Shown here: positions 1-64,000 of the stretch, piece by piece | How the letters are laid out: each line of letters begins with the position of its first letter | How positions within the stretch are numbered: position 1 is the stretch's first letter | Assembly (NCBI GenBank): GCA_040768685.1 | Contig: JAXGMM010000001.1 | Span: 553,279 to 617,278, forward strand | DNA: 64,000 nucleotides | Direction of reading: 5' to 3' | Origin: Anaerolineae bacterium | Lineage (GTDB): Bacteria; Chloroflexota; Anaerolineae; DRVO01 | Program-made: the position numbers and the translations under genes | The notes under the pieces: generated by a model | Database searches by the model: none | Told to the model about the DNA's origin: nothing | What the model saw: the letters and a program-made list of their open reading frames with translations, nothing else

Positions 1-824
1 GTGGCTCATTCATGAGGGATAACAGGCTGGATTGGCGCCAGGGGAAGGTGAACTGCAGCCCGGTGCGGTCGCTCACCGAGGTGGCGCGGCTGCAGGAAGC
101 GTTGGATGAGCGTATCGAGTTCATTGAGGACATGTCGCATGAACTGAGAGGCGGCCTCACCTTCGTCAGGGGATACGTGGACCTATTCCTCGCCGGCACC
201 CTCGGCCCGCTGGACGAGCGCCAAGAGCACGCCCTCCGCGTCATCGAGCGCCGAACCGAGGCCATAGTAGACCTTCTGGATCAGATGCTCTCGCTGGAGA
301 GGGCGCGGGCCGGTCATCTGGAGCTCTGCAGCGACGTCGACCTGTCCGAACTGGTGCACCACACTGTACAGGGGGCGGCAGTGGTTGCGCAGCAGGCGGG
401 CGTAGCGCTGAACGTATCGGCGCCGGACACCTGCTTTGTGGCCAAGGCCGACTCCCGGAGACTTGGGCAAGCCCTGGACAACCTCGTGAGCAACGCCATC
501 AAGTTCAGCGACAAGGGCAGCGAGGTGTCCATCCGTCTGCTGGACGGCGCTTCTACCGTGTCGCTATCGGTGGAGGACCACGGGATCGGCATTAGCCCTG
601 AGGACCTGAAGCACGTGTTCGAGCGCTTCTACCGCACCAACGAGGCTACCGGTAAGTCGTCCGGAAGCGGCCTCGGCCTGGTGATCAGCCGCGCCATTGT
701 TGAGGCTCACGGCGGCAGCATCTGGGCCGAGAGTACGCTGGGAGCGGGGACGACCTTCCACATCAGCCTGCCCAAGGCGGGACCCGGGAGCGACGAGCAG
801 ATCAGTGCCGCCGTTGTCGCTTAG
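1..824 (+). CDS. sensor histidine kinase, C-terminal DHp + HATPase_c portion (5' end upstream of window)
   Basis: H-box SHELRGGLT, ATP-lid boxes (NAIKFSD, GSGLGLVISRAIVEAHGGSIW); frame open to window edge; stop TAG 822-824. Confidence 0.85.
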   Translation, partial: GSFMRDNRLDWRQGKVNCSPVRSLTEVARLQEALDERIEFIEDMSHELRGGLTFVRGYVDLFLAGTLGPLDERQEHALRVIERRTEAIVDLLDQMLSLERARAGHLELCSDVDLSELVHHTVQGAAVVAQQAGVALNVSAPDTCFVAKADSRRLGQALDNLVSNAIKFSDKGSEVSIRLLDGASTVSLSVEDHGIGISPEDLKHVFERFYRTNEATGKSSGSGLGLVISRAIVEAHGGSIWAESTLGAGTTFHISLPKAGPGSDEQISAAVVA

Positions 825-1659
825 GGTAGGTTCCGTCCGTGCCTGGCTGTTGGATTGCGGCGTCTTCCGCTACGACGGCGGGCTGATCTTCGGTGCGGTG
901 CCCCGGGCCACCTGGGAGCGCCACTACGCCCCTAACCATCAACACCTGGTACCGATCGGGCTTCGACCGCTCCTTATACGCGATGGCTCGGACGTGATTC
1001 TAGTGGACACCGGCCTGCCGGCCGATGATCCGGGCATCCCCTTCGACCCCCCGGGGCATACTCCAGTGGCGCGGGCGCTCGATGACCTGGGCGTTGCTCC
1101 CGAGGAAGTCACAGCGGTGGTTCTAACGCATCTGCATCCGGACCACATCGGCGGCAACCTGACCGGCAAGGGCGAGGATGCCGGCCTGGCCTACCCGAAC
1201 GCACGCTATTACGTGCAGCGGGACGAAGCGGCGGCCTGCGCCTACCCCAACGAGCGAACCCGCGCCGACTACTCGCCCGAGCACCTGGCGACCCTGGCGG
1301 CCTCCGGCCGTCTGAGGGTGATCGCCGGCGCCTTTCGCTTGACGGAGCACGTCAGCTTGGCGCCGGCCAGGGGACACACCGCGGGGCACCAGGTTGTCCG
1401 CATCGACGACGAGGGAAGTTCGGCGCTCTATCTCAGCGACCTGGCCATCCTGCCCGTGCAGGCCGAGCGCCTGGCCTGGATCTCGGCGCTGGACGTGGAA
1501 CCGATGCAGACGCTGGAGAGCAAGCGGGAGATCCTCGGCCGGGCGATGGAGGAGGGCACGCTGCTGCTGTTCACGCATGAGCCCGACCAGGCCCGTTGTG
1601 CCGGATACCTGGAGCGACAGGGCAAGCGCCTGCGCTTCCGTCCCCAGCCCCTGACTTAG
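805..1659 (+). CDS. MBL-fold metallo-hydrolase (lactonase-like)
   Basis: VVLTHLHPDHIGG zinc motif; ORF track 697-1659 but first ~35 codons overlap the kinase and are low complexity; GTG 805 (GGAG 15 nt upstream) or TTG 850 more plausible starts. Confidence 0.8.
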   Translation: MPPLSLRVGSVRAWLLDCGVFRYDGGLIFGAVPRATWERHYAPNHQHLVPIGLRPLLIRDGSDVILVDTGLPADDPGIPFDPPGHTPVARALDDLGVAPEEVTAVVLTHLHPDHIGGNLTGKGEDAGLAYPNARYYVQRDEAAACAYPNERTRADYSPEHLATLAASGRLRVIAGAFRLTEHVSLAPARGHTAGHQVVRIDDEGSSALYLSDLAILPVQAERLAWISALDVEPMQTLESKREILGRAMEEGTLLLFTHEPDQARCAGYLERQGKRLRFRPQPLT

Positions 1660-1685
1660 CCGCCCCGTTCTGCCCGAGTCGCGGC

Positions 1686-2450
1686 TCAGCCGAGCAGCCA
1701 GAGGCTGAGCGCCATCAGAAACATCCCGGCCATTACCCCGAGGATGGGCAGGTGGCTATCGCACAGTGAGCAGGCCACCGGCACCAGTTCGTCCAGCGAG
1801 ATGAACACCATCACTCCCGCCACCCCGGCCAACACCACCCCGAGCAAAGCCGGGCTGAGGAACGGCATCAGGATCAGCGCCGTGAGAAGGGCGCCGAGCG
1901 GCTCGGACATGCCGGACACGAGTGACCATAGGAAGGCCTTGCGGCGGCTTCCGGTTGCGGCGTAGATCGGCCCGGAAACCGCCAGGCCCTCCGGTATGTT
2001 GTGGATGGCGACCGCGGTGGCGATCGCGAGGCCCAGCCTGGGGCTCTCCATGGCGCCGGCAAAGGTGGCCATCCCCTCGGGGAAGTTGTGGATCGCCACG
2101 CCCAGGGCGATGAACACGCCCGTGCGCAGGTAGGCGCCGTCGAGCCGCTCGCGTACCGCCGGCCTCTCTCCACCCAAGTACTGGTGCGGGATCAGCAGGT
2201 CTACCAGGAACATCAGCGCCATTCCGGCGAAGAAGGCGAAGTGGGCAGGCAGGAAGCCTATGGTGGCCACGCCGTGGGGCAGAAGCTCGGAGAAGGCGAC
2301 CAGGAGCATCACTCCGGCCGAGAAACCTAGAGTCAGGACCATGAACCGAGGACCGGGGTTCTTGACCGTGACGGCCAACAAGCTTCCGAGCACGGTGGAA
2401 AGACCGGCGATCGTAGCAAGCCCGAGCGCAACCAGCATCGGCTCAGTCAT
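1686..2450 (-). CDS. zupT: ZIP family zinc/metal transporter ZupT
   Basis: HNFPEGMA and HNIPEGLAV ZIP signature motifs, 8 TM helices; likely start MTEPMLVAL at 2450 forming ATGA overlap with upstream sulfatase stop. Confidence 0.85.
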   Translation of the reverse strand: MTEPMLVALGLATIAGLSTVLGSLLAVTVKNPGPRFMVLTLGFSAGVMLLVAFSELLPHGVATIGFLPAHFAFFAGMALMFLVDLLIPHQYLGGERPAVRERLDGAYLRTGVFIALGVAIHNFPEGMATFAGAMESPRLGLAIATAVAIHNIPEGLAVSGPIYAATGSRRKAFLWSLVSGMSEPLGALLTALILMPFLSPALLGVVLAGVAGVMVFISLDELVPVACSLCDSHLPILGVMAGMFLMALSLWLLG

Positions 2451-3829
2451 GGGCGGGTCAGTCCCTCCAGCAGTTGCCGGCGCGTCCACTCGTTGAGGAG
2501 TGGGTCGGCGGTCTCTTCCATCCATGCCGCCAGTCGGGTTCGGAGCGTGGCCGCCGTGTCGTCGAAGGCGGGTGCGGCAGCGAGGTTGTGTAGCTCGGGC
2601 GGGTCGTGGACGAGGTCGTAGAGTTCATCCTCGGCCGTGGCGTTCCAGATGTACTTCCAGCGCTCCGTCCTCACCATGCGCGAACTGTAAAGGCCGAACT
2701 GACTGCCGTGGTAGGTGGCGAAGGCCTCCGCCGACCGTGGCTGATGCTCGCCGCGGATGAGGGGAAGCAGGCTTCGGCCTTGGAAGGTCTCGGGCGACTC
2801 GACGCCGGCCGCCTCGCAGAAGGTAGCGGCCAGATCGAGCGCGTGCGAGACGAACGTATCGCAGGTCAGGCCGGCCTTCGCTCCCTCGGGCCAGCGCACG
2901 ATGAGGGGAACGTGCACCACGTCGTCGTACATGACGTGGTGCTTGTCCATCATGCCGTGTCCGCCGCAGAGGTCTCCGTGGTCGCAGGTGTAGATGACCA
3001 TCGTGTTGTGGGCGAGACCAAGGTCGTCCAGTTCCGCCAGGACGCGGGCGATCTGGGCGTCCATGAGCGTTATCTGCGCCAGGTAGCAGGCCACTACCGG
3101 AGCCCAGTCGCTCCACTGCCAGTGGTCCACGCCCCAGGTGCGTCGCATCTGCGCCTGGACGAACGGCTTGCCATGCAGGGGATCGGGGAAGCTGGGCCAG
3201 GGTTCGATCTGATCCGGCGGGTACAGGGAGAAGTACGGTTCGGGAACGACATTAGGCAGGTGCGGGCCGCTGGGGTCCCAGCGGATGAGGAACGGTGTTT
3301 TCTGCGCTGCGGCGGCGCGCAGCCGGTCGATAACGTGGCCTGCCTCCCAGCCGACCTGCGACTGCTCCGGGCCAACGTGGTGATCACGTCCGCCCAGCCA
3401 GCCGCCCTCGGTGGGAACCGGAGGAAGCCCCTGCGCCTCTCGCCACGCGCGGTAGCTCAACCCCGGCGTGTAGTCGTGGAAGCCGGCCTGCAATGGGTCG
3501 CCGGCGATGCCCCACTTGCCCACGTAGGAGAGGTGATAGCCCGCGCCGGCCAGCGCCTGGCTGAAGGTGGGCAGGCCATCCACGGCCGGCCGTCCCGCCT
3601 CGGTACCACGGTTGGCGATGGCGAGGTGGCGCGTAGGCCATACGCCGTACAGCAGGCTGTTGCGGGCGGGCGTGCAGACGGGGCTGGGAGTGAAGGCGTG
3701 GCGGAAGTTGACGCCCTCGGCGGCCAGGTGATCTAGGGTGGGCGTTTGCACGAGCGGGTGGCCGTTGGCACCGACGCAGTCGTACCGGTGCTGATCGGAG
3801 TGCACGAGAAGGATGTTGGGCCGGTCCAA
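2447..3829 (-). CDS. sulfatase (formylglycine-dependent; CTPAR motif present)
   Basis: NILLVHSDQHRYD metal site, PVCTPARNSLLYG CxPxR motif, YTCDHGDLCGGHG C-terminal sulfatase motif; ORF track start 4111 gives 94 junk residues, TTG 3829 with GGGGAGA SD more likely. Confidence 0.85.
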   Translation of the reverse strand: MDRPNILLVHSDQHRYDCVGANGHPLVQTPTLDHLAAEGVNFRHAFTPSPVCTPARNSLLYGVWPTRHLAIANRGTEAGRPAVDGLPTFSQALAGAGYHLSYVGKWGIAGDPLQAGFHDYTPGLSYRAWREAQGLPPVPTEGGWLGGRDHHVGPEQSQVGWEAGHVIDRLRAAAAQKTPFLIRWDPSGPHLPNVVPEPYFSLYPPDQIEPWPSFPDPLHGKPFVQAQMRRTWGVDHWQWSDWAPVVACYLAQITLMDAQIARVLAELDDLGLAHNTMVIYTCDHGDLCGGHGMMDKHHVMYDDVVHVPLIVRWPEGAKAGLTCDTFVSHALDLAATFCEAAGVESPETFQGRSLLPLIRGEHQPRSAEAFATYHGSQFGLYSSRMVRTERWKYIWNATAEDELYDLVHDPPELHNLAAAPAFDDTAATLRTRLAAWMEETADPLLNEWTRRQLLEGLTRP

Positions 3830-4152
3830 CCGGTCTGGTCTCCCCAGTTCGAAGTGACGGGCAGAGGAAGAATACGCAGAACCCGGCGGATGTCTAGGGC
3901 AACTAGCGTCACCGACGGCTGGCCCGCCGAGATTAGGCGATCCGTCGGTGCTTCTCTGCCGGGTCAGAGCGCCTGCCCGGCGTGGGCCGCGTGCGATTCG
4001 GCCGACACCGTTCTGGCCGCCTCCGCCGGAAGCGGATGCAGCCCTTGTCCAGCTGGATTCCCCGGACTGGTAGCGCCTCTCCGTGCCGGGCCGGCGCGCC
4101 GGCGTCAACACAGCGGCTCATGTAGTTCTTCTGGGAGGCGAAACCGGGACGG

Positions 4153-4950
4153 CTAGCGTGCACCCACGGCCTGGAGGCAGGCCTGCATGTGCCCGCGCGA
4201 CTCGGCGGCGATGATGCAGCACTGCTCCACCGGGTACTCTTTGGCCCCAATTATCTCGAGATCCAGGGGGCCGGTGTAGCCGTGCTTGTGGAGAACGCGG
4301 ATGTAGCCGACGAGGTCGATGTCGCCGCGGCCGTTGGCCTGCATCTCGGGCTTGCCCGGGTTCTGCTGGCGGCCCTTACAGTCGCGAATGTGGACGTGCT
4401 TGACGCGCGAGATCACGGCAGCGATGGCCTCCACCGGGTTCTCGCCGGCGCGGTGGATGTGCGAGGGGTCCATGTCGATGCCGAAGGCGGGCGAGTCGAT
4501 GTGCTCCATGAGGCGCAGAGTGCTAGGGGTGTTGTCGATGGCCGCCCCCACGTGGGCTTTCACACAGAGGGTGACACCGTACCTCTCAGCCATCCGCGAG
4601 AGCGAGGCCAGCGAATCGGCGCGCTCCTTGAAGCTCTCTTCGTCGCCCGTCTTGCCGCCGGGCCCGCAGTTGATGATGGGGATGCCGATCGCCACCGCTG
4701 CCTGGAACGCCGTTTCCATACGGACCGGGTCCTGAGAGGGCTGTTCCATGGCCAACAGCTCGAGCCCGTAGTCGCGCGAGAGGCGCTTGATCTCGGGAGC
4801 CAGTTCCTGCCAGCGGTCGAGCACCAGGTGCTCGCTCATTCCGTCGATGGCGGAGAGCTCGATGCCGTCATAGCCGGACATGGCGATGTACTTGAAGGCG
4901 GTCTCCATGTCGTGGCCGCCGAAGAGAACCGAATTGGCTCCTAGCTTCAT
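4153..4950 (-). CDS. sugar phosphate isomerase/epimerase (xylose isomerase-like TIM barrel)
   Basis: MKLGANSVLFGG...GYDGIELS N-terminus typical of AP_endonuc_2/xylose-isomerase-like TIM barrels; conserved His/Glu metal ligands. Confidence 0.8.
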   Translation of the reverse strand: MKLGANSVLFGGHDMETAFKYIAMSGYDGIELSAIDGMSEHLVLDRWQELAPEIKRLSRDYGLELLAMEQPSQDPVRMETAFQAAVAIGIPIINCGPGGKTGDEESFKERADSLASLSRMAERYGVTLCVKAHVGAAIDNTPSTLRLMEHIDSPAFGIDMDPSHIHRAGENPVEAIAAVISRVKHVHIRDCKGRQQNPGKPEMQANGRGDIDLVGYIRVLHKHGYTGPLDLEIIGAKEYPVEQCCIIAAESRGHMQACLQAVGAR

Positions 4951-4996
4951 GTTTTGCTCCTCATATGGTCGGTGTGGACCGTCCGGTCAATGACGG

Positions 4997-5404
4997 TCAC
5001 TCCGGCCTCAGCACCCGGACGGCGCCGGAGGCGCGGGCGAGCAGTTCGTCGTCCCAGGTGACGAGAGGCACATCGAGCTCCTTCGCTACGGCGACGTAGC
5101 AGGCATCCGCGCCACGGAGGCGCAAGTCGCCTGCCAACCTGGCGGCGAGGAGGCCCAACCGCTCATCAAGCCTGATCAGCTCGAGTTCGGGCAGTTCCAG
5201 CATCTCGGAAACGAGCATCTGCGCCAGCCATTGAGCGCATGAACGGCGTGAGACCGCGCCGGCTACCTCAGCGAGCAGAAGGCTGGGCCCATGGAGCGTC
5301 TGGTCGTGATCGGCGAACTGAGATCGCAGCCATCGCCGGCTGACCTCGTGATGCGCGTCGTCGGTCACGAAGTAGCCGACCCAGACGCTGGCGTCAACGA
5401 CCAT
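4997..5404 (-). CDS. vapC: PIN-domain toxin VapC
   Basis: MVVDASVWVGYF...D...E...D acidic PIN residues, 135 aa, 1-nt overlap with upstream antitoxin. Confidence 0.8.
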   Translation of the reverse strand: MVVDASVWVGYFVTDDAHHEVSRRWLRSQFADHDQTLHGPSLLLAEVAGAVSRRSCAQWLAQMLVSEMLELPELELIRLDERLGLLAARLAGDLRLRGADACYVAVAKELDVPLVTWDDELLARASGAVRVLRPE

Positions 5405-5667
5405 CAGAGCTCGCGCCGCTGCTCGCGGACGGCTTCAACAGCAGAAACTCCCTTAGGCCACACTGCGGAGACCTGCTTCGCCAGTTCGTCGAGTCGATCC
5501 CAAGCCTTCTGCGAGCGATCCCTCATTGCCTCCGGGGATTCCGGCGCCACGATCCGCGCTACTACCTCGCCTCTGTAGGTGATGTCGATCCCTTGGCCGT
5601 CCTCACGCACGCGGCGGATGATCTCGCTGGTGCGCTGCTTTAGTTCGCGTATCCCTACCGATTCCAT
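5404..5667 (-). CDS. Phd/YefM-type antitoxin (VapB partner)
   Basis: MESVGIRELKQRTSEIIRRV...ITYRGEVVARIV typical Phd/YefM N-terminus; start at internal ATG 5667 with GGAGG SD. Confidence 0.7.
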   Translation of the reverse strand: MESVGIRELKQRTSEIIRRVREDGQGIDITYRGEVVARIVAPESPEAMRDRSQKAWDRLDELAKQVSAVWPKGVSAVEAVREQRREL

Positions 5668-5744
5668 CGGTACGCCTCCGGGCCATTGTATCCACATATG
5701 TAGACACATTGTACCACGGGCCGGACTCGACCTGCTAGGCCGGT

Positions 5745-6737
<993 letters not shown>

Positions 6738-6850
6738 AGCGGACTCCTGATAGGTGACAAGGGATCAGTGGTTAGTGGTTAGTGGACAGTGGGGAGTGGC
6801 TAACAGCTTACTCTGCCGCCCACTGGCCACTGGTCACTATCCACTAGCCA

Positions 6851-7564
6851 CTACTCATAGCCGTAGTCGCGCATGGCCGGTTCGAGGAAGTCGAAGGTGT
6901 GCACGCCGGTGTCGGTGCGCCAGCGGCCTACCGCCTCGGGCCGCACCTTGATCTTGGCCAGGCGCATGCCCAGGTAGTCGCTCAAACGCTCGAGGGTCTC
7001 GTCCTGGCGGAGGACGAAGTCCTCGAAGCGGACGGTGATCCAGTTCTGCGGCTTGGGGGTCGTCCGTACCAGTAGGTCCTGGTAGAGCCAGGAGATCGCG
7101 CGCCGCCGGCGGATGTCATCGGTGAGCGGGTACTGGATGCCGAAGTCGCGCAGGTCGTCGGTCTTGTGCCCGGCCAGGATGCTGTCCCGCGGGTCGCGCA
7201 CCCAGAAGATGAACCTGGTCTCCGGCATGAGGCGGGCGATCCAAGGGAAGACGAGGGTAGTCTCGGGCAGCTTCCAGCCGCGGTTCTTGGCATCGCTGGC
7301 GAGGACGGAACGCAGGAAGACGCGCACCAGGTCGGTGAACTCCTTGGGGATGGCGCCGTCCAGGGCGCTCCAGTCCCAGGTGAGATCGCCGTTCCACTTT
7401 ACCTGGCGGGCGAGGACGTGGCAGGCATCGTACATGGCGAAGGGGGGCAGCAAGTCGCCGGAGCGATTCTGGGGTGCACCCATGTAGACGCCGCTGGCGG
7501 CGAGGGTATGCGACATGGCCCGGGTTCCCCCGTGCCCGCGCCCGATGACGGTGATCAGGCTCAT
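6851..7564 (-). CDS. PAPS-dependent sulfotransferase family protein (cytoplasmic)
   Basis: 5'-PSB loop VIGRGHGGTR near N-terminus and 3'-PB motif WVRDPRDSILAGH; no signal peptide. Confidence 0.7.
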   Translation of the reverse strand: MSLITVIGRGHGGTRAMSHTLAASGVYMGAPQNRSGDLLPPFAMYDACHVLARQVKWNGDLTWDWSALDGAIPKEFTDLVRVFLRSVLASDAKNRGWKLPETTLVFPWIARLMPETRFIFWVRDPRDSILAGHKTDDLRDFGIQYPLTDDIRRRRAISWLYQDLLVRTTPKPQNWITVRFEDFVLRQDETLERLSDYLGMRLAKIKVRPEAVGRWRTDTGVHTFDFLEPAMRDYGYE

Positions 7565-7685
7565 AGAGCAGTATCCTCAGACGGTGATGAGTGGATAGTG
7601 GACGGCGGCCAGCGGAGAGCCGAGCTCGCACGGGGGTGCGAACCCCTTGCGGAGAAACTCACCACTGGCCGCCGTCCACTGGTCA

Positions 7686-8696
7686 CTACAGCGTGACTAC
7701 CTCGCCGGTCTCCCAAGACTTGATGATGCCCTCAATGATGGTTTGGACGTGAAGGGCGTCCGCGCCGGAGGCATCGATCTGGTCGGGGGCGACGCCCTCG
7801 ACGTTCTGCTCGATCCAGCGGCCGATGCGGCTGCCGAACGTCTCGCCGAAGCTCATCATTCCGCCCACATAGTCGTAGGTGACAGTCTCACGGGAGAAGC
7901 GCGGGTAGAAGGTGAGGTGCTCGCAGGCGTCCACGAGGACAAAGCGCGCCTCGGAGCCCACCACCTCCAGTTCCTCGAGGCCATAGGAACCGCCGGCGTC
8001 GTAGGAGCCGGTGAGGTGGCCGAGGATGCCGTTCTTAAACAGCAGGTTCACCTGCACGTTGGACCAGCAGACGCGTCGGCCGCCGGGGCCGTCCTTGCGG
8101 GGGCCGCGCTTGAAGAAGGCCTGCACCTTCTCCACATCGCCGGCGTAGTAGCGCATCACGTCCAGCGAGTGGGGGTGGAGGGCGCGGATGTGGAACCAGG
8201 GCGAAGTCTCGTTGGGGTTGTTGATCCACATGCGCATGTTGACGATGTTGAGTTCGCCCAGCTTGCCTTTCTTGACCCACTGCTTGGCCATGAGGGCGGC
8301 GGGCGTGAAGCGGTGGTTGAGGTTGATGCCGTAGCGCAGCCCCTTGGCCTTCGCCAAGGCGACCATCTCGCGCGCCTCGTCCAGGTTGTTGGAGATGGGC
8401 TTCTCGCCCAGTACGGGGATGCCGGCGCCCAGCAACTGCATGGTGGGCTGGTAGTGGTCGCCGCCGTTCTCCTTACCCGCAGTGGTGACGCTGGCGGCGT
8501 CGATCTTCAGGCCGCCGGCGAGCATGTCGTCGACCGAGTAGAAGGCGCGGGCGCCGTACTTCTCGGCGGCGCGGTCGGCCTTCTCCTTGATGAGGTCGCA
8601 CACGGCGACGATCTCGGCGTCGGGGTGCTTCTGGTAGACGCCCGCGTGCGTATTGCCGATGTTGCCCATCCCTACGATGGCTACCTTCAGTGCCAT
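7686..8696 (-). CDS. Gfo/Idh/MocA family NAD(P)-dependent oxidoreductase
   Basis: MALKVAIVGMGNIGNTHAGVY Rossmann N-terminus; shares GEKPISN, LNHRFTPAA, SPWFxIxALHPH, LTGSYD blocks with 5745-6737; AGGAGAGG SD before ATG 8696. Confidence 0.85.
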   Translation of the reverse strand: MALKVAIVGMGNIGNTHAGVYQKHPDAEIVAVCDLIKEKADRAAEKYGARAFYSVDDMLAGGLKIDAASVTTAGKENGGDHYQPTMQLLGAGIPVLGEKPISNNLDEAREMVALAKAKGLRYGINLNHRFTPAALMAKQWVKKGKLGELNIVNMRMWINNPNETSPWFHIRALHPHSLDVMRYYAGDVEKVQAFFKRGPRKDGPGGRRVCWSNVQVNLLFKNGILGHLTGSYDAGGSYGLEELEVVGSEARFVLVDACEHLTFYPRFSRETVTYDYVGGMMSFGETFGSRIGRWIEQNVEGVAPDQIDASGADALHVQTIIEGIIKSWETGEVVTL

Positions 8697-8736
8697 TTCA
8701 TCCTCTCCTGATGACCTCTGAGAACCTCACCCCCTC

Positions 8737-8835
8737 GATACTCCGCTGTGCGGAGTATCTGTACCCCTCTCCGACACGGAGAGGGGTTCCGGAGCCCCCT
8801 TCCCGGCGCGGGAAGGGGGTTGGGGGTTAGGTCAC
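8737..8835. repeat. GC-rich triple-hairpin repeat element (copy A)
   Basis: three consecutive perfect hairpins GATACTCCGC-tgtg-CGGAGTATC, CCCCTCTCC-gacac-GGAGAGGGG, CCCCCTTCCC-ggcgc-GGGAAGGGGG followed by TTGGGGGTTAGGTCA; same core recurs at 33115, 36538, 41471. Confidence 0.6.
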
Positions 8836-10235
8836 TTTCTCGCCTCGGCCTGCAACTTGATGGCGGTCTGGATGCCGCCGATGTACAGCGTGTCGTAGGC
8901 CTGCTGCGACGTCTTGAAAGGGCCGACGCCTTCCTTCCCGTGCCAGTCGCCCTGGTGGTACATGGGGTTGGGCAGGCCCGTCTCGGCCTCGCGCTTGGCA
9001 ATGTAGGCGTGCATGCGCGCGCTCAGCGTCGCCACCATCTCCGGCTCGCTCTCGGCCAGGTTATGGTTCTCGCCCGGGTCCTGGATCAGGTTGTAGAGCT
9101 CCACCGGCGGCTTGAAGTGGAAGTCGGGCTCCAGCGCTTCTATCAGCTTCCATTCCGGGGTGCGCCAACCATGCTTGCGCATCCAGGTGCACTCGGTTAG
9201 GTAGATCTCGCTCTCGAAGGAGGGCGCCTCGCCGCGCACCAACTGCATGAGGCTCGGCCCATCCATCTGGTAGTCGCCCGGGTCGATCTCGGCCAGCTCG
9301 AGGATGGTGGGCAGCAGGTTCTTGTGCTGGTTGTAGCCGGGAACGCGCAGCCCCGCCGGCACCTTGCTCGGGTAGCGGATGATCAGCGGCACGTGCAGGG
9401 TGTTGTCGTAGATGCCGTGGTGATCAAAGTAGCAGTCGTGGTCGTAGAGCGTCTCGCCGTGATCGGAGTTGATGACCACGATGGTGTCGTCCAGGACGCC
9501 CAGGTCCTCCAGTTGGTGGAAGATGGTCTGGATACAGGCGTCCATGTAGGCCACCGAGCCGTCGTACTGGGCGATGATGTAGTCCTTGTCGGTGATTCCG
9601 GGCGGCATCCAGGAGGCGAAGAAGTCGCGGAAGGGCTTGAAGGCCATCACCGGGTCCATGGAACGGTTGTCCGGGTTGGTCTCGTTGCCGTGGTAGAAGG
9701 CCCGCTCGTAGGGGGGCGGCGGCAGGTAGGGAGAGTGCGGGTCCATGTGGCGCAGGAAGAGGAAGAAGGGCTTGCGCGACTTGGCCAGCCGGTCCAGCTC
9801 CGGCACGGCGACGTCGTTGAGGTTCTGCGCCTTGGGGCTGCGACCGTCGGCCCAGGAGCCCCAGCCGGGGAAGTCGATGTACTTGGCGAAGTCGCGCGCC
9901 GCCGCGTTGCCCTTGAAGCCGACGGAGGTGGTGTTGTAGCCGGCCTCGTTGCAGAACTGGGCCAGCGTCTTGGCCTCGGAGCGCATGGGGCCCTTGTGCC
10001 GCAGCGCCACCACCTGGGTGCCGAAGGCGTCGCGCCCGGTGAACATGCCGGCGTAGCCGCTGGTGGTGGGGATGTGAGGGCTGTAGGTGCGCTCAAACAG
10101 GGTTCCCCCCTGGGCGAAGCGGTCGATGTGGGGAGTGGTGAGGCGAGGGTAACCGTAGCACGACATGTGATCGGCCCGCAGGGAGTCGATCCCGAAAAGG
10201 AGAATGTTCGGTCTCCGACGGCGTCTCGGTGGCAT
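8832..10235 (-). CDS. sulfatase-like (alkaline phosphatase superfamily) hydrolase/transferase lacking the CxPxR motif
   Basis: NILLFGIDSLRADH and TPHIDRFAQGG align to sulfatase N-terminus but FGly position reads IPTTSGY (Thr-Thr instead of Cys-x-Pro); no signal peptide; SD GGAGG before ATG 10235. Confidence 0.8.
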   Translation of the reverse strand: MPPRRRRRPNILLFGIDSLRADHMSCYGYPRLTTPHIDRFAQGGTLFERTYSPHIPTTSGYAGMFTGRDAFGTQVVALRHKGPMRSEAKTLAQFCNEAGYNTTSVGFKGNAAARDFAKYIDFPGWGSWADGRSPKAQNLNDVAVPELDRLAKSRKPFFLFLRHMDPHSPYLPPPPYERAFYHGNETNPDNRSMDPVMAFKPFRDFFASWMPPGITDKDYIIAQYDGSVAYMDACIQTIFHQLEDLGVLDDTIVVINSDHGETLYDHDCYFDHHGIYDNTLHVPLIIRYPSKVPAGLRVPGYNQHKNLLPTILELAEIDPGDYQMDGPSLMQLVRGEAPSFESEIYLTECTWMRKHGWRTPEWKLIEALEPDFHFKPPVELYNLIQDPGENHNLAESEPEMVATLSARMHAYIAKREAETGLPNPMYHQGDWHGKEGVGPFKTSQQAYDTLYIGGIQTAIKLQAEARK

Positions 10236-10269
10236 GTGACCTCCAGGGTACGGTCGAGCTGGTGGGGCG

Positions 10270-10298
10270 ATTGTACTACCGCGGCGCGAGGGTGACTA
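10270..10298 (-). promoter_or_regulatory. candidate sigma70-type promoter of the sulfatase-like/Gfo operon
   Basis: minus strand reads TAGTCA-17nt-TACAAT about 30 nt upstream of ATG 10235. Confidence 0.35.
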
Positions 10299-10584
10299 GC
10301 GCGGCGTCTCCTATGGCGAGCAGTTGGTGTATGACATCGAGCGCCTGAAGCGCCACTTCCCGGCGGTACCGATCAAGGTCATCCTTGTCGACGCGGACTG
10401 AAGCAGGAACTAGCGATTCCTGACGTCCTACTTGACTCACGCAACAACGCCGGGACGCCAAGCAACACTCCCTTGGCGTCTCTGCGTCTTGGCGTGAGCC
10501 GTCCCCTCTCCTCCCCTTGATGCGCCGCCCCTTCACCGCTATCCTTCCTCCCGACCAAACCTGCCTGCTCGGGAGGCTTTCCCC

Positions 10585-11379
10585 ATGAGACCGAACCGGC
10601 TGCGTGAACTGCTGGACCAGGACCGGCCCAGCATCGGCACCCACGTCCAGTGCACCTGGCCCGCCATCGTCGAGCTCATCGGCCAGACGGGCATGTACGA
10701 CTACGTGGAACTGGTGGGCGAGTACGCACCTTACGATCTCTACTCCCTGGACAACTTCGGCCGCGCCGTGGACCTCTTCCCCAACTTCAGCGCTATGTTC
10801 AAGGTGGACCAGGAGCCCCGCGGCTACCTGGCGCAGAGGGCCATGGGCGCCGGAATCCAGAACCTCCTCTTCGCCGACATCCGCACGGTCGAGGACGCGC
10901 GCCGGTGCGTAAGCATCGTCCGGGCGGAGTCGCCGCAGACGGGCGGCATCCACGGGGTGCATATGCGCCGGTCGGTGGGGTACGTCCGGGACGTGGGCAA
11001 CGCCGCCTTCGTGCAGTCCCTGGAGGACGCCGTCGTCGCCCTCATGATTGAGAAGAAGGCGGCGGTGGAGAACCTGGAGGAGATACTCGAGGTGAAGGGC
11101 GTGGACATGGTGCAGTTCGGCCCCGCCGACTACTCCATGAGTCTGGGGATCCCCGGCCAGTGGAGCGATCCGCGGGTGTGGGAGGCGCAGAAGTTGACCA
11201 TCGAGACGGCGCTGAAGATGGGCGTGGCGCCGCGCGCGGAGATCGGCTCCGTGGACCAGGCCAAGCGCTTCTTGGACCTGGGCGTGAAGCACTTCTGCAT
11301 CGGCACCGATGTGGTGATCCTGTCGCAGTGGTGGAAGCAGACCGGCGATGACCTGCGCAAGCTGGTCGAGACCGCCTAA
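10585..11379 (+). CDS. HpcH/HpaI family 2-keto-3-deoxy-sugar acid aldolase
   Basis: N-terminus MRPNRLRELLDQDRPSIGTHV and size 264 aa typical of HpcH/HpaI class II aldolases (KDR/KDGlucarate aldolase-like). Confidence 0.8.
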   Translation: MRPNRLRELLDQDRPSIGTHVQCTWPAIVELIGQTGMYDYVELVGEYAPYDLYSLDNFGRAVDLFPNFSAMFKVDQEPRGYLAQRAMGAGIQNLLFADIRTVEDARRCVSIVRAESPQTGGIHGVHMRRSVGYVRDVGNAAFVQSLEDAVVALMIEKKAAVENLEEILEVKGVDMVQFGPADYSMSLGIPGQWSDPRVWEAQKLTIETALKMGVAPRAEIGSVDQAKRFLDLGVKHFCIGTDVVILSQWWKQTGDDLRKLVETA

Positions 11380-11394
11380 GAAGAGGGAGACTAT

Positions 11395-12186
11395 ATGGAC
11401 ATCAACCGCGTATCCTGCTGCTCGTACCCCATGCGCGCCCTGCCGCCGGAGCACTCCTTCCGCGCCCTCAGCGAGGCGGGGTACAAGAAGATCGACCTCT
11501 GGGGCGGCATGCCGCACTTCGACGTGAACAACCCCGAGTATGACTTCGACGCCGTGCTCGCTCTGTCGGAGAAGTACGGCGTGCGGATCGGCAACATCGG
11601 CTCCTACTGCGGCGCGGGCTTCACCAGTGAGGACGAGGCCGAGCGCGAAGCCGAAGTGGTGAAGACGACGAAGGTGCTGGACGCGGCTGCCCGCGCCGGC
11701 GCCCGTTCCGTGCGCAGCGTCCTGGGCCGGCCGGAGTCGCCGGAGCATCTGGCGCGCGTTCTACCCTACTACCAGCGCGTTGCCGAGTACGCTGAGAAGG
11801 TGGGCGTGTACATGGGGGTGGAGAACCACGGCGGCCCGTGCAGCGGCAATCCGCAATTGCTTGCCTGGTTCTTCGACAAGGTGGGCAGTAAGTACACCGG
11901 CGTCCTCTACGAGCCCTGCAACCTGATGTCGGCCGGGGTGGACTACAAGCAGGCCTTCGAGACGATGAAGGACTACATCACCCACATGCACATCAAAGAC
12001 TGCTACCCCATCAACGGCAAGATGCAGACGGTGTGGCTGGGAACCGGCATCATCGACTATCGCTGGGTGGTGGCGGCGCTGGAGGGTGCCGGCTACACCG
12101 GCGACTACCCGATCGAGTACGAGGTAGACGACGAGCCGCCGGAGCAGGGCATCGGCAAGTGGCTCGACATGTGGATGAAGATCTGA
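11395..12186 (+). CDS. sugar phosphate isomerase/epimerase (xylose isomerase-like TIM barrel)
   Basis: AGYKKIDLWGG...VENHGG...HMHIKD motifs of AP_endonuc_2 family; 16 nt after aldolase stop. Confidence 0.8.
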   Translation: MDINRVSCCSYPMRALPPEHSFRALSEAGYKKIDLWGGMPHFDVNNPEYDFDAVLALSEKYGVRIGNIGSYCGAGFTSEDEAEREAEVVKTTKVLDAAARAGARSVRSVLGRPESPEHLARVLPYYQRVAEYAEKVGVYMGVENHGGPCSGNPQLLAWFFDKVGSKYTGVLYEPCNLMSAGVDYKQAFETMKDYITHMHIKDCYPINGKMQTVWLGTGIIDYRWVVAALEGAGYTGDYPIEYEVDDEPPEQGIGKWLDMWMKI

Positions 12187-12261
12187 CCTGACCCGGCTGG
12201 CTCGTCACGCCAAGGGGCCGGCCCGGGTGGCCCCGACGAACCATCCGCATCGCCTCGGTAG

Positions 12262-12292
12262 GGGAGGGCCTCCGCGCCCTCCCTTGTTTTGT
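12262..12292 (+). terminator. rho-independent terminator
   Basis: GGGAGGGC-ctccgc-GCCCTCCC stem followed by TTGTTTTGT. Confidence 0.6.
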
Positions 12293-12355
12293 CGCAAACA
12301 TGCCTGTCTCAGCATGGTCAAAAGTGCGTGCTTGCCGTTTGCCTCAGGTATGCCA

Positions 12356-12385
12356 TTGACGGGTGTATACCGGCGCGCTTATGCT
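12356..12385 (+). promoter_or_regulatory. candidate sigma70 promoter for ABC transporter operon
   Basis: TTGACG-17nt-TTATGC(T) in a locally AT-richer stretch about 255 nt upstream of ATG 12641. Confidence 0.35.
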
Positions 12386-12640
12386 AGCACTATGCAGAGG
12401 CCTTGGCCGAGCGGCAATGCTGTTTGGCCCTCTTGGCTTGGACATTTCGGCTCGGCTACGCATGGTGCACTCTGCGTCCCGCCGCCAGGTGGGCTCTACG
12501 GCCGAGCCGGTCCCCTGCCCGTCTCACAGAGGAGGTGAATAAGCCCGGCGCGAGGGGAAGAGGAGTTGGGGGGGTCAAGAGGCGATCCGTAGCAGAGCGA
12601 TCAGCGCTGTAGCTTCGTTCATGCAAGGGGGCAGCAAGAG

Positions 12641-14629
12641 ATGAGTAGACCATTCACCCGACGTGACTTCCTGAACCTGGTAGCCTTGGGTAGCGCAGGA
12701 GCATTGGCGTCGTGTGCTCCGGCTACGCCTGGGGCAGTTGCAGGCGTGCCGGAGACGGCCGCGCCTGAAGCCGTCACCACCTTGGGGTTCCCCCGTGCCG
12801 AGACCGTCTTCGCCCAACAGTTGACGGGACGCAATGCCACTCCCAGCAACTTTAATTCTTGGGCCGGCTGGCGGCAGCGGGACCGCGGCATGCAGCAGGT
12901 CATGCACGAGCAACTATGGATCGACGACTTCGAGCGAGGCGAACTCATCGACGCGCTGGCCGTTGCCCCGCCGGAGTACAGCGACGACTTCAAGACGATG
13001 ACCTTCCAGATCCGCGAGGGCGTGTACTGGAGCGACGGCGTCGAGCTCACCGCTGAGGACGTTGCGTTCACCATCGACTTCACCCGGTTGGCTTCCGGCG
13101 CGTCGTTCAACGCCAGCGTGGCGGCGCAGGTCGAGAGTGTCGAGGCGACAGACGGCCAAACGGTGGTGGTTCAGCTCAAGGAGCCGAACCCGCGTTTTCA
13201 CTTTGAGAACCTTTGCGACCTGTGGGGCAGCCTGTGGGTGATGCCGAAGCATGTGTTCGGGCAGTTCCTGAAGGATGGCGAGGTTGACACGGAGGGCTTC
13301 TTTGCCTTCGAGTACAATCCTCCCCTCAGCAGCGGGCCCTACAAGCTGCACAGCTTCGATCCGGCCGGCAATTGGACGGCGTGGGAGAAGCGCGAGGATT
13401 GGCAACGCACACCTACCGGGATGCTCTTCGGCGAGCCCAAGCCGAAGTACGTGGTGTTCGTGGACTATGGCGACTTCACGGCCCGCGTCATCGCCATGAC
13501 TCGGCACGAGGTCGATCAGGTCGACCTTGACTTGCCTGCCATCAGAGCCGCCACCAAGGCGGAACCGACCGCCCGCGGCTACTATGCCGATCAGGGGTTC
13601 CCCTGGCTGCAGTCCAACCGCCACCCGGGCGTCGGTGGGACGGTGTTCAATACCCTCAAGCCTCCGTTCGATAACCCGGACGTCCGCTGGGCACTTGCCC
13701 TGGCCATTGAGCCGGTCTCCTACAGCACGACGGCGTACGACGGGTGTGCCGCCATGAACCCGCTGCCCATCGTCGTCAACGCCCCGCAGATGCAGGAGCC
13801 CTTCATCAAGCCACTTATGGCGTGGCTGGAGGACTTGACCATCGATGTAGGCGGCGGGGAGATGGTCAACGTGTGGGACCCCACGGCGCCGATGCGATTG
13901 GTGGAGGATGCGCGGGAGCGAGGCTTCGAGTTCCCGGATGACCCGGACCTGATTAGGTCGGCGTTCGGCTATGGCTCGTGGCAGTACAACCCCGATGCGG
14001 CCACCAAGCTGCTCAAGAAGGCGGGCCTACAGCAGGACGCCGACGGCAAGTGGCTCCTAGCGGACGGCACGCCCTGGCAGTTCAGCGTCTACACGGACAC
14101 CATCCCCGGTCGCTGGTCCTACCAGAACGCGCAGGCAGCGTACGTGGAGTGGCAGCGGTTTGGGCTGGATGTGAGGTTCGAGGTAGGCGACGCCGGTCAG
14201 CTGCGGATCGAGCACGGCAACTTCGACGTCTGCGGCGCCCAGACGCACGGCAGCAACTACCTGGAGAACCCCGATCTCTTCAGAACGTTCACTGCCTTCC
14301 ACTCGTCGTATCTGCAGCCGGTTCTCGGCGAACGCCAGTGGGGCCATCCCTCACGCTGGACGGACAGCACGGTGGATGCGCTGCTCGACGAGATCCGGGT
14401 AACAAACCCGATCGACCTCGAAACGCTGCAGCCACTGGGTCTGGAACTGCTCAAGACCTGGATAATGGCCATGCCTGCCATCTCGGGCACTACTTCGCTG
14501 GACCCGTATGCGGTCTCGAGCTACTACTGGACCGGCTGGCCGAGTGCTGAGGATCACTTCATAGTGCCTTACCATCACTATCCGAACTTCAAGTACCTCC
14601 TCACCTTCCTGAAGCCGGCAGCCGGCTAA
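12641..14629 (+). CDS. ABC transporter substrate-binding protein, family 5 (peptide/oligosaccharide), Tat signal lipoprotein
   Basis: MSRPFTRRDFLNLVALGSAGALASC twin-arginine motif plus lipobox Cys; length 662 aa typical SBP_bac_5. Confidence 0.85.
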   Translation: MSRPFTRRDFLNLVALGSAGALASCAPATPGAVAGVPETAAPEAVTTLGFPRAETVFAQQLTGRNATPSNFNSWAGWRQRDRGMQQVMHEQLWIDDFERGELIDALAVAPPEYSDDFKTMTFQIREGVYWSDGVELTAEDVAFTIDFTRLASGASFNASVAAQVESVEATDGQTVVVQLKEPNPRFHFENLCDLWGSLWVMPKHVFGQFLKDGEVDTEGFFAFEYNPPLSSGPYKLHSFDPAGNWTAWEKREDWQRTPTGMLFGEPKPKYVVFVDYGDFTARVIAMTRHEVDQVDLDLPAIRAATKAEPTARGYYADQGFPWLQSNRHPGVGGTVFNTLKPPFDNPDVRWALALAIEPVSYSTTAYDGCAAMNPLPIVVNAPQMQEPFIKPLMAWLEDLTIDVGGGEMVNVWDPTAPMRLVEDARERGFEFPDDPDLIRSAFGYGSWQYNPDAATKLLKKAGLQQDADGKWLLADGTPWQFSVYTDTIPGRWSYQNAQAAYVEWQRFGLDVRFEVGDAGQLRIEHGNFDVCGAQTHGSNYLENPDLFRTFTAFHSSYLQPVLGERQWGHPSRWTDSTVDALLDEIRVTNPIDLETLQPLGLELLKTWIMAMPAISGTTSLDPYAVSSYYWTGWPSAEDHFIVPYHHYPNFKYLLTFLKPAAG

Positions 14630-14647
14630 CATAGCCGCACAAGAGCG

Positions 14648-14684
14648 CCCGCGAGCAAGCCGTAGTGCCTGCTCGCGGGTTGCC
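14648..14684 (+). promoter_or_regulatory. intercistronic stem-loop between SBP and permease genes
   Basis: CCCGCGAGCA-12nt loop-TGCTCGCGGG perfect 10-bp stem then TTGCC; typical partial terminator/mRNA stabiliser placement. Confidence 0.4.
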
Positions 14685-14709
14685 ATGGACAACGCAGTCT
14701 GGGGGAAGA

Positions 14710-15717
14710 ATGAGATTCGTGAGGCGCTACCTGATCCCGCGGTTGATCCAATACGTGGGGGTGACTGTCCTCGGGATCACCATGATCTTCATGCTGCCTA
14801 GGCTTATGCCCGTAGGCCCGGTGGAGAAAGCGGTCGCGCAGGTGATGGCTCGAGGCACCTACTCCGACCCCAAGGCGGCCGAAGAGACGGTACGGGCGCT
14901 CCGCGAGATGTACGGATTGGACCAAGGGCTGCTGCAGCAGTACCTGGGGTTCTGGCGCCGGTTGTTCACAGCTGATTTCGGGCCGTCGCTGGTGGCGTTT
15001 CCCGCTCCGGTGAATGACCTCATAGCTGCCTCTCTTCCGTGGACGATGGGTCTGCTGTTCACGACGACGGTGCTGGTGTTCATCATCGGCAACCTCACCG
15101 GCGGATTGGCGGGGTTCTTCAGTCGGAGTCGGACCATGCAGGTTGTGGACGCGATGGCCATGGTCCTGGCTCCGATGCCGTACTACATTGTCGCCCTCAT
15201 GTTGATCATCTTGTTCGCGCATATCCTGCCCGTCTTTCCTGTGGGTGGCGCCTACACCATCGGCGCCAGGATCGAGCTCTCTCGGGGTTTCGTGATCGAC
15301 GTTCTGCGGCATGCGTTCCTTCCGGCCGTGTCTCTCGTGGTCCTCGGCGTGGCCACTACCCATCAGGTGATGCGGCTTATTGTGCAGGGCGTCCGAGAGG
15401 AGGACTACGTTCGCTATGCTCAGATCGCCGGCGTGAACCGCTGGACGATCTTCACACGCTACGTGATGCGGAACGCCATGCTGCCTCAGATCACGCGTTT
15501 TGCCCTGGGCTTCGCATCTTTGTTTAGCGGTGCACTGATCACCGAGATCGTCTTCGCTTATCCTGGAGTGGGCCTGCTCACCTACAAAGCCATCCTCTCA
15601 TCGGACTACAACGTGCTCATGGGCGTCACAACCTTGTCGATCGTGGCCCTGACGACCAGCACCCTGATCATGGACCTTCTGAACCCGCTCTTCGATCCGC
15701 GGATCAGGTTGACGTGA
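14710..15717 (+). CDS. ABC transporter permease (DppB/OppB type)
   Basis: BPD_transp_1 EAA-like loop, 6 TM; start at internal ATG 14710 (MRFVRRYLIPRL) preceded by GGGGGAAG. Confidence 0.85.
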   Translation: MRFVRRYLIPRLIQYVGVTVLGITMIFMLPRLMPVGPVEKAVAQVMARGTYSDPKAAEETVRALREMYGLDQGLLQQYLGFWRRLFTADFGPSLVAFPAPVNDLIAASLPWTMGLLFTTTVLVFIIGNLTGGLAGFFSRSRTMQVVDAMAMVLAPMPYYIVALMLIILFAHILPVFPVGGAYTIGARIELSRGFVIDVLRHAFLPAVSLVVLGVATTHQVMRLIVQGVREEDYVRYAQIAGVNRWTIFTRYVMRNAMLPQITRFALGFASLFSGALITEIVFAYPGVGLLTYKAILSSDYNVLMGVTTLSIVALTTSTLIMDLLNPLFDPRIRLT

Positions 15718-15733
15718 GAGGAGAGCGTCTCAG

Positions 15734-16588
15734 ATGAAGACACTAAGGGCCTTCTTCAGGGACCGGCGTTTCAGCATCGGCGCGGCACTGATGGCGGGGC
15801 TGCTCTTCCTGGCCTGTCTCTCGTTTCTGTCACCCTACAACCCGACCGTCTGGCGAGTTGTGCCTCGTGACCTCGCGCCTTCATCGGCGCACTTGCTGGG
15901 GACTACTTCCCTGGGCCAGGACGTGTTCTGGCAGCTCACCGCCGCCATACGCAACTCGCTGCTCCTGGCTGTCTTCTCGGCGATGATATCGAGGTTAATC
16001 GCCCTCTTCGTAGGGCTGGTGGCCGGCTACGTCGGTGGGATGGTGGACCGGGCGCTGATGTTTATCAGCGACGGTTTCATAGTGCTGCCTCTGCTGTTGG
16101 TGCTCGTGATGCTGGCGATCCTCATTCAGGAGCAACTGAGCCTACTAACCATGGGGTTGCTCTTCGCGCTGTTTGGGTGGGCGCTAGACGCTCGGTTCAT
16201 ACGCTCGCAGATACTCAGCCTCAGGGAGAGGGAGTTCACGTACACCGCTATCCTCTCAGGCACCCCCCCACTCAGGCTGATCTTCAACGAGTATCTCCTC
16301 TTCGTGGTGCCACTGACGACAGCGACGCTCATCGGGAACATGATCTGGGTGACCGGTATGGAAGTCACTCTGGCCTACCTGGGCCTGACGGACATTGCCG
16401 TCCCTACACTAGGCACCATGCTGCACTTCGCCCTCAACTACCAGGCGGTGCTGCTGGGGCTGTGGTGGTGGATCTTCACCCCTATCGGAGCGGCTGTGGT
16501 GCTTTTCGTCGCGCTGTACCTTCTGTCGATCAGCATCAGCGAGTACCTTGATCCACGGGCCCGCATCCAGCGAGTGGGCGGGAGATAG
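15734..16588 (+). CDS. ABC transporter permease (DppC/OppC type)
   Basis: N-terminal OppC-like region, BPD transporter signature, 284 aa. Confidence 0.85.
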   Translation: MKTLRAFFRDRRFSIGAALMAGLLFLACLSFLSPYNPTVWRVVPRDLAPSSAHLLGTTSLGQDVFWQLTAAIRNSLLLAVFSAMISRLIALFVGLVAGYVGGMVDRALMFISDGFIVLPLLLVLVMLAILIQEQLSLLTMGLLFALFGWALDARFIRSQILSLREREFTYTAILSGTPPLRLIFNEYLLFVVPLTTATLIGNMIWVTGMEVTLAYLGLTDIAVPTLGTMLHFALNYQAVLLGLWWWIFTPIGAAVVLFVALYLLSISISEYLDPRARIQRVGGR

Positions 16589-16597
16589 GGGCGGGCC

Positions 16598-17599
16598 ATG
16601 TGGGTGATCAAGGCAGAGAGGTTAGAGGCATCGTACTTCCTGGACATGCTGGGAACCAGGAGGGTCGTAACAGCGGTCAACGGTGTCGATCTGGAGGTCC
16701 GGGCAAACGAGATCTATGGGATAGCGGGGGAGAGTGGCTGCGGCAAGACGACTCTGGTCAAGACACTGCTCGGGGATGTCCAGCCGCCGCTGCGAGTGGT
16801 CGGCGGCAAGGTGCACTACCGCGTCGATGGAGAGGATCTCGATCTGTATTCGCTGAAGCCGGAGCTGCGACAGCGGCTTCGTTGGTCGTTCATCTCCTAC
16901 GTGCCCCAGAGTTCAATGAGCAATCTCAACCCGGTGGCCAAGCTGAAGGGCTCCTTCAGGGACTTCCTGAGAAGCCACGTGGGGCGTCGCGATGGTGGAG
17001 AGCTGCTGGAAAAGGCACGACAGCACCTGATGCACCTTGGGCTGCCCCCGAACGTGCTGGAGGCCTATCCGCACCAGTTATCAGGGGGCATGCGCCAGCG
17101 GGTGGTGATCGCTCTGGCTACTGTGCTCTCGCCTCGCGCTGTGGTCACCGACGAGCCGGTTACGGCTCTGGACGTGGTCGTTCAGCGGGGTGTGCTTCAG
17201 CTTCTACGGGAGGTGCAGCAGGAGCAGCAGAACGCCTTGGTGATGGTCACTCATGACATGGGGGTGCTGGCCAACATCGCCGATCGCGTCGGGATCATGT
17301 ACGCTGGGAGGATCATAGAGGAAGCGCTCGTCGAGGCCATCTTCAGGCAGCCACGACACCCGTATACCCAGTACCTGATCAACTCCTTACCCAAGTTCGG
17401 GGACAAGACGATGCGGGAAAGCGCCCCCGGGGCGCCTCCGTCTCTGGCCGATCTTCCCAAGGGATGCCCCTTCCATCCTCGCTGTCGGTACGCCATGGAC
17501 ATGTGCAGGGAGGCTGTGCCGCCCTCCGTGACCATCGCCGATCAGCATAGGGTGTCCTGTTGGCTGACCCAGGAGGGAGACGATAGACGCCATTCTTGA
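16598..17599 (+). CDS. ABC transporter ATP-binding protein (DppD/OppD type)
   Basis: Walker [20 protein letters not shown] signature, C-terminal oligopeptide ABC extension with Cys-rich [14 protein letters not shown]. Confidence 0.85.
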
Positions 17600-17627
17600 G
17601 GTCCAGAACGTAAGCAGAATCTTCCAC

Positions 17628-18566
17628 ATGGGCAGCGTCTTCTCGCGGCTCCGCATCACAGCCGTGGAGAAGGTGTCCCTGAGTGTGCACCGGGGCGAGA
17701 TCTTCGGGTTGGCGGGTGAGAGCGGTTGCGGCAAGAGCACCCTGGCGAAGATGATTCTCGGGTTCGAGGAGCCCAGCGAGGGTGAGATCATCCACCGGGG
17801 CCGGAGCGGAGAGAGCATCACCGGCAAGAACGCCTGGAGACGGGCAGGCGTGCAGCTGGTCTCCCAGAACCCGTTTGAGGCCTTCAATCCCCTGCGTCAG
17901 GTCGAGGCCTACTTCTTTGAGGGAGTGCGCAACTTCCGGCTGGCGGGCAACCGAAAGGACGCGTTAGCAGCCATCGATGGGGTGCTTCGGCTGGTCGGCA
18001 TGAGCTACGATGAGATCGCCGGCCGCTACCCGGCGGAGTTCTCGGGCGGACAACTGCAGCGAGTCTCGATTGCCAGGTCGCTTCTCAGCGGGCCTCTGTT
18101 GTTGATTGCCGACGAGCCGGTGTCGATGGTAGACGCCTCGCTACGAATGTCCATCATGAACCTCTTTCGGGAGTTGAAGGACAGACTCGGCCTAGGCATC
18201 GTGTATATCACGCATGACTTGGCGTCCGCGTACTACGTTTGCGACCGCATAGCCATCATGTTTCGAGGCAATGTCGTCACCATGGGTGATGTGGATAAGG
18301 TGCTGCTGGAGCCCAGGCACCCCTACGTGAAGCTGTTGCGCGAGTGCATCCCCGAGCCGGAGCCGGACAAGCGCTGGACCAGCAAGATACGCCTGGCCGA
18401 GAGCGAGGCACAGGAGTACTTGCGGACGGGCTGCAAGTTCGCCGGTCGGTGCGCACAGGCCATGGAGATATGCATGCGCGAGGCCCCAGAGTGCACCGAG
18501 GTCGATGGCACTCTTATCCGGTGCCATCTGTACGCCGGCGAGATTGCCAAGGAGAGCGTCTGCTAG
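17628..18566 (+). CDS. ABC transporter ATP-binding protein (DppF/OppF type)
   Basis: Walker [14 protein letters not shown], signature FSGGQLQRVSIAR, Walker B LLIADEP. Confidence 0.85.
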   Translation: MGSVFSRLRITAVEKVSLSVHRGEIFGLAGESGCGKSTLAKMILGFEEPSEGEIIHRGRSGESITGKNAWRRAGVQLVSQNPFEAFNPLRQVEAYFFEGVRNFRLAGNRKDALAAIDGVLRLVGMSYDEIAGRYPAEFSGGQLQRVSIARSLLSGPLLLIADEPVSMVDASLRMSIMNLFRELKDRLGLGIVYITHDLASAYYVCDRIAIMFRGNVVTMGDVDKVLLEPRHPYVKLLRECIPEPEPDKRWTSKIRLAESEAQEYLRTGCKFAGRCAQAMEICMREAPECTEVDGTLIRCHLYAGEIAKESVC

Positions 18567-18749
18567 GTCAGAAGGGCGGGCATTAGCACAGCGGGACGAA
18601 TGCACCGCCCGCTCCACAGCAGGCGTCTCTGCGACAGGCGCAGGGCGGCCGCTCTGGCGGCGGTCGGGCGCAGATCGCGATGCGCGGTCCCGTCTGTGTT
18701 TGTAGCCAGAGACACTAGGGCACGGGGAGCCAATTCCGGGAGGGATTGC

Positions 18750-19820
18750 ATGTCAGAGCGCATGACGACTAGAGAGCGGATCCAGCGGATGTTCGATCAC
18801 AAAGAGGCCGACCGAGTGCCTATCGTGGATACGCCCTGGGAGTCTACCATCGCCCGATGGCACCGGGAGGGTATGCCGGCCGGCGTCAACTGGTCCGAGT
18901 ACCTCGGCGCGGACTGCGTCCGCTTCATCACGACTGACAACAGTCCGCGCTATCCACGGCGGATGGTCGAGGAGACCGATGAGTACCGGATATACACCAC
19001 TGAATGGGGCGCGACGCGCAAGGACTACCACGACCAGAGCGGCGCGTTAGGCTATCTCGAGTACACGGTGAAGGACCGCGCCTCGTGGGCCGAGGCCAAG
19101 GAGCGGATGCAGCCGAGCCGCGACCGCATCGATTGGGACCAACTGCGGCGCGACTATCGGCGCTGGCGCGAGCGGGGCGACTGGGTGATGGGAGTCCTCT
19201 GGTTCAACTTCGAGGTGACCTACTCCCACATGGTGGGCCCGCAGTTGTTCCTGGCCATGGCCGAGGACCCGGAGTGGGTCATGGACATCGTTCACACAAT
19301 GCTTGACAGCAGCATCGTCTTACTCGAGATGGTGTGGGACGCCGGGTACCACTTCGATGGTGTCCAATGGTACAACGACATGGGTTTTAAGGGAAAGCAG
19401 TTCATGTCCGTACCCATGTATCGTGAGCTCTTCAAGCCGGCCGACAAGCGCGCGGCCGAGTGGGCCCACGCCAAGGGGCTTCCCGTCTACTACCACTCCT
19501 GCGGGAACCTAGGCCCCTTGGTTCCGGAACTGATTGATGCCGGCGTGGACATGCTCAACCCGCTGGAGGTGAAGGCGGGGATGGACCCGCTTGCCTTGAA
19601 GGCGGAATACGGTAATCGGCTGGCGTTCCACGGAGGGCTGAACGCGATGCTCTACGAGCAACCGGAGAGCATGTGGGCGGAGATGGAGCGCGTCATCCCG
19701 ACGATGATGAAGGACGGGGGCTACATCATCGGCACCGACCACTCGGTGCCGGACAGTGTCGGCCTGGAGCAGTACCGCGAGTTCATCAGGCGGGCTAAGG
19801 AACTGGGCAGGTACTCCTAG
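18750..19820 (+). CDS. uroporphyrinogen decarboxylase (URO-D) family protein, MtaA/CmuA-like
   Basis: MSERMTTRERIQRMFDHKEADRVPIVDTPW N-terminus and C-terminal GGYIIGTDHSVP block typical of URO-D/MtaA fold; GGGAGGG SD before ATG 18750; last gene of the ABC operon. Confidence 0.7.
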   Translation: MSERMTTRERIQRMFDHKEADRVPIVDTPWESTIARWHREGMPAGVNWSEYLGADCVRFITTDNSPRYPRRMVEETDEYRIYTTEWGATRKDYHDQSGALGYLEYTVKDRASWAEAKERMQPSRDRIDWDQLRRDYRRWRERGDWVMGVLWFNFEVTYSHMVGPQLFLAMAEDPEWVMDIVHTMLDSSIVLLEMVWDAGYHFDGVQWYNDMGFKGKQFMSVPMYRELFKPADKRAAEWAHAKGLPVYYHSCGNLGPLVPELIDAGVDMLNPLEVKAGMDPLALKAEYGNRLAFHGGLNAMLYEQPESMWAEMERVIPTMMKDGGYIIGTDHSVPDSVGLEQYREFIRRAKELGRYS

Positions 19821-19873
19821 GCTGCCCTGGCGGCAGCAGACAGGGAATGCCTCCCTGAGCGTGTAGCATCATC

Positions 19874-19902
19874 GGGCCCAGGCCGGAACGAGGCCTGGGC
19901 CC
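19874..19902. terminator. bidirectional terminator hairpin between convergent genes
   Basis: GGGCCCAGGCC-ggaacga-GGCCTGGGCCC perfect 11-bp stem then TGTGTCGTC. Confidence 0.6.
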
Positions 19903-19964
19903 TGTGTCGTCACGATGGCGCCTGCGGCTGTAGGCTTCGGGGCGGCGTGCCGGCGACGGCAGGC

Positions 19965-21110
19965 TCACTTGTCCCGCGGTGCGACGTCGACCGCTTCCAG
20001 TGGAACGCCGGCGCGCACAGTCAGAGCGGCCACGAGCCGTCGGTGCAGCACTTCAGGGACGCCCTCACAGTCCTCCAGGGGGAATTCCCCATCCTCCTCG
20101 CGCAGCACGGCGACATCGGCGCAGGCGCCCTCCCGTAGGGTGCCGATCTCGTCCTGCATGCCCAGCATGGCGGCCGGGGCGGCGGTGGACAGCCGCACCA
20201 CCTCGGCGAGGTCCATGCCCAGGTGGAGGAACTTGCTCATCACCGACGTCATACCGAAGGCGGGCCCGTTGATGCTGCCGGTGTGGACGTCGGTGGAGAT
20301 GGAGTCGGGCGGGAAGCCTTGCTCCAATGCGTACCGCGCCACCTGCCAGGAGAAGCTGCCGGCGCCGTGGCCGACGTCGAATAGGACGCCGCGTTCCCGC
20401 GCTTCCCAGGCCTCCGGCCGGACTCTTCCCCCGTGGATGACCAGGCAGCCGGTGCGGCCCTTGTAGGCGTGGGTGATGATGTCGCCCGGGCGCATGATCG
20501 GGAGGATGGCCCAGAGGCCCGGAGGTGGAACGCCGATGTGGCACATGACCGGCAGGTTGACGGCCTCGCCAACCTCGCGCGCGATGCGAACCGGCGTTAG
20601 GTCGTTGGCGCCCACCTGCAGGCCGCTGGCCAGCACCTTGATGCCCTTGATGAGGTCGCGGTTGGCCTGCACCGTGTCGTAAGCGGCGTCGGCGTTGTAG
20701 TGGTGCACGTTCTCGTGCGCGCCGCTATAGGCGGTGAGCCCCGGTGTCGAGATGTTCAGGTAGGGCGCGATGCGAACGGTGGACGGCTCGATGAGGAACC
20801 GCCGGAAGCCGGCGAAGTTGCTCGCCCCGGCAGAGCCGGCGTCCACCCAGGTGGTGGCGCCGCTGCCGGGAGCGTGCTTGTCGGCCTCGAGATTAAGGTA
20901 CCCGGCGCCCCAGTACACGTGGGTATGCATGTCAATGAGGCCGGGCGTCACCAGGCAGCCGGATGCGTCGAAGGTGCGTTCCGCCTCGGCGACGATGGCG
21001 GTGGCCACCCGAGCGATGCGGCCGTCGAAGATGGCGACGTCGGCTCGTTCATTCCGCCCGGTCGACGGGTCAAGGACGCGGCCATTGCGGATAACGAGTT
21101 GATAGCGCAT
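19965..21110 (-). CDS. amidohydrolase family metallo-hydrolase (deacylase/dihydroorotase-like)
   Basis: GLIDMHTHVYWG metal-binding HxH, DVGHGAGSF, 381 aa; paralog of adjacent gene. Confidence 0.75.
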   Translation of the reverse strand: MRYQLVIRNGRVLDPSTGRNERADVAIFDGRIARVATAIVAEAERTFDASGCLVTPGLIDMHTHVYWGAGYLNLEADKHAPGSGATTWVDAGSAGASNFAGFRRFLIEPSTVRIAPYLNISTPGLTAYSGAHENVHHYNADAAYDTVQANRDLIKGIKVLASGLQVGANDLTPVRIAREVGEAVNLPVMCHIGVPPPGLWAILPIMRPGDIITHAYKGRTGCLVIHGGRVRPEAWEARERGVLFDVGHGAGSFSWQVARYALEQGFPPDSISTDVHTGSINGPAFGMTSVMSKFLHLGMDLAEVVRLSTAAPAAMLGMQDEIGTLREGACADVAVLREEDGEFPLEDCEGVPEVLHRRLVAALTVRAGVPLEAVDVAPRDK

Positions 21111-21196
21111 TCGGTCTCTCCCGCCGGGCGGATGGTCGCAGTGTATGCCGGCGGGGGTTCCGTGCCAACGGAAGCGGTCTTGGGCGACGAGGCCGC

Positions 21197-22315
21197 CTAG
21201 AGTCGCTCTCCGCTCCGGATGGTGTGCACCGGCACAAGCCTCTCGGTCACGATCTCCGTGACGCCCTCAGTGTCGGTGAGGGGGAAGCGACCGTCTTCTA
21301 AGCGCAGGATGCTCACATCGGCCTCGGCGCCCAAGCGCAGGTGACCCAGGGAGTCTGACATGCCAAGGGCGTGTGCGGGCGCGGTGGTCGCCAGACGCAC
21401 CACTTTGGGCAGCGAGAGGCCCAGGTGGAGGAACTTCGTCATCACCGACGGCAGGCTGATGGCCCCGCGCGCCACGCTGGCGACGTGGAGATCGGTGGAG
21501 ATCACGTCCGGCGGGAAGCCCTGGGCCAGCGCCGCCCGCGCCACGCTCCAGGAGAAGCTGCCCGCCCCATGCGCCACGTCGAAGAGCACCCCGCGCTGCC
21601 GGGCGGCCCACGCTTCGTCGCGCACCCGATCGCCCTCCACCAGCAGACACCCCTTCCGGCCCTTGTAGCAGTGGGTGATGATGTCGCCGCCGCGCATCAG
21701 GGGAAGCATGTCGCCCAGACCGGGCGGGGGCGCGCCGATGTGGCACATCACCGGCAGGCCGGTGGCCTTGCCCGCCTCTAGGGCGGTCCGCAACGGAATG
21801 AGGCCGCTGGGGCCGACGCGCATCGCGCAACTGAGCACTTTGATGCCGCGGATCAGGTCGCGGTTGTCCTCCACGGTGCGCCAGACGGAGTCCACATTCA
21901 GGTGCTCGATGACGCCGTGGACTACCTCCAAGCAGGTGAGGCCGGGCTCGGATATGTTGAGGAAAGGCACGATCCGAGCCCGAGCCGGCTCGATCACGTA
22001 GTGCCGGAAGGCGCGGAAGTTGGCCGATCCGGCACTGCCCGCGTCCACCCAGGTGGTGACGCCGGCCGCGGCCGCGTGGGCGTCGGCGTCGAGGCTCAGG
22101 TCGTCAAGACGGTGCGCTACGTGCGTGTGCAAGTCGACCAGGCCGGGAACGACCAGGCAGCCGGAGGCGTTCAGGCGATTGCTGGCCTCGGCCGCAGAGA
22201 GGTCCGGCGCGATGTCCGCCACCCGACCGTCGACTACAGCCACGTCGGCCACTTCATCGCGCCCTTGAGCCGGGTCGAGGACGCGCCCGCCGGTGATCAG
22301 GAGGTCGTAGCGCAT
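21197..22315 (-). CDS. amidohydrolase family metallo-hydrolase (paralog)
   Basis: MRYDLLITGGRVLDP, GLVDLHTHV, DVAHGAGSFSW; colinear similarity to 19965-21110. Confidence 0.75.
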   Translation of the reverse strand: MRYDLLITGGRVLDPAQGRDEVADVAVVDGRVADIAPDLSAAEASNRLNASGCLVVPGLVDLHTHVAHRLDDLSLDADAHAAAAGVTTWVDAGSAGSANFRAFRHYVIEPARARIVPFLNISEPGLTCLEVVHGVIEHLNVDSVWRTVEDNRDLIRGIKVLSCAMRVGPSGLIPLRTALEAGKATGLPVMCHIGAPPPGLGDMLPLMRGGDIITHCYKGRKGCLLVEGDRVRDEAWAARQRGVLFDVAHGAGSFSWSVARAALAQGFPPDVISTDLHVASVARGAISLPSVMTKFLHLGLSLPKVVRLATTAPAHALGMSDSLGHLRLGAEADVSILRLEDGRFPLTDTEGVTEIVTERLVPVHTIRSGERL

Positions 22316-22342
22316 GCGGTCTCCCGAGGGCTGCCGTTCGCT

Positions 22343-24064
22343 CTAGTCGGCGCCCGCGTCGATGTAGGCGTACTGAAGGATGGGGACCACCATCGATGGG
22401 TGCGGCAGGTCCCTTACGTAAGGCTTGGTCAGCCGGTACTCCACGTCGTGGTAGAGGGGGATCACCGGGGACTCGGCAAGGACGGTCTTCTCCGCTTCCA
22501 GGTAGAGGAGGTGGCGCGTCTCCAGGTCCATCTCCAGCCCTGCCTCGCCGAGGAGCCGGTCCACCTCCGGGTTGGAGTAGCCGCTATGGTTGTCGTAGCT
22601 GGCGCTGTCGAAGAGGACCTTCAGGAAGTTCTCCGGGTCCGGATAGTCGGCGATCCATCCGAGGACGTACATCTGGTAGGGGTGGTGCGGATCGTCCAGG
22701 CCCTCGAGGAAGTCGCGCCAGTCGCTCTGTTCGACCTCCAAGGTGATGCCCAGGTTCTCCTCTAGCGTGACCGCGATCGCCTCGGCCACTGAGTCAGTCT
22801 GGGGGGCGGTGTTCGCCACGTGTAGGGTGATGGTGGGCAGCCGTTCCGCCCCGCCGTAGCTGGACTGCGCCAGCATCTCCAAGGCGGCGGCAGGGTCGTA
22901 CTCGGGGCCGACTATGCCCGCGTTGTCGTAGTGAGGCATGCCCGGAGGGATGATGGTGGAAGCCGCCGGCACGGTGCTCTGGTAGAGCATGTCCACGATC
23001 CGCTGCCGGTCCAGCGCCATGGCGAAGGCCTGCCGCACCTCGGGCTCGTCGAAGGGGGCGGTGTCGCAGCGCAGGCCGACGTAGAAAGTGGCCAACTGAT
23101 CGATGATCGACAACTCGTCGTTCAGGCCCTGCTCGGGATCGGTGATTCGAGGCAGGTTGCTGATGCCGACGCCGGTCACATCAAGCTCGCCGTTCTCGTA
23201 CATGGTGACGCCCTCGCCCCCGCCCAGCATGAACACCACCCGGTCGAGCGCCGGCTGGGGGTCGCGGTAGTAGTTGCGGTTGGCGAGCAGGGTGATCTGG
23301 GAGCCCGGCACCACCTCGCCCAGCCTGAAGGGTCCGGTGCCGTTGAAGCGCTCCAGGACGTCTTTCGAGTCCAGCGACCGGCGGTCGACGACGAAGGCGA
23401 CCGGGTGCGACAGCTTGGCCAGGAAGGAGGGACGCGGGGCGTCGATCTCTATCTCGAGAGTGTAGTCGTCCAAAACTCGGACGCCCTCAAGGTGATCGGC
23501 GTCGCCCGCGAGCATGGCCTGGGCGCCGACGATGTCGCCCAAGTAGGTGGAAGCGATGGGCGAACCGGTGGCAGGGTCGCACGAGCGCTCAAGGGAGAAC
23601 CGGAAGTCCTCGGCGGTTACGGGCGTGCCGTCATGGAAGACGACATTGGTGCGCAGGTGGAAGGTGTAGACGGTACCGTCCTCGCTGACCTGATAGGACT
23701 CGGCGATGTCAGGCGTCAGCGCCAGGTCGGCGCCGGCGGTGACGAGACCGCTGTAGATCTCGACGATGTACTGGGCTGAGGTGCTGTCCTGGCTCATGGC
23801 CGGGTCGAGCGTGGGGGGCATGGAGCCCGGGAGGCGGAGTTCGCCGCCGATGGGACGGCCGTCCGTGGTGAAGGCGCCGGGCGTCGGGCCGGGGACGGCT
23901 CGCGTCGCGATGACGCCGGTGGCACGCATCTCGAGGCCATCGTAGGACAACTCACCCGGGCGGATCGACATGAGGGTAAGGCCGGCGCAGCCGCCGCAAA
24001 GAACCAGGCAGCCGCACGCGAGGGCAATCACGAGCAGAATCACGATCGGCGAACGTTTTCCCAT
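22343..24064 (-). CDS. ABC transporter substrate-binding protein, family 5, lipoprotein
   Basis: signal peptide with LACGC lipobox; SBP_bac_5 length; start ATG 24064 has AAGGGAG SD (alternative 24088). Confidence 0.8.
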   Translation of the reverse strand: MGKRSPIVILLVIALACGCLVLCGGCAGLTLMSIRPGELSYDGLEMRATGVIATRAVPGPTPGAFTTDGRPIGGELRLPGSMPPTLDPAMSQDSTSAQYIVEIYSGLVTAGADLALTPDIAESYQVSEDGTVYTFHLRTNVVFHDGTPVTAEDFRFSLERSCDPATGSPIASTYLGDIVGAQAMLAGDADHLEGVRVLDDYTLEIEIDAPRPSFLAKLSHPVAFVVDRRSLDSKDVLERFNGTGPFRLGEVVPGSQITLLANRNYYRDPQPALDRVVFMLGGGEGVTMYENGELDVTGVGISNLPRITDPEQGLNDELSIIDQLATFYVGLRCDTAPFDEPEVRQAFAMALDRQRIVDMLYQSTVPAASTIIPPGMPHYDNAGIVGPEYDPAAALEMLAQSSYGGAERLPTITLHVANTAPQTDSVAEAIAVTLEENLGITLEVEQSDWRDFLEGLDDPHHPYQMYVLGWIADYPDPENFLKVLFDSASYDNHSGYSNPEVDRLLGEAGLEMDLETRHLLYLEAEKTVLAESPVIPLYHDVEYRLTKPYVRDLPHPSMVVPILQYAYIDAGAD

Positions 24065-24233
24065 CAAGAACGCGGCTCCCTTAACCATCGGGTCTGTACG
24101 GATTCATGAGGCAACGGGCGTCATTCTATGGGCCGTTCCCGGCAACGGCAAAGCCCGGCCCCTCTTGATTCGGCGTGACGGTCCGGCTACACTCGACTCC
24201 AACGATGATGAATGATCAACTGAGGGCCGAGCC

Positions 24234-25067
24234 GTGAAGATCACCTGTTTGGTAGAGAACTCGGTGTCCCGGGGCAAGGTCTGGGCGGAGCACGGACTGT
24301 CCCTGTTGGTGGAGGGCCGAGGAGGCCGCGTTCTCTTCGACGTAGGGGATAGCGGCACGGTGTTGAAGCACAACGCCGCCGTCCTGAAGGCGGACCTGGC
24401 CGCGGTGGATGCCGTGGTGTTCAGCCACGGCCACACGGATCACACGGGGGGTATGGAAGCGTTGGCGGGGCTGCTTTCGGGCAAGCCGCTGGTGGCCCAT
24501 CCAGACGTATTCGTGGAGCGGTTCAGCGGGCGCGACCGGCAGTCCATCGGGCTCAATCCGGAGCGTGGCCGCACGATCGGCCAGGCCCTGCGCCCTCAAC
24601 TGGATGCCGCGCCGCGCGAGGTCGTGCCGGGGGTGCGCACTACCGGCGAGATCACCGCGAGGCCATTCCCCGAGGGACGGGGCAAAGACCACGTCGTGCG
24701 CTCGGGTGAGGATTATGTCCCCGACCCCTATCGGGATGACCTCTCGCTGGTGCTGACGGTGCGAGACGGGTTGGTGCTGGTGCTCGGCTGCGCCCACTCC
24801 GGCCTGCTCAACATCCTTGCGACCGTCCGCGGGCAGTACGACTCGCCTCTCCTAGCGGTGATCGGCGGAACTCATCTGGGCGGGGCAGACCGGGACACGC
24901 TGCGGCTGGTGGCGCGGGAGATCGAGGCCGCCGGCTCGCCCAAGCTCTACCTCAACCACTGTACCGGGGCGGACTCACTTTTCCATCTCCGCTATCTCCT
25001 GCCCGATCTGGTTCGGCCGTTCGGCGTGGGGGCGCAGTTGGAGTTCGCCGACGAAGCCCTGGCCTAG
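24234..25067 (+). CDS. MBL-fold metallo-hydrolase
   Basis: VVFSHGHTDHTGG HxHxDH motif, GTVLKHN, 277 aa. Confidence 0.75.
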   Translation: MKITCLVENSVSRGKVWAEHGLSLLVEGRGGRVLFDVGDSGTVLKHNAAVLKADLAAVDAVVFSHGHTDHTGGMEALAGLLSGKPLVAHPDVFVERFSGRDRQSIGLNPERGRTIGQALRPQLDAAPREVVPGVRTTGEITARPFPEGRGKDHVVRSGEDYVPDPYRDDLSLVLTVRDGLVLVLGCAHSGLLNILATVRGQYDSPLLAVIGGTHLGGADRDTLRLVAREIEAAGSPKLYLNHCTGADSLFHLRYLLPDLVRPFGVGAQLEFADEALA

Positions 25068-25083
25068 CGACGGCCGGTCGCCG

Positions 25084-25827
25084 CTAACCGGGCCGGGTGC
25101 GGTGGAAGTCCACCTGATACCAGCAGGCCTTGGCGCCCTCCGGGTGCCGCACCTCCACCACGGGCGAGATCTGGTTGCCCAAGGAGTCCACCACCACGAC
25201 GTAGTAAGTGGCGGCGCCGGTACCGAGGATCACGTCGTAGTAGCCGGCGTCCGGCGGTTGCTTGGTGATGGTGGGGAAGTTGTGATTCCACGGGTCGTAG
25301 ACCCTCAGTTGCACCCCCGGCAACGGCTGGCCCCCTTCGTCGCGCACGTATCCGAACACCGCGCCCACGAAGCATCCCCGCTCCTCCACGCCGACGGGCG
25401 CCGCCGCTACGTACAAGTAGGCCGACCGGGTAGGCGTCGGCGAAGGCGAGGCAGTTGCGGTCGGGCCGGTCGGTGTGACGGAGGGCGTAGCCGGGTTGCT
25501 GGGCGCTCCGCCAGGGGGCGGGGTAGCCGCCGATGGCGGTGGGTACGTCGGTGCTTCGGCGGTGGGCGCGGGCGCCTGCGTCGGCACGGGAAGGGTGGGC
25601 CAGGGTGTCTGTACTGCCACTGCCCCGCCGGGCAGAGTGGGCGAGGGTGTGATCAGCCGGGCCTGCACGCTCGCGTAGGTCGGCGTCGGCGAGACAAGGC
25701 GCTCCAGCACCGCCAAGGGCTCGATAGGCCCTATGCGGACGCTGCTCGCGACCACGTAACCGACCGCGACGGCGGCCCCAATGACGACCAGGAAGAGCAG
25801 TCCGTACAGCGGGTTGCTTCGCCTCAA
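25084..25827 (-). CDS. membrane-anchored protein with Pro/Thr-rich linker and C-terminal carboxypeptidase-regulatory-like beta-sandwich
   Basis: N-terminal TM LYGLLFLVVIGAAVAVGYVV; PTPT/APAPTAEAPTYPPP linker; C-terminal GGQPLPGVQLRVYDP...YYVVVVDSLGN. Confidence 0.55.
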   Translation of the reverse strand: MRRSNPLYGLLFLVVIGAAVAVGYVVASSVRIGPIEPLAVLERLVSPTPTYASVQARLITPSPTLPGGAVAVQTPWPTLPVPTQAPAPTAEAPTYPPPSAATPPPGGAPSNPATPSVTPTGPTATASPSPTPTRSAYLYVAAAPVGVEERGCFVGAVFGYVRDEGGQPLPGVQLRVYDPWNHNFPTITKQPPDAGYYDVILGTGAATYYVVVVDSLGNQISPVVEVRHPEGAKACWYQVDFHRTRPG

Positions 25828-25862
25828 CGGGGACCCCTTCCGCCGGGCCTGCCGGCTGCTTG

Positions 25863-25892
25863 TTGCCGCTGGGTTGCGCGGCTACCTATAAT
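25863..25892 (+). promoter_or_regulatory. sigma70-type promoter, leaderless configuration
   Basis: TTGCCG-18nt-TATAAT ending 6 nt before ATG 25899. Confidence 0.5.
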
Positions 25893-25898
25893 CGCCGC

Positions 25899-28250
25899 AT
25901 GTCGGCCCACAGCACCATAATAAAGACGGCCTCCAGCCCTCGCCAGTTCCACATTCGTGGGCCGGTGCAGGCTGTGGCCCTGGCGGCAGTGGCGGTGGCC
26001 GCCGTGGCGCTGCGGTTCGGCGGCCTCAGCCGGCAAAGCCTGTGGGCCGACGAGGGTAACTCCTGGGGCATGGCCATTCGGTCGCTGGGCGAGATCGGCC
26101 CGGCGGCGGCGGGCGACATCCACCCCCCGTTGTACTACTACCTACTGAATCTCTGGTGCCGGCTCTTCGGGACCTCCGAGGCCGGCATGCGGTCGCTCTC
26201 GGCCCTGTTCGGCTGCCTCACGGTACTGGTCATCTACCTGTGGGCGCGGCGGATAGCGGGAGACTGGGCCGGAGTGGGGGCCGGGGTGCTGGCCGCTATC
26301 TCGCCGTTCGCCGTCTACTACTCGCAGGAAGCGCGCGCCTATGCGCTAGTCGCCCTCCTCACCGCCGTCGGATGCTGGACGCTCACGGAGTGCTTTCTTG
26401 CTCACGGCGAGGGGCGCCGGTGCCGCCGCTGGATGGTCGGCCACGTGCTGGCGACCGCCGGTCTCCTCTGGTCGCACTACCTGGGACTCGTGGTTCTGGT
26501 TCTGTACAACCTGGTGGCGGCTGCGTGGCTCTGGGGTCGGCTGGACCGGAGCGTGCGGCTGAAGGAATGGGCAGCGATGCAACTGGCGGCCGTCATCGTC
26601 TTCGTGCCTTGGCTGCCGCAGATGCTCGGGAGCGCCGGTTCCTGGCCGGCCATCAGCGCCCACGAGCCCCTGAGCTTCTATCTCTCGGAGCTGGCCCGCC
26701 TGTACACCTTGGGGCCGGGCGCGGAGGGCATGACGCGATGGGCTTGGCTGGCCCTAGCGCCGGCGGCCGTGGGCGTCGTAGCGGGGATGATGCGGGGACG
26801 TCACCGCCTTCTGTGGTCGCTGGTGATCCTGGCGGCGCTATGGCCTGCCCTGGCTCTGTGGTTGCTTTCGTTTCTCCGTCCTGCCTACCGCGCAAAGTTC
26901 CTGCTGCTCGGCCTTCCCGCCTATCATGTGTTGGCGGGTGCGGGGATGGCCGGGCCGGCGCTGTGGTCCGGGCGGCGCCGGGGCTGGGCTCTAGGTCTCC
27001 TGGTAGGTGCGGCGCTGGGAGCCCTGGCGTTTCCCGCCTCATGTAGCGGGCTCACCGGCTACCTTAGCGGTCGCCAGTCGGTGAAGGACGACTACCGAGG
27101 CCTGGCAGCGTACATCACCGCCGCGGCCGGATCGGACGGGGCGGTGGTGGTCAACGCGCCCGGCCAGATGGAGGTCTTCTCTTACTACTACCGCGGCGAG
27201 GCTCCCCTCTACGCCCTGCCGAGCAGTCGGCCGCCCGACGCCGCCACGCTGGAAGGGGAACTGGCCGCGATCGCCGCGGGCCATCCGCGCATCTTCTCGG
27301 TCATCTGGGCCACCGCGGAGAGTGATCCCGAAGGCGTCATGGAGCGGTGGCTTGACGCCCACGCCTACAAGGCATCGGACGTCTGGTTCGGCAACGTGCG
27401 CCTCACGCTCCATGAGACGCCCTCGTCCATGCCGCGGGAGCGTGAGACCCACGCCATCTTCGGCGACATCATCGCTCTCGAGTCGTATGCTCTGTCTGAG
27501 GCCGGCGTTCGTCCGGGGACGGCGGCGCCGGTGAGCCTGGTGTGGCGCCGCAGCGGCGTGGTAGCCGACGAGTACGCGCTGTTTGTTCAGGTCCTGGACG
27601 AGCGCAGCAACATCGTGGGCCAACGAGACGCGGCTCTCTCGGAGCGGCGGTCTGTGGCCGAGTGGCTTCCCGACGAAGAGATCGACGACAAGCAGGCGGT
27701 GCCCATCATGCTGGGGACGCCGCCGGGCGCCTACGCAGTGGTGGCGGGGTTATACAGCTTGACGACGGGCGCACGCTTGACGTTGCCCGACGGCAGCGAC
27801 CGGATGCAGTTGGGCACGGTGGAGGTGCTGCCCACGCAGGTGCTATCAGCCGGCGCGTTGCGAGCCACGCAGACTCAGGAGGTCGGGCTGGGCCCGCTGA
27901 GGCTGATGGCCTGGGATGTCTCGCCGCTGGGAGGCGCGCCGGGCGTGCAGGTGGAGACGGCGGCCGGTGCGCCGTTGTCGCTGGTGTTCTACTGGCGTGT
28001 CCTGGAGCCGGCAGAGGCACAGATGGAGTTCCTGCTCGACGCGGGCGGCCAGAGCCGACCCATCGGGCAGGTTCCGGCGCTCTCTCAGGCTCTGGCCCTG
28101 GGGCGGTGGGAAGTGGGGCAGACCTACCGCGATCCCCACATCGTGTTCCTTCCCGGCGACCTACAACCCGGCGAGTACCGGCTGTCGGTGGTGGCCAACG
28201 CGGGCGGCGGTCAGGGCCAGGTGGACCTGGGCCGCGTCCTGATCCGCTGA
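25899..28250 (+). CDS. GT-C fold glycosyltransferase, family 39/ArnT/PMT-like, with C-terminal duplicated beta-rich domain
   Basis: LWADEGNSW, HPPLYYYLL motifs of GT39/GT83 N-terminal loop; about 12 TM then about 330-aa soluble region containing two related domains (VSLVWRR...; LSLVFYWRV...). Confidence 0.75.
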   Translation: MSAHSTIIKTASSPRQFHIRGPVQAVALAAVAVAAVALRFGGLSRQSLWADEGNSWGMAIRSLGEIGPAAAGDIHPPLYYYLLNLWCRLFGTSEAGMRSLSALFGCLTVLVIYLWARRIAGDWAGVGAGVLAAISPFAVYYSQEARAYALVALLTAVGCWTLTECFLAHGEGRRCRRWMVGHVLATAGLLWSHYLGLVVLVLYNLVAAAWLWGRLDRSVRLKEWAAMQLAAVIVFVPWLPQMLGSAGSWPAISAHEPLSFYLSELARLYTLGPGAEGMTRWAWLALAPAAVGVVAGMMRGRHRLLWSLVILAALWPALALWLLSFLRPAYRAKFLLLGLPAYHVLAGAGMAGPALWSGRRRGWALGLLVGAALGALAFPASCSGLTGYLSGRQSVKDDYRGLAAYITAAAGSDGAVVVNAPGQMEVFSYYYRGEAPLYALPSSRPPDAATLEGELAAIAAGHPRIFSVIWATAESDPEGVMERWLDAHAYKASDVWFGNVRLTLHETPSSMPRERETHAIFGDIIALESYALSEAGVRPGTAAPVSLVWRRSGVVADEYALFVQVLDERSNIVGQRDAALSERRSVAEWLPDEEIDDKQAVPIMLGTPPGAYAVVAGLYSLTTGARLTLPDGSDRMQLGTVEVLPTQVLSAGALRATQTQEVGLGPLRLMAWDVSPLGGAPGVQVETAAGAPLSLVFYWRVLEPAEAQMEFLLDAGGQSRPIGQVPALSQALALGRWEVGQTYRDPHIVFLPGDLQPGEYRLSVVANAGGGQGQVDLGRVLIR

Positions 28251-28254
28251 TGGG

Positions 28255-28614
28255 TCAGGCGTTACGGCGGAAGAGGGTCTCGCTCGGGCCCACGGAGGGC
28301 TCGCTCTGGCCGGGCGGCAGTCGCATGGCGATGATCACTGCTCCGCGGTGGGCGGCCTGGAGGCGGTCGAGTTCCTGCTGGGTAGGCGCGGTGAAGGTGG
28401 CCACCCAGACCCGGAGGGCAGTCGGGTCGCCGCTAGTGTCCACGCTGACATAGCGGACCTCCGGACGGGTCAGGCACGCGGCTAGAACTTCGGTCGTCAC
28501 GGAGACGGCACTTTCGGACCGGCGCAGATCGGCTGGTGAGGTCGTCTCCCAACCGGAAGGGAACCGGTCCGCCAGAGAAGCAGGCTCGGCAGCGGATGGA
28601 TGATCGCCGGACAT
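28255..28614 (-). CDS. hypothetical protein (weak call)
   Basis: 120-codon ORF from ATG 28614; C-terminal half non-repetitive (VSVDTSGDPTALRVWVATFTAPTQQELDRLQAAHRGAVIIAM); no recognisable domain. Confidence 0.25.
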   Translation of the reverse strand: MSGDHPSAAEPASLADRFPSGWETTSPADLRRSESAVSVTTEVLAACLTRPEVRYVSVDTSGDPTALRVWVATFTAPTQQELDRLQAAHRGAVIIAMRLPPGQSEPSVGPSETLFRRNA

Positions 28615-28811
28615 AGCGGATGCTCCGAGTTGAGCGTGATGCCTTGCCGATCGAACGGTGCTATCGTAAGGCTTAGGCGCTTCGGGGAACAGCGCGGCCG
28701 GTGTATGCGTCTGCACAGAGGGAGTGGACGGCCGGATCGGATCGCCGGTGAGCGAGTCCGGCCTTGGCGTGAGGATGCTCTCACAAGGGCGGCAAGGACG
28801 CAGGTGGAACG

Positions 28812-29819
28812 GTGAACTCGCGGATAGAAGAAGAGAACGGCAACACCTGGATTCTGGTACTGGCGTTGGTGGCGGCCCTGGCATTGGTGGTCGCGTTTGT
28901 CATCCTACCTGCTCTCCGCAGGCAACCACCGCCGGCTCCGGCTACAGCTGTGGCCACTCTGGCGGCGGCGCCGGCACAAACCGGCCCGTCCCTGCGGGTG
29001 CAGGAGCACAGCGCCGGCGGCTTCGCCATCCTGGGCGAGGGCTGGCCGCGCGACGCCGCCGTCACGCTGCTGATCACCTCCAATCGGGGCGCGTCCGACT
29101 ATTGGCTCGGCCGGCTCCTGGCCGACTCGAATGGAGCCTTCCGGCGAGACGTTGCCTGGCGCAATGACTATCCAACCGGCGCGGGCGTCGAACTGGTGGC
29201 TCGCACGAGCGAGTTCGAGGTCAGGGCGCCGTTCGAGCTGCGCTCGGGCAGCCTCGATCCAGCTGTTCCTACCGCGACCGGCACCGCCGCACCCGGTGAC
29301 GCGACCGCGACTGCCACGCCGACCGTCACACCGACTGCGCTGCCGTCTCCGACGGCGTCGCCCACCGCCACGGTGACGCCAACTGCGACTCCCAGCCCGA
29401 GCCCGACGCCGCCGGCGACCCCGGCTGTGTTCTTCGGCTGGAAGGGGGAGTACTTCAACAACACCGATGTGAGCGGTGCTCCGGCGGTGGTCCGCGACGA
29501 CGAGATGATCGCCTTCGACTGGGGACAGGCCTACCCACTGCCCGGCGTGGGCGTGGACAACTTCAGCGTCCGCTGGACCAGGGAACTGGAGCTGCCGGCG
29601 GGCACCTACCGCTTCACATTGCGCGCCGATGACGGGGTGCGGCTGTGGGTGAATGAGGCGCTGCTGATCGACCGGTGGACGGCGGGGTATGCGACCACAG
29701 AGAGCGTGGTGCAACTGCCGGCCGGGGTGCACACGGTGCGAGTGGAGTACTTCGAGGCGACGGGCGAAGCACGGGTCTTTCTGGAGTGGGGCAGCGTGCT
29801 GTCGCTGCCGGCCCAGTAG
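28812..29819 (+). CDS. membrane-anchored protein with Pro/Thr/Ala linker and C-terminal PA14 domain
   Basis: N-terminal TM WILVLALVAALALVVAFVILPAL; linker TATGTAAPGDATATATPTVTPTALPSPTASPT; PA14 signature FFGWKGEYFNNTDVSGAP...DNFSVRWTRELELPAGTYRF...DGVRLWVNEALLIDRW. Confidence 0.7.
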   Translation: MNSRIEEENGNTWILVLALVAALALVVAFVILPALRRQPPPAPATAVATLAAAPAQTGPSLRVQEHSAGGFAILGEGWPRDAAVTLLITSNRGASDYWLGRLLADSNGAFRRDVAWRNDYPTGAGVELVARTSEFEVRAPFELRSGSLDPAVPTATGTAAPGDATATATPTVTPTALPSPTASPTATVTPTATPSPSPTPPATPAVFFGWKGEYFNNTDVSGAPAVVRDDEMIAFDWGQAYPLPGVGVDNFSVRWTRELELPAGTYRFTLRADDGVRLWVNEALLIDRWTAGYATTESVVQLPAGVHTVRVEYFEATGEARVFLEWGSVLSLPAQ

Positions 29820-29824
29820 CGGAG

Positions 29825-30160
29825 TCAGGGCGTTGGGGCCTCTGCCAGGCGGTAGAGCCACCAGCGCGATTTGCCGCGCCGCTGCTGCCTGTCGCAGTAG
29901 ATGACCATCCGTTGGCCGGCGGTGGTGCGCAGGTCAAGATAGTGCCGCCGCACATACGTCTCACCGTCGGCGCGCCCACCCTCGCGGGCGGTGCCTTTCC
30001 AGCGATCCAGTACCGCCGCTACTTCGTAGGCCTCCCCACGCCAGAGGAAACGCATGGGCACGCCCGGCTCGCCCAGCGGCATCCCCGCCAGATCGATCCG
30101 GTCGCGATCCGGGAAGATGGGCTCACTTACGAGACGCCACTTGGGTTCCTGCCCGCTCAT
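29825..30160 (-). CDS. small conserved hypothetical protein, translationally coupled to SDR
   Basis: 111 aa, ATGA overlap with upstream SDR stop; non-repetitive sequence FLWRGEAYEVAAVLDRW...YVRRHYLDLRTTAGQRMVIYCDRQ. Confidence 0.5.
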   Translation of the reverse strand: MSGQEPKWRLVSEPIFPDRDRIDLAGMPLGEPGVPMRFLWRGEAYEVAAVLDRWKGTAREGGRADGETYVRRHYLDLRTTAGQRMVIYCDRQQRRGKSRWWLYRLAEAPTP

Positions 30161-31395
30161 GTCTGTAGCCTCTCCAGGAGCTCGGACAGGGAGTCGATGA
30201 CGGCGACTCGCTCCGCGCTTTGCTCAGAGACGTAGCGGAGGCCTTCCTCGTCGCGCGAGAGACGAGAACACTCCTCGGGCGCCTCGGCGTAGTACCGGCG
30301 GAGGGTCTGCAAGCCCTCCAGCACGCCGGCGTGCTCGCGCTTGCCGCGGTCCTGCCCGGAGATGAGCATGCGATCGGCCCGGCGCAGGCGTCCTTGGAGG
30401 TCAGTGAGCAGGCGCGCCCAGTACTCCGGGTCCTGGCCCGTCCTGCGGCGGAAGCCGCGCTTGGCCAGGGGCCGCGCCAGCACGGGCGCGCGGTCTAGCT
30501 CGGTCACGGTGTGGTCGAGGATGGCCTGTAGGCGGGCGGTGAGGCGTTGCGCTTCCCCGATGAGTTCGGAGCGGGTGCGGAAGTCGCTGACCGGATGGGC
30601 CGGGGCGGGGATCTCCGAGCCGGGTTCGGGGGGCGCCTCCTCGGCCGCAACCCGGTCCAGAACGGTCTGGCCGGTCACAACCTGTCCGTGGTACTCGATG
30701 CTGTAGCGACCGATGAGATGCACGGCGGCTGCGGCGGCCCGATCGGCGGGGACGGCCGGCTCCATGAACTGCGTGAGCGTAAGGCCCAGGCGGGGCGCGA
30801 GGACGCGACCCGTCTCCCGCAGGCCGGGTGTGTCGACAATCCCCGGGTCAAAGGCGACCACGCAGATCCCCTGCTCGCCTACCTCGGCGGCCAGGGACTG
30901 AGTTAGCCCCAGCAGCCCTTGCTTGGAGGCGATGTAGGCGGACGCAAAGGGCATAGCAGCGCCGCTGACTAGGTTCACGATGATGCCGGAGCCACGCTCC
31001 AGCATGCCGGGCAGGAAGGCGCGGCACATCAGGTAGGGGCCGCGCAGGTTCATCGCCAGGGCGCGGTCCCACTCGCCGGGGTCCATCTCCACCACGGACG
31101 CTACCGGCCAGACTCCGGCTCCGTTCACCAGAACGTGAGGAGCGCCGACGTATGCCGTCACCTCGCGAGCCAGGCGCTCTACGCTGTAGGGATTGGCCAC
31201 ATCTGCGCGCACCTGCCTGGGTCGCGCGGGGACGTCCGCTTGGTCCGGCTCGTCGCCCTCGGGGAAGGCGCTGTCCACGGCCACCACCGTGGCCCCCCGG
31301 AGCGCCAGCGCTCCGGCCAAGGCGCGTCCGATGCCTTCCCCGGCGCCGGTGACCAGGACGCTCCGGCCCTCAAGGTCCATCTCCACTTCCGACAT
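30157..31395 (-). CDS. SDR family oxidoreductase with about 160-aa C-terminal helical extension
   Basis: VLVTGAGEGIGRALA Rossmann motif, YxxxK region; extension rich in Arg/Glu/Leu with no recognisable domain. Confidence 0.75.
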   Translation of the reverse strand: MSEVEMDLEGRSVLVTGAGEGIGRALAGALALRGATVVAVDSAFPEGDEPDQADVPARPRQVRADVANPYSVERLAREVTAYVGAPHVLVNGAGVWPVASVVEMDPGEWDRALAMNLRGPYLMCRAFLPGMLERGSGIIVNLVSGAAMPFASAYIASKQGLLGLTQSLAAEVGEQGICVVAFDPGIVDTPGLRETGRVLAPRLGLTLTQFMEPAVPADRAAAAAVHLIGRYSIEYHGQVVTGQTVLDRVAAEEAPPEPGSEIPAPAHPVSDFRTRSELIGEAQRLTARLQAILDHTVTELDRAPVLARPLAKRGFRRRTGQDPEYWARLLTDLQGRLRRADRMLISGQDRGKREHAGVLEGLQTLRRYYAEAPEECSRLSRDEEGLRYVSEQSAERVAVIDSLSELLERLQT

Positions 31396-31477
31396 TGATC
31401 TTCCTCGTTCTGTGGCTCAGTCGGCTACAGGCCGGACATGCCGTGGCGCGGCGAACGCTGTCCAGTGCAGCAGCGGT

Positions 31478-32974
31478 CTACTTGAACGCGGCAGCGAACT
31501 CGCGGGTAAGCTGAAGATAGAGATCGCCATACTGGGCGCTCGGCTCGACATAAGTCCCCTCCACCCACTCATTCCAGCTTTGCACCAGCAGCCAGTCTGG
31601 GCCGCTGGCCGCAGCGGCGTCGTAGGTGGCGCGATAGAACGAGCCGGAGTCGCGCTCTCGCCGCTGGGCGGCCGAAGGAACGCGGGCGTCGGACCGGCAG
31701 CCGGCGCGGGTGTCGTCGTAGCCGGGCGAGATGGTGCCGACCCAGAGCTTAGGGCTGCCATACGTCGCCTCGGCGGCCCGCACCGACTCCGCCCAACGGC
31801 CGGCCTTGGCATAGCAGGCGGGATCGGTGGCGTGGGTGATCTTGTAGACGTAGAGGCCATCGAAGACCGAGAGGTAGGACGGATCAAGGCCCTCGACGAT
31901 CCACCAGGTCTGCCGCTGGGGGTCCACGCGATCGCGGATGGCCCGCCAGGCCTCGACAGGGCTGCCGCCGGGCACGCGCTGCATGTCCGCGAAGAAGATG
32001 ACCGGCTTACCATCCAGACGCAGGAAGTTGGGGTGTCCGCCGTACGTGCCGATGAGGTAGGAGAGCGCCTCAACCAGGCTGTCCTGCGATGGGCCGGGCG
32101 AGCCGTGCCACAGGTGGCGCAGGAAGACAACCGAGGACTGGAAGCCGGTGCCGCCCGATTGGGCCAGCAACTGGGCCATGTTGGCGTCGGTGCGTTCTCC
32201 GGGCGCGAACCAGTGGAGCAGGAAGCCGTCGATGCCGGCGCCAAGGGCCTGCTGGACATGGCGGCCGATGGCGGCCGGGTCGTCGGAGCCGTAGGGCTCG
32301 GCCGGCCGGTCGCCGCCGCTGATGTTGCAGTCGTCCCAGCCGTCCGCGTCGTACCAGGCCAGATAGGAGGCCAGCACCAGGCGGGGAACCTGCGGGTGGG
32401 CGGCGGCCGCCGGCTCTACGGGCGGCGCGGCCTCTGGCGCAGGCGCTTCGGCTTCAGGCGCGGGCGCCACGGTAGGCTCGGGAGTGGCGTCGGCTTGGGC
32501 CACGGTCTCGGGCGCGGAAGTGCGCAAGGCGGCCGCGGCTTCGGCGGTGGCGGAAGCCGCGGCCGCCGCGGCCGTCGCCTCAGCGAGGCTCTGCGCGGTG
32601 GCTTCCTGCCTCAGACGGGCCTCGGCGGTGTAACGGGCTACGGTAGTAGCGGCTTGGGTGACCCGAGCGGCGGTGGTGGCGCCGGCCTGGGCTACCTGGG
32701 TCGCGCGGAAGCCGGCGGCGGCTGCTGTTTCCGTGGCCGGTAGGTCGGCGGTCGGCGACGGAGTGGCGGTGGGCTCCGGCGGAACCGTTGCCGGGGCGAT
32801 GACGGTCGCGCCCGCCGTCGCAGCGGCGGTGGCGAGCGAAGCCGAGGGCGGCGTCACTACCGGCGCGGACGACAGCAATGAAAGCAGCACGAGGCTCATC
32901 CCGAACACGCTAGCGGTGAGCAGCCCCGAGGCGGGCGAGTGAGTTCGGTCTGTCGGCGTCTGCGGGCCGGACAT
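31478..32974 (-). CDS. secreted/membrane-anchored glycoside hydrolase, GH99-like, with Ala/Pro/Glu/Thr low-complexity linker
   Basis: N-terminal signal anchor; linker PEPTVAPAPEAEAPAPEAAPP; catalytic-domain blocks ASYLAWYDADGWD and LLVQSWNEWVEGTYVEP (E-x-x-E pair as in GH99 endo-alpha-mannosidases). Confidence 0.55.
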   Translation of the reverse strand: MSGPQTPTDRTHSPASGLLTASVFGMSLVLLSLLSSAPVVTPPSASLATAAATAGATVIAPATVPPEPTATPSPTADLPATETAAAAGFRATQVAQAGATTAARVTQAATTVARYTAEARLRQEATAQSLAEATAAAAAASATAEAAAALRTSAPETVAQADATPEPTVAPAPEAEAPAPEAAPPVEPAAAAHPQVPRLVLASYLAWYDADGWDDCNISGGDRPAEPYGSDDPAAIGRHVQQALGAGIDGFLLHWFAPGERTDANMAQLLAQSGGTGFQSSVVFLRHLWHGSPGPSQDSLVEALSYLIGTYGGHPNFLRLDGKPVIFFADMQRVPGGSPVEAWRAIRDRVDPQRQTWWIVEGLDPSYLSVFDGLYVYKITHATDPACYAKAGRWAESVRAAEATYGSPKLWVGTISPGYDDTRAGCRSDARVPSAAQRRERDSGSFYRATYDAAAASGPDWLLVQSWNEWVEGTYVEPSAQYGDLYLQLTREFAAAFK

Positions 32975-33114
32975 GGCTGGTCCTGTGGGCGAATGTGAGG
33001 CCGGAGTATACCAGCCGCACCGTCCATTGGGGTAGGCGGGGCTGTGTGGGTTGGCATCTGCTCCGACCGGTACGGCCTGGTGGGCCCTGGCGGCCGGACC
33101 CGACCCCCGCTGGT

Positions 33115-33224
33115 GGTCTCCAAGAGCGAGACCACTGCTCCCTTTCCCCAGGAAGGAAGGGGCCGGAGAGACCGATTCCGTTTCCCCCTTCCCGCGTAGG
33201 GAAGGGGGCTAGGGGGTTGGGTTC
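33115..33224. repeat. GC-rich hairpin repeat element (copy B)
   Basis: GGTCTC-caagagc-GAGACC, then CCCCCTTCCC-gcgta-GGGAAGGGGG CTAGGGGGTTGGGTTC; near-identical to 36538-36726. Confidence 0.6.
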
Positions 33225-33354
33225 TTTCCCCGCAGGCACCCTCCGTCGGCTCCGACCACGACTAGGTTGGAGCACATGAGTCGGCTTATTGGCTATCGGC
33301 CCCGTGTTTACCGCCGCCATGCGCAATGCCGGTGCGCGCCAGGCCTATCTGCGG

Positions 33355-33383
33355 TTGATTCTCGGCCCTTGGGCGCCTATAAT
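33355..33383 (+). promoter_or_regulatory. sigma70 promoter
   Basis: TTGATT-17nt-TATAAT, 45 nt upstream of ATG 33428 which has GGTAGGAGG SD. Confidence 0.55.
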
Positions 33384-33427
33384 CGGGTCTGTACCGTATG
33401 CGGCTCATACTGGGTAGGAGGCATCAC

Positions 33428-34132
33428 ATGGATCTCGGCAAGTCATTCACCTTCATGTTCGAAGACAAAGACTGGGTGGGCAAGATCCTCATAGGGGCGC
33501 TCTTCGCGCTGCTCAGCTTCGCGCTCGTGGGCGTTCCGTTCATCGTGGGGTATGTCCTGGAGTTGGTGCGCCGGGTGGCGGCCGGGCGAGACGACGTCCT
33601 CCCCGCCTGGGACGACCTAGGCGACAAGTTCGTCCAGGGGCTGGTCCTGCTGGTGATACTGTTCGTGTTCATGCTGCCGGCGACGCTTCTCAGCGGTTGT
33701 GTAGGCGCCTTCCTGGGCACGATGGCCGACACCGTGCGGAGCGACGCGGGGGCAACGATGTTCGGGCTGGGCTCAGGGCTCGTCGGGCTGCTGGCGGCGG
33801 CTTACGGGTTTGTTATCTGTCTGCTCACGCCTGCCATCGCTATCCGCTATGCGATGACGCGCGATTTCGGCGCCTCGTTCAACCTGGGCCAGATCTGGCG
33901 CATCGCGAGCGCCAACCTCGGCAACTACATCGTCGTGCTTCTCGTGACCTGGGTGGCCGGGCTGATCTCCGGCTTCGGAGTGATCGCCTGCCTCATCGGC
34001 GTGTTCGTGACCTACTTCTGGGCCATGCTGGTCCAGGGGCACCTCTACGGTCAGTACTGGCGCGAGCACCTCGCGGACGCGGCTCCGGCGCCCGCCGAGA
34101 CCACTCTCCCCAGCGAGCCGCTGAGCTTCTAG
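33428..34132 (+). CDS. DUF4013-like polytopic membrane protein
   Basis: MDLGKSFTFMFEDKDWVGKILIGALFALLSF...GYVLELVRRVAAG pattern and 4-6 TM helices; start at internal ATG with strong SD. Confidence 0.6.
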   Translation: MDLGKSFTFMFEDKDWVGKILIGALFALLSFALVGVPFIVGYVLELVRRVAAGRDDVLPAWDDLGDKFVQGLVLLVILFVFMLPATLLSGCVGAFLGTMADTVRSDAGATMFGLGSGLVGLLAAAYGFVICLLTPAIAIRYAMTRDFGASFNLGQIWRIASANLGNYIVVLLVTWVAGLISGFGVIACLIGVFVTYFWAMLVQGHLYGQYWREHLADAAPAPAETTLPSEPLSF

Positions 34133-34157
34133 CGATCGTATCGCATTACCACCCACA

Positions 34158-34192
34158 GGGGGCGAGCCTCTCCGGTTCGCCCCCTCTCTGTT
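34158..34192 (+). terminator. rho-independent terminator
   Basis: GGGGGCGA-11nt loop-TCGCCCCC then TCTCTGTTG. Confidence 0.55.
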
Positions 34193-34426
34193 GCCCATGT
34201 CCCAATGCCGGCCGATCACGGAAAGCGCATCCGCCAGGCGGCGCCGGCCGGCGGCATTCGCTCTCGCCGTGACGGACGGGAGTGTCCGTCGATGACGAGC
34301 GCGGAACGGCGCATCTCGGCAGCAGCGCCTGGGCTCAGGCCTCCTCGAAGGGGATTGTGGCGCTCCGGCGCCAGACCGTCGCTGACCGCCAAGGGTTCGC
34401 ATCGGCTTCGCCGGGGCGGGGTTCTA

Positions 34427-34455
34427 TTGTGTGAGTCGCCGCCATTGTCTACTAT
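34427..34455 (+). promoter_or_regulatory. candidate promoter, leaderless configuration
   Basis: TTGTGT-17nt-TACTAT ending 6 nt before ATG 34462. Confidence 0.4.
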
Positions 34456-34461
34456 GGGGCC

Positions 34462-35046
34462 ATGGACGACGCTAGCGACAGTGCCGACCGCGACGAAATG
34501 CAGGCGATGGAGGCGGCGAAGACCGACCCGCAAGCCTTCGGAGCCCTGTACGAACGTTTCGTGGGGCGCATCTACAACTACGTGTACTACCGGGTGGGCA
34601 ACCGGTACGACGCCGAGGACCTGACGGCCCGGACGTTCCAGCGGGCGCTGGCCAACGTGGCCGGCTTTGAGGCGCGGGGCGTGCCGATATCGGCCTGGTT
34701 CTACCGGATCGCTCACAACCTGGTGGCCAACTTCTACCGCGATCGGTCGCGCCGGCAGACCATACCGCTGGAGAGCCTGGTAAGCCAGCGAGCCGACCTG
34801 GAGTCTGCCGCAACGGCGGCGGAGCGCAACGAGCGGTCGGAGGCCCTGCTGCAAGCGATCCGGCGGCTGCCGGACGATAGACAGCAGTTGTTGCTGCTCA
34901 AGTTCAACGAGCACCTGTCGAATGCCGAGATAGGACAGGCGATGGGGAAGACCGAGAGTGCGGTCAAGTCCCTTTACCATCGCACTTTGATCGCCTTGCG
35001 GCGCGAACTGGAAGACAGCGGTTTCGCGCCCAATGATGGGGACTAG
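34462..35046 (+). CDS. RNA polymerase sigma-70 factor, ECF subfamily
   Basis: region 2 RIYNYVYYRVGNRYDAEDLTARTF and region 4 HTH LSNAEIGQAMGKTESAVKSLYHRTL. Confidence 0.85.
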   Translation: MDDASDSADRDEMQAMEAAKTDPQAFGALYERFVGRIYNYVYYRVGNRYDAEDLTARTFQRALANVAGFEARGVPISAWFYRIAHNLVANFYRDRSRRQTIPLESLVSQRADLESAATAAERNERSEALLQAIRRLPDDRQQLLLLKFNEHLSNAEIGQAMGKTESAVKSLYHRTLIALRRELEDSGFAPNDGD

Positions 35047-35067
35047 GGGGGTCCTGGAGGCGTCCTT

Positions 35068-35475
35068 ATGAGGGTATGGAGCGCAGTCGACGACAGGGAA
35101 AGGTTCGCGGAGAGGAGAGAGTCGAACCTGCTGGACGAGCACTCTCAGCTTCTGATCGCGGGCCGCACGAGCGAGGCAAGGTCCATGCAGCATGCTCAGG
35201 CCGATGACTTGGCCGCCCTAATGGCCTTGGCGGAGCAAGTGTCGCTGGCAGTGGCGCCGGTGGCGGCCGGTGAGGAGTCTCTGGCGCGCATTCGACGGTT
35301 GGTAGACCGCGCCTGGAGCGAGGTCGGCCTGGAACGGGTGGCGGCCTCGGTGCGCATGCCGGGTAGAAACACCGTGCTGCGGGCGGCCATCGTGGGGACG
35401 GCGGCGGTCTCGTTGGGGCGGTTCGCCCTGAACTACCACCGCAAGCGGCAAGAGCAGGTCACAACTACGAACTGA
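35068..35475 (+). CDS. putative anti-sigma factor (single TM near C-terminus)
   Basis: immediately downstream of ECF sigma, 135 aa, hydrophobic segment VLRAAIVGTAAVSLGRFAL. Confidence 0.4.
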   Translation: MRVWSAVDDRERFAERRESNLLDEHSQLLIAGRTSEARSMQHAQADDLAALMALAEQVSLAVAPVAAGEESLARIRRLVDRAWSEVGLERVAASVRMPGRNTVLRAAIVGTAAVSLGRFALNYHRKRQEQVTTTN

Positions 35476-35557
35476 GTGGCCGGGGAGGACCAGCGCCCCG
35501 CGACACGCGGAGTCCCCAGCGCCGACTGCCCTCGCCGGAGCCGGCGCTTTTCATTCC

Positions 35558-36496
35558 CTACGGCATGGCGGCTAGGTGTAGCGCCTCGTCGAACGTGGGG
35601 GCGCCTTCCATGGGACCCAGGCGAGTGACCGACAGAGCGCCCACGGCGTTGGCAAACCGAGCCACGCGGGGCAGGTCCCAGCCCCTCAGTAAGCCCACTA
35701 GGAAGGCGGCGCCGTAGCAGTCGCCGGCCCCCGTTGGATCCACCTCGGTGACGGCGAAAGAGGAAACGGCGAACTCTTGGTCGCCGCAGTAGACCGCGCT
35801 GCCGGCCGCGCCTCGCTTCAGGGCCACGATGCGTCCCTGGCCGGCCAGAGCGCGGGCGGCCGCTTCATCGCTCTCCGCCCCGGTGAGCATGCGCGCCTCC
35901 GCTCCCGAAGGCAGTACGACGTCGGCCGCCTCCAGCACCGGTGCACACACTTCCCGCACCCGCTCCAGCCCAAGCAGTTCGGGGCGCAAGTTGGGGTCCA
36001 GGCTGACGCGGGCGCCGGCGGCTTTGGCCAGACGCACGGCCCGATAGCAGGCCTCCCGCGACGTGTCGCTGAGGGCGAGCGCGGAGCCCATGACGTGCAG
36101 GAAGCGACTGCCCTGGAAGTACGGCTCCGGTACGTCCGCGGGGGCCAGTGTGCCCGCGGCGGCGTGGCGGAGGTGGAAGAGGAAGCGGCGACTGCCGTCC
36201 TGGAAGTAGGCCACGAAGGCACAGGCGGTGGTGTGGGTCGTGGAGACGCGGAGACAGCTGAGATCCAGGCCGTCCTCGGCCAGGCGGCGGTGCACGCAGA
36301 GTCCGAAGTCGTCGTCGCCGACCACGCCGATGAAGCCGGTGCGCGCGCCCAGACGGGCGGCAGCGTCGGCGAAGATGGCGGGCGCGCCACTGGGGAAGGG
36401 ACCGACGAAGGGCCCGGGCCGGTCGAGCGCCAGCTCGCGTTCCGGCCGCATGATCTCCACCAAGGCTTCACCGATGGCGATGATGTCGAGGGGCAT
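35558..36496 (-). CDS. PfkB family carbohydrate kinase
   Basis: DIIAIGEALVE N-terminal GG-like region and DPTGAGDCYGAAF anion-hole motif; start at internal ATG 36496. Confidence 0.8.
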   Translation of the reverse strand: MPLDIIAIGEALVEIMRPERELALDRPGPFVGPFPSGAPAIFADAAARLGARTGFIGVVGDDDFGLCVHRRLAEDGLDLSCLRVSTTHTTACAFVAYFQDGSRRFLFHLRHAAAGTLAPADVPEPYFQGSRFLHVMGSALALSDTSREACYRAVRLAKAAGARVSLDPNLRPELLGLERVREVCAPVLEAADVVLPSGAEARMLTGAESDEAAARALAGQGRIVALKRGAAGSAVYCGDQEFAVSSFAVTEVDPTGAGDCYGAAFLVGLLRGWDLPRVARFANAVGALSVTRLGPMEGAPTFDEALHLAAMP

Positions 36497-36537
36497 GCCG
36501 TCTCCTGTTAGGGCGCGGAACCTGACCTCGCTCGTGG

Positions 36538-36726
36538 TCTCAAAGAGCGAAACTACCGCTCCCCTTCCCCAACAAGGGAGGGGGTCCGGAAGCCGCGCCG
36601 GTGCCGCAGAGGCCAATTCCGGTTCCCCCTTCCCGCGCAGGGAAGAGTCGGGCTGGGCCTTCGTGCCACTGTACAGTCCCCGGTTCCCCCTTCCGCGTCG
36701 GGAAGGGGGCTAGGGGGTTAGGTCAG
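36538..36726. repeat. GC-rich hairpin repeat element (copy C, internally duplicated)
   Basis: GGTCTCAAAGAGCGAAACTACCGCTCCCCTTCCCC...; two units CCGGTTCCCCCTTCCCGCGCAGGGAAG and CCGGTTCCCCCTTCCGCGTCGGGAAGGGGGCTAGGGGGTTAGGTCA. Confidence 0.6.
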
Positions 36727-36772
36727 TCCCCCAGGCCGAATTGGCCGGAGCAGATGGACGCGATGGCTATCC

Positions 36773-37716
<944 letters not shown>

Positions 37717-37720
<4 letters not shown>

Positions 37721-38253
37721 TGTCCTTCCTCTCCGGTCAAGCGGAATTGCGATTGCAGGATGCCCATGACGACGATGTCGTCATATCTGCCGTCTTTGTA
37801 GACGGCCTCGCGCAGAACGCCCTCGCGAACGAAGCCGCACTTCTCATAGGAGCGCTGGGCACGATGGTTGCCGGCGTAGACATGGAGGCACACGCGATGC
37901 AGGTTCAGTTGGTCGAAGCCGAAGGCCAGCAACAGACGCATGGCGTCGGTGCCGTAACCCTTCCCCCAAAAGTCGCGCTCGCCAATGAAGATGCCCGCCT
38001 CGGCGGAACGGTACCGGGGATGGATGCGGTGCAGCCCGGTATTGCCGATGTGGCGCCCCTCGAGAGTCTCGATGGCAAAGACTTCCTGGTCGCCGGCCTT
38101 ACCGAGGCCTTCCAGCCAGTGCTCCTCGTCCGCCAGCGAGACGGGACGGTAGAAGCCGAGGAAGCGGCGCACCTCCGGGTCGGCGATCCAGGCCACGATG
38201 CCCGGGAGGTCCTCTCGCGTGACGGGCCGTAGACGCACCAGCGAGCCTTCCAT
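37717..38253 (-). CDS. GNAT family N-acetyltransferase (RimJ/RimL-like)
   Basis: acetyl-CoA motif GNHRAQRSYEKCGFVREG, 178 aa. Confidence 0.75.
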
Positions 38254-38405
38254 GTCCGGGCACCCCTTCCACCAGGATCTGGGCAGCGGACGCTACCACG
38301 AACGGACATTATAGACCGGGGCGCCCCAGGTGAGAAATGGCAAAGGCGGCAGTAGAGCGCCGGCTCCGGCGCGCCGGGACCGGGAAGCAGGGCGGGGAAT
38401 GAAGG

Positions 38406-38427
38406 CGGCCGGACCCGAAGGTCCGGC
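38406..38427 (-). terminator. stem-loop downstream of permease gene (weak terminator)
   Basis: GGCCGGACC-cgaa-GGTCCGGCC perfect 9-bp stem; no strong U-tract. Confidence 0.3.
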
Positions 38428-38453
38428 CGCGATCGCGCGAGGGATCGGAGAGG

Positions 38454-39812
38454 CTAGATCAGCTTCTCGATGGCGGGCATGGCCAAGTAGACGAGGAAGG
38501 CCAGCGAGGTCACGTAGAGCAGAGCGCTCACCTGGCGACCCTTGCCCATGACCAGCTTCAGGAAGACGTAGGAGACGAAGCCCCAGGCTATGCCGTTGGT
38601 GATGGACCAGGCGAAGGGCATGAGCATGATGGTGAACAGGGCGGGGACGCCGTCTTCGACCGTGCCGAAGGGGATGTCCTTGATCTGCTGAACCATCAAG
38701 AAGCCGACCAGAATCAGCGCGGGGGCGGTGGCCTCTTGCGGCACCACGCCGGCGAGCGGCGACAGGAAAACGCAGAGCAAGAAGAGGATGCCGACTACAA
38801 CTGAGGTGAGGCCGGTGCGTCCGCCTTCCTCGACGCCTGCGGCGCTCTCGATGTAGGTGGTGGCGCTGCTGGCGCCGGCGAGACCGCCGACCATGGCGGC
38901 TACGGAATCGACAATCAGGACTTCGCGCAGGCGGGGCATGGTGCCCGTCTTCTCGTCCACCCAGCCGCCCTGGGAGCCGATGCCCACGACGGTGCCCATA
39001 GTGTCGAAGAAGTCGGAAAGCATGAAGGAGAAGACGGTCAGCGCGGCGGAGATAACGCCCAACTTGCCGAAGGCGCCGAAGTTGAGGCCGGCGCCGAAGG
39101 TCTCAAAGGAGGGCATGGACACGATGCTGGAAGGGAGGACGGCAGCGCTCTCCACCACGGACACCGGGTTGCCGGTGATAGCCCGCAGGACCATGGCGAA
39201 GACGGTGGTGCCCAGGATGCCCCAGAGGAGGGCGCCCTTTACCTTCCTGGCCATGAGCAGGACGGTGAAGAGCAGGCCAATGGTGGCCACCAGGATGGGG
39301 ACGCTGTCGTAAGTGCCCAAGGTGGTGAGGGTGCCGATGCCGGCCTTGATGAAGCCGGCGTTGTTGAGGCCGATGAAGAGGATGAACATGCCGATGCCGA
39401 CGGAGATGGCCCGCTTCAGGCCCATGGGGATGGCGTTCATGATGGCTTCCCGCAGGCCGGTGAGCACCAGGATGGTGATCAGCACACCCTCGAGGAAGAT
39501 CACCCCCATGCCTTCCTGCCAGGTTAGGCCGAGCTCGGGCCGGGATACTACCAGCGCCACGAGCGCGGAGTTGATGCCCATGCCCGGGGCAAGCGCGTAG
39601 GGGTAGTTGGTGAACAGGCCCATGGCCAAACTCATCAGGCCGGCGACGACGCAGGTGGCAACCAGGGCCGGGCCGAAAGGCACTCCGGCGGACGACAGGA
39701 TCGAGGGGTTAACGAAGATGATGTAGGCCATGACCATGAACGTGGTCAGGCCGGCTCCGATCTCCGTCCCCACAGTAGTACGGTGCTCTTTCAACCTGAA
39801 GAACGCCTCCAT
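38454..39812 (-). CDS. NCS2 family purine permease (AzgA/PbuG-like adenine/guanine/hypoxanthine)
   Basis: FFRLKEHRTTVGTEIGAGLTTFMVMAYIIFVNPSIL N-terminus diagnostic of AzgA family; ATG 39812 with GGAGGAGAGGAG SD. Confidence 0.8.
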   Translation of the reverse strand: MEAFFRLKEHRTTVGTEIGAGLTTFMVMAYIIFVNPSILSSAGVPFGPALVATCVVAGLMSLAMGLFTNYPYALAPGMGINSALVALVVSRPELGLTWQEGMGVIFLEGVLITILVLTGLREAIMNAIPMGLKRAISVGIGMFILFIGLNNAGFIKAGIGTLTTLGTYDSVPILVATIGLLFTVLLMARKVKGALLWGILGTTVFAMVLRAITGNPVSVVESAAVLPSSIVSMPSFETFGAGLNFGAFGKLGVISAALTVFSFMLSDFFDTMGTVVGIGSQGGWVDEKTGTMPRLREVLIVDSVAAMVGGLAGASSATTYIESAAGVEEGGRTGLTSVVVGILFLLCVFLSPLAGVVPQEATAPALILVGFLMVQQIKDIPFGTVEDGVPALFTIMLMPFAWSITNGIAWGFVSYVFLKLVMGKGRQVSALLYVTSLAFLVYLAMPAIEKLI

Positions 39813-39840
39813 CTCCTCTCCTCCGGCGGGCACGGCTCCA

Positions 39841-39861
39841 GGTCACAACAACGTTGTGACC
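39841..39861. promoter_or_regulatory. perfect 9-3-9 inverted repeat immediately upstream of purine permease
   Basis: GGTCACAAC-aac-GTTGTGACC, 29-49 nt upstream of start codon. Confidence 0.4.
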
Positions 39862-39995
39862 ATGCCGCGTCCAATGTGGGTTTGTGGCGCGAGCATTCTA
39901 TGCACATGGGCGGCGCGCGTCCAAGCCAAATGGGCTCTGAATTGCACGTGCCGAGGCACAGAAACGGATCCCGTCGAGCCGGATCATGGGGTGAT

Positions 39996-42290
39996 CTACT
40001 GAGCGGTGAGGGGGAGCTCGACCCGGGCAGCGCCGTCGGCGAGCGGCAGGGCCTGGCCGCCCTCCAGAGCGTACATGCCGATCCTGAGCGCGACCACCGG
40101 GGCGCCGGCGGGCAGCAGCAGTGCGTGCCGGTCCTCAACCTCCTCGCCGGGCGCCCAGGTATCGGTGGGGCGCGTCCAGCCGGCGGGCACGGCGTCGCTC
40201 TGGGCGATGACGGCGCCGCTCGAGTCCAGCGCATGCACGAAGACCTTGTAGGAACGCGAGGGCGTCGCCTTGGCGCGCCAGTGCAAGCGCACGAGAACGG
40301 TGTCGCCTTCGACGGCGAAGGCCGTCTCCCTGAGGGTGATGCCGTCCGCGAACTCGGCATGAACACCGGACGCGGTCATGGCCTCGGGCGCTAAGGCGTA
40401 GAGGGTCAGGCGACGCTCGCCGGCGCTCTCCTGAAGGGCGCGGTAGCCGATTCCTGCCAGCCAGTCCCCAGTGGCTGAAGAGAATCCCTGGTCGAGGACC
40501 CAGAAGCGGCTGTACTCGGCTGCCAGCCGGTCCGCTACATCGTGCGGATAATCCGGCAGGGAGCAGGTAGCCAATCGGCCCCGGTAGCGATCAGAGACCA
40601 GCGTGGCGTCGCCGGGCGTGGTGGTGATGATCACATCGCCGGCCCTCTCCCGCTGCGCAATGGTCGCCAAGAGGCCGTCGAGAGGGAGCGAGCCGGCCGC
40701 GTGGGAGCGGGCGAGCGTGAAGGCGAGAGAACCTACCACCGCGAGGGCGGCGACGGCGGTGAGGATGGTTCCGTGGCCGGCCAGGGTGGAGCGAACCGCC
40801 ATGACCGACAGGACGAGGCCGGCAAGCAGCGCCCCCAAGCTCAGAGCGTCGACGGTACCGGCGGACGCCCAGGCGAAGTCCAGTGTGCCGAGGCCTAGGT
40901 GCGACCACTGGCCGACCAGGGGAGAGAAGCGCGGCGCCCAGAAGGTGCGCGGGTCGAACAGGGGCAGGCCGGTGCTGAGCAAGCTGTCCTGGAAGGGAGC
41001 AAAGTGGACGAGCGAGCCGGGTAGGTTCAGGACGAAGCCGACGGCCGCCAGTGCCGGCAGGCCGCTTCGCCAATGGCCGCCGCGCTCCCAGATGGAAGCT
41101 AGGCCGAGGGCGAGGAACGGCATGGCGGGGGCGAGGAAGCGGGGCCCCCAGCAGTACCCCCCGTGCCACATGAACCACTTGCCGTAGATGAGAACGTGGG
41201 CGGCGGCGATGGCCAGTGCCCCCCAGGCGACGTCCCGGTGTCGCCGCGTCAGGTCGCGGAAGCCGAAGAGGGCGAGGGCGAGCACGGGAGCGTACAGGAA
41301 GAGGCCGCGGCCGGGGCTGATGAGCAGACCGCTCACACCCTCCACGAGGTTGGCGCTGAACGACTCCTGGGCCAGGTAGCCGCTGGTGAGGGGGTTGCCG
41401 AAGCGAAGGTAGTTGAACCAGCCGGAGAGGGCCACGAACACGCCGAGGCCAACGGAGAAGGCGAGGATGTGGGGCAGACCTCTCCCCCGATCTCTCTCCC
41501 ACGGGGAGAGGGGAGCCTCTCCACCCCCTTCCTTCCCAGGGAAGGGGGCCAGGGGGTGGGGCAGACCTCTCCCCCGACCCCTCTCCCACGGTGAAAGGGG
41601 GGCCTCTCCACCCCCTTCCTTCTCAGGGAAGGGGGCCAGGGGGTTAGGTCTACCTACCCAGATCGCCAGGGCAAAGACGGGCGTCAGCGCGAGAGAGGTG
41701 GTGCGGGTGAGAGCGGCGAAGCCCAGACCGGCGCCCACACCGAGGGCCGCCGCCAGCGATGGCCGCCGGCGGAAGGCCAGCCAGGCAGCGAACGCGGCCA
41801 GCAGGGCCAGGCCGGTCAGGGGATCGCTGAAGTCGTGCTTGCCGTAGGGCAGCAGGGGCGTGGCGAGGGAAAGCGCCAAGGCGGCGGCCAACGAGGCTCC
41901 GGTCGAGTAGCCGAGAAGCGCCAAGCAGCGGTAGAGCAGCCAGCCGGTGGCGGCGGCCACCAAGGGGCTTGCCAGCAGTGCCGCCTGCAGGAGGCCGATC
42001 GCCCCTGCCCGCAGGCCGAGCCAGGCCAGGGGCAGGGCGGCGACGGTCTGGCCGAGGCCCTTGCGCGAGTAGAGGTCGCCGTCGGGGCCGAAGGTGCCTT
42101 GCTGCAGGCCCATCCAGCGATAGGCGTTCATGTCCAGGTCGCCGCGGCGGGCGAGGCTCTCGGTGGTGGCCAGCATGGCTAGGCCATCGCTGGAGTGGGG
42201 TACGCCGCTGAAGTTCAGGAATTGGACGGCGAGCAGGAAGACGAACAGCGCCAGCCCCACCCGGCGCCGGGTGCAGCGGTCGGCGCTCAT
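39996..42290 (-). CDS. GT-C fold membrane glycosyltransferase (ArnT/PMT-like) with C-terminal beta-rich domain; carries in-frame repeat insertion
   Basis: N-terminal FLNFSGVPHSSDGLAMLATTESLARRGDLDMNAYRW loop like GT39/GT83; about 13 TM; C-terminal domain similar to those of 25899-28250 and 42287-44389; start ATG 42290 overlapping upstream stop (ATGA). Confidence 0.7.
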   Translation of the reverse strand: MSADRCTRRRVGLALFVFLLAVQFLNFSGVPHSSDGLAMLATTESLARRGDLDMNAYRWMGLQQGTFGPDGDLYSRKGLGQTVAALPLAWLGLRAGAIGLLQAALLASPLVAAATGWLLYRCLALLGYSTGASLAAALALSLATPLLPYGKHDFSDPLTGLALLAAFAAWLAFRRRPSLAAALGVGAGLGFAALTRTTSLALTPVFALAIWVGRPNPLAPFPEKEGGGEAPLSPWERGRGRGLPHPLAPFPGKEGGGEAPLSPWERDRGRGLPHILAFSVGLGVFVALSGWFNYLRFGNPLTSGYLAQESFSANLVEGVSGLLISPGRGLFLYAPVLALALFGFRDLTRRHRDVAWGALAIAAAHVLIYGKWFMWHGGYCWGPRFLAPAMPFLALGLASIWERGGHWRSGLPALAAVGFVLNLPGSLVHFAPFQDSLLSTGLPLFDPRTFWAPRFSPLVGQWSHLGLGTLDFAWASAGTVDALSLGALLAGLVLSVMAVRSTLAGHGTILTAVAALAVVGSLAFTLARSHAAGSLPLDGLLATIAQRERAGDVIITTTPGDATLVSDRYRGRLATCSLPDYPHDVADRLAAEYSRFWVLDQGFSSATGDWLAGIGYRALQESAGERRLTLYALAPEAMTASGVHAEFADGITLRETAFAVEGDTVLVRLHWRAKATPSRSYKVFVHALDSSGAVIAQSDAVPAGWTRPTDTWAPGEEVEDRHALLLPAGAPVVALRIGMYALEGGQALPLADGAARVELPLTAQ
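41471..41643. repeat. tandem duplicated hairpin repeat (2 x about 87 nt) inserted in-frame within CDS
   Basis: two units GGGGCAGACCTCTCCCCCGA..CTCTCCCACGG.GA.AGGGG..CCTCTCCACCCCCTTCCTT.CAGGGAAGGGGGCCAGGGGGT; encodes PLAPFPEKEGGGEAPLSPWERGRGRGLPH twice. Confidence 0.65.
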
Positions 42291-44389
42291 CGCGGCACGA
42301 CTTGGGGGGCAGGGCCGACGGTCACGTCGGCGAGGACGCACGAGTCGCTGCCGGCGGCCGTAAGCAGACGATCGCCGGTCTCCGGATCGTACACGCCCAG
42401 GAGCAACCGGTACGTCTCGGGCGAGGACCCACCGAGGTCGATAGCGTGCCGATCCAGGACGTACCCGTTGCTCCACGCCGGGACGCTGTCGCTCTGCGCC
42501 AGGGGGCGGAGGTCCGGGCCTGCCAGATGGACGAAGACGGAGAGACCGTTGGCTACCGCGCTGCCCTGCCAGACGAGGGTCAGATTGAGGCGGTCGTCCC
42601 GGATCGTGGACTCCCAGCCCACCAACGTGGTCGCATCCGCGAACCGTACCTGCGCCGCCCTAAGGGCCGAGCGCGGGATCCAGTGGCTGAGGCTGTACGC
42701 GGCGAACTCGGTCTCGCCCACGAGATAGGCCAGGCGGCCAAGCGAGTCGAGGACGGCTGTCGACAGGCCGGAGTCGTCGCCGGATGCGAGCACGAGCCAG
42801 ATGCCTTTCGGCTGCAGGTCGACGACTTGCCGGTCGAGATGGGACGCGAGGTCGCCATCGGGGGCGCGGTCGTCCACGGTGCGGAGCGCCAGGCGGCGGT
42901 GCAAGTGGGGGTAGAAGCGCCCCAGGTCCGGCTGGCGGAGGAAAAGCAGCGTCTCCCCCGGTTCACTCACTTGGCCGAGGTACTCGATAGCGGGACGTGC
43001 CGGCTCGACCTGGTAGCGGGAGCGTGCGTAGGCGTCCAACAGCCGCCAGGAGAGCAGAGCCAGGGCGATGCCGGCCGCCGCGCCGGCCCACGGCGCCAGT
43101 CGGCGCAGATGGGCGGTGGGCCAGGGCTTGTCGAGATAGTCCAGGAGCAGGCCGCCGGCCAGGAGGGCGAGGAGACCGGTGCGCGCGGTGGTGGTGAGCA
43201 CGAGGAGCCAGGTCTCGCCGGGCAGCAGGATGAAGAATCCATGCGATTCCAGGTAGTTGAAGAAGGTGAGGCTGAGGGCCAACACCACTCCCCGCCAGTC
43301 GGGCCAGAGCACGGCGACGAAGGGCAGAAGGTAGAGCAGGTACTGCGGGCTCCAGCCTTTGCTGAGCAGGAAGAGCAGGGTGAAGCTCAGGCCGGTGAAG
43401 GCAACGGCGGTGCGGGGGCGGTCCCAGCGGGCGCGGGCCAGGTACAGCCGCACGTAGACCGCGACCAGGACCAAGCTCAACAGGCCGTAGGGCACGCGGC
43501 CGTCCCAGGCGGGGCCGCTCAGGGCGGCCAGGTCGCGGACGTCGGCGGGGGCGACGCCGAAGCCGTAGTAGCCGTCCAGCAGCGCCCAGATCGTCTGCCA
43601 GGGCGGCCGGATGCGCTGGATGTCCAGCGGGGCCAGTAGCAGACGCGGGTTGTGCGCCAGGAAGGGCGCGGCGACGGCGATGACGGCGGCCCCACCCGCG
43701 ACTAGGTAGCGCAGGCCGCGGCCCCAGTGAAACCCGCGCCATCGCCGGGGCAACTCCGGCGCCAGTCGCCTGAGGCCCACGGGGAACACCAGGGCGGGGA
43801 GCAGCTTCGTCATTACGCCCAGGCCGCCGGCCACCCCGGCTAACAGCCAGCGCTGCTCCAGGACCAGCCAGAGCGCGAGCATGACCAGGAAGGTGGGCAG
43901 GCTGTCGAAGTGGGCCTGGGCGGTGTAGGCGGGCAGGAAGAGGAGGGCGTAGAACACAGCCGAGCGGAGGGCGACCGCTCGCCCCCGCATCCGGTCAGCG
44001 AGAGCGTACACCAGGGCGAGCGTGCCCGCCTCGGCGGCGATGAGCACCGAGCCGAGCAGGAGGTCGAAGATCAGTTGCGGCTGCTCCCAGGGGGGCAGGA
44101 GGAGGGAGAGCCGATAGAGCCCGACCAGCAGCCAGGGGAAGATGGGTGGGTAAGGGCTCCAGATATTGACATAAGGGTACAGGCCGCGGTCGGAGAGGGC
44201 GGCGAACTCACGGTAGTAGTAGTAGTCGGAGAAGTCGGCGAGGAAGCCGCCCGGCCGCAGCAGCCACAGCGAACCGAGACGGAAGGCGACCAAGAGAGTC
44301 AGAAGCAGAAGGAAGTCGCGGCGGTGATTGTCGGCGGCGGTCCTGGGGTTCACGGCGCCACTGTACAAGCGTGAGCGGGCCGCTGGCAA
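42287..44389 (-). CDS. GT-C fold membrane glycosyltransferase (DUF2029/GT87-like) with C-terminal beta-rich domain
   Basis: multiple TM, Tyr-rich N-terminus YYYYREFAALSDRGLYPYVNIWSPYPP, MTKLLPALVFP; C-terminal LTLVWQGSAVANGLSVFVHLAG...LLLGVYDPETGDRLL related to other two GT-C genes; start codon uncertain (TTG 44389). Confidence 0.65.
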   Translation of the reverse strand: MPAARSRLYSGAVNPRTAADNHRRDFLLLLTLLVAFRLGSLWLLRPGGFLADFSDYYYYREFAALSDRGLYPYVNIWSPYPPIFPWLLVGLYRLSLLLPPWEQPQLIFDLLLGSVLIAAEAGTLALVYALADRMRGRAVALRSAVFYALLFLPAYTAQAHFDSLPTFLVMLALWLVLEQRWLLAGVAGGLGVMTKLLPALVFPVGLRRLAPELPRRWRGFHWGRGLRYLVAGGAAVIAVAAPFLAHNPRLLLAPLDIQRIRPPWQTIWALLDGYYGFGVAPADVRDLAALSGPAWDGRVPYGLLSLVLVAVYVRLYLARARWDRPRTAVAFTGLSFTLLFLLSKGWSPQYLLYLLPFVAVLWPDWRGVVLALSLTFFNYLESHGFFILLPGETWLLVLTTTARTGLLALLAGGLLLDYLDKPWPTAHLRRLAPWAGAAAGIALALLSWRLLDAYARSRYQVEPARPAIEYLGQVSEPGETLLFLRQPDLGRFYPHLHRRLALRTVDDRAPDGDLASHLDRQVVDLQPKGIWLVLASGDDSGLSTAVLDSLGRLAYLVGETEFAAYSLSHWIPRSALRAAQVRFADATTLVGWESTIRDDRLNLTLVWQGSAVANGLSVFVHLAGPDLRPLAQSDSVPAWSNGYVLDRHAIDLGGSSPETYRLLLGVYDPETGDRLLTAAGSDSCVLADVTVGPAPQVVPR

Positions 44390-44538
44390 GGGGAGATGGG
44401 AGATGGGGATTGGCCACGGAGGTCACGGAGGACACGGAGAAGCAGGAGACGTGCAGGGAGCAGAGAAGGAATCGCGCGACGCATGGGCCCGGTGCCGCCG
44501 GTCACACTGGTCGCTGTGTGGGCCGAGCGCAGCCACGA

Positions 44539-44982
44539 ATGACGACAATCACCTTCTGGCAGGAGGCGGCGCTGTGGACGGGCAACGACGTGGCGGCGCA
44601 GCTCTCCATGATCGTGAGCACCGCTGCCTGGCGCCGGCTGGTGCGGCCTCACCTGGAGCCGCTCTTCGCTGCCGGGAAAGCGCGTGGCCTGTGGGTGGCC
44701 TTTCACTGCTGCGGGCCGGTCATCGGCGACCTGGCGGGGATGGGCCTGGACGTGCTCAATCCCATCCAGCGCAACTGCCCGGGAATGGACCCCTTCGAGC
44801 TGAAGGCGGAGTTTGGGGAGCGCCTGGCCTTCATGGGCGGGGGACTGATCCTGGCCGCGTCGCACACCGTGCCGCCGGAGGTACTGGGCGGCCGACGTCC
44901 GGCGGAGGTTGGGGTAGGGCGGGGGTGGAGATCCTTCACTTCGTTCAGGATGGCGTGTTTGGGCGTTTGGGGCGACGCATGA
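44539..44982 (+). pseudogene. remnant of URO-D family (MtaA-like) gene, C-terminal ~40% only
   Basis: SMIVSTAAWRRL...GLWVAFHCCGPVIGDLAGMGLDVLNPIQ...MDPFELKAEFGERLAFMGGGL aligns with C-terminal part of 18750-19820 (YYHSCGNLGPLVPELIDAGVDMLNPLE...MDPLALKAEYGNRLAFHGGL); N-terminal region absent. Confidence 0.4.
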
Positions 44983-45066
44983 GGGGTGCAGGGTGACACC
45001 GGGAGACACGGGGGAGGCCGGGGATGTTCGGCCCCCACCCATCACCTGCCCGGTGCTGCAGCGTTC

Positions 45067-46416
45067 CTACAGCACGGCTTGGAGCGCCTCGGCTGCCGCC
45101 TTCACCAGCGTGCCGAACCCCTCCGCACTAACGTTGGCGACCTCGGCCTCGTAGCCGCCCTGGGCGTAGGACTCGGGCGTGGGCACGTAGCCGAGGGTGT
45201 AGTCCACCGGCGCGACCGGCATCAGCCGCAGGTCGGGGAAGCGATCCCAGAGGGCGCGCGCGATCTCGAGGAAGCACTCGCCGGGGAGGAAGGCAGCTGC
45301 GAAGCTGCCCCAGCGCAGGGCGGCCACCTCGGTGGGCAGGAAGTCGCCCTCAGTAAGGGCGCGAAGCTGGAGCTTGTGCGCGAGACGGCGTATGTCGCCT
45401 CCTCCGGGCAGGCGGCGGCCCTCGGCCTTGGCGGAGCGATAGACCCCCACCGCCTCTGCGAGGCTCGACTCCAGTTCGTCTCGCGAGGGGAGTTCCGCCC
45501 GGATGGGCATTCGGACCGCGCGAGAAGCGAACTGAAGACCGTCGCCTTCGATGGGCTCCAGGTCGCGGAGGGCAGCGCGAATCCCTTCCGCCAGGCGACT
45601 GCCGAGCAGACGGACGTCGCGCACGCGGTCGGCGGGTTCCTGCCCGTCGCCCACGTACTTGCCCGGGTTCACGTTGCCGCACGGCCCGGTGAAGTAGGTG
45701 CAGGCGCGGCCGGGGCGCTCCGCCTCCAGGAGGTGCATGGCCTCGCCGGGGAAGTCGGCGGTGACGTACCACTCTTCGTCGCCGCCGGCGGCGGTGGGAT
45801 GGCAGCAGTAGTGGAGCAGCAGCACCTCGCGTTGGCCATCGACCTCGCCCAGCCGCAGCACCCGCACCCAGGGATCGAAGTCGCCCTCGGGATAGGCGCG
45901 CATGGCGGCGTCGGGCCGGCTACCGCGCAGGCGCGCCTTGCCTTGCTCGTTGAGAATGCGACGGTTGCTGGCCACGCCGCTGACTCGCCCGCGTCCACAG
46001 CTCGCCTCCGCGTCGAACATGCCGGCAACTGCCTGGCGAGCGGCCTCGGCGGCTCGATCAAGGAACAGCCGGTAGTATTTGGGGTCGGCGAACTGGAGGT
46101 CATAGGGTTCCAGGGGCACGTTGTTGGCTACCTGCACCGTGGGCGACTCGTGGCTGTGGGTGGCGTGGGCGACGATGCGCTCCCGCGGCACGCCGGTGGC
46201 GGCGCTGAGGGCGCTCTTCACGTCCCGCTGGTTCCGCTGCTGCAGTCCGATGAGGTCGGTGGAGAGAAGCAGCACCGGCTCGCCGCCGTCCTGCAGGGCG
46301 AGGACGCGCACGAAGGGCGGGTCGAAGACCTCCTGGGCCTCGTCGTCCAGGCCCAGGCTGCAAGGCGTACCCAGGGCGGGGGTGATGTCTTGGCGGGCGA
46401 ATCCGACTCGTAGCAT
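45067..46416 (-). CDS. neutral/alkaline ceramidase-like family hypothetical hydrolase
   Basis: N-terminal ARQDITPALGTP and IVAHATHSHESP resemble ceramidase_alk N-domain (DITP...ATHTHSGP). Confidence 0.5.
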   Translation of the reverse strand: MLRVGFARQDITPALGTPCSLGLDDEAQEVFDPPFVRVLALQDGGEPVLLLSTDLIGLQQRNQRDVKSALSAATGVPRERIVAHATHSHESPTVQVANNVPLEPYDLQFADPKYYRLFLDRAAEAARQAVAGMFDAEASCGRGRVSGVASNRRILNEQGKARLRGSRPDAAMRAYPEGDFDPWVRVLRLGEVDGQREVLLLHYCCHPTAAGGDEEWYVTADFPGEAMHLLEAERPGRACTYFTGPCGNVNPGKYVGDGQEPADRVRDVRLLGSRLAEGIRAALRDLEPIEGDGLQFASRAVRMPIRAELPSRDELESSLAEAVGVYRSAKAEGRRLPGGGDIRRLAHKLQLRALTEGDFLPTEVAALRWGSFAAAFLPGECFLEIARALWDRFPDLRLMPVAPVDYTLGYVPTPESYAQGGYEAEVANVSAEGFGTLVKAAAEALQAVL

Positions 46417-46470
46417 AGCGGCGCTCCCAGGCGTGTCGGCGGAACCCCGATTGTCGCAACGACGGACCGG

Positions 46471-47418
46471 CTACTGCAGCGATTCCAGCAGTGTCTGAAT
46501 GACGCGGCCGACGCGCTCCAGGGCCAGCGGCGACACTTTGTCGATGGTGTCGGCGGTAGTATGCCAGTAGGGGTAATCGAAGTCGATGAGGTCCACGGCC
46601 GCGATGCCGCGCTCCAAAAACGGAGTGTGGTCATCGAGCATGGAGTACTTGTACTCGTCGATGAAGAAGTCCGCGTAGCCGAGGTCGGCCGCCAGGGCCC
46701 AGATGCGGTCCTGGAGAGCGACGGTGGAGTTTCGCTCGCGGTAGATCCGCTGGTCGGCGTCGCCGATCATGTCGGCGATGACGACGAACTCCGGCGTCTC
46801 GGTCAGGTTGGCGGCGAAGTAGCGCGAGCCGGCGATGAACTCCCAGCCGTCCAAGCGACCGTTGTCCTCGGCGTCGAAGAAGACGAGCCACACCTGGTGG
46901 GACAGGGTTTCCGGCTCCAGCACACGGGCCAACTCGAGCAGCACGGCGACGCCGCTGGCGCCGTCGTTGGCGCCGGGAACAGGCCGCGCGCGCAGGGCTG
47001 GGTCGGGATCGTTGTCGGCTTGGCGGCGGGTGTCGTAGTGGGCGCCGATCAGGGCAATGGGGCCGCTCCCGCGCTTGGCGATGATGTTGCGCGCCGGAGT
47101 GTCGAGATAGGTGTAATCCTGGAACTCGACCGTCCAGCCGAGGGAGCGCAGGTGTTCGGCGATGTAATCGGCGGTGCGGCGGGAGCCCTCCGAGCCGGTG
47201 GGACGGTCGCCGATGTCCATCTGCGCCTGCACGTGGGCGAAGGCAGCCTCGCCGTCGAAGACCAGGGGCTCCGGCGTGGGGCTGGGCATCGCCGTGGGGG
47301 TGGCGGTGGCCGCGATGAAGGCGTCGGTGGCGGCAGGCGCCGGGGCGGCGGTGCAGGCGACCGTCAGCAGCGCGGCGGTGAGTAGGGCTAGGGCGGCGAG
47401 GTTGCGGTGGCGGTTCAT
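46471..47418 (-). CDS. M28 family aminopeptidase, lipoprotein
   Basis: signal LLTAALLTVAC; IALIGAHYDTR, PGANDGASGVAVLLE, VWLVFFDAED zinc-ligand blocks; ATGA overlap with def. Confidence 0.8.
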   Translation of the reverse strand: MNRHRNLAALALLTAALLTVACTAAPAPAATDAFIAATATPTAMPSPTPEPLVFDGEAAFAHVQAQMDIGDRPTGSEGSRRTADYIAEHLRSLGWTVEFQDYTYLDTPARNIIAKRGSGPIALIGAHYDTRRQADNDPDPALRARPVPGANDGASGVAVLLELARVLEPETLSHQVWLVFFDAEDNGRLDGWEFIAGSRYFAANLTETPEFVVIADMIGDADQRIYRERNSTVALQDRIWALAADLGYADFFIDEYKYSMLDDHTPFLERGIAAVDLIDFDYPYWHTTADTIDKVSPLALERVGRVIQTLLESLQ

Positions 47419-47948
47419 TTGGCCTCCAGGAGCGCTCGCTGGCTGCGCAGGGCGAAGGAACGCCCGTCGACGGCCCGCGACACGGCCAGCACGCCGTCCA
47501 GATGGTCGCATTCGTGCTGCAGCAGCTCAGATAGGTCGCCCTCCAGGTCCCAGGCCCGTGGCTGCCAGTCCGGGTCGAGGTACTCCAGCCGACACGCGCG
47601 GTGACGCTGCACCCGCACCAGCAACTCGGGGAAGCACATGCAGTCGTCCCAGACGGTCATCATCTGGTCGCTGTGGCGAGTAAGGGTGGGGTTGGAGAGG
47701 GCGATGGGGCTGCCGGCCAGGCGAGCGGAGGGGGTGCCGTCCACGTGAACGTAGACCAGCCGCTTCATCACCCCGATCTGAGGCGCGGCTGTGGCGCGGC
47801 CCGCCCCCCAACGGCGGCGGAAGGCGAGCAGAGTGTCGCGAGGGTCCGCCGCCACAGGCAGCAGGTCACTGACTTTGTCGCGGGTCACCGGTTCGCAGAC
47901 CTCGTAGAGCCTCGGGTTACCCAGCAGCAGGATCTCGCGTTCGGCCAT
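47415..47948 (-). CDS. def: peptide deformylase
   Basis: motif 1 GAGRATAAPQIG, motif 2 DDCMCFP, motif 3 QHECDHLDG. Confidence 0.8.
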   Translation of the reverse strand: MAEREILLLGNPRLYEVCEPVTRDKVSDLLPVAADPRDTLLAFRRRWGAGRATAAPQIGVMKRLVYVHVDGTPSARLAGSPIALSNPTLTRHSDQMMTVWDDCMCFPELLVRVQRHRACRLEYLDPDWQPRAWDLEGDLSELLQHECDHLDGVLAVSRAVDGRSFALRSQRALLEAK

Positions 47949-47968
47949 GGCCTAGCTGAGCCTCACTG

Positions 47969-49693
<1,725 letters not shown>

Positions 49694-49743
49694 GGGTCCT
49701 CCGGAAGTGGTCTTGTCGTCTCAGTAGCTGTCAGCCAGTCGCC

Positions 49744-50151
49744 TCATGACCTTGCCGCTTCGGGCAGCGACTGGCAGACAAGATCGAACACAAAGCGGGC
49801 CGCCTCGAACGCTGCCACGAACTCCTCGGTTCCGGGATCCTCAACGTCGCCAGGGTACCGGAACATGACCGCGTACGGCGTAAGCAGTTCTGCCGCATCA
49901 AAGCAGGCGGCGAATGAACTGCCTAGCGCCACTGCTTGCTGGACCAATACGCTCAGATCGTGCGTCTTGCCAAACCTGATGTCATGGTGGGTCAGGTACG
50001 CTTTGAGGGACTTCTCCGCTGCCTGCTGACAGTGAAAGACCGCGACATCCAGGTACGGGTCGCGAGGAGATGCCAGCCTTTCGGCGGCGCCCAGATCACG
50101 CTGAGCCTTCAGCAACCATGCGCGTACTTGCTCCAGCTTGGCGTCGTCCAT
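49744..50151 (-). CDS. HEPN domain protein (HepT-like toxin)
   Basis: Rx4H motif IRFGKTHDL, AEKSLKAYL; start at internal ATG 50151; overlaps MNT gene by about 56 nt. Confidence 0.65.
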   Translation of the reverse strand: MDDAKLEQVRAWLLKAQRDLGAAERLASPRDPYLDVAVFHCQQAAEKSLKAYLTHHDIRFGKTHDLSVLVQQAVALGSSFAACFDAAELLTPYAVMFRYPGDVEDPGTEEFVAAFEAARFVFDLVCQSLPEAARS

Positions 50152-50440
50152 AGAGAGACCGACCCTCCTCACTGATCCTGGCCTCCAGAGAGGCATGGAC
50201 TCGTCTTGACAGCTCGTACTCCCTGCGGGTCCGAACGAGTACGTCCACGGCGGTGTCTAGGCCCCGCAGCGATCGATAGGCGCGGGTAGCCCGACGAGCC
50301 GGCTTTTCATCACTCTCCGAGACAATCACCATCACGTCGATGTCGCTGTCTTCACCGGGGACGCCCCAGGCCTGCGACCCAAACAGGAGGATCTCCTCGG
50401 GCTGGAACTCAGCCACCAGGCGACGGACAATCTCGCTCAT
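50096..50440 (-). CDS. nucleotidyltransferase (MntA-like antitoxin)
   Basis: LFGSQAWGVPGEDSDIDVMVIV GS-x9-DxD motif. Confidence 0.65.
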   Translation of the reverse strand: MSEIVRRLVAEFQPEEILLFGSQAWGVPGEDSDIDVMVIVSESDEKPARRATRAYRSLRGLDTAVDVLVRTRREYELSRRVHASLEARISEEGRSLYGRRQAGASTRMVAEGSA

Positions 50441-50615
50441 GACTTGATCGCCTACCTCGTACATGGCTCAATCTCCGACGTGACCATCTACGGCGGCCGG
50501 CCTCAGGACCAGCCTTTGGGGTGAGTGCGCCCCTCACCGCTTCCACAGCATTATACACTGCTCTTGGGCCGGACACGCTCTCGTCGCCGTGTCCTGTGCC
50601 CGGGCGCGGGGCCAT

Positions 50616-50645
50616 TGTGGCACGAAAGACGCCGGTGCTATAATC
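50616..50645 (+). promoter_or_regulatory. sigma70 promoter of tig-clpP-clpX
   Basis: TTGTGG-18nt-TATAAT; AGGAG SD 10 nt before TTG 50676. Confidence 0.55.
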
Positions 50646-50675
50646 TGGGCCGAATCCTGCCAGGAGCGACACCAG

Positions 50676-52061
50676 TTGAAGGTTACTACCCAGCAGACGG
50701 AAGATTGCGTCACTAGCCTCACCATCGAAGTCGACGACGAGACGATGGCCGCCGCCAAGCGGAAGGCGGCTCAGGAAGCCTCGGGTCGTTTCCAGATACC
50801 CGGGTTCCGCAAGGGCAAGGCCCCGTATGACGTGATCGTCCGTCTGATGGGTGACGATTACCTCACCCACGAGGCGCTCGAGAACGTGGCTCCCGAGTTG
50901 GTGGCGAATGCCATCGAGGAGCAGGAGATCAAGCCTTACAGCCGACCGGAGCTAACCGAACTGGAGGCGCATCCCCCGCGCATCGTCGTCGCCATCCCGA
51001 CCGAGCCGGTGGTTGAGCTGGGAGACTACCGCTCTTGCAAGGTGGAGCGTCAGCCGGTGGAAGTGACTGAGGAGGCGCTGGAGGAGTACCTGCAGGAGCT
51101 TCGCCGCCAGCGCGGCCACCTTGAGCCCATCGAGCGCCCGTTGCAGGTGGGCGACATCATCAGCGGCCGGATGCTGATCCAAGTCGAAGATGGCCCCACC
51201 GATGACGATGAGAAGGCACGATTCCCGGTGCCCACGGCTGAAGAGGAGGGCGTTCCCGGACTCTCCGAGCACTTGGTGGGGGCCACCGTAGGCGATGTTG
51301 TCGAGTTCGACACCGTCTTCCCGGTGGATCACCCGAACGGCGAGGTCGCGGGCAAGAACGCCCACGTAACCGTGGAGCTCAACGAGACGCATACCCTGGT
51401 GCTGCCGGATCTGAACGACGAGTTCGCGATCATGATGGGCGACTACGACGACCTCGCCGCCCTGCGGCAGGAGATGCGCCAGCGGCTTGAGGTTCAGGCC
51501 AAGGAGAGCGCGGACGAGAAGGTGCGCCGGGACGCCGTCGAGGCGCTGGTGGCTGGGGCGAGCATCAAGTATCCCAAGGCGGCGGTCGAAGACGAACTGG
51601 ACCGGCTGATGGCTAACCTGGAGCAGAGGCTGCGCCAGCAGCGCATCAGCCTGGAGGCTTACTTCCAGGCTCTGAAGACGACACGAGAAGAAGTGCGTGA
51701 ACGGCAGCGCTCCGTGGCCGAGCAGAACGTGCGTGAGGGCCAGGCCCTGCGGAAGCTGATTGAGGCGGAGAAGATCGAAGCCACCGACGAGGAACTGACG
51801 GCGCGCATCAACCGCATGGCGCAGGACATCGGCGCCGCTGCCGGTGGGGCGGCAGATTACCTGCATAGCGCGGAGTTCCGCGCCCGGGTAGCCGCCAGCC
51901 TGATGATGGAACGCGGCATGCGTCGTCTGGTCAGCATCGTCACCGGTGAGCCCGAGCCTCCGGAGGAGGAATTGCCTCTCGAGGACATGCCGGCGCCTGC
52001 TGTCGAGGTGATCGAGGCCGCCGAAGGGGAGGACGGGACTTCAACTCCGAAGGAAGAGTAA
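50676..52061 (+). CDS. tig: trigger factor
   Basis: [21 protein letters not shown]-terminus, FRKGKAP ribosome-binding motif; ORF track start 50589 is upstream of the promoter so TTG 50676 preferred. Confidence 0.85.
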
Positions 52062-52063
52062 GC

Positions 52064-52711
52064 ATGAATAGCCTCATTCCCATGGTTATTGAGAGCACCG
52101 GTCGGGGCGAGCGCGCCTACGACATCTACTCGCTGTTACTGCGCGAACGTATCATCTTCCTGGGCACACCGATCAACGACCAGGTCTCGAACCTGGTTGT
52201 GGCGCAACTGCTTTACCTGGACCGGGAAGACCCGGAAAGGGAGATCTCGATCTACATCAACTCGCCTGGTGGAGAGATCTACCCCGGCTTGGCGATGTAC
52301 GACACCATGCAGATCATCGAGGCCCCGGTGAGCACCATCGCCGTGGGCTGGACGGCGAGCCTGGGCACGCTCATTCTCGCCGCGGGCACAAAAGGCCGCC
52401 GGTATGCTCTCCCCAACGCCACGGTGCACATGCACCCGGCGGGAGGCGGCGCGCGGGGCTACGCTCCGGACGTGGAGATCGCGGCCAAAGAACTGCTGCG
52501 GATGCAGGGCCGCCTTCACCAGATTCTGGCGAGGCACACCAAACAGACGGTGGAGCAGATCGCGCTGGACTTCCAGCGGGATCGGTTCATGTCGGCGGAC
52601 GAGGCCGTAGAGTACGGCCTTGTCGACCAGGTCCTGAGCGTCAACGACAAGAAGCTCGAGTTGCTCAACGCCGCGGGCGGCACGCCCTCGGAGGGTAAGG
52701 CGGATGGATAG
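52064..52711 (+). CDS. clpP: ATP-dependent Clp protease proteolytic subunit
   Basis: [10 protein letters not shown], catalytic Ser/His/Asp context ([13 protein letters not shown]). Confidence 0.9.
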
Positions 52712-53981
52712 CCCTCGGAGCATGCAGTTCTGCTCATTCTGCAGCCGGCGCCAGGACCAGGTGGGTCGGCTGATAGCCGGGCCGGACGGCGTCTTCATCT
52801 GCGACGAGTGCGTGGATCTGTGCCGGGATATCCTGGAGGAGGAGCGCGGCGCCAAGGTGCAGCCGGCGCCCACGAGCATGCAGTTGCCCTCGCCCAAGGA
52901 GCTGTACCGGCGAATCAACGAGTATGTCGTGGGTCAGGACCAGGCCAAGAAGGTCCTGTCCGTAGCGGTGTACAATCACTACAAGCGCATCAGCGACGAC
53001 CGCCCAGACGACGGTGTGGAGTTGCAGAAGAGCAACGTCCTCCTCATCGGCCCCACCGGCTGCGGCAAGACGCTCTTGGCGCAGACGCTGGCGCGAATCC
53101 TGAACGTGCCGTTTTGTATCGCCGACGCCACATCGCTGACCGAGGCCGGCTATGTGGGTGAGGACGTGGAGAACATCCTCCTGCGTCTCATCCAAGTGGC
53201 GGACTTCGACATAGCACGGGCGGAGAAGGGCATCGTCTACATCGACGAGATCGACAAGATCGCGCGGAAGGCGGGCGACAACCCTTCGATTACGCGCGAC
53301 GTTTCCGGCGAGGGTGTGCAGCAGGGCCTCCTCAAGATCATTGAGGGGACCCTGGCCAACGTCCCGCCCCAGGGCGGCCGCAAGCACCCGCATCAGGAAT
53401 TCCTGCAGATCAACACCGGCAAGATACTTTTCATAGTCGGGGGCGCCTTTGATACCCTCGACGAGATCGTGGCGCGGCGCGTAGGCGCCAAGGGACGCGT
53501 AGGCTTCCCCAAGGGCGAAGCAATGCGTCATAACCGCACCGCCGAGTTGGGCGAGCTCCTGCGCCAGGTGGCGCCCGATGACCTGCTCGAGTTCGGGCTG
53601 ATCCCCGAGTTCGTCGGGCGTCTGCCCGTCGTGGTGAGCGTCGATCCGCTCGACCGTGACACCCTCATCGAGATCCTCACCCAGCCGAAGGACGCGGTGC
53701 TGAAGCAGTACCAACGCCTTTTCGCCATGGACAACGTGGAGTTGGTGTTCACCGAGGATGCCCTCAGCGCCATCGCCGACAAGGCGCTGGGACGGAAGAC
53801 AGGCGCCCGCGGCCTACGCACCATCGTGGAAGAGATACTGCTGGATGTGATGTACGAGATCCCCTCCCGCAAGGACGTCCGCAAGTGCATCGTCAGCGGC
53901 GATACGGTACAGCTGGGCAATCCACCGCTCCTACTGACCCAGTCGGAGCGTCCGGTGGATTGGCTGGAGGAGATAGCTTAG
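52704..53981 (+). CDS. clpX: ATP-dependent Clp protease ATP-binding subunit ClpX
   Basis: zinc finger CSFCSRRQ...CDECVDLC, Walker [17 protein letters not shown]. Confidence 0.9.
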
Positions 53982-54089
53982 GCTGGTCTCCCATTTGAGG
54001 CATGTAGCAGGTTCGTTCCGGGGCGCGGGGTCTCTCCCGCGCCCTTTGACTTGTGCCCGCCCTCGAGGCGGAGAGCGTAGGAGGGTACC

Positions 54090-55145
54090 GTGAACGCGAG
54101 AGAGCGCTTCCTGGCGGTGTTGGACGGGGTGCAGCCGGACCGGGTCCCTACCTTTGAGATTCTCATCCATCCAACGGTGGTGAAGGGGCTGTGCCCCGGA
54201 GGAAGCTACGCCGACTTCGTGGAAGCGATGGACATTGAGGGCGCCATCACGGGGACGCCATCGTCGCTGTACGCCAAGACGGTGGTGGACGCGGATAGGC
54301 ACATCGTGCGGGACGAGTGGGGCGTCACCCGCGGAGTGGGGACGGAGGTGGTGCCCATGCCCATGGGCGGCCCCATCGAGACCATAGACGACCTGCACGG
54401 CTACCGCGCCCCCGATCCCTGGTCCCCGGGGCGGTTGCGCCAGCTGGAGGAGTTGGCGGCCCGCTTTCGCGGCCAGCGTGCCCTGGGCGTCCATCTGCAC
54501 GACTCCTTCAGCTACCCGACCTATCTGATGGGCATGGACAAGCTGCTGATGGCGTTCCACCTGGACCCTGACCTGGTCCGGGCATTGGTCGACCTGTCTA
54601 TCGAGCACACACTGGGGATGATCGAGCATGCGTCCAAGTTGGGCGCCGACTTCGTGCTCTTCGGCGACGACTACGCCGCTACCTCCGGCCCGCTGATGAG
54701 CCCCAACACCTTTGAGGAGTTTCTGCTTCCCGGGCTACGCACGGTGGTGCGGGCGGCCAAGGAGCGGGGATTGCGGGTGATCAAGCACACCTGCGGCCGC
54801 ATCACGCCGCTGCTGGATATGATCGTGGACACGGGGATCAACGCCCTCCATCCGTTGGACGCGGCGGCGGGGATGGATATGGCGGCGGTGAAGCGAGAGT
54901 ACGGTGGACGCATCGCCGTATGCGGGGGCATCAACTGCGGCGAGGTGCTTAGCGACTGGACGCCCGAGCAGGTCCGGACCGAGGTGCGACGTCGCCTGGA
55001 GGAACTGATGCCGGGCGGCGGCTACATCCTGTGCTCGAGCAACTCCATCCACTCGCGCGTGCGCCCGGAGAACTACGGCGCCATGATCGAGGCGCTACAC
55101 GAGCACGGCGTCTATCCAGACCGATTGGCCCGCCCTTCCCAATAG
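54090..55145 (+). CDS. URO-D family protein (MtaA/CmuA-like)
   Basis: MNARERFLAVLDGVQPDRVPTFE N-terminus, IKHTCGRITPLLDMIVDTGINALHPLD, GGYILCSSNSIH C-terminus. Confidence 0.7.
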   Translation: MNARERFLAVLDGVQPDRVPTFEILIHPTVVKGLCPGGSYADFVEAMDIEGAITGTPSSLYAKTVVDADRHIVRDEWGVTRGVGTEVVPMPMGGPIETIDDLHGYRAPDPWSPGRLRQLEELAARFRGQRALGVHLHDSFSYPTYLMGMDKLLMAFHLDPDLVRALVDLSIEHTLGMIEHASKLGADFVLFGDDYAATSGPLMSPNTFEEFLLPGLRTVVRAAKERGLRVIKHTCGRITPLLDMIVDTGINALHPLDAAAGMDMAAVKREYGGRIAVCGGINCGEVLSDWTPEQVRTEVRRRLEELMPGGGYILCSSNSIHSRVRPENYGAMIEALHEHGVYPDRLARPSQ

Positions 55146-55166
55146 GGGCAAGGGACGGCGTCGGGC

Positions 55167-55303
55167 CGAGGTCCGCCGCTGGAGGCGCTGCGCGCCGGGG
55201 CGCGTGGTGCGGTAGGCTCTCTTGGCCGCGGTCCCCAAGGCGATGGGCGTTCGGGTTGGGGAGGCGGCGGATCGAGGTCCGCCGCTGGAGGCGCTGCGCG
55301 CCG
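55167..55303 (+). repeat. two identical 31-bp direct repeats in operon leader
   Basis: CGAGGTCCGCCGCTGGAGGCGCTGCGCGCCG at 55167-55197 and 55273-55303; contains palindrome GGCGCTGCGCGCC. Confidence 0.55.
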
Positions 55304-55327
55304 AATGAGTATGCAGGCTTCCAGCGG

Positions 55328-55356
55328 TTGACATGTCCGGTGATCCGATGCATAAC
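55328..55356 (+). promoter_or_regulatory. candidate promoter downstream of the direct repeats
   Basis: TTGACA-17nt-CATAAC; weak -10. Confidence 0.3.
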
Positions 55357-55421
55357 CGCGACATCGCGCTCCTGGGGGTTGGGCAGCGCCTGCGACCCCG
55401 GCGAGCAGCAGTGGAGGCACC

Positions 55422-56414
55422 ATGGCTGACAAGGTTCGCATAGGGTTCATCGGTTCCGGCGGCATCGCCATCGGGCATGCCATGCGGCTGCACGAGAGCG
55501 CCCTGGCGGAAGTTGTGGCGCTCGCCGATCCCAGCGAGGCTAGCTTGAACCGGATGAAGGAGTGGCGGCCGGAACTGGCGGGCGTGGCCACCTTCGTCGA
55601 CTATCGGGAGATGCTGGACAAGGCCAATCTGGATGCCGTCCAGATTCACTCGCCCCACTGCTATCATGCCCAGCAGATGATCGACTCACTGGACGCCGGC
55701 AAGCACGTCCTCTGCGAAAAGCCGATGACCTCGACGGTAGAGGACGCTCGGAGAGTCATCGCCAAGCGCGATGAGACGGGGAAGATCCTGGTGATCTCGT
55801 ATCAGCGGCACTACGAGGGCACCTACCGCCTTATCCGGCAGATGGCACAGGGCGGCGAACTGGGCAAACTCCAGATGGTGGCGCTGATTCTCAGCCAGGA
55901 GTGGCTGAACGCCACCCGAGGCAAGTGGCGCCAGAGCATGAAGCTATCATGCGGCGGTCAGCTCAACGACTCCGGCAGCCACTTGGTCGACATGATGCTG
56001 TGGACCACCGGCCTGCAGCCGGAGCGCGTCTTCGCCGAGATCAACTACTTCGATGCCGAGGTGGACATCGACAGCGCCATCTCGGCACGGTTCGCCGGCG
56101 GCGCGCTGGGCAACGTGACTATCATGGGCGGCTCGCCTACGCCTTTCTGGGAGTTTTTCGGCGTTTGGGGCTCCACGGGAGCGGTCATCTACGACCGCAT
56201 CAACGGCCTGCAGGTCCTTCGCGAAGGGAAGGAGACGGTGAGGCCGGAACTGCCTCCCTCGGCGGGAGACCCGGACACCAACTTCGTTCGCGCCATACTG
56301 GGGCTGGAAGAGCCGGGCGTGCCTGCCGAGTGTGGGTTGCGAGTCAGCGAGTTTACTGAAGCGGCCTGGCGCTCGCAGAAGAGCGGGCTTCCCGTGCGCG
56401 TGCGGGACATGTGA
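55422..56414 (+). CDS. Gfo/Idh/MocA family oxidoreductase
   Basis: MADKVRIGFIGSGGIAIGHAMRL Rossmann N-terminus, CEKPMT. Confidence 0.85.
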   Translation: MADKVRIGFIGSGGIAIGHAMRLHESALAEVVALADPSEASLNRMKEWRPELAGVATFVDYREMLDKANLDAVQIHSPHCYHAQQMIDSLDAGKHVLCEKPMTSTVEDARRVIAKRDETGKILVISYQRHYEGTYRLIRQMAQGGELGKLQMVALILSQEWLNATRGKWRQSMKLSCGGQLNDSGSHLVDMMLWTTGLQPERVFAEINYFDAEVDIDSAISARFAGGALGNVTIMGGSPTPFWEFFGVWGSTGAVIYDRINGLQVLREGKETVRPELPPSAGDPDTNFVRAILGLEEPGVPAECGLRVSEFTEAAWRSQKSGLPVRVRDM

Positions 56415-57397
56415 TGACCCGGCTGGCCATCCTCACCAGCGGGGGGGACTCCCCGGGGACCAACGCCGCCATCGAGGCGGTGGTCCGGCACGCCCGGCGG
56501 CAGGGCGCCGAGGTGCTCGGCGTCCGCCGGGGCTTCGTGGGCCTCGCTGCCGGCGACCTCTTCCCGCTGACCGTTGAGGATGTGGACGGCATCGCAGCCC
56601 GCGGCGGCACGGTTCTGGGCACGTCGCGGGACCGCGCCGTCGGGGAGGCCGACGGTCAAGAGCGTATGCGGGCGGTGGTGCGGAGCGAGTCCATCGACGG
56701 CATCATCGTCGTCGGCGGCGACGGAAGCATTCGCTACGGCGCCACCGCCCTGAGCGACATGGGGACGGCTTGCGTCGCCATCCCCTGCACCATCGATAAC
56801 GATGTACCGGAGACGGAGCGCACGCTTGGGTTCGACACGGCCTGCAACCGGGCCATTGGGCTGGCGGACGGTATCCGGGACACGGCCCAGGCTCTGCACG
56901 GCCGCATGTTCGTCCTGGAGACGCTGGGTGGGAGCACCGGGCACATCGCCGTGGCCGTGGCGGAGGCGGTGCATGCCGACTTAGTGCTCGTGCCCGAGGT
57001 CACCCTGGACCTGGACTACGGCGCGGCCCGCATGGCGGCGGCGGTCGCGCGCCAGGGGTATGCCCTGGCGGTGGCCTCCGAGGGCGCCGGCGACGTTCAT
57101 GCTATGGCTGCCTACCTAGGGGAGGCCGCCGGTCATCGGGTGCGTTTGACCACGCTCGGCCACGCGCAGCGAGGGGGGGCGCCAGGCTACCTGGATCGAT
57201 GGCTGGCGGAGCGATTCGCACTGTTGGCTGTGGAGCGTCTGTTGGCGGGTCGGGGAGGCTGCATGACGGCCTGCCACGGATTGCGAGTGGAGGCCGTACC
57301 GCTCGCCAAGGTCGCCGCCGGGCAACGGAAGCTGGATCTCATCACGTACCGGGACATCAACGGCCTGCCGCCGGAAGGTTCGACTGACGGGCACTAG
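56411..57397 (+). CDS. PFK-family (PfkA-like) sugar-phosphate kinase with non-canonical substrate motif
   Basis: GGDSPGTNAAI, GGDGS, PCTIDNDVPETERTLGFDTA, LGHAQRGGAPG conserved; canonical MGR replaced by LETLGGSTGH; GTGA/ATGA overlap with upstream gene. Confidence 0.8.
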   Translation: MMTRLAILTSGGDSPGTNAAIEAVVRHARRQGAEVLGVRRGFVGLAAGDLFPLTVEDVDGIAARGGTVLGTSRDRAVGEADGQERMRAVVRSESIDGIIVVGGDGSIRYGATALSDMGTACVAIPCTIDNDVPETERTLGFDTACNRAIGLADGIRDTAQALHGRMFVLETLGGSTGHIAVAVAEAVHADLVLVPEVTLDLDYGAARMAAAVARQGYALAVASEGAGDVHAMAAYLGEAAGHRVRLTTLGHAQRGGAPGYLDRWLAERFALLAVERLLAGRGGCMTACHGLRVEAVPLAKVAAGQRKLDLITYRDINGLPPEGSTDGH

Positions 57398-57509
57398 TTG
57401 CCCGCTTCACGATTTGACAAGCCGGTTCGGCCGGTATCATAGTGAAACCTGTCCTCGGGGGGTGGCGTTTCGCGTCGCCCGCATCGACAGAAAGCGAGAG
57501 GGGAGCTTG

Positions 57510-58832
57510 ATGAACGAGCAGGGGAAGAGAGTACTGATCCTCGGTGGAAGCTATGGAGGGCTGTACTGCGCTGAGTTCCTGCACGACTTGGCGAAGAAGA
57601 GCAGTGCTCCGAAGCCCAGAATCACCGTCATCGATCGCAAGAACTACGTCCTGTACCACGCGTTTCTGGCCGAACTGGTGAGCAACCAGGTGAACCCGCT
57701 CAGCATCGCACCTTCGATCCGGCGAGTGTTGGCCAAGAGAGACGTGGAGTTCATTCAGGCCGAGATCCTCGAGATCGACCTCGAGAACAAGCGGGCCGTC
57801 ACCGATAACGGCACCTACGAGGGCGACGTGCTGGTTCTGGCTTTGGGCGGCGTCACCGGCTACTTCGGCAACGCCGACTTCGAGAAGTACGGTTACCCCT
57901 GCAAGGAGATGGAGGACGGCCTTCGTCTGCGCAATCACATCATCGAGTGCCTCGAACTGGCCGATCGTTCCCGTGACCAAGAGGAACGGCGCCGGCTCTT
58001 GACCTTCGTGCAAGCGGGCGCCGGCGCCACCGGGCTGGAGGTGCTCACCGAGGCCGCCGACTACATGCGCAAGGTGTGCGGCAAGTTCTACAAGTCGCTC
58101 AACTACCGGCGCGACGTCCGCCTCATCCTGGCGGAGGGTATGGAGCGAGTCCTCTGCACGCTGGACCCGGAGATGTCCGCGGAGGCAGACCAGAGGATTC
58201 GGAAGCTGGGGATCGAGGTGCACTGCGGCACCTTCGTCACCGGCGCGGGCGACGGGTATGTGGACCTGAAGAGCGGCGGCGAGGTGACCCGCGTCCCTAC
58301 GGACACCCTCATCTGGGTGACGGGTATTCTGGCGAGCCCACTGATCGCTAAGCTGCCGGTGGAACACGACAAGATGGGCCGGGTGAAGGTCGACAAGCTG
58401 TTCCAGGTCGCCGGTTACCCCGACGTGTATGCGGTGGGCGATAATGCCCACGTTCCCGACGAGAGCGGCACTGCCCCGCTGGGCACGACCGCCCAGGTCG
58501 CCGTTCAGGCCGGGCCGGCGCTGGCCCGCAACCTCCTGGCCAAGTGGGAAGGCCGCGAGATGACGCCCTTCAAGTACTGGAACCGCGGCGAGATGGTGAG
58601 CGTCGGCACGCTGGATGCAGTGTGCTCGCCTTTCGGCAAGAAGGTCTATGGCCCTCTCGCGTGGATGCTGTACAAGTACGTCCACTTCAGCAAGATGCCC
58701 ACCTGGCACGCCCGTCTTCGCACCATGTCGGACTGGCTGCTTAACTGGACCAGCGGCCCGAACATCTGCACCGTGGACTACCGCGGCTGGATGCAGGACA
58801 AGAGGGAACGTCAGGAGTACATGAAGCAGTAG
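57510..58832 (+). CDS. type II NADH dehydrogenase / FAD-dependent pyridine nucleotide-disulfide oxidoreductase
   Basis: two dinucleotide folds VLILGGSYGGLY and VQAGAGATGLEV; start at internal ATG 57510. Confidence 0.75.
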   Translation: MNEQGKRVLILGGSYGGLYCAEFLHDLAKKSSAPKPRITVIDRKNYVLYHAFLAELVSNQVNPLSIAPSIRRVLAKRDVEFIQAEILEIDLENKRAVTDNGTYEGDVLVLALGGVTGYFGNADFEKYGYPCKEMEDGLRLRNHIIECLELADRSRDQEERRRLLTFVQAGAGATGLEVLTEAADYMRKVCGKFYKSLNYRRDVRLILAEGMERVLCTLDPEMSAEADQRIRKLGIEVHCGTFVTGAGDGYVDLKSGGEVTRVPTDTLIWVTGILASPLIAKLPVEHDKMGRVKVDKLFQVAGYPDVYAVGDNAHVPDESGTAPLGTTAQVAVQAGPALARNLLAKWEGREMTPFKYWNRGEMVSVGTLDAVCSPFGKKVYGPLAWMLYKYVHFSKMPTWHARLRTMSDWLLNWTSGPNICTVDYRGWMQDKRERQEYMKQ

Positions 58833-58866
58833 CGCGTGGCCGGCCGCAGGCCACATCTGCCAGCGT

Positions 58867-58908
58867 GACGGGCGCCGGTGGGAGACCACCGGCGCCCGTC
58901 TTTCGTCG
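58867..58908 (+). terminator. rho-independent terminator
   Basis: GACGGGCGCCGGTGG-gaga-CCACCGGCGCCCGTC perfect 15-bp stem then TTTCGTCGCT. Confidence 0.65.
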
Positions 58909-59109
58909 CTCTGGTGAGATCGATGGGGCCGAGATTTCGAACAGGCATTGCATCTGCGCCAGGTGTCGACTAGACTCGAGGCACCTGAGCCGGACGAGGG
59001 GGACCGGTACGGACAGCGGAGGCATCGCCGACCGCCCACTCCCGCGCGAGGTCCGGGCCTGTGGGCCGTATGCTCCTCGCCGTGAGCAAGCATAGTCTCG
59101 AGGAGGGCA

Positions 59110-61086
59110 GTGATGTTGGATCGAGTGAACCGACGAGGGTTCCTGCGGGTGACGGCGATGGCAACGGCCATGGGGGCGGTTGCTGCCTGCGGCGGAGGCC
59201 CCGCCCCGACCCAAGCACCAGCCGAGCCGGCGGCTACTACGGCGCCGGCAGCCACAGCCGCGCCCGTTGAGACCGCGGCCAAGTACGCAGAGTCGCCCAC
59301 ACTGGCAGATCAGGTCGCCGCCGGCACGCTCCCGCCGGTGGCGGAGCGGCTGCCGCTGGAGCCGCTGGTTGTCCAGGCGGTGGATCGCCCCGGCGAGTAT
59401 TGCGGGGACCTGCATCGGGTGCTGACGGGCCCGACCGACATGGGCGGCTACACGTGTATGATGCGCGAGAGTTTCGCCGGATGGGACTTCCGCAGCGGCA
59501 GCATTGAAGTGATCCCCAACATGGCCACGGGTTGGGACGTCAGCGAAGACACCAAGGTGTATACCTTCCACATGCGCAAGGGCATGCGATGGTCGGATGG
59601 CGAGCCGTTCACTGCGGACGACTTGGTCTTCTGGTACCAGGATATTGCCCTGAACAGCGAGCTGACCCCATCGTTCCCGGCCTGGCTGAAGGTGGGCGGG
59701 GAGCCGGTGGTGGTGGAGAAGGTCGACGACTACACGGTGAAGTTCACCTTCGCGGCTGCCTACGGCATCCTCTTGGAGTACTTGGCTTTCCGCGGTGAGG
59801 CCCTGATGGCCCCCAAGCACTACCTGAGCCAGTTCCACCCCACCTACGCCGACGCGGACGAGTTGGCGGCCAAGATCAAGGACGCCGGCTTCGAGCACTG
59901 GTACGAGCTGTTCGCCAACCGCAACTCCTATACCACCAATCCTGATCTGCCGGTGCTGTGGAGCTGGAAGGTGGAGACGCCCTTCCCAGGGCAGCGGATG
60001 GTGTCGGTGCGGAACCCCTACTACTGGAAGGTAGACAGCAACGGCAAGCAGCTCCCGTATTTCGACCGACTGGTCAACGACCTGGCCGAGAACAACGAAG
60101 TCATCATGATGAAGACCATCGCCGGTGAAGTCGACTACCAGTACCGGCACATGGGCTTTGCCAACTACTCCCTGATGATGGAGAACGAGGAAGGCGGCGA
60201 CTACAAGGTCCTTGAATGGATCGGCGGGCCGTTCCCCTGTGTGTACGTGAATCAGAGCTACGGCGACCTGCCCGTCCGCGAGTTGCTACAGACCACCGAG
60301 TTCCGCCACGCGCTTTCCTACGGCATCAACCGCGATGAAATGAACGACCTCTTCTGGTACGGCCTGGCTGTTCCGGGGAATCCGGTGGCCGGCTCGCGCG
60401 ACCCGTACTGGGAAGAGGGCTTCGGCACGACGGCGATCGAGTTCAACCCGGAGAAGGCCAACGAGCTGTTGGACAGCATAGGGCTGGACAAGAAGGATGT
60501 GGACGGTTTCCGGTTACGTCCCGACGGCGAGCGGCTCACCCTGTTACTGGAGTGCTACCCCAGCGAGGGGGGCGTGCCCGCAATTGACGTCTTCAGCCAG
60601 GTCGCCATGTACTGGCAGGAGCTCGGAATCGATGCGCAGGCCAAGGAGATCGAGCGGTCTCTCTGGACGCAGCGGGCACTGGCCAATGAGCTAATGATGC
60701 CTTCGTACGATATCGCCAAGGTCCTCTGGGTGATAGACCCGGTGTGGTTCGTGCCGTACGGCACCTGCTACTGGGCAATGGCATATGCTCAGTGGGCGAC
60801 CAGCGACGGCACAGCGGGCGAGGAGCCTCCGGAGGACATCAAGCAGATCATCCAGTGGTATGAGGCCATGCGCTCCGAAGGCGATGCCGCCAAGCGGTTG
60901 GAGCTCGGCCGGAACATCCTCCGGCGGCACCACGAGGAGGTGTACGTCATCGGCACGTGCACTATCGATCTGCAGCCGTTCATCAAGAAGAACGATCTGG
61001 TGAATGTTATCGAACACGCCGTGGCCGAGAACCGGACCAATCACGAGCAGATCAGCTGGCCGTGGCAGGTTTGGCGCCCGGCTTAG
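59110..61086 (+). CDS. ABC transporter substrate-binding protein, family 5, Tat signal lipoprotein
   Basis: MLDRVNRRGFLRVTAMATAMGAVAAC twin-arginine + lipobox; 658 aa. Confidence 0.85.
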   Translation: MMLDRVNRRGFLRVTAMATAMGAVAACGGGPAPTQAPAEPAATTAPAATAAPVETAAKYAESPTLADQVAAGTLPPVAERLPLEPLVVQAVDRPGEYCGDLHRVLTGPTDMGGYTCMMRESFAGWDFRSGSIEVIPNMATGWDVSEDTKVYTFHMRKGMRWSDGEPFTADDLVFWYQDIALNSELTPSFPAWLKVGGEPVVVEKVDDYTVKFTFAAAYGILLEYLAFRGEALMAPKHYLSQFHPTYADADELAAKIKDAGFEHWYELFANRNSYTTNPDLPVLWSWKVETPFPGQRMVSVRNPYYWKVDSNGKQLPYFDRLVNDLAENNEVIMMKTIAGEVDYQYRHMGFANYSLMMENEEGGDYKVLEWIGGPFPCVYVNQSYGDLPVRELLQTTEFRHALSYGINRDEMNDLFWYGLAVPGNPVAGSRDPYWEEGFGTTAIEFNPEKANELLDSIGLDKKDVDGFRLRPDGERLTLLLECYPSEGGVPAIDVFSQVAMYWQELGIDAQAKEIERSLWTQRALANELMMPSYDIAKVLWVIDPVWFVPYGTCYWAMAYAQWATSDGTAGEEPPEDIKQIIQWYEAMRSEGDAAKRLELGRNILRRHHEEVYVIGTCTIDLQPFIKKNDLVNVIEHAVAENRTNHEQISWPWQVWRPA

Positions 61087-61100
61087 TGCGCGGGCGACTC

Positions 61101-61136
61101 GAGAGGGGCGGCACAGTCCGCCCCTCTTCCGTTTCC
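61101..61136 (+). terminator. rho-independent terminator
   Basis: GAGAGGGGCGG-cacagt-CCGCCCCTCTTC then CGTTTCC. Confidence 0.55.
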
Positions 61137-61205
61137 GATGTCCGTGCCGGTCTCTTTAGTAGTTCCGAGCACACTGACCGCGCGGCGCGAAGTGAGGTGC
61201 AGGGA

Positions 61206-61898
61206 ATGGCATCCAGGACTATGGGCAGTGGGAAGCAAACGAAGCAGTGGCTCGAGGCCGAGGCCAGGATACCGGTCCGGCTGGGCTACTTGCTGCACCT
61301 GCCGGGCGACTATCGGAAGGATCCGGACAAGCGGTGGCCGCTCATCCTCTTCCTGCACGGGATGGGGGAGCGGGGAGACGACCTGGAGAAGGTCAAGATC
61401 CACGGCATCCCCAAGTTGGCCGACAAAAACCCGGACTTCCCCTTCGTGACCGTCTCGCCTCAATGCCCGGCCGACTCGGTGTGGACGGCGCAGCTCCCGG
61501 CGCTGGAGGCACTGCTGGACTTGGTGCTCGATCATTATGCCGTGGACCCGGCGCGCGTGTACCTGACCGGCCTGAGCATGGGCGGCTACGGGTCGTGGGC
61601 GTTGGGGTCGCAGTCGCCGCAACGTTTCGCGGCGGTGGTGCCCATTTGCGGCGGCGGCCGGACGGAGGCAGGCTTCCCGGCCAAGGTCGCGGCCCTCAAA
61701 GGAGTGCCCGTGTGGGCCTTCCATGGCGCTGATGACGCCGTCGTACCGTTGGCGGAGTCGGAGAAGCTGGTGGACCATCTGCGATCGGTCGGCGGAGACG
61801 TCCGGTTGACGGTGTACCCGGACTGTGGGCACAACTCCTGGGAACGGACCTACGACAACCCGTATCTCTATCGCTGGCTGCTCAAGCACCATCGCTGA
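61206..61898 (+). CDS. alpha/beta hydrolase, phospholipase/carboxylesterase (PHB-depolymerase-like esterase) family
   Basis: LILFLHGMGERGDD, nucleophile elbow GLSMGGYGSW; ORF track start 60957 overlaps SBP and terminator so ATG 61206 with GAGGTG SD preferred. Confidence 0.7.
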   Translation: MASRTMGSGKQTKQWLEAEARIPVRLGYLLHLPGDYRKDPDKRWPLILFLHGMGERGDDLEKVKIHGIPKLADKNPDFPFVTVSPQCPADSVWTAQLPALEALLDLVLDHYAVDPARVYLTGLSMGGYGSWALGSQSPQRFAAVVPICGGGRTEAGFPAKVAALKGVPVWAFHGADDAVVPLAESEKLVDHLRSVGGDVRLTVYPDCGHNSWERTYDNPYLYRWLLKHHR

Positions 61899-61937
61899 GA
61901 GGGGCGCGGCTGAGGGCGCCTGCGGCTACCTAAGAGG

Positions 61938-62306
61938 TCAGTAGGCGCCTAGTTCGTGCAGGCGGTCGTCGTCGATGCCGAAGTGGTGGGCGATCTCGTG
62001 CCGCACCACCCGTCGCACCAGTTGCCGCATCTCGTGGCGGTTACGCGCCTGGCGCTCGATCGGGCCCTGGTAGATGGTGATGGTGTCGGGCGCAACCAGG
62101 CCGTAGCCGTGGCCCCGGTTGGCGAGCGGCACGCCGTGGTAGAAGCCGAGCAGGTGGTAGGGCGAGCGCGCTCGGGCGAGGCTCAGGGTGTGCCGGTCGG
62201 CCCAGTCCTCGACCAGCACGGCGACGTTCTCCAAGCGCTCCTGGAACTCCGGCTCCAGCGATTCTAGGGCTTCCTCGACCAGCGCGACGAAGTCGTCTCG
62301 TTCCAT
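61938..62306 (-). CDS. zincin-like metallopeptidase family protein (HExxH)
   Basis: VVRHEIAHHFGIDDDRLHELG; N-terminus MERDDFVALVEEALESLEPEF; TACAAT -10 element 7 nt upstream of ATG 62306 (leaderless). Confidence 0.6.
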   Translation of the reverse strand: MERDDFVALVEEALESLEPEFQERLENVAVLVEDWADRHTLSLARARSPYHLLGFYHGVPLANRGHGYGLVAPDTITIYQGPIERQARNRHEMRQLVRRVVRHEIAHHFGIDDDRLHELGAY

Positions 62307-62344
62307 GGGCGGCATTGTAGCACGAGCGTCGGGTGTGGTGCGCC

Positions 62345-63199
62345 TCAGCGACCCTGAGCAGGCTCCTCGAAGCAGAGCATCACCGAGTCGGCAATGGCGC
62401 GGTAGCCGATCTCCTGGTAAATGTGATTCGACGTAGGGTTGGCGAGGTCGGTGTAGAGGAAGCAGAACCGTCGTCCTTGGTCCAGCAGCATCCGGCTGAG
62501 GGCCGCCACGCAGGCGCTGGCATAACCCCGCCGGCGCCACTCGGGCGGAGTGTACACCGCGCCGACGCGGTCACCGTGGGGGGTGGCGGCGATGTGGCCG
62601 GCCATGGAGACGGGCTCGCCGTCCTCCCACAGGTACAGCCCCCGCGACTGCGTCGTCAGGAACCGATCCACCGACTTCTCCGGATCGCCGCCGGGGTCGG
62701 CATCGTGGAAGAAGCCGGTGAACCACTCCCTCAGAAGTGGCCGGTCTGCTTCCGTGGCCCGCCGCAAGTGGCCGGGCACATCGACCGGCCAACGCACCTT
62801 CTCCAGCTCGTAGATGCGCTGACCCATGGCGAGCCGCGCCTTGTGGCCGGTCTTCTCCTGCCAGAGGCCGGCAAATGCTTCTGACACCACTGGCGAACCG
62901 GTGACGCCCGGGACACCGTAACCTGACCGCAACAGGTCCTCGACAAGCAAGGGCAGCGCCTCGAGCGACTCGGTGTGGGAGAGGAGCAGGTTGTGGGGCG
63001 GCGTCATGATGGCGGCGAGGACGGGGTCGCTGCCCGCGAGCGCTAGAGCCAGGTACGGGGGCGGGTCCACCCATTCGCGCCCGGAGGCGATGCCCGCCAG
63101 GATCCCCAGGATGAGGTTGTGCTCCGCTTCGCGGCCCAGTAGGAGGGGTTCGGTGCGAGCCCGAAACTCGGCGGCGTTGGCGTAGCGCACCAGGTCCAT
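62345..63199 (-). CDS. GNAT family N-acetyltransferase (two-lobed)
   Basis: RRRGYASACVAALSRMLLDQGRRFCFLYTDLANPTSNHIYQEIGY acetyl-CoA binding region. Confidence 0.7.
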   Translation of the reverse strand: MDLVRYANAAEFRARTEPLLLGREAEHNLILGILAGIASGREWVDPPPYLALALAGSDPVLAAIMTPPHNLLLSHTESLEALPLLVEDLLRSGYGVPGVTGSPVVSEAFAGLWQEKTGHKARLAMGQRIYELEKVRWPVDVPGHLRRATEADRPLLREWFTGFFHDADPGGDPEKSVDRFLTTQSRGLYLWEDGEPVSMAGHIAATPHGDRVGAVYTPPEWRRRGYASACVAALSRMLLDQGRRFCFLYTDLANPTSNHIYQEIGYRAIADSVMLCFEEPAQGR

Positions 63200-63223
63200 G
63201 TCGGGTCGCCTCCGTTCTCCTTC

Positions 63224-63967
63224 CTACCAGTCCTTGCGCGCCCAGATGAAGAGCCAGGCGGGGCCGGAGCGGATGTTGCGGATTTGGAAGGGCGAGGCCT
63301 CCAGCATGTCCGACACCTCCTGGGGGGTGTAGCTGGCCAGAATGGAACCGGACGGCTCGTTGATCTCCCTCATGGCGCCGGGGACCAGGAACTGGCGGGC
63401 AAAGACGGTGGCCCAGTAGAACGCCCGCCGAGTGTCGCGCCGGCCGTCGAAGAGAAGCATCTGCCCGCCGGGCTTGAGCACGCGGTGGATGTCTTTCAGG
63501 GCCTTTCCCGGTTCGGACCAGTGATGCAGGGAGAGCGAGCTAACCACGAAGTCGACGCTGTTGTCGCCGAAGGGCAGGTTCTGAGCTTCGCCTTGGCGGA
63601 ACTGCAGCTGCCGGAGGCCGGCTTTGTTAGCGTTCCGGCGGCCTGCCTCGACCATATCTGCGGAGGCATCGATGCCGACCAGACGCAGGAAGGGATGCGC
63701 CAGGGCGATCTGGATGAGCAGGTGACCGGGGCCGCTGCCGACGTCGATCAGAGTACCCTCGGGACTATACTGGTCAAGCTCGTTGACGACCATCCGATGG
63801 ATGGCCTGGAACTGGGGCATGCGAATGACCTGGTCGTAGGCCTGAACCAGTTCCCGGCCCTCGAAACCCTCGCGGCCAACCTTGCGGGCGGCTCGGAGGC
63901 GAGGAGTCCCCAGGTAGCCAAGAACGGCTCCCACGATCACCGGTAACGACAGCAACTTACGGTGCAA
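63224..63967 (-). CDS. class I SAM-dependent methyltransferase
   Basis: motif I LIDVGSGPGHL, motif post-I VGIDAS, LKPGGQMLLFD. Confidence 0.8.
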   Translation of the reverse strand: MHRKLLSLPVIVGAVLGYLGTPRLRAARKVGREGFEGRELVQAYDQVIRMPQFQAIHRMVVNELDQYSPEGTLIDVGSGPGHLLIQIALAHPFLRLVGIDASADMVEAGRRNANKAGLRQLQFRQGEAQNLPFGDNSVDFVVSSLSLHHWSEPGKALKDIHRVLKPGGQMLLFDGRRDTRRAFYWATVFARQFLVPGAMREINEPSGSILASYTPQEVSDMLEASPFQIRNIRSGPAWLFIWARKDW

Positions 63968-64000
63968 AGGTTACCTCCAACGACAGATCTATGATAAGAA

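Follow-up and report, generated by a model that had tools for sequence, protein, structure and literature searches.

Precedents for a sugar pathway with a Gfo/TIM/Gfo logic, in which Gfo/Idh/MocA oxidoreductases act with a TIM-barrel enzyme, are provided by levoglucosan (PMC7676230) and by the beta-elimination of O- and C-glycosides (PMC10628242), and one cluster of the latter type cleaves 6-SO4 and 6-PO4 glycosides (bioRxiv 10.1101/2024.03.25.586180). A precedent on the sulfate side is the Bacteroides Bt_0416 cluster, whose PAPS-synthesis genes supply a PAPS-consuming sulfotransferase (PMC9417993). We analyzed 64,000 nt of DNA of an Anaerolineae bacterium (GCA_040768685.1, JAXGMM010000001.1, positions 553,279–617,278; the window), in which a preliminary description had proposed one sulfated-glycoside processing pathway spanning 10.5 kb (1686–12186), and used a comparison set of 160 related loci to redraw the functional unit. 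All the genes named in that description exist at their places and on their strands, with the Pfam and NCBIfam annotations it gave them, and its interpretation was upheld in part: the conserved core, the non-inositol affiliation and the cytoplasmic chemistry stood, the single 10.5-kb pathway and the label did not. Its opinion that the pathway is not a described one agrees with our searches of the literature for a cassette of this kind, which found no account of it. We judge the cassette that emerged to be interesting and testable.

A cytoplasmic cassette recurring across bacterial phyla

Judged from gene content and order across genomes, the real unit is most probably a five-gene cytoplasmic cassette on the minus strand, SulfT-Gfo2-ST-Gfo1-TIM1 (4153–10235). 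It consists of SulfT, a sulfatase relative without CxPxR (8832–10235; Pfam Sulfatase PF00884, 174 bits), the Gfo/Idh/MocA NAD-dependent oxidoreductase Gfo2 (7686–8696), the 237-aa PAPS-type sulfotransferase ST (6851–7564; Pfam Sulfotransfer_3), a further Gfo/Idh/MocA oxidoreductase, Gfo1 (5745–6737; like Gfo2, GFO_IDH_MocA in Pfam and NCBIfam), and the xylose-isomerase-like TIM barrel TIM1 (4153–4950; Pfam AP_endonuc_2, 101.7 bits). The first four genes are separated by gaps of 113–135 nt, and the 349-bp divergent region upstream of SulfT (10236–10584) contains a single sequence, at 10298–10270, that resembles a minus-strand promoter by consensus match only. Direct reading of the N-termini found no signal peptide on any enzyme of the locus, the sole one belonging to the solute-binding protein discussed below, which has a twin-arginine and a lipobox motif; the chemistry of the cassette is cytoplasmic, as had been proposed.

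The cassette is present in at least seven bacterial phyla, with gene order kept at 60–80% amino-acid identity, and its carriers belong to the Chloroflexota, Verrucomicrobiota, Planctomycetota, Armatimonadota, Lentisphaerae, KSB1 and Deinococcota, together with one alphaproteobacterium. Because dozens of genomes, spread over many phyla, show the same order, the core arrangement is far beyond chance, and the grouping of sulfatase-like, sulfotransferase, Gfo and TIM genes in the preliminary description is borne out by their being conserved neighbors in relatives. Among 42 genome loci seeded with ST and covering at least 5 kb to either side of it, 34 have SulfT, 33 a second Gfo, 32 TIM1 and 30 Gfo1, and in 18 SulfT-seeded metagenome loci the second Gfo was found 16 times, TIM1 15, Gfo1 14 and ST 10. 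In this census SulfT is coupled more tightly to Gfo and TIM than to ST, and ST is absent nearby in about half of the SulfT/Gfo/TIM cassettes; it is therefore a frequent accessory rather than a fixed part. Pairwise distances of four cassette proteins correlate (r = 0.49–0.58).

Gfo1 and Gfo2 are paralogs with 51% identity, and GxGxxG and EKP motifs can be read in Gfo2. Orthologs of Gfo2 (63–81% identity) and TIM1 (70–84%) hold the same positions in other loci, the second-Gfo position being filled elsewhere by a different type, GfoV1. Gfo1, whose orthologs are mostly 69–83% identical (mean pairwise identity 0.74), lies directly downstream of ST in the ST-carrying cassettes with the gene order of the window. 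TIM1 is presumed to be an isomerase, eliminase or dehydratase; its NCBIfam matches to IolE, hydroxypyruvate isomerase and epimerases are weak and all far under their cut-offs, and its PDB matches are distant.

The sulfatase relative, the sulfotransferase and a possible pathway

SulfT was aligned with the FGly sulfatase of the window. Thr57 lies at the position of the formylglycine Cys, in a motif P-T-T-S-G-Y instead of C-x-P-x-R, Tyr61 is aligned with the Arg, Phe107 and Asp271 are each aligned with a Lys, and D17, H167, D258 and H259 are retained. Formylglycine, the Arg of CxPxR and the two Lys that bind sulfate in S1 sulfatases are all missing from SulfT, and in other loci dedicated PAPS-synthesis genes adjoin the cassette; sulfated-glycoside processing is too narrow a label on both counts. 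T57, D17, D258 and H259 are invariant across 49 orthologs, and SulfT has gained the invariant residues H163, D165 and D271. Members of the alkaline-phosphatase superfamily that transfer phosphoryl groups typically use a Thr nucleophile, and the active site looks, from these residues, more like a phosphoryl-transfer site than that of a sulfatase. By sequence and structure SulfT, which has the S1-sulfatase fold, is closest to carbohydrate sulfatases and phosphonate-monoester hydrolases and not to nucleotidases, and the best Foldseek matches of its model, with a pLDDT of only 68, are all S1 carbohydrate sulfatases.

ST, which has 3193 homologs, is a true sulfotransferase by its fold, and its PAPS-binding motifs are conserved: its invariant motifs are IGRGHxGTR and RDPRD, and its AlphaFold model (pLDDT 93.8) matches only sulfotransferases in Foldseek (TPST1/2, 3-OST, CurM ST, Stf0). 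ST and SulfT form single-ORF fusions in four loci (L018, L042, L109, L121), and with the cytoplasmic FGly sulfatases three sulfate-ester protein families are found together. In two loci (L061, L079), an ST ortholog directly precedes a GH4 redox glycosidase gene.

We tentatively favor, at somewhat less than an even chance, a cytoplasmic pathway that oxidizes, rearranges or eliminates, and then reduces a sugar via a sugar (or glycoside) sulfate ester. The sugar would be imported, often through an adjacent SBP5-type ABC importer, and would be either already sulfated or O-sulfated in the cytoplasm by ST from PAPS. One Gfo enzyme would then convert a ring hydroxyl to a ketone, the TIM barrel would perform a step relying on the acidified alpha-proton (isomerization, beta-elimination or hydration), and the second Gfo would reduce the product. 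SulfT, possibly a carbohydrate-sulfatase descendant with Thr for formylglycine, would remove or move the sulfate via a sulfo-threonine intermediate. In the lineage of the window, a VapBC insertion interrupts the cassette and a canonical FGly sulfatase is added to its end. What we infer here is that the ester is sulfate, which substrate is used, in what order the steps occur and what chemistry SulfT performs. The SBP5-type importers, LacI/AraC regulators and RhaM-like mutarotase that recur near cassettes, and the rhamnose-utilization genes near them in other loci, point to a catabolic or salvage context.

Several observations count against a sulfate-ester pathway. These include the phosphoryl-transfer-like site of SulfT and the absence of ST near about half of the cassettes, as well as of PAPS-synthesis genes from the window. 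In addition, it would be costly, and has no known precedent, to invest PAPS (2 ATP + GTP) in a catabolic intermediate and desulfate it afterwards, and an ST-SulfT fusion would be futile if SulfT simply hydrolyzed the ST product. Possibly, SulfT is instead a nucleotide-side partner of ST, a 3'-phosphoadenosine-5'-phosphate (PAP) phosphatase or PAPS/APS hydrolase that clears an inhibitory by-product and leaves the sugar sulfate untouched, so that the cassette could function by itself in hosts without CysQ. The Thr nucleophile, the loss of both Lys, the extra His and Asp that could form a second metal site, and the fusion or adjacency of ST to SulfT are in keeping with this, as are the nucleotide hydrolases adjoining ST, of the NUDIX (L018, L035, L042) and MazG (L085, L086) types. 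We nevertheless regard this role as unlikely: SulfT is linked more tightly to Gfo and TIM than to ST, it is equally conserved (70–76%) in ten loci that have SulfT, Gfo and TIM without ST (L096, L097, L100, L108, L110, L145, L155, L160, L164, L167), and its nearest relatives are not nucleotidases.

Neighboring genes and the limits of the pathway

A biosynthetic cassette is improbable. Its product, either retained or exported, would be a small sulfated molecule made from an imported or endogenous sugar and serving as a compatible solute or signal, or representing a detoxified aglycone. A dedicated PAPS supply would suit such a role, and ST orthologs head efflux operons (MFS, OEP, HlyD, ABC exporters) in two Victivallales loci (L058, L062), with an ABC exporter also following the L121 fusion. 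However, about half of the SulfT-seeded cassettes have no ST, so the core cannot exist for the sake of sulfation, the usual neighbors are importers, regulators, mutarotase and catabolic genes, and no glycosyltransferase or exporter adjoins the core cassette.

The proposal that 1686–12186 is one pathway, in which two sulfatases desulfate a glycoside, Gfo and TIM cleave it via a 3-keto intermediate and HpcH splits a 2-keto-3-deoxy acid, has little probability. In its favor, these genes lie next to one another in the window and close relatives, the HpcH/HpaI-family aldolase HpcH (10585–11379, plus strand; Pfam HpcH_HpaI) has a sub-threshold likeness to 2-keto-3-deoxy-L-rhamnonate and -glucarate aldolases, with all equivalog scores under cut-off, and rhamnose genes recur near cassettes elsewhere. 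On the other hand, the proposal leaves no role for the PAPS sulfotransferase, and HpcH was beside the cassette in none of the distant loci, nor was the second TIM barrel TIM2 (11395–12186, plus strand; Pfam AP_endonuc_2), apart from one weak TIM2-like match in L118. In the closest relative (L081) both stay with the gene for the solute-binding protein (SBP), separated from SulfT by ~4 kb of unrelated genes. They are the first two genes of a neighboring ABC-importer operon, not conserved cassette partners. This plus-strand unit runs past 12186 to 19820, and its remainder (12641–19820; Pfam), an SBP_bac_5 lipoprotein, two permeases, two ATPases and a URO-D-like protein, is predicted to be an oligosaccharide-type ABC importer operon. 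Importers of the SBP5 type adjoin the cassette in about 10 other loci and may share its operon (L088) or be divergent from it, and URO-D-like genes recur beside it in ten loci. A further point against the sulfate-ester pathway is that the SBP of the window and those linked to the cassette in other loci are not orthologs (32% identity).

On the minus strand, the VapB antitoxin (Phd/YefM; ORF 5404–5709, start probably at 5667, so 5404–5667) and VapC toxin (PIN; 4997–5404), both assigned by Pfam, occur only in the window and close relatives (L081–L083, L090, L091) and are absent from all other loci; the pair is a toxin-antitoxin insertion inside the cassette and outside the pathway. The closest relative has an intact DUF1801 gene (L081, 13875–14243), of which the window carries a relic (4035–4145; 37 aa at 68% identity by tblastn). 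The FGly sulfatase SulfC (ORF 2447–4111) has its true start at TTG 3829, as called in the closest relative, giving 2447–3829 and 460 aa with CTPAR (Pfam Sulfatase and SGSH_C). Its orthologs (50–61% identity, all with CxPxR and without signal peptide) adjoin the cassette in five further lineages. The FGly sulfatase noted earlier is present with its motif, but FGly sulfatases are found in only 3 of the 42 and 4 of the 18 census loci (about 10–20%), and SulfC, by its sequence a canonical cytoplasmic FGly-type sulfatase, is a recurrent, occasional accessory and not core. The metal importer ZupT (ORF 1686–2525, corrected to 1686–2450; NCBIfam equivalog, 294 bits vs. a cut-off of 252) starts with an ATG at 2450 that shares the letters ATGA with the SulfC stop codon, an overlap that suggests translational coupling of the two. 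ZupT is not conserved beside the cassette in other loci, bar one distant match in L080, and is a lineage-specific neighbor; neither it nor VapBC is a conserved partner.

Least probable is a cyclitol module, with Gfo like IolG/IolW/IolX, TIM1 like IolI/IolE and SulfT hydrolyzing an inositol phosphate, phosphodiester or sulfate: the two to four Gfo genes and one TIM barrel of inositol-isomer architectures fit the gene make-up, IolG is the best or second-best NCBIfam match of the two Gfo proteins and IolE the best of TIM1, and IolE and IolI are among its few PDB matches, but the scores, far under the equivalog cut-offs (106 and 95 bits vs. 355 for IolG, 46 vs. 290 for IolE), place neither the Gfo proteins nor TIM1 inside inositol clades, no IolB, IolC or IolD was among the 25 commonest families listed for 127 same-strand flanking ORFs, and the RhaM-type mutarotase implies a reducing sugar.

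Comparison with characterized systems

The SBP of the window resembles Thermotoga binding proteins for cellobiose, laminarin and mannoside. In five loci (L010, L046, L065, L078, L084), genes for APS kinase, CysD and CysN(C) directly adjoin the cassette, which suggests that sulfate is attached and not only taken off; their arrangement is the same as that in the characterized Bacteroides Bt_0416 cluster (PMC9417993).

Organization and conservation of the cassette

Annotation of the window with Pfam and NCBIfam bore out the genes, families and strands listed in the preliminary description, as did reading of the N-termini its statement that no enzyme carries a signal peptide. The five genes that we refer to as the cassette lie on the minus strand (4153–10235), in a region of ~65% GC whose nearest relatives are Anaerolineae MAGs. 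In minus-strand order they encode SulfT, a protein with the Sulfatase fold (PF00884, 174 bits by Pfam) and without CxPxR (8832–10235); Gfo2, a Gfo/Idh/MocA oxidoreductase (7686–8696; Pfam and NCBIfam); ST, a Sulfotransfer_3 protein (6851–7564; Pfam); Gfo1, also Gfo/Idh/MocA by both databases (5745–6737); and TIM1, an AP_endonuc_2 TIM barrel (4153–4950; Pfam). A Phd/YefM-PIN toxin-antitoxin pair (4997–5709, minus strand; PIN 59 bits, PhdYeFM 39 bits) lies between Gfo1 and TIM1 and has a VapBC-type layout, the small antitoxin gene preceding that of the PIN toxin with a one-base overlap. Beyond TIM1 is SulfC, a sulfatase with CTPAR (2447–3829, minus strand; Pfam, 142 bits), followed in minus-strand order by ZupT.

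Some gene calls differ from those made earlier. SulfC starts at a TTG at 3829 and has 460 residues, and ZupT starts at 2450, where its start and the SulfC stop codon share ATGA (2447–2450), an overlap which suggests that the metal importer ZupT may be translationally coupled to the metal-dependent sulfatase SulfC. The divergent gene for a class II aldolase of the HpcH/HpaI family (10585–11379, plus strand) and that for TIM2, a second TIM barrel, are the head of a longer operon, with an SBP_bac_5 ABC importer and a URO-D-like gene, that extends to 19820. The aldolase, HpcH, scores above threshold in Pfam (62 bits), and at 75–99 bits against cut-offs of 369–441 for the HpaI, GarL and KDR aldolase equivalogs. 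A scan for terminators and promoters gave little, with three terminator-like sites found versus 4.4 expected. Elsewhere in the window (19965–24088, minus strand), tandem amidohydrolase paralogs that are 60% identical (19965–21110 and 21197–22315) lie alongside an SBP_bac_5 gene (22343–24088).

Conservation of these genes was determined in two independent scans, the first covering one genome per GTDB species and seeded with an alignment of ST homologs, from which 80 loci were compared with all window proteins, and the second covering metagenome contigs and seeded with SulfT. The block of SulfT, a second Gfo, ST, Gfo1 and TIM1 recurs at 60–80% amino-acid identity, in the same gene order in most Chloroflexota and in the permuted order Gfo-TIM-Gfo-SulfT-ST-Gfo1 in Verrucomicrobiota, Planctomycetota, Lentisphaerae and Kiritimatiellia. 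Further carriers are found in Armatimonadota, KSB1, Trueperaceae (Deinococcota) and a Bauldia MAG (Alphaproteobacteria). Of the 42 ST-seeded loci in which ST is flanked by 5 kb or more on both sides, 34 contain SulfT, 33 a second Gfo, 32 TIM1 and 30 Gfo1. The SulfT-seeded metagenome loci had the second Gfo in 16 of 18, TIM1 in 15 and Gfo1 in 14, but ST in only 10, and compact cassettes such as SulfT-Gfo2-Gfo1-TIM1 in locus L108 have no ST. Therefore, the invariant core consists of SulfT, the Gfo enzymes and TIM1, with ST a very frequent accessory. No consistent substitute for ST, such as a kinase, was identified in the ST-less cassettes, whose neighbors include a beta-lactamase-family protein, PhyH, GH16 and a sigma factor, among others. 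The pairwise distances of four of the proteins correlate across 24 loci (r = 0.49–0.58), as they should if the genes are inherited or transferred as a whole. Chance juxtaposition was ruled out by the comparative data.

Variants of the cassette were also seen. Three loci from Trueperaceae and Bauldia (L039, L060 and L063) have SulfT-Gfo2-ST-TIM1 and no Gfo1, and so some hosts may need only one Gfo. In one sub-type, which occurs with or without ST, the gene that separates SulfT (or ST) from Gfo1 encodes a serine hydrolase of the beta-lactamase family (PF00144; L009:10724–11962 and L097:6485–7702).

A remodeled sulfatase and its sulfotransferase partner

SulfT has the sulfatase fold of the alkaline phosphatase superfamily, and the top 50 Foldseek matches to its AlphaFold model, a weak one (pLDDT 68) with disordered active-site loops, are S1 sulfatases or phosphonate-monoester hydrolases (PMHs); its best PDB sequence matches are likewise of the PMH/arylsulfatase group. 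It is 29% identical to SulfC in alignment, and has no C/S-x-P/A-x-R motif. In its place SulfT has T57-T-S-G-Y61, which falls opposite C-T-P-A-R when aligned to SulfC and opposite the corresponding motif in 4uph and 7oz8, such that Thr57 replaces the Cys that would become formylglycine (FGly) and Tyr61 the motif Arg, both being invariant in 49 orthologs. The two sulfate-binding lysines are also absent, with the invariant residues F107 and D271 at the sites of the lysines in 'GKW' and 'DKHH' of SulfC. Invariant residues that SulfT retains are the metal ligands D17, D258 and H259 (the N-terminal Asp and the Asp-His/Asn that follows strand 'SDHG') and the general acid H167 of 'PHxP', and His163 and Asp165 are additionally invariant in the 49 orthologs. 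With neither FGly motif nor lysines, and with these losses fixed in 49 orthologs, SulfT is a descendant of carbohydrate sulfatases that is not itself a canonical sulfatase. A full-text search of the literature, mostly outside subscription journals, identified no description of a cytoplasmic S1 relative of the Thr type.

SulfC has the Sulfatase fold with CxPxR intact, and its orthologs (50–61% identity), which adjoin the cassette in five or more further lineages, all have CxPxR and none has a signal peptide. SulfC is thus predicted to be a regular FGly-type sulfatase, but a cytoplasmic one.

The model of ST is of high confidence (pLDDT 93.8), and its 46 best Foldseek matches are all PAPS sulfotransferases (TM about 0.5–0.6), with tyrosylprotein sulfotransferases ranked first, followed by 3-OST, the CurM sulfotransferase and Stf0. 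The invariant I-G-R-G-H-x-G-T-R (residues 7–15) corresponds to the 5'-phosphosulfate-binding loop, and the invariant R-D-P-R-D (residues 123–127), which aligns with the R-D-G-R-A-S region of TPST, to the 3'-phosphate motif; both match PAPS-binding elements of TPST in alignments. By fold and PAPS-binding motifs, ST is predicted to be a PAPS-dependent sulfotransferase. A plasmid collection yielded only sulfotransferases of 31% identity, in Cereibacter, and thus no cultured or annotated carrier was found there.

ST orthologs also occur in other settings. One with 63% identity lies directly before a GH4 glycosidase gene in L061 (10001–12090), as in L079, with no cassette. GH4 is an NAD-dependent redox-elimination family that usually requires a 6-phosphate on its substrate, and the pairing hints that sulfate might stand in for that phosphate. 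In Victivallales MAGs (L058:9956–20586 and L062:5732–16191), an ortholog with 61% identity heads an efflux operon of an MFS transporter, an outer-membrane efflux protein, a HlyD-type adaptor and ABC exporters, without SulfT, Gfo or TIM genes. This is, by its gene content, a sulfate-and-export arrangement.

In four independent loci, ST and SulfT form a single polypeptide of 741–775 residues encoded by one ORF (L018:1019–3307, L042:2268–4538, L109:28–2253 and L121:409–2736). Several of these fusions have no Gfo or TIM gene next to them and adjoin NUDIX, GNAT, TetR, PhyH or an ABC exporter. PhyH-like Fe(II)/2-oxoglutarate dioxygenases were found beside ST or SulfT in unrelated loci (L035:5177–7060, L157:9425–10306 and L121:3441–4214).

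Gene neighborhoods and possible roles of the cassette

In five loci (L010, L046, L065, L078 and L084), the cassette is followed immediately, on its own strand, by genes for APS kinase, CysD and CysN(C), which in the last of these loci are preceded by a URO-D-like gene (L084:12790–17268). These genes are in effect a dedicated PAPS supply; no PAPS-synthesis genes were found within the window. In about ten loci an SBP5-type ABC importer is transcribed divergently from the cassette, and in L088 one belongs to the same operon; the cassette-linked SBP resembles sugar- and oligouronide-binding SBPs. Recurrent neighbors include LacI or AraC regulators, a RhaM-like mutarotase, URO-D-like proteins and PhyH-like dioxygenases, together with genes for L-rhamnose utilization (RhaA, an FGGY kinase, a class II aldolase and rhamnosidases). 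Recurrences in a Pfam census of 127 flanking ORFs were weak (FGGY 4, SDR 3, RhaA 2 and aldolase_II 2), and are suggestive of rhamnose use, not decisive. Judged by its neighbors, the setting of the cassette is one of carbohydrate uptake and cytoplasmic conversion, and the only lead to a possible substrate is a 6-deoxyhexose such as L-rhamnose, or its glycoside.

URO-D-like proteins repeatedly accompany Gfo genes and SBP5 importers in sugar clusters. The window has a second locus (54090–61086) with a URO-D-family gene (54090–55145), a Gfo/Idh/MocA gene (55422–56414), a phosphofructokinase-family gene (56411–57397) and an SBP_bac_5 gene (59110–61086). Along its entire length, the product of the last gene has 32% identity to the SBP linked to the cassette in L088 (3290–5257).

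As a general model, to which we give somewhat less than an even chance, the cassette is a sugar redox-elimination system that works via a sulfate ester. The ester is taken to be sulfate rather than phosphate because three protein families specific to sulfate esters, those of ST, SulfT and SulfC, repeatedly come together at the locus. The substrate would be imported already sulfated, or else ST would sulfate it with consumption of PAPS; the Gfo/TIM/Gfo trio would remodel its carbon skeleton by oxidation, elimination or isomerization, and reduction; and SulfT would remove or relocate the sulfate via a sulfo-threonine intermediate. In the lineage of the window, SulfC might act on an additional or alternative sulfate. 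This model accounts for the universal SulfT, the optional ST, the PAPS genes and the recurrent FGly sulfatase. However, it does not explain why PAPS would be spent in a catabolic route or, if SulfT merely reverses ST, why the two proteins are fused.

The fusion suggests that SulfT makes productive use of the product of ST, and is the basis for a more specific proposal, which we regard as unlikely as it stands, that SulfT is not a hydrolase but a sulfuryl-transfer enzyme (a sulfomutase or trans-sulfatase) acting via sulfo-Thr57, with the sulfate ester used as a phosphate ester is in lower glycolysis. Sulfate would be attached at, or shifted to, a site at which the combined action of Gfo oxidation and the TIM barrel makes it an activated leaving group. 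The outcome would be an FGly-independent, non-hydrolytic desulfation or deoxygenation, or else an enol- or keto-sulfate with a high transfer potential, on which ST could act in the reverse direction to form PAPS. ST is closest in structure to protein tyrosine sulfotransferases; in this proposal it would supply the sulfated sugar or prime SulfT, and this would explain the four independent fusions.

Alternatively, SulfT could be a PAP or PAPS phosphatase that partners ST, in keeping with its Thr nucleophile and with the ST-SulfT fusion. We downgraded this explanation to an improbable one because the SulfT-seeded scan yielded many SulfT/Gfo/TIM cassettes without ST; moreover, the linkage of SulfT is tighter to Gfo and TIM. 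That the cassette is biosynthetic and makes a sulfated product is quite improbable. The PAPS genes and the exporter surroundings of lone ST genes favor it, whereas the importers, the regulators and the dispensability of ST do not. Similarly doubtful is the single pathway spanning 1686–12186 that was put forward in the preliminary description to include every gene, which fails on conservation in that HpcH, TIM2, VapBC and ZupT are not conserved partners of the cassette. Neither HpcH nor TIM2 was found beside the cassette outside the close relatives of the window, save for a weak TIM2-like match (24%) in L118, and in the nearest relative, whose ST is 86% identical, ~4 kb of kinase and AHSA1 genes separate them from it. 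VapBC and ZupT are confined to the lineage of the window, VapBC being common only to close relatives (84–87% identity). Between TIM1 and the FGly sulfatase, the nearest relative has an intact DUF1801 gene, of which the window retains a relic (4035–4145; 37 residues, 68% identity to the relative's gene). An inositol-type module is most improbable, the equivalog cut-offs being missed by a wide margin for both IolG (106 and 95 bits versus 355) and IolE (46 versus 290).

From sequence and context we infer that the cassette joins a redox-elimination sugar pathway to a PAPS-sulfotransferase module and a remodeled sulfatase, and there is a modest chance that it is categorically new in kind. To our knowledge, PAPS-dependent sulfation within a sugar-utilization operon is part of no described carbohydrate pathway, and full-text searches of the literature, largely outside subscription papers, returned nothing relevant on the gene combination, on sulfation-dependent catabolism or on rhamnose sulfation. 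The cassette is strongly constrained and horizontally mobile, as thousands of homologs at 60–80% identity show. Its carriers belong to the phyla that dominate glycan degradation in lakes, sediments and sponges, and also to Chloroflexota of the cyanobacterial-mat type. Public annotation of SulfT and ST homologs reads 'sulfatase', 'arylsulfatase A-like' or 'sulfotransferase', and the first two labels bear on how metagenome sulfatase counts are to be read. SulfT would be the first cytoplasmic descendant of S1 sulfatases to be characterized that works without FGly. As the five proteins are small and soluble, the hypothesis is directly testable in vitro.

Relationship to known enzymes and pathways

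SulfT shares its fold and metal ligands with the FGly carbohydrate sulfatases of family S1 (SulfAtlas S1_16, S1_19, S1_11 and others) and with PMHs (4uph and 2vqr), which are also its best matches in sequence and structure. It differs from the S1 sulfatases in having Thr for Cys/Ser, Tyr for the motif Arg, and Phe and Asp for the lysines, and in being cytoplasmic. The alkaline phosphatase superfamily also includes cytoplasmic mutases with a Thr/Ser nucleophile, namely phosphopentomutase (DeoB) and cofactor-independent phosphoglycerate mutase, which are soluble and carry the ester group via a covalent enzyme intermediate. Phosphopentomutase requires a bis-phosphorylated sugar as primer, and a comparable need might account for the fusion of a sulfotransferase to SulfT. 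However, SulfT has no detectable specific sequence kinship with these mutases and is nested among sulfatases, and its action as a mutase is pure hypothesis.

The Gfo and TIM enzymes resemble those of several redox pathways. Levoglucosan is degraded by oxidation, beta-elimination, hydration and reduction by LgdA/B/C, which comprise Gfo/Idh/MocA proteins and a xylose-isomerase-like TIM barrel (PMC7676230), and the beta-eliminases of O- and C-glycosides have the same Gfo and TIM-barrel design (PMC10628242). Bacteroides BT2156-2160 and related gut clusters encode a redox pathway of broad specificity with Gfo proteins and TIM barrels, one variant of which accepts 6-sulfated and 6-phosphorylated glycosides (bioRxiv 10.1101/2024.03.25.586180). 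The cassette is like these systems in having at least two Gfo genes and one AP_endonuc_2 barrel in a cytoplasmic operon with a sugar importer alongside, but as described they include neither a sulfotransferase nor a sulfatase-fold protein. The link to 3-keto-glycoside cleavage proposed earlier holds for the architecture, in which a single operon encodes a Gfo oxidase, a TIM-barrel eliminase and a Gfo reductase, and not for orthology to BT_2158, BT_2159, LgdA or DgpA. The window Gfo proteins score only 34–62 bits against the BT_2158, BT_2159 and levoglucosan-dehydrogenase models (cut-offs 650–750), far too low for orthologs, and the match to DgpA reaches only E = 2e-14, over the NAD domain. A PDB search returned no entry close to Gfo1 or TIM1.

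Sulfotransferases clustered with their own PAPS synthesis include NodH with NodPQ and RaxST with RaxPQ. In the cholesterol sulfotransferase cluster Bt_0411-0416 of Bacteroides, dedicated PAPS synthesis feeds a PAPS-consuming sulfotransferase (PMC9417993), and by analogy ST is taken to run in the forward direction. As in these systems, ST adjoins APS kinase, CysD and CysN in five related loci. Their end products are sulfated (a sterol, Nod factor or peptide), whereas the ST of the cassette is set amid sugar oxidoreductases and is paired or fused with a sulfatase-fold protein, and about half of the cassettes dispense with it.

Follow-up and report, generated by a model that had tools for sequence, protein, structure and literature searches.

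What chemistry is left to a sulfatase-fold protein with threonine where the formylglycine (FGly) of type I sulfatases should be? The question is raised by a 467-aa protein encoded in the window, a stretch of 64,000 nucleotides from an Anaerolineae bacterium (Table 1). We suggest, with a probability of about one half, that it is an ester hydrolase or transferase that uses a Thr nucleophile, probably with two metals, and acts on an anionic sugar, phosphate being a likelier target than sulfate.

Table 1. Positions in the window of the Thr-type enzyme, its active-site motifs and the neighbouring genes.
Feature	Position	Strand	Basis
Thr-type sulfatase-fold enzyme, 467 aa	8832..10235	(-)	ORF, PF00884, AF2 model
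First metal-ligand motif D17-S-L-R-A-D22-H23 (D17)	10167..10187	(-)	translation, D17 conservation
Nucleophile motif P56-T57-T58-S59-G60-Y61 (predicted)	10053..10070	(-)	translation, alignment register
D165-P-H167, candidate second-metal ligands	9735..9743	(-)	translation, paralogue alignment
Second metal-ligand motif D258-H259-G-E261...H266...D271-H272-H273	9417..9464	(-)	translation, conservation
Gfo/Idh/MocA oxidoreductase A, cluster gene 2	7686..8696	(-)	PF01408/PF22725
Sulfotransfer_3 family sulfotransferase	6851..7564	(-)	PF13469 1e-12
Gfo/Idh/MocA oxidoreductase B	5745..6737	(-)	Pfam, PDB relatives, synteny
265-aa xylose-isomerase-like TIM barrel (family F3)	4153..4950	(-)	PF01261 6.9e-29
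Canonical Cys-type (CTPAR) sulfatase paralogue, end of gene string	2447..4111	(-)	PF00884 3e-41, SGSH_C 9e-27
HpcH-family aldolase and second xylose-isomerase-like TIM barrel	10585..12186	(+)	PF03328, PF01261
Opp/Dpp-type ABC importer	12641..18566	(+)	Pfam, NCBIfam

The translated ORF carries NILLFGIDSLRADH, TPHIDRFAQGG and HIPTTSGY (motif codons re-translated). Instead of x-C/S-x-P-x-R it reads P56-T57-T58-S59-G60-Y61, with Thr57 exactly at the Cys/Ser (FGly) position. When compared by BLASTP with its Cys-type paralogue (29% identity, E 4e-42), the motif aligns without a gap, T57-T58-S59-G60-Y61 standing opposite Cys-Thr-Pro-Ala-Arg. A phmmer alignment to PDB 4uph gives the identical register. 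The paralogue is the second sulfatase with PVCTPAR that the first-pass annotation had noticed, and its true start is probably near residue 90 of its ORF. Even in the relaxed form (C/S)-x-(P/A)-x-R, the motif is absent from the Thr enzyme, and none of our alignments puts a Cys or Ser at the site of the nucleophile. The protein therefore cannot carry formylglycine, as had been proposed from its sequence. That proposal spoke of Thr-Thr in place of the FGly motif; of the two, only T57 is at the nucleophile position, and T58 is at +1, where Thr is also present in canonical CTPAR. T58 was considered as the nucleophile and rejected, since the alignment is anchored on either side of the motif and residue 58 is variable in distant relatives.

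Among 119 homologues with 73-93% identity, T57 and Y61 are kept in all and T58 is Thr in 116, which rules out a sequencing error or chance at T57. More distant cluster representatives have Thr at the position of T57 in 117 of 122 cases, indicating a large Thr clade rather than a one-off. In the AF2 model T57 is at the N-terminus of a helix (57-66), and it is the predicted nucleophile. The clade comprises thousands of proteins, named "sulfatase" or "arylsulfatase A-like" in databases, from Chloroflexota, Armatimonadota, Poribacteria, Deinococcota, Gemmatimonadota and also Thermoprotei. Identities of 67-93% across the five bacterial phyla point to purifying selection. Our literature searches returned no paper on a Thr-type or FGly-independent sulfatase, on such a clade or gene cluster, or on eliminative desulfation.

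The protein has the PF00884 fold (4.7e-51) and the C-terminal subdomain of type I sulfatases (SGSH_C, 5e-15). An earlier AlphaFold prediction, built on 28 close homologues, reached a pLDDT of only 67.7, with <50 in the active-site loops, and was replaced by a model based on 97 sequences from two subfamilies, with pLDDT 86.9 and pTM 0.90, in which the segments 167-223 and 260-280 have moderate confidence only (pLDDT 65-81). The nearest folds are FGly sulfatases and phosphonate monoester hydrolases (PMH), the top neighbours being 4uph and 2vqr at 19-22% identity; a sequence search found no solved structure of any clade member. The first beta-strand of the model begins at residue 10, and the 9 residues ahead of it leave no space for a transmembrane segment or a signal peptide. 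By this model the enzyme is cytoplasmic, in agreement with the first-pass annotation, and 72 of 113 relatives are leaderless as well.

The same annotation had described the N-terminal metal-binding region as sulfatase-like, which is borne out by D17, invariant in close homologues and present in 112 of 113 cluster representatives; D258 and H259 are likewise intact and invariant. At the second Asp/Gln metal-ligand position of sulfatases there is Ser18 here and Thr in most of the clade. The cationic residues of the sulfate pocket, on the other hand, are lost. From the Cys-type paralogue to the Thr enzyme, Cys is changed to T57, Pro to S59, Arg to Y61, the Lys of GKW to F107, Gly to D165 and another Lys to D271, so that the pocket's motif Arg and both Lys, that of GKxH and the Lys375 equivalent, are replaced (Y61, F107, D271/H272), two Asp are gained (D165, D271) and only the His211 equivalent, H167, is retained. 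The cluster D271-H272-H273 stands where the sulfate-binding Lys was: the Lys of the paralogue (K-H-H) aligns with D271 and that of 4uph with H272. At the Arg position, cluster representatives have His, Tyr or Phe and never Arg or Lys. SulfAtlas (PMC5066984) describes Arg55 and Lys375 of true FGly sulfatases as highly conserved residues that are important for catalysis. Replacement of the Arg/Lys/Lys set and the gain of two Asp strengthen the earlier suggestion of a chemistry other than sulfate-ester hydrolysis.

A second metal site is probably present, as judged purely from ligand identity and homologous positions. Its candidate ligands D165 and H167, opposite Gly and His of the paralogue in BLASTP, are found in 123 and 134 of 138 cluster representatives and are both invariant in subfamily A2. 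Together with E261, H266, D271, H272 and H273, they are invariant across two subfamilies with about 41% mutual identity and mostly kept across 150 cluster representatives. D165/H167/H272 and D17/T57/D258/H259 appear to match, respectively, the Asp/His/His and Asp/Thr/Asp/His of AP and NPP.

A Thr at the nucleophile position is shared with the NPP family (PF01663; Xanthomonas NPP, ENPPs, PhnA, PafA/SPAP), and the NPP-type motif T-x-P-x-[H/F/Y]-x4-[T/S]-G is found in most of the clade, its Pro in 103 of 122 wider members. The target has T57...T66-G67 against T-x-P-x-H...T-G, its own family having S59 and Y61 at the two positions that are mostly Pro and His/Phe/Tyr in the clade. It scores 26.2 bits on PF01663 (cut-off 23), clade relatives exceed the thresholds of PF00884 and PF01663 alike (51-118 bits), and one of them matches Xanthomonas NPP directly (1.6e-11). 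Compared with type I (S1) FGly sulfatases and PMH (PDB 4uph, 4upl, 2vqr, 2w8s, 7oz8), the Thr enzyme is distinguished by the missing FGly motif, the replaced Arg and Lys, and the extra invariant D165. NCBIfam scores are far from the cut-offs (arylsulfatase 157/481, choline-sulfatase 110/433, PehA NF045661 102/900), and the Cys/Ser nucleophile of the PehA group is missing. The Thr transferases of PF00884 (EptA/MCR-1, LtaS, OpgB, GacH, and the inactive PbgA/YejM) belong to the same Pfam family with Thr at the homologous position. However, the multi-span N-terminal membrane domain and extracytoplasmic catalytic domain of EptA/MCR-1, LtaS and OpgB are absent here, and the EptA, CptA and LtaS models match the DHG region only, with 18-33 bits against cut-offs of 404-1200. 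The DHGE...H-G and the His before Pro-Tyr of the Thr enzyme resemble D465-H466...H478 and H395 of MCR-1, which we take to be the second-zinc binders.

The gene is the first of a co-directional cluster with the conserved order Thr-enzyme, Gfo/Idh/MocA, Sulfotransfer_3, Gfo/Idh/MocA and xylose-isomerase-like TIM barrel. Its annotation as first in an operon with a sulfotransferase agrees with this layout, kept in many species, and the operon has probably spread horizontally. An Opp-type ABC importer is often encoded divergently from the cluster, and rhamnose genes are frequent neighbours. In 40 well-flanked loci, the steadiest partners of the Thr enzyme are the TIM barrel (31) and Gfo/Idh/MocA dehydrogenases (30), ahead of the sulfotransferase (25, within 7 kb) and the divergent importer (18). 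Oxidoreductase A, adjoining the Thr enzyme in many loci (62-80% identity), has sugar 3-dehydrogenases (WlbA 3q2i, DgpA 7xr9) and inositol dehydrogenases as best solved relatives, and oxidoreductase B matches UDP-GlcNAc 3-dehydrogenase and IolG models below the cut-off. The TIM barrel of family F3, the most constant neighbour, has strongly conserved motifs and weak IolE and epimerase matches. The sulfotransferase family retains the IGRGHxGTR and W.R.PRD motifs. Homologues of the Cys-type sulfatase come after the cluster in loci L023, L028 and L043. The importer consists of an SBP_bac_5 lipoprotein, two permeases and two ATPases. Between it and the cluster, the aldolase (75-99 bits on 2-keto-3-deoxy-sugar-acid aldolase models, below the cut-off) and the second TIM barrel are specific to this window and not generally conserved beside the Thr enzyme. 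No riboswitch was found around the cluster in an Rfam search. A promoter and terminator scan detected no terminator between genes and, upstream of the Thr-enzyme gene, a single weak promoter-like site, counts within shuffle expectation and therefore weak evidence. Two long antisense ORFs, 9324-10295 (+) and 7647-8711 (+), were rejected as genes, being high-GC mirror ORFs; greedy ORF calling had chosen 7647-8711 in the window and its equivalents in several loci.

Similar gene sets are known from glycoside catabolism, where two Gfo/Idh/MocA proteins and "sugar phosphate isomerase" TIM barrels cleave glycosides, including 6-phospho and 6-sulfo ones, by oxidation, elimination, hydration and reduction (10.1101/2024.03.25.586180; PMC7676230; PMC10628242). 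Clusters of the BT2156-2160 type (B. thetaiotaomicron), levoglucosan Lgd and DgpA/BC share with ours the two Gfo/Idh/MocA genes and one or two xylose-isomerase-like TIM barrels, and DgpA is among the best solved relatives. Unlike the Thr-enzyme cluster, the described ones have no sulfatase-fold protein or sulfotransferase, and our partner genes are distant from the characterised enzymes, with all NCBIfam scores below the cut-off. In a sister subfamily (the P0129 group, 46% identical) the neighbourhoods are mixed, with rhamnosidase/GH2, PhyH and 2-hydroxyacid dehydrogenase genes, and do not narrow the substrate.

In the mechanism that we propose, the protein would be an active cytoplasmic metallo-enzyme of the AP superfamily, with the arylsulfatase/PMH fold but independent of formylglycine. 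Thr57, which begins the nucleophile helix, would be activated by a metal on D17, D258 and H259 and would attack the anionic ester, giving a covalent Thr-O-phosphoryl or, less likely, sulfuryl intermediate. The putative second metal, on the clade-specific D165 with H167 and H272, and aided by D271, H273 and H266, would steady the transition state and the departing group, much as happens in NPP, alkaline phosphatase or MCR-1/EptA, and the intermediate would be resolved by water or an acceptor. The substrate would most likely be a sugar, glycoside or cyclitol that bears a phosphate mono- or di-ester, imported by the neighbouring ABC importer and processed further by the two Gfo/Idh/MocA proteins and the TIM barrel through oxidation, beta-elimination and reduction. 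To our knowledge, every characterised Thr-nucleophile member of the superfamily (NPP, PhnA, phosphopentomutase, EptA/MCR-1, LtaS, PafA/SPAP) transfers phosphoryl-type groups.

The surroundings of the gene speak against phosphate, since they have a sulfur flavour: 63% of loci contain a PAPS-type sulfotransferase, and some a canonical sulfatase. The cluster has no obvious phosphate-related gene, neither kinase nor phosphotransferase. In an FGly-independent sulfate-ester enzyme, which we consider unlikely, Thr57 would attack the sulfur of a sulfated sugar, e.g., a sulfated rhamnose-containing oligosaccharide, and the sulfo-Thr would be hydrolysed or its sulfuryl group passed on; the enzyme would work together with the cluster's sulfotransferase and canonical sulfatase. 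Against such an enzyme stand the replacement of all three cationic sulfate binders with a gain of acidic residues, and the 15 of 40 loci where the Thr enzyme has no sulfotransferase nearby. Besides, the bimetallo sites of AP/NPP are many orders of magnitude less efficient in hydrolysing sulfate esters than phosphate esters, and sulfatases in which FGly is mutated to Ser are trapped at the sulfo-enzyme, which also counts against it. We know of no native sulfatase with a Thr nucleophile. That the clade as a whole performs formylglycine-independent sulfate-ester chemistry, with Thr57 carrying the sulfuryl group in a cytoplasmic sulfatase or in a sulfuryl transferase paired with the PAPS sulfotransferase, seems unlikely to us as well. 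If it were true, these enzymes could do without O2- or radical-SAM-dependent maturation, and the clade could for this reason be common in organisms annotated as sulfatase-rich.

PAP product-inhibits sulfotransferases and cells need a PAP phosphatase, so the enzyme could also be a helper of the sulfotransferase that hydrolyses, in the manner of NPP, the 3'-phosphate of PAP or the phosphosulfate or phosphodiester bonds in PAPS/APS and thereby clears the inhibitory by-product or controls the sulfate donor. Both the NPP-like active-site motif and ligand set and the motifs of the linked sulfotransferase family, which resemble the PAPS 5'-PSB and 3'-PB, would fit. We find it improbable, given that the linkage to dehydrogenases and TIM barrel is tighter, the sulfotransferase not being nearby in those same 15 loci, that conservation is stronger in the Thr enzyme (67-78% identity) than in the sulfotransferase (54-67%), and that relatives in other contexts adjoin glycoside hydrolases and not sulfotransferases. 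It is very improbable that a radical-SAM maturase oxidises Thr57 to a ketone (3-oxo residue) whose hydrate acts like formylglycine, which would make this a cryptic sulfatase with a new type of cofactor. Anaerobic sulfatase-maturating enzymes do turn threonyl peptides into a ketone in vitro. Thr oxidation would yield a ketone also according to SulfAtlas (PMC5066984), and a radical-SAM/SPASM gene is located three genes upstream of the homologue in locus L001. No maturase is conserved in the neighbourhoods compared, though, the Pro and Arg recognised by maturases are missing in the target's family, the sulfate-binding residues are lost, and the ligand pattern suits a direct metal-activated alkoxide. 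Equally hard to believe is a protein that has lost catalysis, be it a pseudo-enzyme or one with a ligand-binding or regulatory role, for all that the canonical catalytic residue and several sulfate-binding residues are missing. We rejected it because the metal ligands and a whole polar active-site set are invariant across subfamilies and phyla, whereas the first-pass annotation had named degenerate ligands as the sign of a pseudo-enzyme; 67-93% identity over at least five phyla, together with the gene's unchanging place within a metabolic operon, points to a catalytic site under constraint.

The clade is labelled "sulfatase" though unable to make formylglycine, so sulfatase counts in MAG-based ecology, for example of sponge symbionts or activated-sludge Chloroflexi, are likely inflated. 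Its members pair the scaffold of sulfatases and PMH with a nucleophile motif and a ligand set like those of NPP/AP and can be detected by sequence from both sides, which makes the clade a natural system for studying the switch within the superfamily between phosphoryl transfer with two metals and sulfuryl transfer with one metal and FGly. The operon is strongly conserved and combines an importer with two sugar dehydrogenases, a TIM-barrel lyase/isomerase and a sulfotransferase; its substrate, once identified, would reveal a new pathway by which an anionic sugar is handled in the cytoplasm.

The Thr enzyme, a 467-aa protein of sulfatase fold, was found where the first-pass annotation had placed it, with the strings quoted from it. 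In Pfam it matches PF00884 Sulfatase (4.7e-51) and SGSH_C, the C-terminal subdomain of sulfatases (5e-15), and its PF01663 Phosphodiest score of 26.2 bits is slightly above the family cut-off of 23. Scores against the NCBIfam sulfatase, choline-sulfatase, PehA, EptA and LtaS models are all far below the cut-offs, so no curated family claims it. In the phmmer alignment with the best solved relative, the Agrobacterium PMH-like sulfatase 4uph, T57 lies opposite the FGly position. The Cys-type paralogue, a canonical sulfatase (PVCTPAR) encoded 5 kb downstream, aligns by BLASTP with 29% identity (E 4e-42) and no gaps through the motif, pairing T57/Cys, T58/Thr, S59/Pro, G60/Ala and Y61/Arg; T66-G67, which closes the signature, is also kept. 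The motif codons were re-translated as a check. The earlier reading of Thr-Thr in place of the FGly motif is correct, with the refinement that T57 is in the nucleophile register and T58 is simply the following residue, also Thr in CTPAR.

A shallow alignment gave a poor AlphaFold2 model. The model built from 97 sequences (pLDDT 86.9, pTM 0.90) puts T57 at the N-terminal end of helix 57-66, and its core strand 1 starts at residue 10, which leaves no space for a signal peptide. Its top 50 Foldseek matches are solely FGly sulfatases and phosphonate monoester hydrolases (TM 0.59-0.69, 17-23% identity). A sequence search of solved structures found none from the Thr clade, meaning the enzyme and its distant relatives with Thr at the nucleophile position. 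The predicted scaffold is like that of sulfatases and PMHs, and the active-site residues resemble those of Thr-nucleophile phosphoryl-transfer members of the superfamily.

The cationic sulfate-pocket residues of the Cys-type paralogue are all replaced: the motif Arg by Y61, the Lys of G-K-W by F107, and the Lys of K-H-H by D271 (H272 in the 4uph register, a one-residue ambiguity). According to SulfAtlas, true FGly sulfatases strongly conserve the motif Arg and Lys375, both of them important for function, and loss of the Arg suggests a protein inactive as a sulfatase (PMC5066984). The Gly two residues before a conserved active-site His is D165 here. Across two subfamilies of about 41% identity, D17, D22, T57, D165, H167, D258, H259, E261, H266, D271, H272 and H273 are invariant in the alignment. 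Alkaline phosphatase and NPP have a two-metal core of Asp/Nuc/Asp/His plus Asp/His/His, and D17/T57/D258/H259 with D165/H167/H272 have the same composition, the latter three being the putative second metal site. The D-H-G-E ... H-G spacing also resembles that of the second-zinc site in MCR-1/EptA. Relatives in the Thr clade exceed the threshold of PF00884 as well as that of PF01663 (51-118 bits for the latter), and one matches the Xanthomonas NPP directly (1.6e-11), which is consistent with a bridge position of the clade.

Genes of the Thr-enzyme string and other features of the window
Feature	Position	Strand	Remarks
Thr enzyme	8832-10235	-	gene 1 of string
Gfo/Idh/MocA A	7686-8696	-	gene 2
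Sulfotransfer_3 protein	6851-7564	-	after Gfo/Idh/MocA A
Gfo/Idh/MocA B	5745-6737	-	after Sulfotransfer_3 protein
Phd/YefM antitoxin	5404-5709	-	PF02604 7e-10
VapC-type PIN toxin	4997-5404	-	PF01850 8e-16
Xylose-isomerase-like TIM barrel, 265 aa	4153-4950	-	after toxin-antitoxin pair
Cys-type sulfatase	2447-4111	-	after TIM barrel
ZIP-family metal transporter	1686-2525	-	PF02535 6e-27; last of string
Antisense ORF, 323 aa	9324-10295	+	rejected; mirrors Thr enzyme
Antisense ORF, 354 aa	7647-8711	+	rejected; mirrors Gfo/Idh/MocA A
URO-D/MtaA-like proteins	18600-19820; 54090-55145		each beside an SBP_bac_5 ABC system
Tandem amidohydrolases	19965-21110; 21197-22315		after first SBP_bac_5 system
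SBP_bac_5 gene	22343-24088		after amidohydrolases
Third Gfo/Idh/MocA gene, a PFK, 658-aa SBP_bac_5 protein	55422-61086

The region upstream of the Thr enzyme holds, in divergent orientation, genes for an HpcH aldolase, another TIM barrel and an Opp-type ABC importer. The toxin-antitoxin pair splits a string that runs uninterrupted in other genomes. The ZIP transporter gene, which nominally overlaps the Cys-type sulfatase gene, could supply metal to both metalloenzymes. The longest ORF of that sulfatase begins with about 90 low-complexity, Arg/Gly/Ser-rich residues ahead of the conserved RPNILLVHSDQ; translation probably starts further along, which would make this protein leaderless and cytoplasmic as well. 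No FGE or anSME gene was found among the window genes scanned, a set to which several ORFs in the 24-54 kb stretch do not belong. Both antisense ORFs are high-GC artefacts; a simple longest-ORF caller wrongly picked the 354-aa one and its counterparts in several loci.

Partners within 7 kb were counted in 40 loci at species level, each flanked by 5 kb or more on both sides. A TIM barrel was found in 31, a Gfo/Idh/MocA gene in 30, a sulfotransferase in 25 and an Opp-type importer in 18; eight, mainly from Poribacteria and Chthonomonadaceae, have none of these. The operon with a sulfotransferase proposed in the first-pass annotation is therefore real and conserved, with the dehydrogenases and the TIM barrel as the most faithful partners. 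The sulfotransferase family retains IGRGHxGTR and W.R.PRD motifs resembling the PAPS-binding 5'-PSB and 3'-PB motifs. Rhamnose-containing substrates are only suggestively indicated, by an L-rhamnose isomerase (PF06134, 5.7e-197) into which the Phototrophicaceae cluster continues, along with a large aldolase/SDR fusion, by a GH78-like protein identified by eye in three loci, and by a 2-keto-3-deoxy-sugar-acid aldolase-like gene in the window. The best solved relatives of both Gfo/Idh/MocA proteins are sugar 3-dehydrogenases (WlbA, DgpA) and inositol dehydrogenases. In published work, pairs of such proteins act together with TIM barrels of the "sugar phosphate isomerase" kind to break glycosides down through oxidation, beta-elimination, hydration and reduction (10.1101/2024.03.25.586180; PMC7676230; PMC10628242), and one such cluster takes 6-phospho and 6-sulfo glycosides (10.1101/2024.03.25.586180).

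Other neighbors were also seen. In a Chloroflexi MAG (L001), the third gene upstream of the Thr-enzyme homologue encodes a radical-SAM/SPASM protein with a SEC-C motif (5326-6537, -), which is not conserved in other Thr-enzyme loci. PhyH-family Fe/2-oxoglutarate dioxygenase genes (PF05721 1e-33 for one representative) adjoin Thr-type genes in L021, L049, L053, L068, L072, L085 and L088, spanning Poribacteria, other loci and the sister subfamily.

We propose that a metal-activated Thr57 alkoxide would attack an anionic ester of a sugar, glycoside or cyclitol after its import, yielding a covalent Thr-ester. The leaving group would be stabilised by a second metal at D165/H167/H272, and the reaction finished by water or an acceptor. 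A phosphate ester is favoured, because all characterised Thr-nucleophile members of the superfamily, as far as is known, transfer phosphoryl-type groups, the sulfate pocket is dismantled, and sulfatase mutants with Ser in place of FGly go no further than the sulfo-enzyme. Given the sulfur-flavoured gene context, a sulfate ester is a less probable alternative. Action on PAP or PAPS seems less probable still, and it is very unlikely that Thr57 serves as a ketone cofactor or, equally, that the protein is a pseudo-enzyme.

LtaS/EptA-type Thr proteins that are not sulfatases are already known in PF00884 (PMC5066984), so the bare observation of a Thr is not new. Our literature search returned no description of a soluble cytoplasmic Thr-nucleophile clade on an arylsulfatase/PMH scaffold, of its AP/NPP-like ligand complement or of its conserved operon. 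Compared with known groups, the enzyme lacks the FGly motif and sulfate pocket that define S1 sulfatases; it differs from EptA/LtaS in having no membrane domain and sub-threshold scores, and is only borderline as an NPP.

Among the 120 best homologues, from MAGs labelled Chloroflexi/Chloroflexota, Anaerolineae, Caldilineaceae, Chthonomonadaceae and Armatimonadetes, 119 sequences 73-93% identical have Thr at position 57 and Tyr at 61 without exception, and Thr at 58 in 116. The Thr at position 57 is not chance. With one genome scanned per species, at least 596 stretches matched, and the top 80 (67-78% identical) add Poribacteria, Trueperaceae, Gemmatimonadota and Abditibacteriota. GC3 is 0.88-0.93 in the cluster genes (4153-12186) and 0.76-0.85 in the adjacent transporter and most other window genes; this, with 67-78% protein identity over five phyla, hints that the genes have spread horizontally or are expressed very strongly.

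When 1.84 billion cluster representatives were searched exhaustively with HMMER, 8,945 hits came in at E<=1e-30. In the best 150 (28-78% identity, denominators varying by position), the nucleophile is Thr in 117/122, and the other residues are kept as follows: D17 112/113, D165 123/138, H167 134/138, D258 132/135, H259 134/135, E261 131/135, H266 116/135 and H272 118/133. At the Arg position (Y61) only His, Tyr and Phe occur, and no sequence has Arg or Lys there. Since their first ligand is at most 25 residues from the N-terminus, 72 of 113 are leaderless. Some clade members from outside the window, of 900-1550 aa (P0141, P0155, P0158, P0165, P0170), carry two tandem sulfatase-fold domains of the Thr type; in certain cases TPR arrays, an FkbM methyltransferase or HlyD-like domains are joined to these. 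The clade extends to Thermoprotei archaea, and its proteins bear no other source names than "sulfatase", "sulfatase-like hydrolase/transferase" or "arylsulfatase A-like enzyme". Given these generic names, the number of hits and the conservation in the best 150, the Thr enzyme is one member of a very large, uncharacterised clade.

Follow-up and report, generated by a model that had tools for sequence, protein, structure and literature searches.

UroD-superfamily proteins in an Anaerolineae genome, predicted to be methyltransferase relatives rather than uroporphyrinogen decarboxylases, and their sugar-gene neighbourhoods

INTRODUCTION

Genes for proteins of the UroD superfamily occur at three loci within 64 kb of an Anaerolineae genome (the window, by which we mean the whole stretch of DNA analysed), one of them behind the genes of an ABC importer and another just ahead of an oxidoreductase and a sugar-type kinase gene. 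What would such proteins, commonly labelled uroporphyrinogen decarboxylase (HemE), be doing in these neighbourhoods? A first-pass annotation of the window read them as recruits to sugar-type operons, with a decarboxylase or methyltransfer role on an imported substrate. Here we examine the three loci, the families to which their proteins belong, and the genes that accompany relatives in other genomes.

RESULTS

The three loci

Copy 1 is the last gene after a set of Opp-type ABC genes on the same strand (Table 1), separated from the preceding gene by 183 nt, and the earlier claim that a URO-D gene ends an Opp-type operon spanning 12641-19820 is borne out. The open reading frame itself covers 18600-19820; the start was set to the Met at 18750 from an alignment with 32 homologues. 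An aldolase gene and a gene for a xylose-isomerase-like TIM barrel directly upstream of the importer genes (together 10498-12186) may belong to the same catabolic locus and be functionally linked to it, and in the relative L009 a pair of AP_endonuc_2 and Gfo genes likewise lies upstream of the orthologous ABC operon. Scans around copies 1 and 2 found no terminators, and promoter-like sites only at chance level.

Table 1. Features of the three loci and their neighbours, in window coordinates.
Feature	Position	Strand	Evidence and remarks
HpcH/HpaI-type aldolase	10498-11379	+	directly upstream of the Opp-type ABC operon
Xylose-isomerase-like TIM barrel	11395-12186	+	directly upstream of the Opp-type ABC operon
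SBP_bac_5 substrate-binding protein, 662 aa	12641-14629	+	PF00496, 166 bits; probably oligosaccharide-binding
ABC permease 1 (BPD_transp_1)	14665-15717	+	PF00528; orthologues in L009 and L006
ABC permease 2 (BPD_transp_1)	15734-16588	+	PF00528; orthologues in L009 and L006
ABC ATPase 1 (ABC_tran, oligo_HPY)	16598-17599	+	Pfam; orthologues in L009 and L006
ABC ATPase 2 (ABC_tran, oligo_HPY)	17628-18566	+	Pfam; orthologues in L009 and L006
UroD-superfamily protein, copy 1 (family 1), 356 aa	18750-19820	+	PF01208
Pseudogene relic of a third UroD-like paralogue	44584-44883	+	retains about 100 codons of some 350, with FHCCG intact
UroD-superfamily protein, copy 2 (family 2), 351 aa	54090-55145	+	PF01208, 114.1 bits, full length
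Gfo/Idh/MocA oxidoreductase (GFO_IDH_MocA)	55422-56414	+	neighbour of copy 2
ATP-PFK	56411-57397	+	overlaps the Gfo gene; neighbour of copy 2

The coupling of copy 1 to the ABC importer is a conserved linkage. The arrangement was found in three genomes, this one and two other Chloroflexi, L006 and L009, at 65-74% protein identity; L006 has the orthologous ABC operon together with the UroD gene. The UroD gene of L009 is placed within the transporter operon, flanked by the gene for the binding protein and those for the permeases. The binding protein has orthologues scoring 1108 bits in L009 and 1069 bits in L006, and its best solved relatives are 2o7i and 4jsd (E 3e-28). It also matches 4pfu, named "Mannoside ABC transport system, sugar-binding protein" (E 9e-25), and 1zty, a chitin-oligosaccharide binding protein. 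Nearest to it are oligosaccharide-binding "oligopeptide" proteins of Thermotoga, with sugar binders at E 1e-28 and haem binders far more distant, and its ligand is probably an oligosaccharide.

Copy 2 is 29% identical to copy 1 (E 8e-31), and the profiles of the two families match each other at E 5e-44. It sits 108 nt past the clpX gene of a tig-clpP-clpX cluster and 276 nt ahead of the GFO_IDH_MocA gene. It does lie upstream of a Gfo/PFK pair, as the first-pass annotation had it, but the link is not conserved: no Gfo/PFK-like genes follow the copy 2 ortholog in L085, a minus-strand ORF intervenes in L088, and synteny with these two relatives leaves tig-clpP-clpX-UroD as the only conserved part of the locus. 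We therefore rejected copy 2 and Gfo/PFK as a single operon; the two genes at 55422-57397 are probably not cotranscribed with it.

The decayed third copy that had been noted at 44539-44982 is real, with the recognisable part confined to the shorter stretch in Table 1. By tblastn this part corresponds to approximately residues 206-305 in a full length of about 350 aa, the remainder being unrecognisable; it has no Pfam match, shares 39% identity with copy 1 (E 6e-17) and lies in a gap between two minus-strand genes. In its place the syntenic relative L088 has an intact UroD-like gene (L088:16-1038), with 61% amino acid identity to the relic. A DNA alignment of the two shows a conserved core, deletions of 9 nt and about 87 nt, and a 5' half that cannot be aligned. 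The intact counterpart and the deletions together mark the relic as a true pseudogene. The third copy belongs to a third subfamily, 32% identical to copy 1.

Superfamily placement

Both intact copies belong to the UroD fold, copy 1 matching the PF01208 URO-D model at 54.3 bits over its C-terminal half only (gathering cut-off, 23.9 bits). The HemE equivalog TIGR01464 does not match copy 1 and gives copy 2 20.8 bits against a cut-off of 302.95. The best named family models for both are those of MtaA/CmuA, with scores (22.9 bits for copy 1 and 88.6 bits for copy 2) below the TIGR01463 cut-off of 235.4 bits. The best solved relative of copy 2 is MtaA (4ay7), at E 3e-7 for the protein and 3e-15 for its family profile, A3, compared with 5e-11 for HemE; for the family 1 profile, A1, the values are 0.004 for MtaA and 0.21 for HemE. 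Identity to HemE structures is 13-17%, and the HMMER alignments with them were confined to residues 282-349 in copy 1 and 155-340 in copy 2, leaving out the N-terminal part of both.

HemE decarboxylation is metal-free and uses N-terminal Arg and Asp residues. The Arg-rich substrate-binding signature PxWxMRQAGR, which includes Arg37 and Arg41 of human HemE, is absent from both copies, whose N-termini read MTTRERIQRMFDHKEADRVPIVDTPW and MNARERFLAVLDGVQPDRVPTFEILI, with ..ADRVPI.. or ..PDRVPT.. at its position. HemE also has no His-x-Cys. In the window, no hem biosynthesis genes occur among the roughly 35 annotated genes that neighbour the three loci. That the copies are HemE, or a porphyrin-salvage enzyme served by a Dpp-type importer of haem or ALA, is thus effectively refuted: the TIGR01464 scores and structure alignments led us to reject HemE identity, His-x-Cys stands in place of the F-T-K of HemE, and the binding protein falls near sugar binders, not haem binders. 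The first-pass view that these are not HemE proteins holds. Judged by sequence, copies 1 and 2 are not uroporphyrinogen decarboxylases. Because the HemE models fail and His-x-Cys aligns with the zinc ligands of MtaA, we regard them as MtaA-like, not decarboxylase-like, and assign them to widespread branches, as yet uncharacterised, within the vitamin-B12-linked methyltransferases of the superfamily.

The likeness to MtaA has its limits. Identity of the window copies to the methanogen methylcorrinoid:coenzyme M methyltransferases MtaA, MtbA and MtsA (4ay7) is 13-14%, and a strand-rich stretch at residues 57-105 is a further difference. The window families also belong to bacterial hosts in which coenzyme M is not used, and the context of the window genes is sugar transport and catabolism.

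Predicted metal site

The predicted metal site of copy 1 comprises His249-Ser-Cys251, Glu273 and Asp330-His331, and the corresponding motif of copy 2 is His233-Thr-Cys235, Asp257, Asn318 and His321. His249/Cys251 and His233/Cys235 align with "lHiCGn" of MtaA, where HemE (3cyv) reads F-T-K-G; Glu273 aligns with the MtaA Glu, and Asp257 lies at most one position away. Comparison with the MtaA zinc ligands, which the first-pass annotation had called for, gave a divided answer, with His-x-Cys aligned in both copies and the full triad His-x-Cys...Cys not kept: where MtaA has its third ligand, Cys319, copy 1 has His331 and copy 2 has Asn318. The predicted site is, owing to this replacement, unlike that of any characterised member.

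Both motifs are family traits. HSCG occurs in at least 114 of 120 family 1 homologues and D-H-S in all 120, while the second ligand position of family 2 is Asp in 92 of 120 and Cys in 28, the copy in the window having Cys. Replacement of Cys by a carboxylate or a nonligand thus affects the second position in family 2 and the third Cys in both families. In UroD-type O-demethylases one or both Cys ligands are lost or replaced by carboxylates (PMC10418091), a trait in which family 2, with its 92 Asp-bearing members, resembles them. Kountz and Balskus (PMC10418091) found that the Cys-ligand pattern separates the O-methyltransferases from the S-methyltransferases of the superfamily, and the Asp/Cys split of family 2 follows the same pattern. 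Copies 1 and 2 are probably metal-dependent, and the metal is probably zinc; CdmB and the Moorella O-demethylase, both UroD-type MT1 enzymes, do not need zinc (PMC13222342).

Distribution and gene neighbourhoods

Each copy is a member of a large, well-conserved family spread across glycan-degrading phyla. Copy 1 matches more than 3700 proteins at 90% clustering (55-95% identity among the top matches listed), and relatives are encoded at at least 581 sites across representative genomes from many phyla. An exact-protein look-up of three proteins from the window gave no record. For family 1 we examined 79 loci, calling and BLAST-clustering ORFs and scanning first- and second-shell neighbours against Pfam. 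Immediate neighbours were very heterogeneous: 127 of them yielded 135 Pfam families, each present in four neighbours at most. A conserved operon partner was rejected, with no candidate in more than about 5% of neighbours. Given this heterogeneity, recruitment into sugar operons, the central claim of the first-pass annotation, is true of a clade and not of family 1 as a whole. The claim also fits family 2, which is enriched beside sugar kinases, aldolases and sugar transporters, with an FGGY kinase in 17 of 82 loci and one or more recurring sugar-type genes in 37.

Could these neighbourhoods be meaningless, the genes being scattered paralogues of an expanded family that happen to lie beside transporter or oxidoreductase genes? 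The mixed company kept by family 1, the unconserved adjacency of copy 2 and Gfo/PFK, and the decay of one of the three copies would all fit such a reading. We nevertheless consider it improbable, as the importer and UroD genes have stayed together in three genomes, once with UroD inside the transporter operon, and the FGGY kinases that flank family 2 come from unrelated metagenomes.

Corrinoid machinery

A cognate corrinoid protein, which the first-pass annotation had proposed to look for, is absent from the window and present beside some relatives. Within the 64 kb we found no homologues of corrinoid proteins, RACo, DUF1638 or homocysteine S-methyltransferase, an Rfam scan returned no cobalamin riboswitch or other RNA, and there are no tRNAs. 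In eight of the 79 family 1 loci a corrinoid protein, RACo or both lie within 10 kb, mostly in the same operon, an enrichment gauged against a rough expectation rather than a control set of loci; about 90% of family 1 loci and 95% of family 2 loci have no corrinoid gene within that distance.

Corrinoid proteins accompany the relatives in L009, L010, L034, L037, L042, L056, L068, L129 and L168. In L010 (Anaerolineae, 63% identity) the order is a UroD paralogue, the family 1 gene and the corrinoid protein, and in L009 (65% identity) a distance of 1.5 kb separates the orthologous ABC and UroD operon from a corrinoid protein gene. Longer clusters in L034, L037 and L068 run from a corrinoid protein through homocysteine S-methyltransferase, DUF1638 and several UroD paralogues to RACo, and L042 has the same parts in another order. 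A relative of copy 2 shares an operon with both kinds of gene in L168 (Peptococcaceae CEB3, 49% identity to copy 2), where a single strand carries DeoR, PfkB, UroD, PfkB and class II FBP aldolase genes, followed by SBP_bac_1, two permeases, two Zn-ADHs, a 67-aa ORF and a corrinoid protein. A family 2 member in L157 lies among three MttB-family MT1 genes.

The gene adjoining the L009 corrinoid protein encodes a 376-aa protein (cluster 6) with no Pfam match and an hhalign probability of 12.7% against family 1; it has an H-L-D-G motif at the expected position, which is suggestive only.

The L034-type clusters recall the split, three-part methionine synthase with a RamA-like activase and DUF1638 described by Price et al. 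in 2018 (PMC5764234), in that L034, L037, L042 and L068 have B12-binding, homocysteine S-methyltransferase, DUF1638 and RamA-like/RACo parts. They differ in that a pterin-binding part was not identified and up to eight UroD paralogues are present instead, which suggests methyl donors other than methyl-tetrahydrofolate.

DISCUSSION

The neighbours of the intact copies suggest methyl-group transfer on imported sugar-like compounds. Of the two roles offered by the first-pass annotation, we favour methyl transfer over decarboxylation, since relatives from both families stand in operons with corrinoid proteins and RACo activators. We consider the chances about even that the two proteins transfer methyl groups in a corrinoid-dependent way, probably as O-demethylases, and that their substrates are imported compounds derived from carbohydrates. 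What we infer is that copies 1 and 2 bind a metal and depend on a corrinoid, which way the methyl group moves, and what kind of substrate is involved.

In the proposed sequence of events, a methylated carbohydrate-derived compound would enter the cell, in the case of copy 1 an oligosaccharide-like one carried by the adjacent Opp-type importer. The metal site, formed by His-x-Cys, Glu and His in copy 1 and by His-x-Cys/Asp, Asp and Asn/His in the copy 2 family, would activate the methyl-bearing heteroatom. In an MT1-type demethylation, a corrinoid protein encoded separately would accept the methyl group on its Co(I) and hand it on to homocysteine or tetrahydrofolate; the demethylated sugar would enter ordinary catabolism through Gfo-type dehydrogenases, kinases and aldolases.

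A corrinoid carrier might also be dispensable. The same metal site could act directly on an imported sugar derivative, a possibility to which we give considerably less than even weight, and the variants of which, MetE-like direct methyl transfer and other chemistry such as decarboxylation of a sugar acid, de-esterification or isomerisation, share that modest weight among them. Such an enzyme would leave unexplained why relatives of 55-65% identity reside in operons with a corrinoid protein, RACo and DUF1638, and why the copy 2 relative in L168 shares a sugar operon with a corrinoid protein at its end. Decarboxylation of the HemE type is in addition metal-free and proceeds through the N-terminal Arg and Asp of a signature that both copies lack.

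Alternatively, the proteins could be of the MT2 type, moving a methyl group from a methyl-corrinoid protein to a small thiol or hydroxyl acceptor as MtaA does with coenzyme M; we think this unlikely, and equally unlikely its corollary, that the window proteins are not the demethylating enzymes for the imported substrate. MtaA is their nearest characterised relative by sequence, a universal acceptor would fit the strong conservation of family 1, the other UroD paralogues in the L010 and L034 operons could be substrate-specific MT1s, and the L157 family 2 gene keeps company with MttB-family MT1 genes. Against this, the placement of the UroD gene inside the L009 importer operon fits an enzyme acting on the imported compound, the L034-type clusters already have a homocysteine S-methyltransferase on the acceptor side, and the His-Cys-Cys triad of the S-methylating members is not kept.

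The UroD-type MT1 O-demethylases and haloalkane methyltransferases OdmB, VdmB, MtvB, MtoB and CdmB (9rui) are substrate:corrinoid methyltransferases of the superfamily to which the window proteins belong. Several paralogues per genome are a further likeness. Similarity to CdmB, the one member compared, is marginal (E 9.5e-4 for copy 2, 1.3e-6 for the A3 profile, no match for copy 1). The partners of UroD-type MT1s are a separate corrinoid protein, an activating enzyme and an MT2, none of which is adjacent in the window. Their known substrates are phenyl methyl ethers and halomethanes (in acetogens, archaea and Desulfitobacterium), not sugar-operon-linked compounds.

The type 1 mlp clusters of nonmethanogens (PMC10418091), with MtaA-like paralogues, a corrinoid protein and RACE/RACo, are similar to the L034-type clusters. 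Type 1 Mlps keep His-Cys-Cys, serve sulfur or selenium metabolism and occur mostly in obligately anaerobic Firmicutes (PMC10418091); the window copies differ in having no full triad and a carbohydrate context, and the window holds no such cluster (Mlp2, Mlp3, corrinoid protein and Ram/RACE, with His-Cys-Cys). Kountz and Balskus (PMC10418091) do not mention DUF1638, sugars or Chloroflexi. Our search of the open-access literature for UroD or URO-D in connection with sugars, transporters, polysaccharides or these phyla returned nothing relevant, which is weak evidence, and we found no biochemical data for any member of family 1 or family 2.

Methyl ethers are frequent decorations on plant, algal and bacterial glycans, and aerobes take them off with oxygenases. 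We suggest, tentatively, that both families form the substrate-specific arm of an undescribed anaerobic O-demethylation route for methylated carbohydrates or cyclitols. Such a route might, with the same reserve, operate in glycan-degrading Chloroflexota, Armatimonadota, PVC-group bacteria and Clostridia, passing the methyl groups of sugars via a corrinoid protein to methionine and the C1 pool. Its candidate substrates, put forward no more firmly, would include xylo-oligosaccharides bearing 4-O-methylglucuronate, 6-O-methylgalactose, 2-O-methylfucose, 2-O-methylxylose and methyl-inositols of the pinitol type.

If these proteins are corrinoid-dependent sugar demethylases, the UroD-type corrinoid (B12) methyltransferases would gain a new class of substrate, the alkyl methyl ethers of sugars, and polysaccharide breakdown in digesters, sediments and guts would be tied to methionine, C1 metabolism and B12 demand. 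The annotation of thousands of genes now labelled "uroporphyrinogen decarboxylase" would be corrected as well. Even without a substrate, such genes should be excluded from haem-synthesis counts in metabolic reconstructions of Anaerolineae and similar metagenome-assembled genomes.

Family assignment and predicted active-site residues

Copy 1 and copy 2, the two intact UroD-superfamily genes of the window, both pass the Pfam URO-D threshold, and neither passes any curated family model. The HemE model gave no hit to copy 1 and 20.8 bits to copy 2 (cut-off, 303), and the MtaA/CmuA model gave 22.9 and 88.6 bits, respectively (cut-off, 235). By sequence profile, the nearest solved protein to family 1 and family 2 (the homologues of copies 1 and 2, respectively) is MtaA, whose segment lHiCGn, which holds zinc ligands, aligns with H249-S-C251-G in copy 1 and H233-T-C235-G in copy 2. 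The residues of HemE at the His-x-Cys position are F-T-K-G. Judged by these residues, both copies are set apart from HemE, and an identity as HemE is highly improbable.

The Glu following the zinc motif of MtaA is aligned with Glu273 of copy 1 and lies within one position of Asp257 of copy 2. Where MtaA has its third cysteine, copy 1 has His331, inside an invariant D-H-S, and copy 2 has an invariant Asn318, with His321 three residues further on. Among the best 120 homologues of family 1, HSCG is present in at least 114 and D-H-S in 120; of the best 120 of family 2, 92 have Asp as the second ligand and 28 have Cys. The comparison of URO-D and MtaA ligands proposed in the first-pass annotation therefore came out as a retained His-x-Cys, a replaced third Cys, and a protein other than HemE.

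According to Kountz and Balskus, His-Cys-Cys is the mark of the S- and Se-methyltransferases of the superfamily, and a change of Cys to a carboxylate or nonligand is that of the O-methyltransferases (PMC10418091); by this distinction, both families fall on the O-methyltransferase side. An MT2-type enzyme, working on the acceptor side, is improbable. We infer from the alignments that copies 1 and 2 bind a metal; zinc is not needed by some UroD-type MT1 enzymes, the substrate:corrinoid methyltransferases (PMC13222342).

Genomic setting of the three genes

The GC-rich window (61-71% GC in 2-kb windows) has its nearest relatives in public collections among uncultured Anaerolineae of anaerobic digesters and bioreactors. 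The related locus L008 is 96% identical across copy 1 and has downstream genes in common with the window, and synteny with another, L088, spans 45-61 kb of the window. Scans of the 64 kb found no Rfam family at its gathering score and no tRNA gene.

Features of the window and of related loci (L-handles)
Feature	Locus	Position	Strand	Description
Copy 1	Window	18750-19820	Same as ABC genes	356 aa, preferred reading
Copy 2	Window	54090-55145		351 aa; between tig-clpP-clpX and a Gfo/Idh/MocA gene
UroD relic	Window	44584-44883		Fragment; sole recognizable part in any frame
Sulfatase cluster	Window	5745-10295	-	Sulfatase (PF00884 + SGSH_C), two Gfo/Idh/MocA oxidoreductases, 241-aa protein; divergent
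Metallohydrolase cluster	Window	19965-24103	-	Two tandem paralogous amidohydrolase/deacetylase metallohydrolases, then OppA-like binding protein; convergent with copy 1
Second SBP_bac_5	Window	22343-24103		OppA-like
Large ORFs	Window	39996-44389	-	887 and 700 aa, ends overlapping, good coding signature
449-aa protein	Window	45067-46416	-	Adjoins relic; in L088 adjoins the intact gene
449-aa homologue	L021	1589-2878		Flanks family-1 gene
449-aa homologue	L072	6571-9987		Flanks family-1 gene (pattern 48+ 29+ 48+ U+)
Multi-UroD operon	L034 (also L037, L042, L068)	4550-17114		Up to eight UroD paralogues, all with H-x-(C/D)-G
Cluster 6 protein (359-393 aa)	L009	4205-5332	-	Neighbor: corrinoid protein
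Cluster 6 protein (359-393 aa)	L042	11172-12248	+	Neighbors: UroD/DUF1638 genes
MttB-superfamily genes	L157	8527-14039		Three trimethylamine/quaternary-amine methyltransferase genes around a family-2 UroD gene

Copy 1 follows a five-gene Opp/Dpp-type ABC importer after a 183-nt gap; the part added by extending the frame upstream to 18600 is rich in Arg and missing from all homologues. In locus L006 (74% identity), a UroD gene comes after orthologues of the binding protein, permeases, and ATPases, and in L009 (65% identity) the UroD gene is placed between the genes for the binding protein and those for the permeases. The transporter link is thus kept within the clade of copy 1. The nearest solved relatives of the operon's binding protein (E, 1e-25 to 1e-28) are 2o7i, 4jsd, and 4pfu, labeled "oligopeptide" binding proteins in the search output, which are Thermotoga maritima proteins binding cellobiose, laminarin, or mannosides; a chitin-oligosaccharide binder is also among them.

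The neighboring tandem metallohydrolases exceed the NF006689 cut-off, and their arrangement with the OppA-like gene is also kept in L008. The divergent sulfatase/Gfo cluster faces the aldolase, TIM-barrel, ABC, and UroD genes; its 241-aa protein matched no family in a scan confined to NCBIfam. In 7 of 79 loci, sulfatase homologues are found no more than 10 kb from the family-1 gene.

Copy 2 lies 108 nt from the end of tig-clpP-clpX and 276 nt from the downstream Gfo/Idh/MocA gene, which overlaps an ATP-phosphofructokinase gene. The proposed association with this Gfo/PFK pair holds for position only, since opposite-strand genes come next in L085 (81% identical ortholog) and a minus-strand ORF intervenes in L088; the conserved neighbor of copy 2 is clpX. 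Gfo-type genes occur within 10 kb in 13/79 family-1 and 7/83 family-2 loci.

The suspected decayed third copy is real: an intact UroD-like gene of L088 occupies exactly its position, and in the DNA alignment the core is conserved, while the window sequence has two deletions within the gene and lacks the 5' half. The relic belongs to a third UroD subfamily. All three parts of the original observation are thereby confirmed. The adjoining 449-aa protein has a weak, below-cut-off match (29 bits) to the neutral/alkaline ceramidase N-terminal domain, and the association of this ceramidase-like protein with UroD genes is a recurring one. The two large ORFs on the other side have no Pfam match, and the 700-aa ORF has a counterpart in none of the fetched loci; the surrounding stretch has the highest GC in the window (about 0.71), and its AT skew is strongly positive (0.17-0.25).

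Distribution and neighborhoods of the two families

Homologues of copy 1 number more than 3700 at 90% clustering, nearly all of the top matches listed being about 356 aa long and 55-95% identical, and a pattern scan, run on a single genome of each species, located at least 581 places encoding a relative. They span Chloroflexota, Armatimonadota, Clostridia/Limnochordia, Spirochaetales, Lentisphaerota/Victivallales, Kiritimatiellae, Verrucomicrobiota, and Planctomycetota, groups made up mostly of glycan degraders. For copy 2, about 2000 homologues cover a similar range of phyla, and the two families are related over their full length (hhalign E, 5e-44).

We called and clustered ORFs in 79 family-1 loci and scanned first- and second-shell neighbors against Pfam. 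No general partner emerged: the 127 first neighbors represented 135 families, none seen more than four times. The second shell was similarly mixed, led by Gfo/Idh/MocA proteins, short-chain dehydrogenases, aldo-keto reductases, AraC, ROK, and Opp-type transporter parts. A gene context devoid of meaning, which such mixture would fit, is nonetheless improbable. Two signals rise above the heterogeneous background: the clade-conserved transporter link and corrinoid machinery. The latter is present in eight loci (L009, L010, L026, L034, L037, L042, L056, and L068), mostly in the same operon as the family-1 gene, a frequency (8/79) that we estimate to be well above chance on the ground that such genes are rare (a few in each genome) rather than by comparison with control loci.

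In L010 (Anaerolineae, 63% identity), the family-1 gene comes after a UroD paralogue and before a corrinoid protein. L034, L037, and L068 have, in this order, a corrinoid protein, a homocysteine S-methyltransferase (PF02574), DUF1638, UroD paralogues including a family-1 member, and RACo, the corrinoid activator; L042 has these parts in another order. The split methionine synthase of Phaeobacter consists of separate proteins for binding B12 and homocysteine, together with DUF1638 and a RamA-like activase (PMC5764234). Sharing such parts, the L034-type clusters resemble a split methionine synthase module supplied by many alternative UroD-type methyl-donor enzymes. Paralogy is common, with two to four UroD-like ORFs in 20/79 family-1 loci (strict search); L034 has up to nine with UroD-like similarity or H-x-(C/D)-G, eight of them with the motif at the expected place.

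In L009, the orthologous ABC and UroD operon is 1.5 kb away from a corrinoid protein and a gene that is possibly UroD-like; farther out are a xylose-isomerase-like TIM barrel and a Gfo gene. Cluster 6 proteins, which have no Pfam match, carry H-L-D-G where the UroD ligands are placed and match the family 1 profile weakly; they may be very divergent UroD-type methyltransferases.

Family-2 neighborhoods (82 distinct metagenomic and genomic loci) clearly have a carbohydrate flavor. FGGY kinases occur in 17/82, often as immediate neighbors, and 37/82, as well as 24 of the 46 loci with at least six ORFs, have one or more genes of recurring sugar-type clusters: CUT1/CUT2 sugar ABC parts, class II aldolases, class II FBP aldolase, PfkB, SIS, xylose-isomerase-like TIM barrel, Gfo, and Zn-, Fe-, and short-chain dehydrogenases. 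A corrinoid methyltransferase context is found in a minority, with three MttB genes around UroD in L157, a corrinoid protein directly downstream of UroD in L129, RACo in L121, and DUF1638 in L164. The MttB-superfamily genes of L157, where the UroD and upstream MttB ORF calls overlap by ~100 nt, suggest that some family-2 members serve amine-demethylation systems. Sugar and corrinoid themes are united in the single-strand operon of L168 (Peptococcaceae CEB3; UroD 49% identical to copy 2): DeoR, PfkB, UroD, PfkB, FBP aldolase, SBP_bac_1, two permeases, two Zn-dehydrogenases, a small ORF, and a corrinoid protein.

Proposed function

We read these observations as methyl transfer dependent on a corrinoid protein, in its likeliest form an MT1-type O-demethylation whose substrate is a methyl ether derived from carbohydrate and taken up by the cell; we give this reading about an even chance. 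The UroD-type MT1 would demethylate the imported ether, and the methyl group would pass to a corrinoid protein encoded elsewhere and then to homocysteine or tetrahydrofolate. The main weakness of this model is that the window contains no detected corrinoid gene or cobalamin riboswitch and that most relatives are solitary; the search for a cognate corrinoid gene failed in the 64-kb window and succeeded beside a minority of relatives of both families. A cobalamin-independent metal enzyme, to be weighed against the corrinoid machinery of those relatives, is a credible if rather unlikely alternative.

Methyl transfer by copies 1 and 2 would resemble in its working the UroD-type methyltransferases, namely, MtaA and its relatives, the phenyl-methyl-ether O-demethylases, CdmB, and the Mlps, but the tests run placed neither copy in any of these families. 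Uncharacterized clades are many in the superfamily, as stressed previously (PMC10418091, PMC13222342); neither these papers nor the other open-access literature searched mention UroD members tied to sugar operons. Genes of these two types are widely mislabeled as heme synthesis genes, one main source of interest. The other is that they may represent a testable route for the anaerobic removal of sugar methyl ethers.
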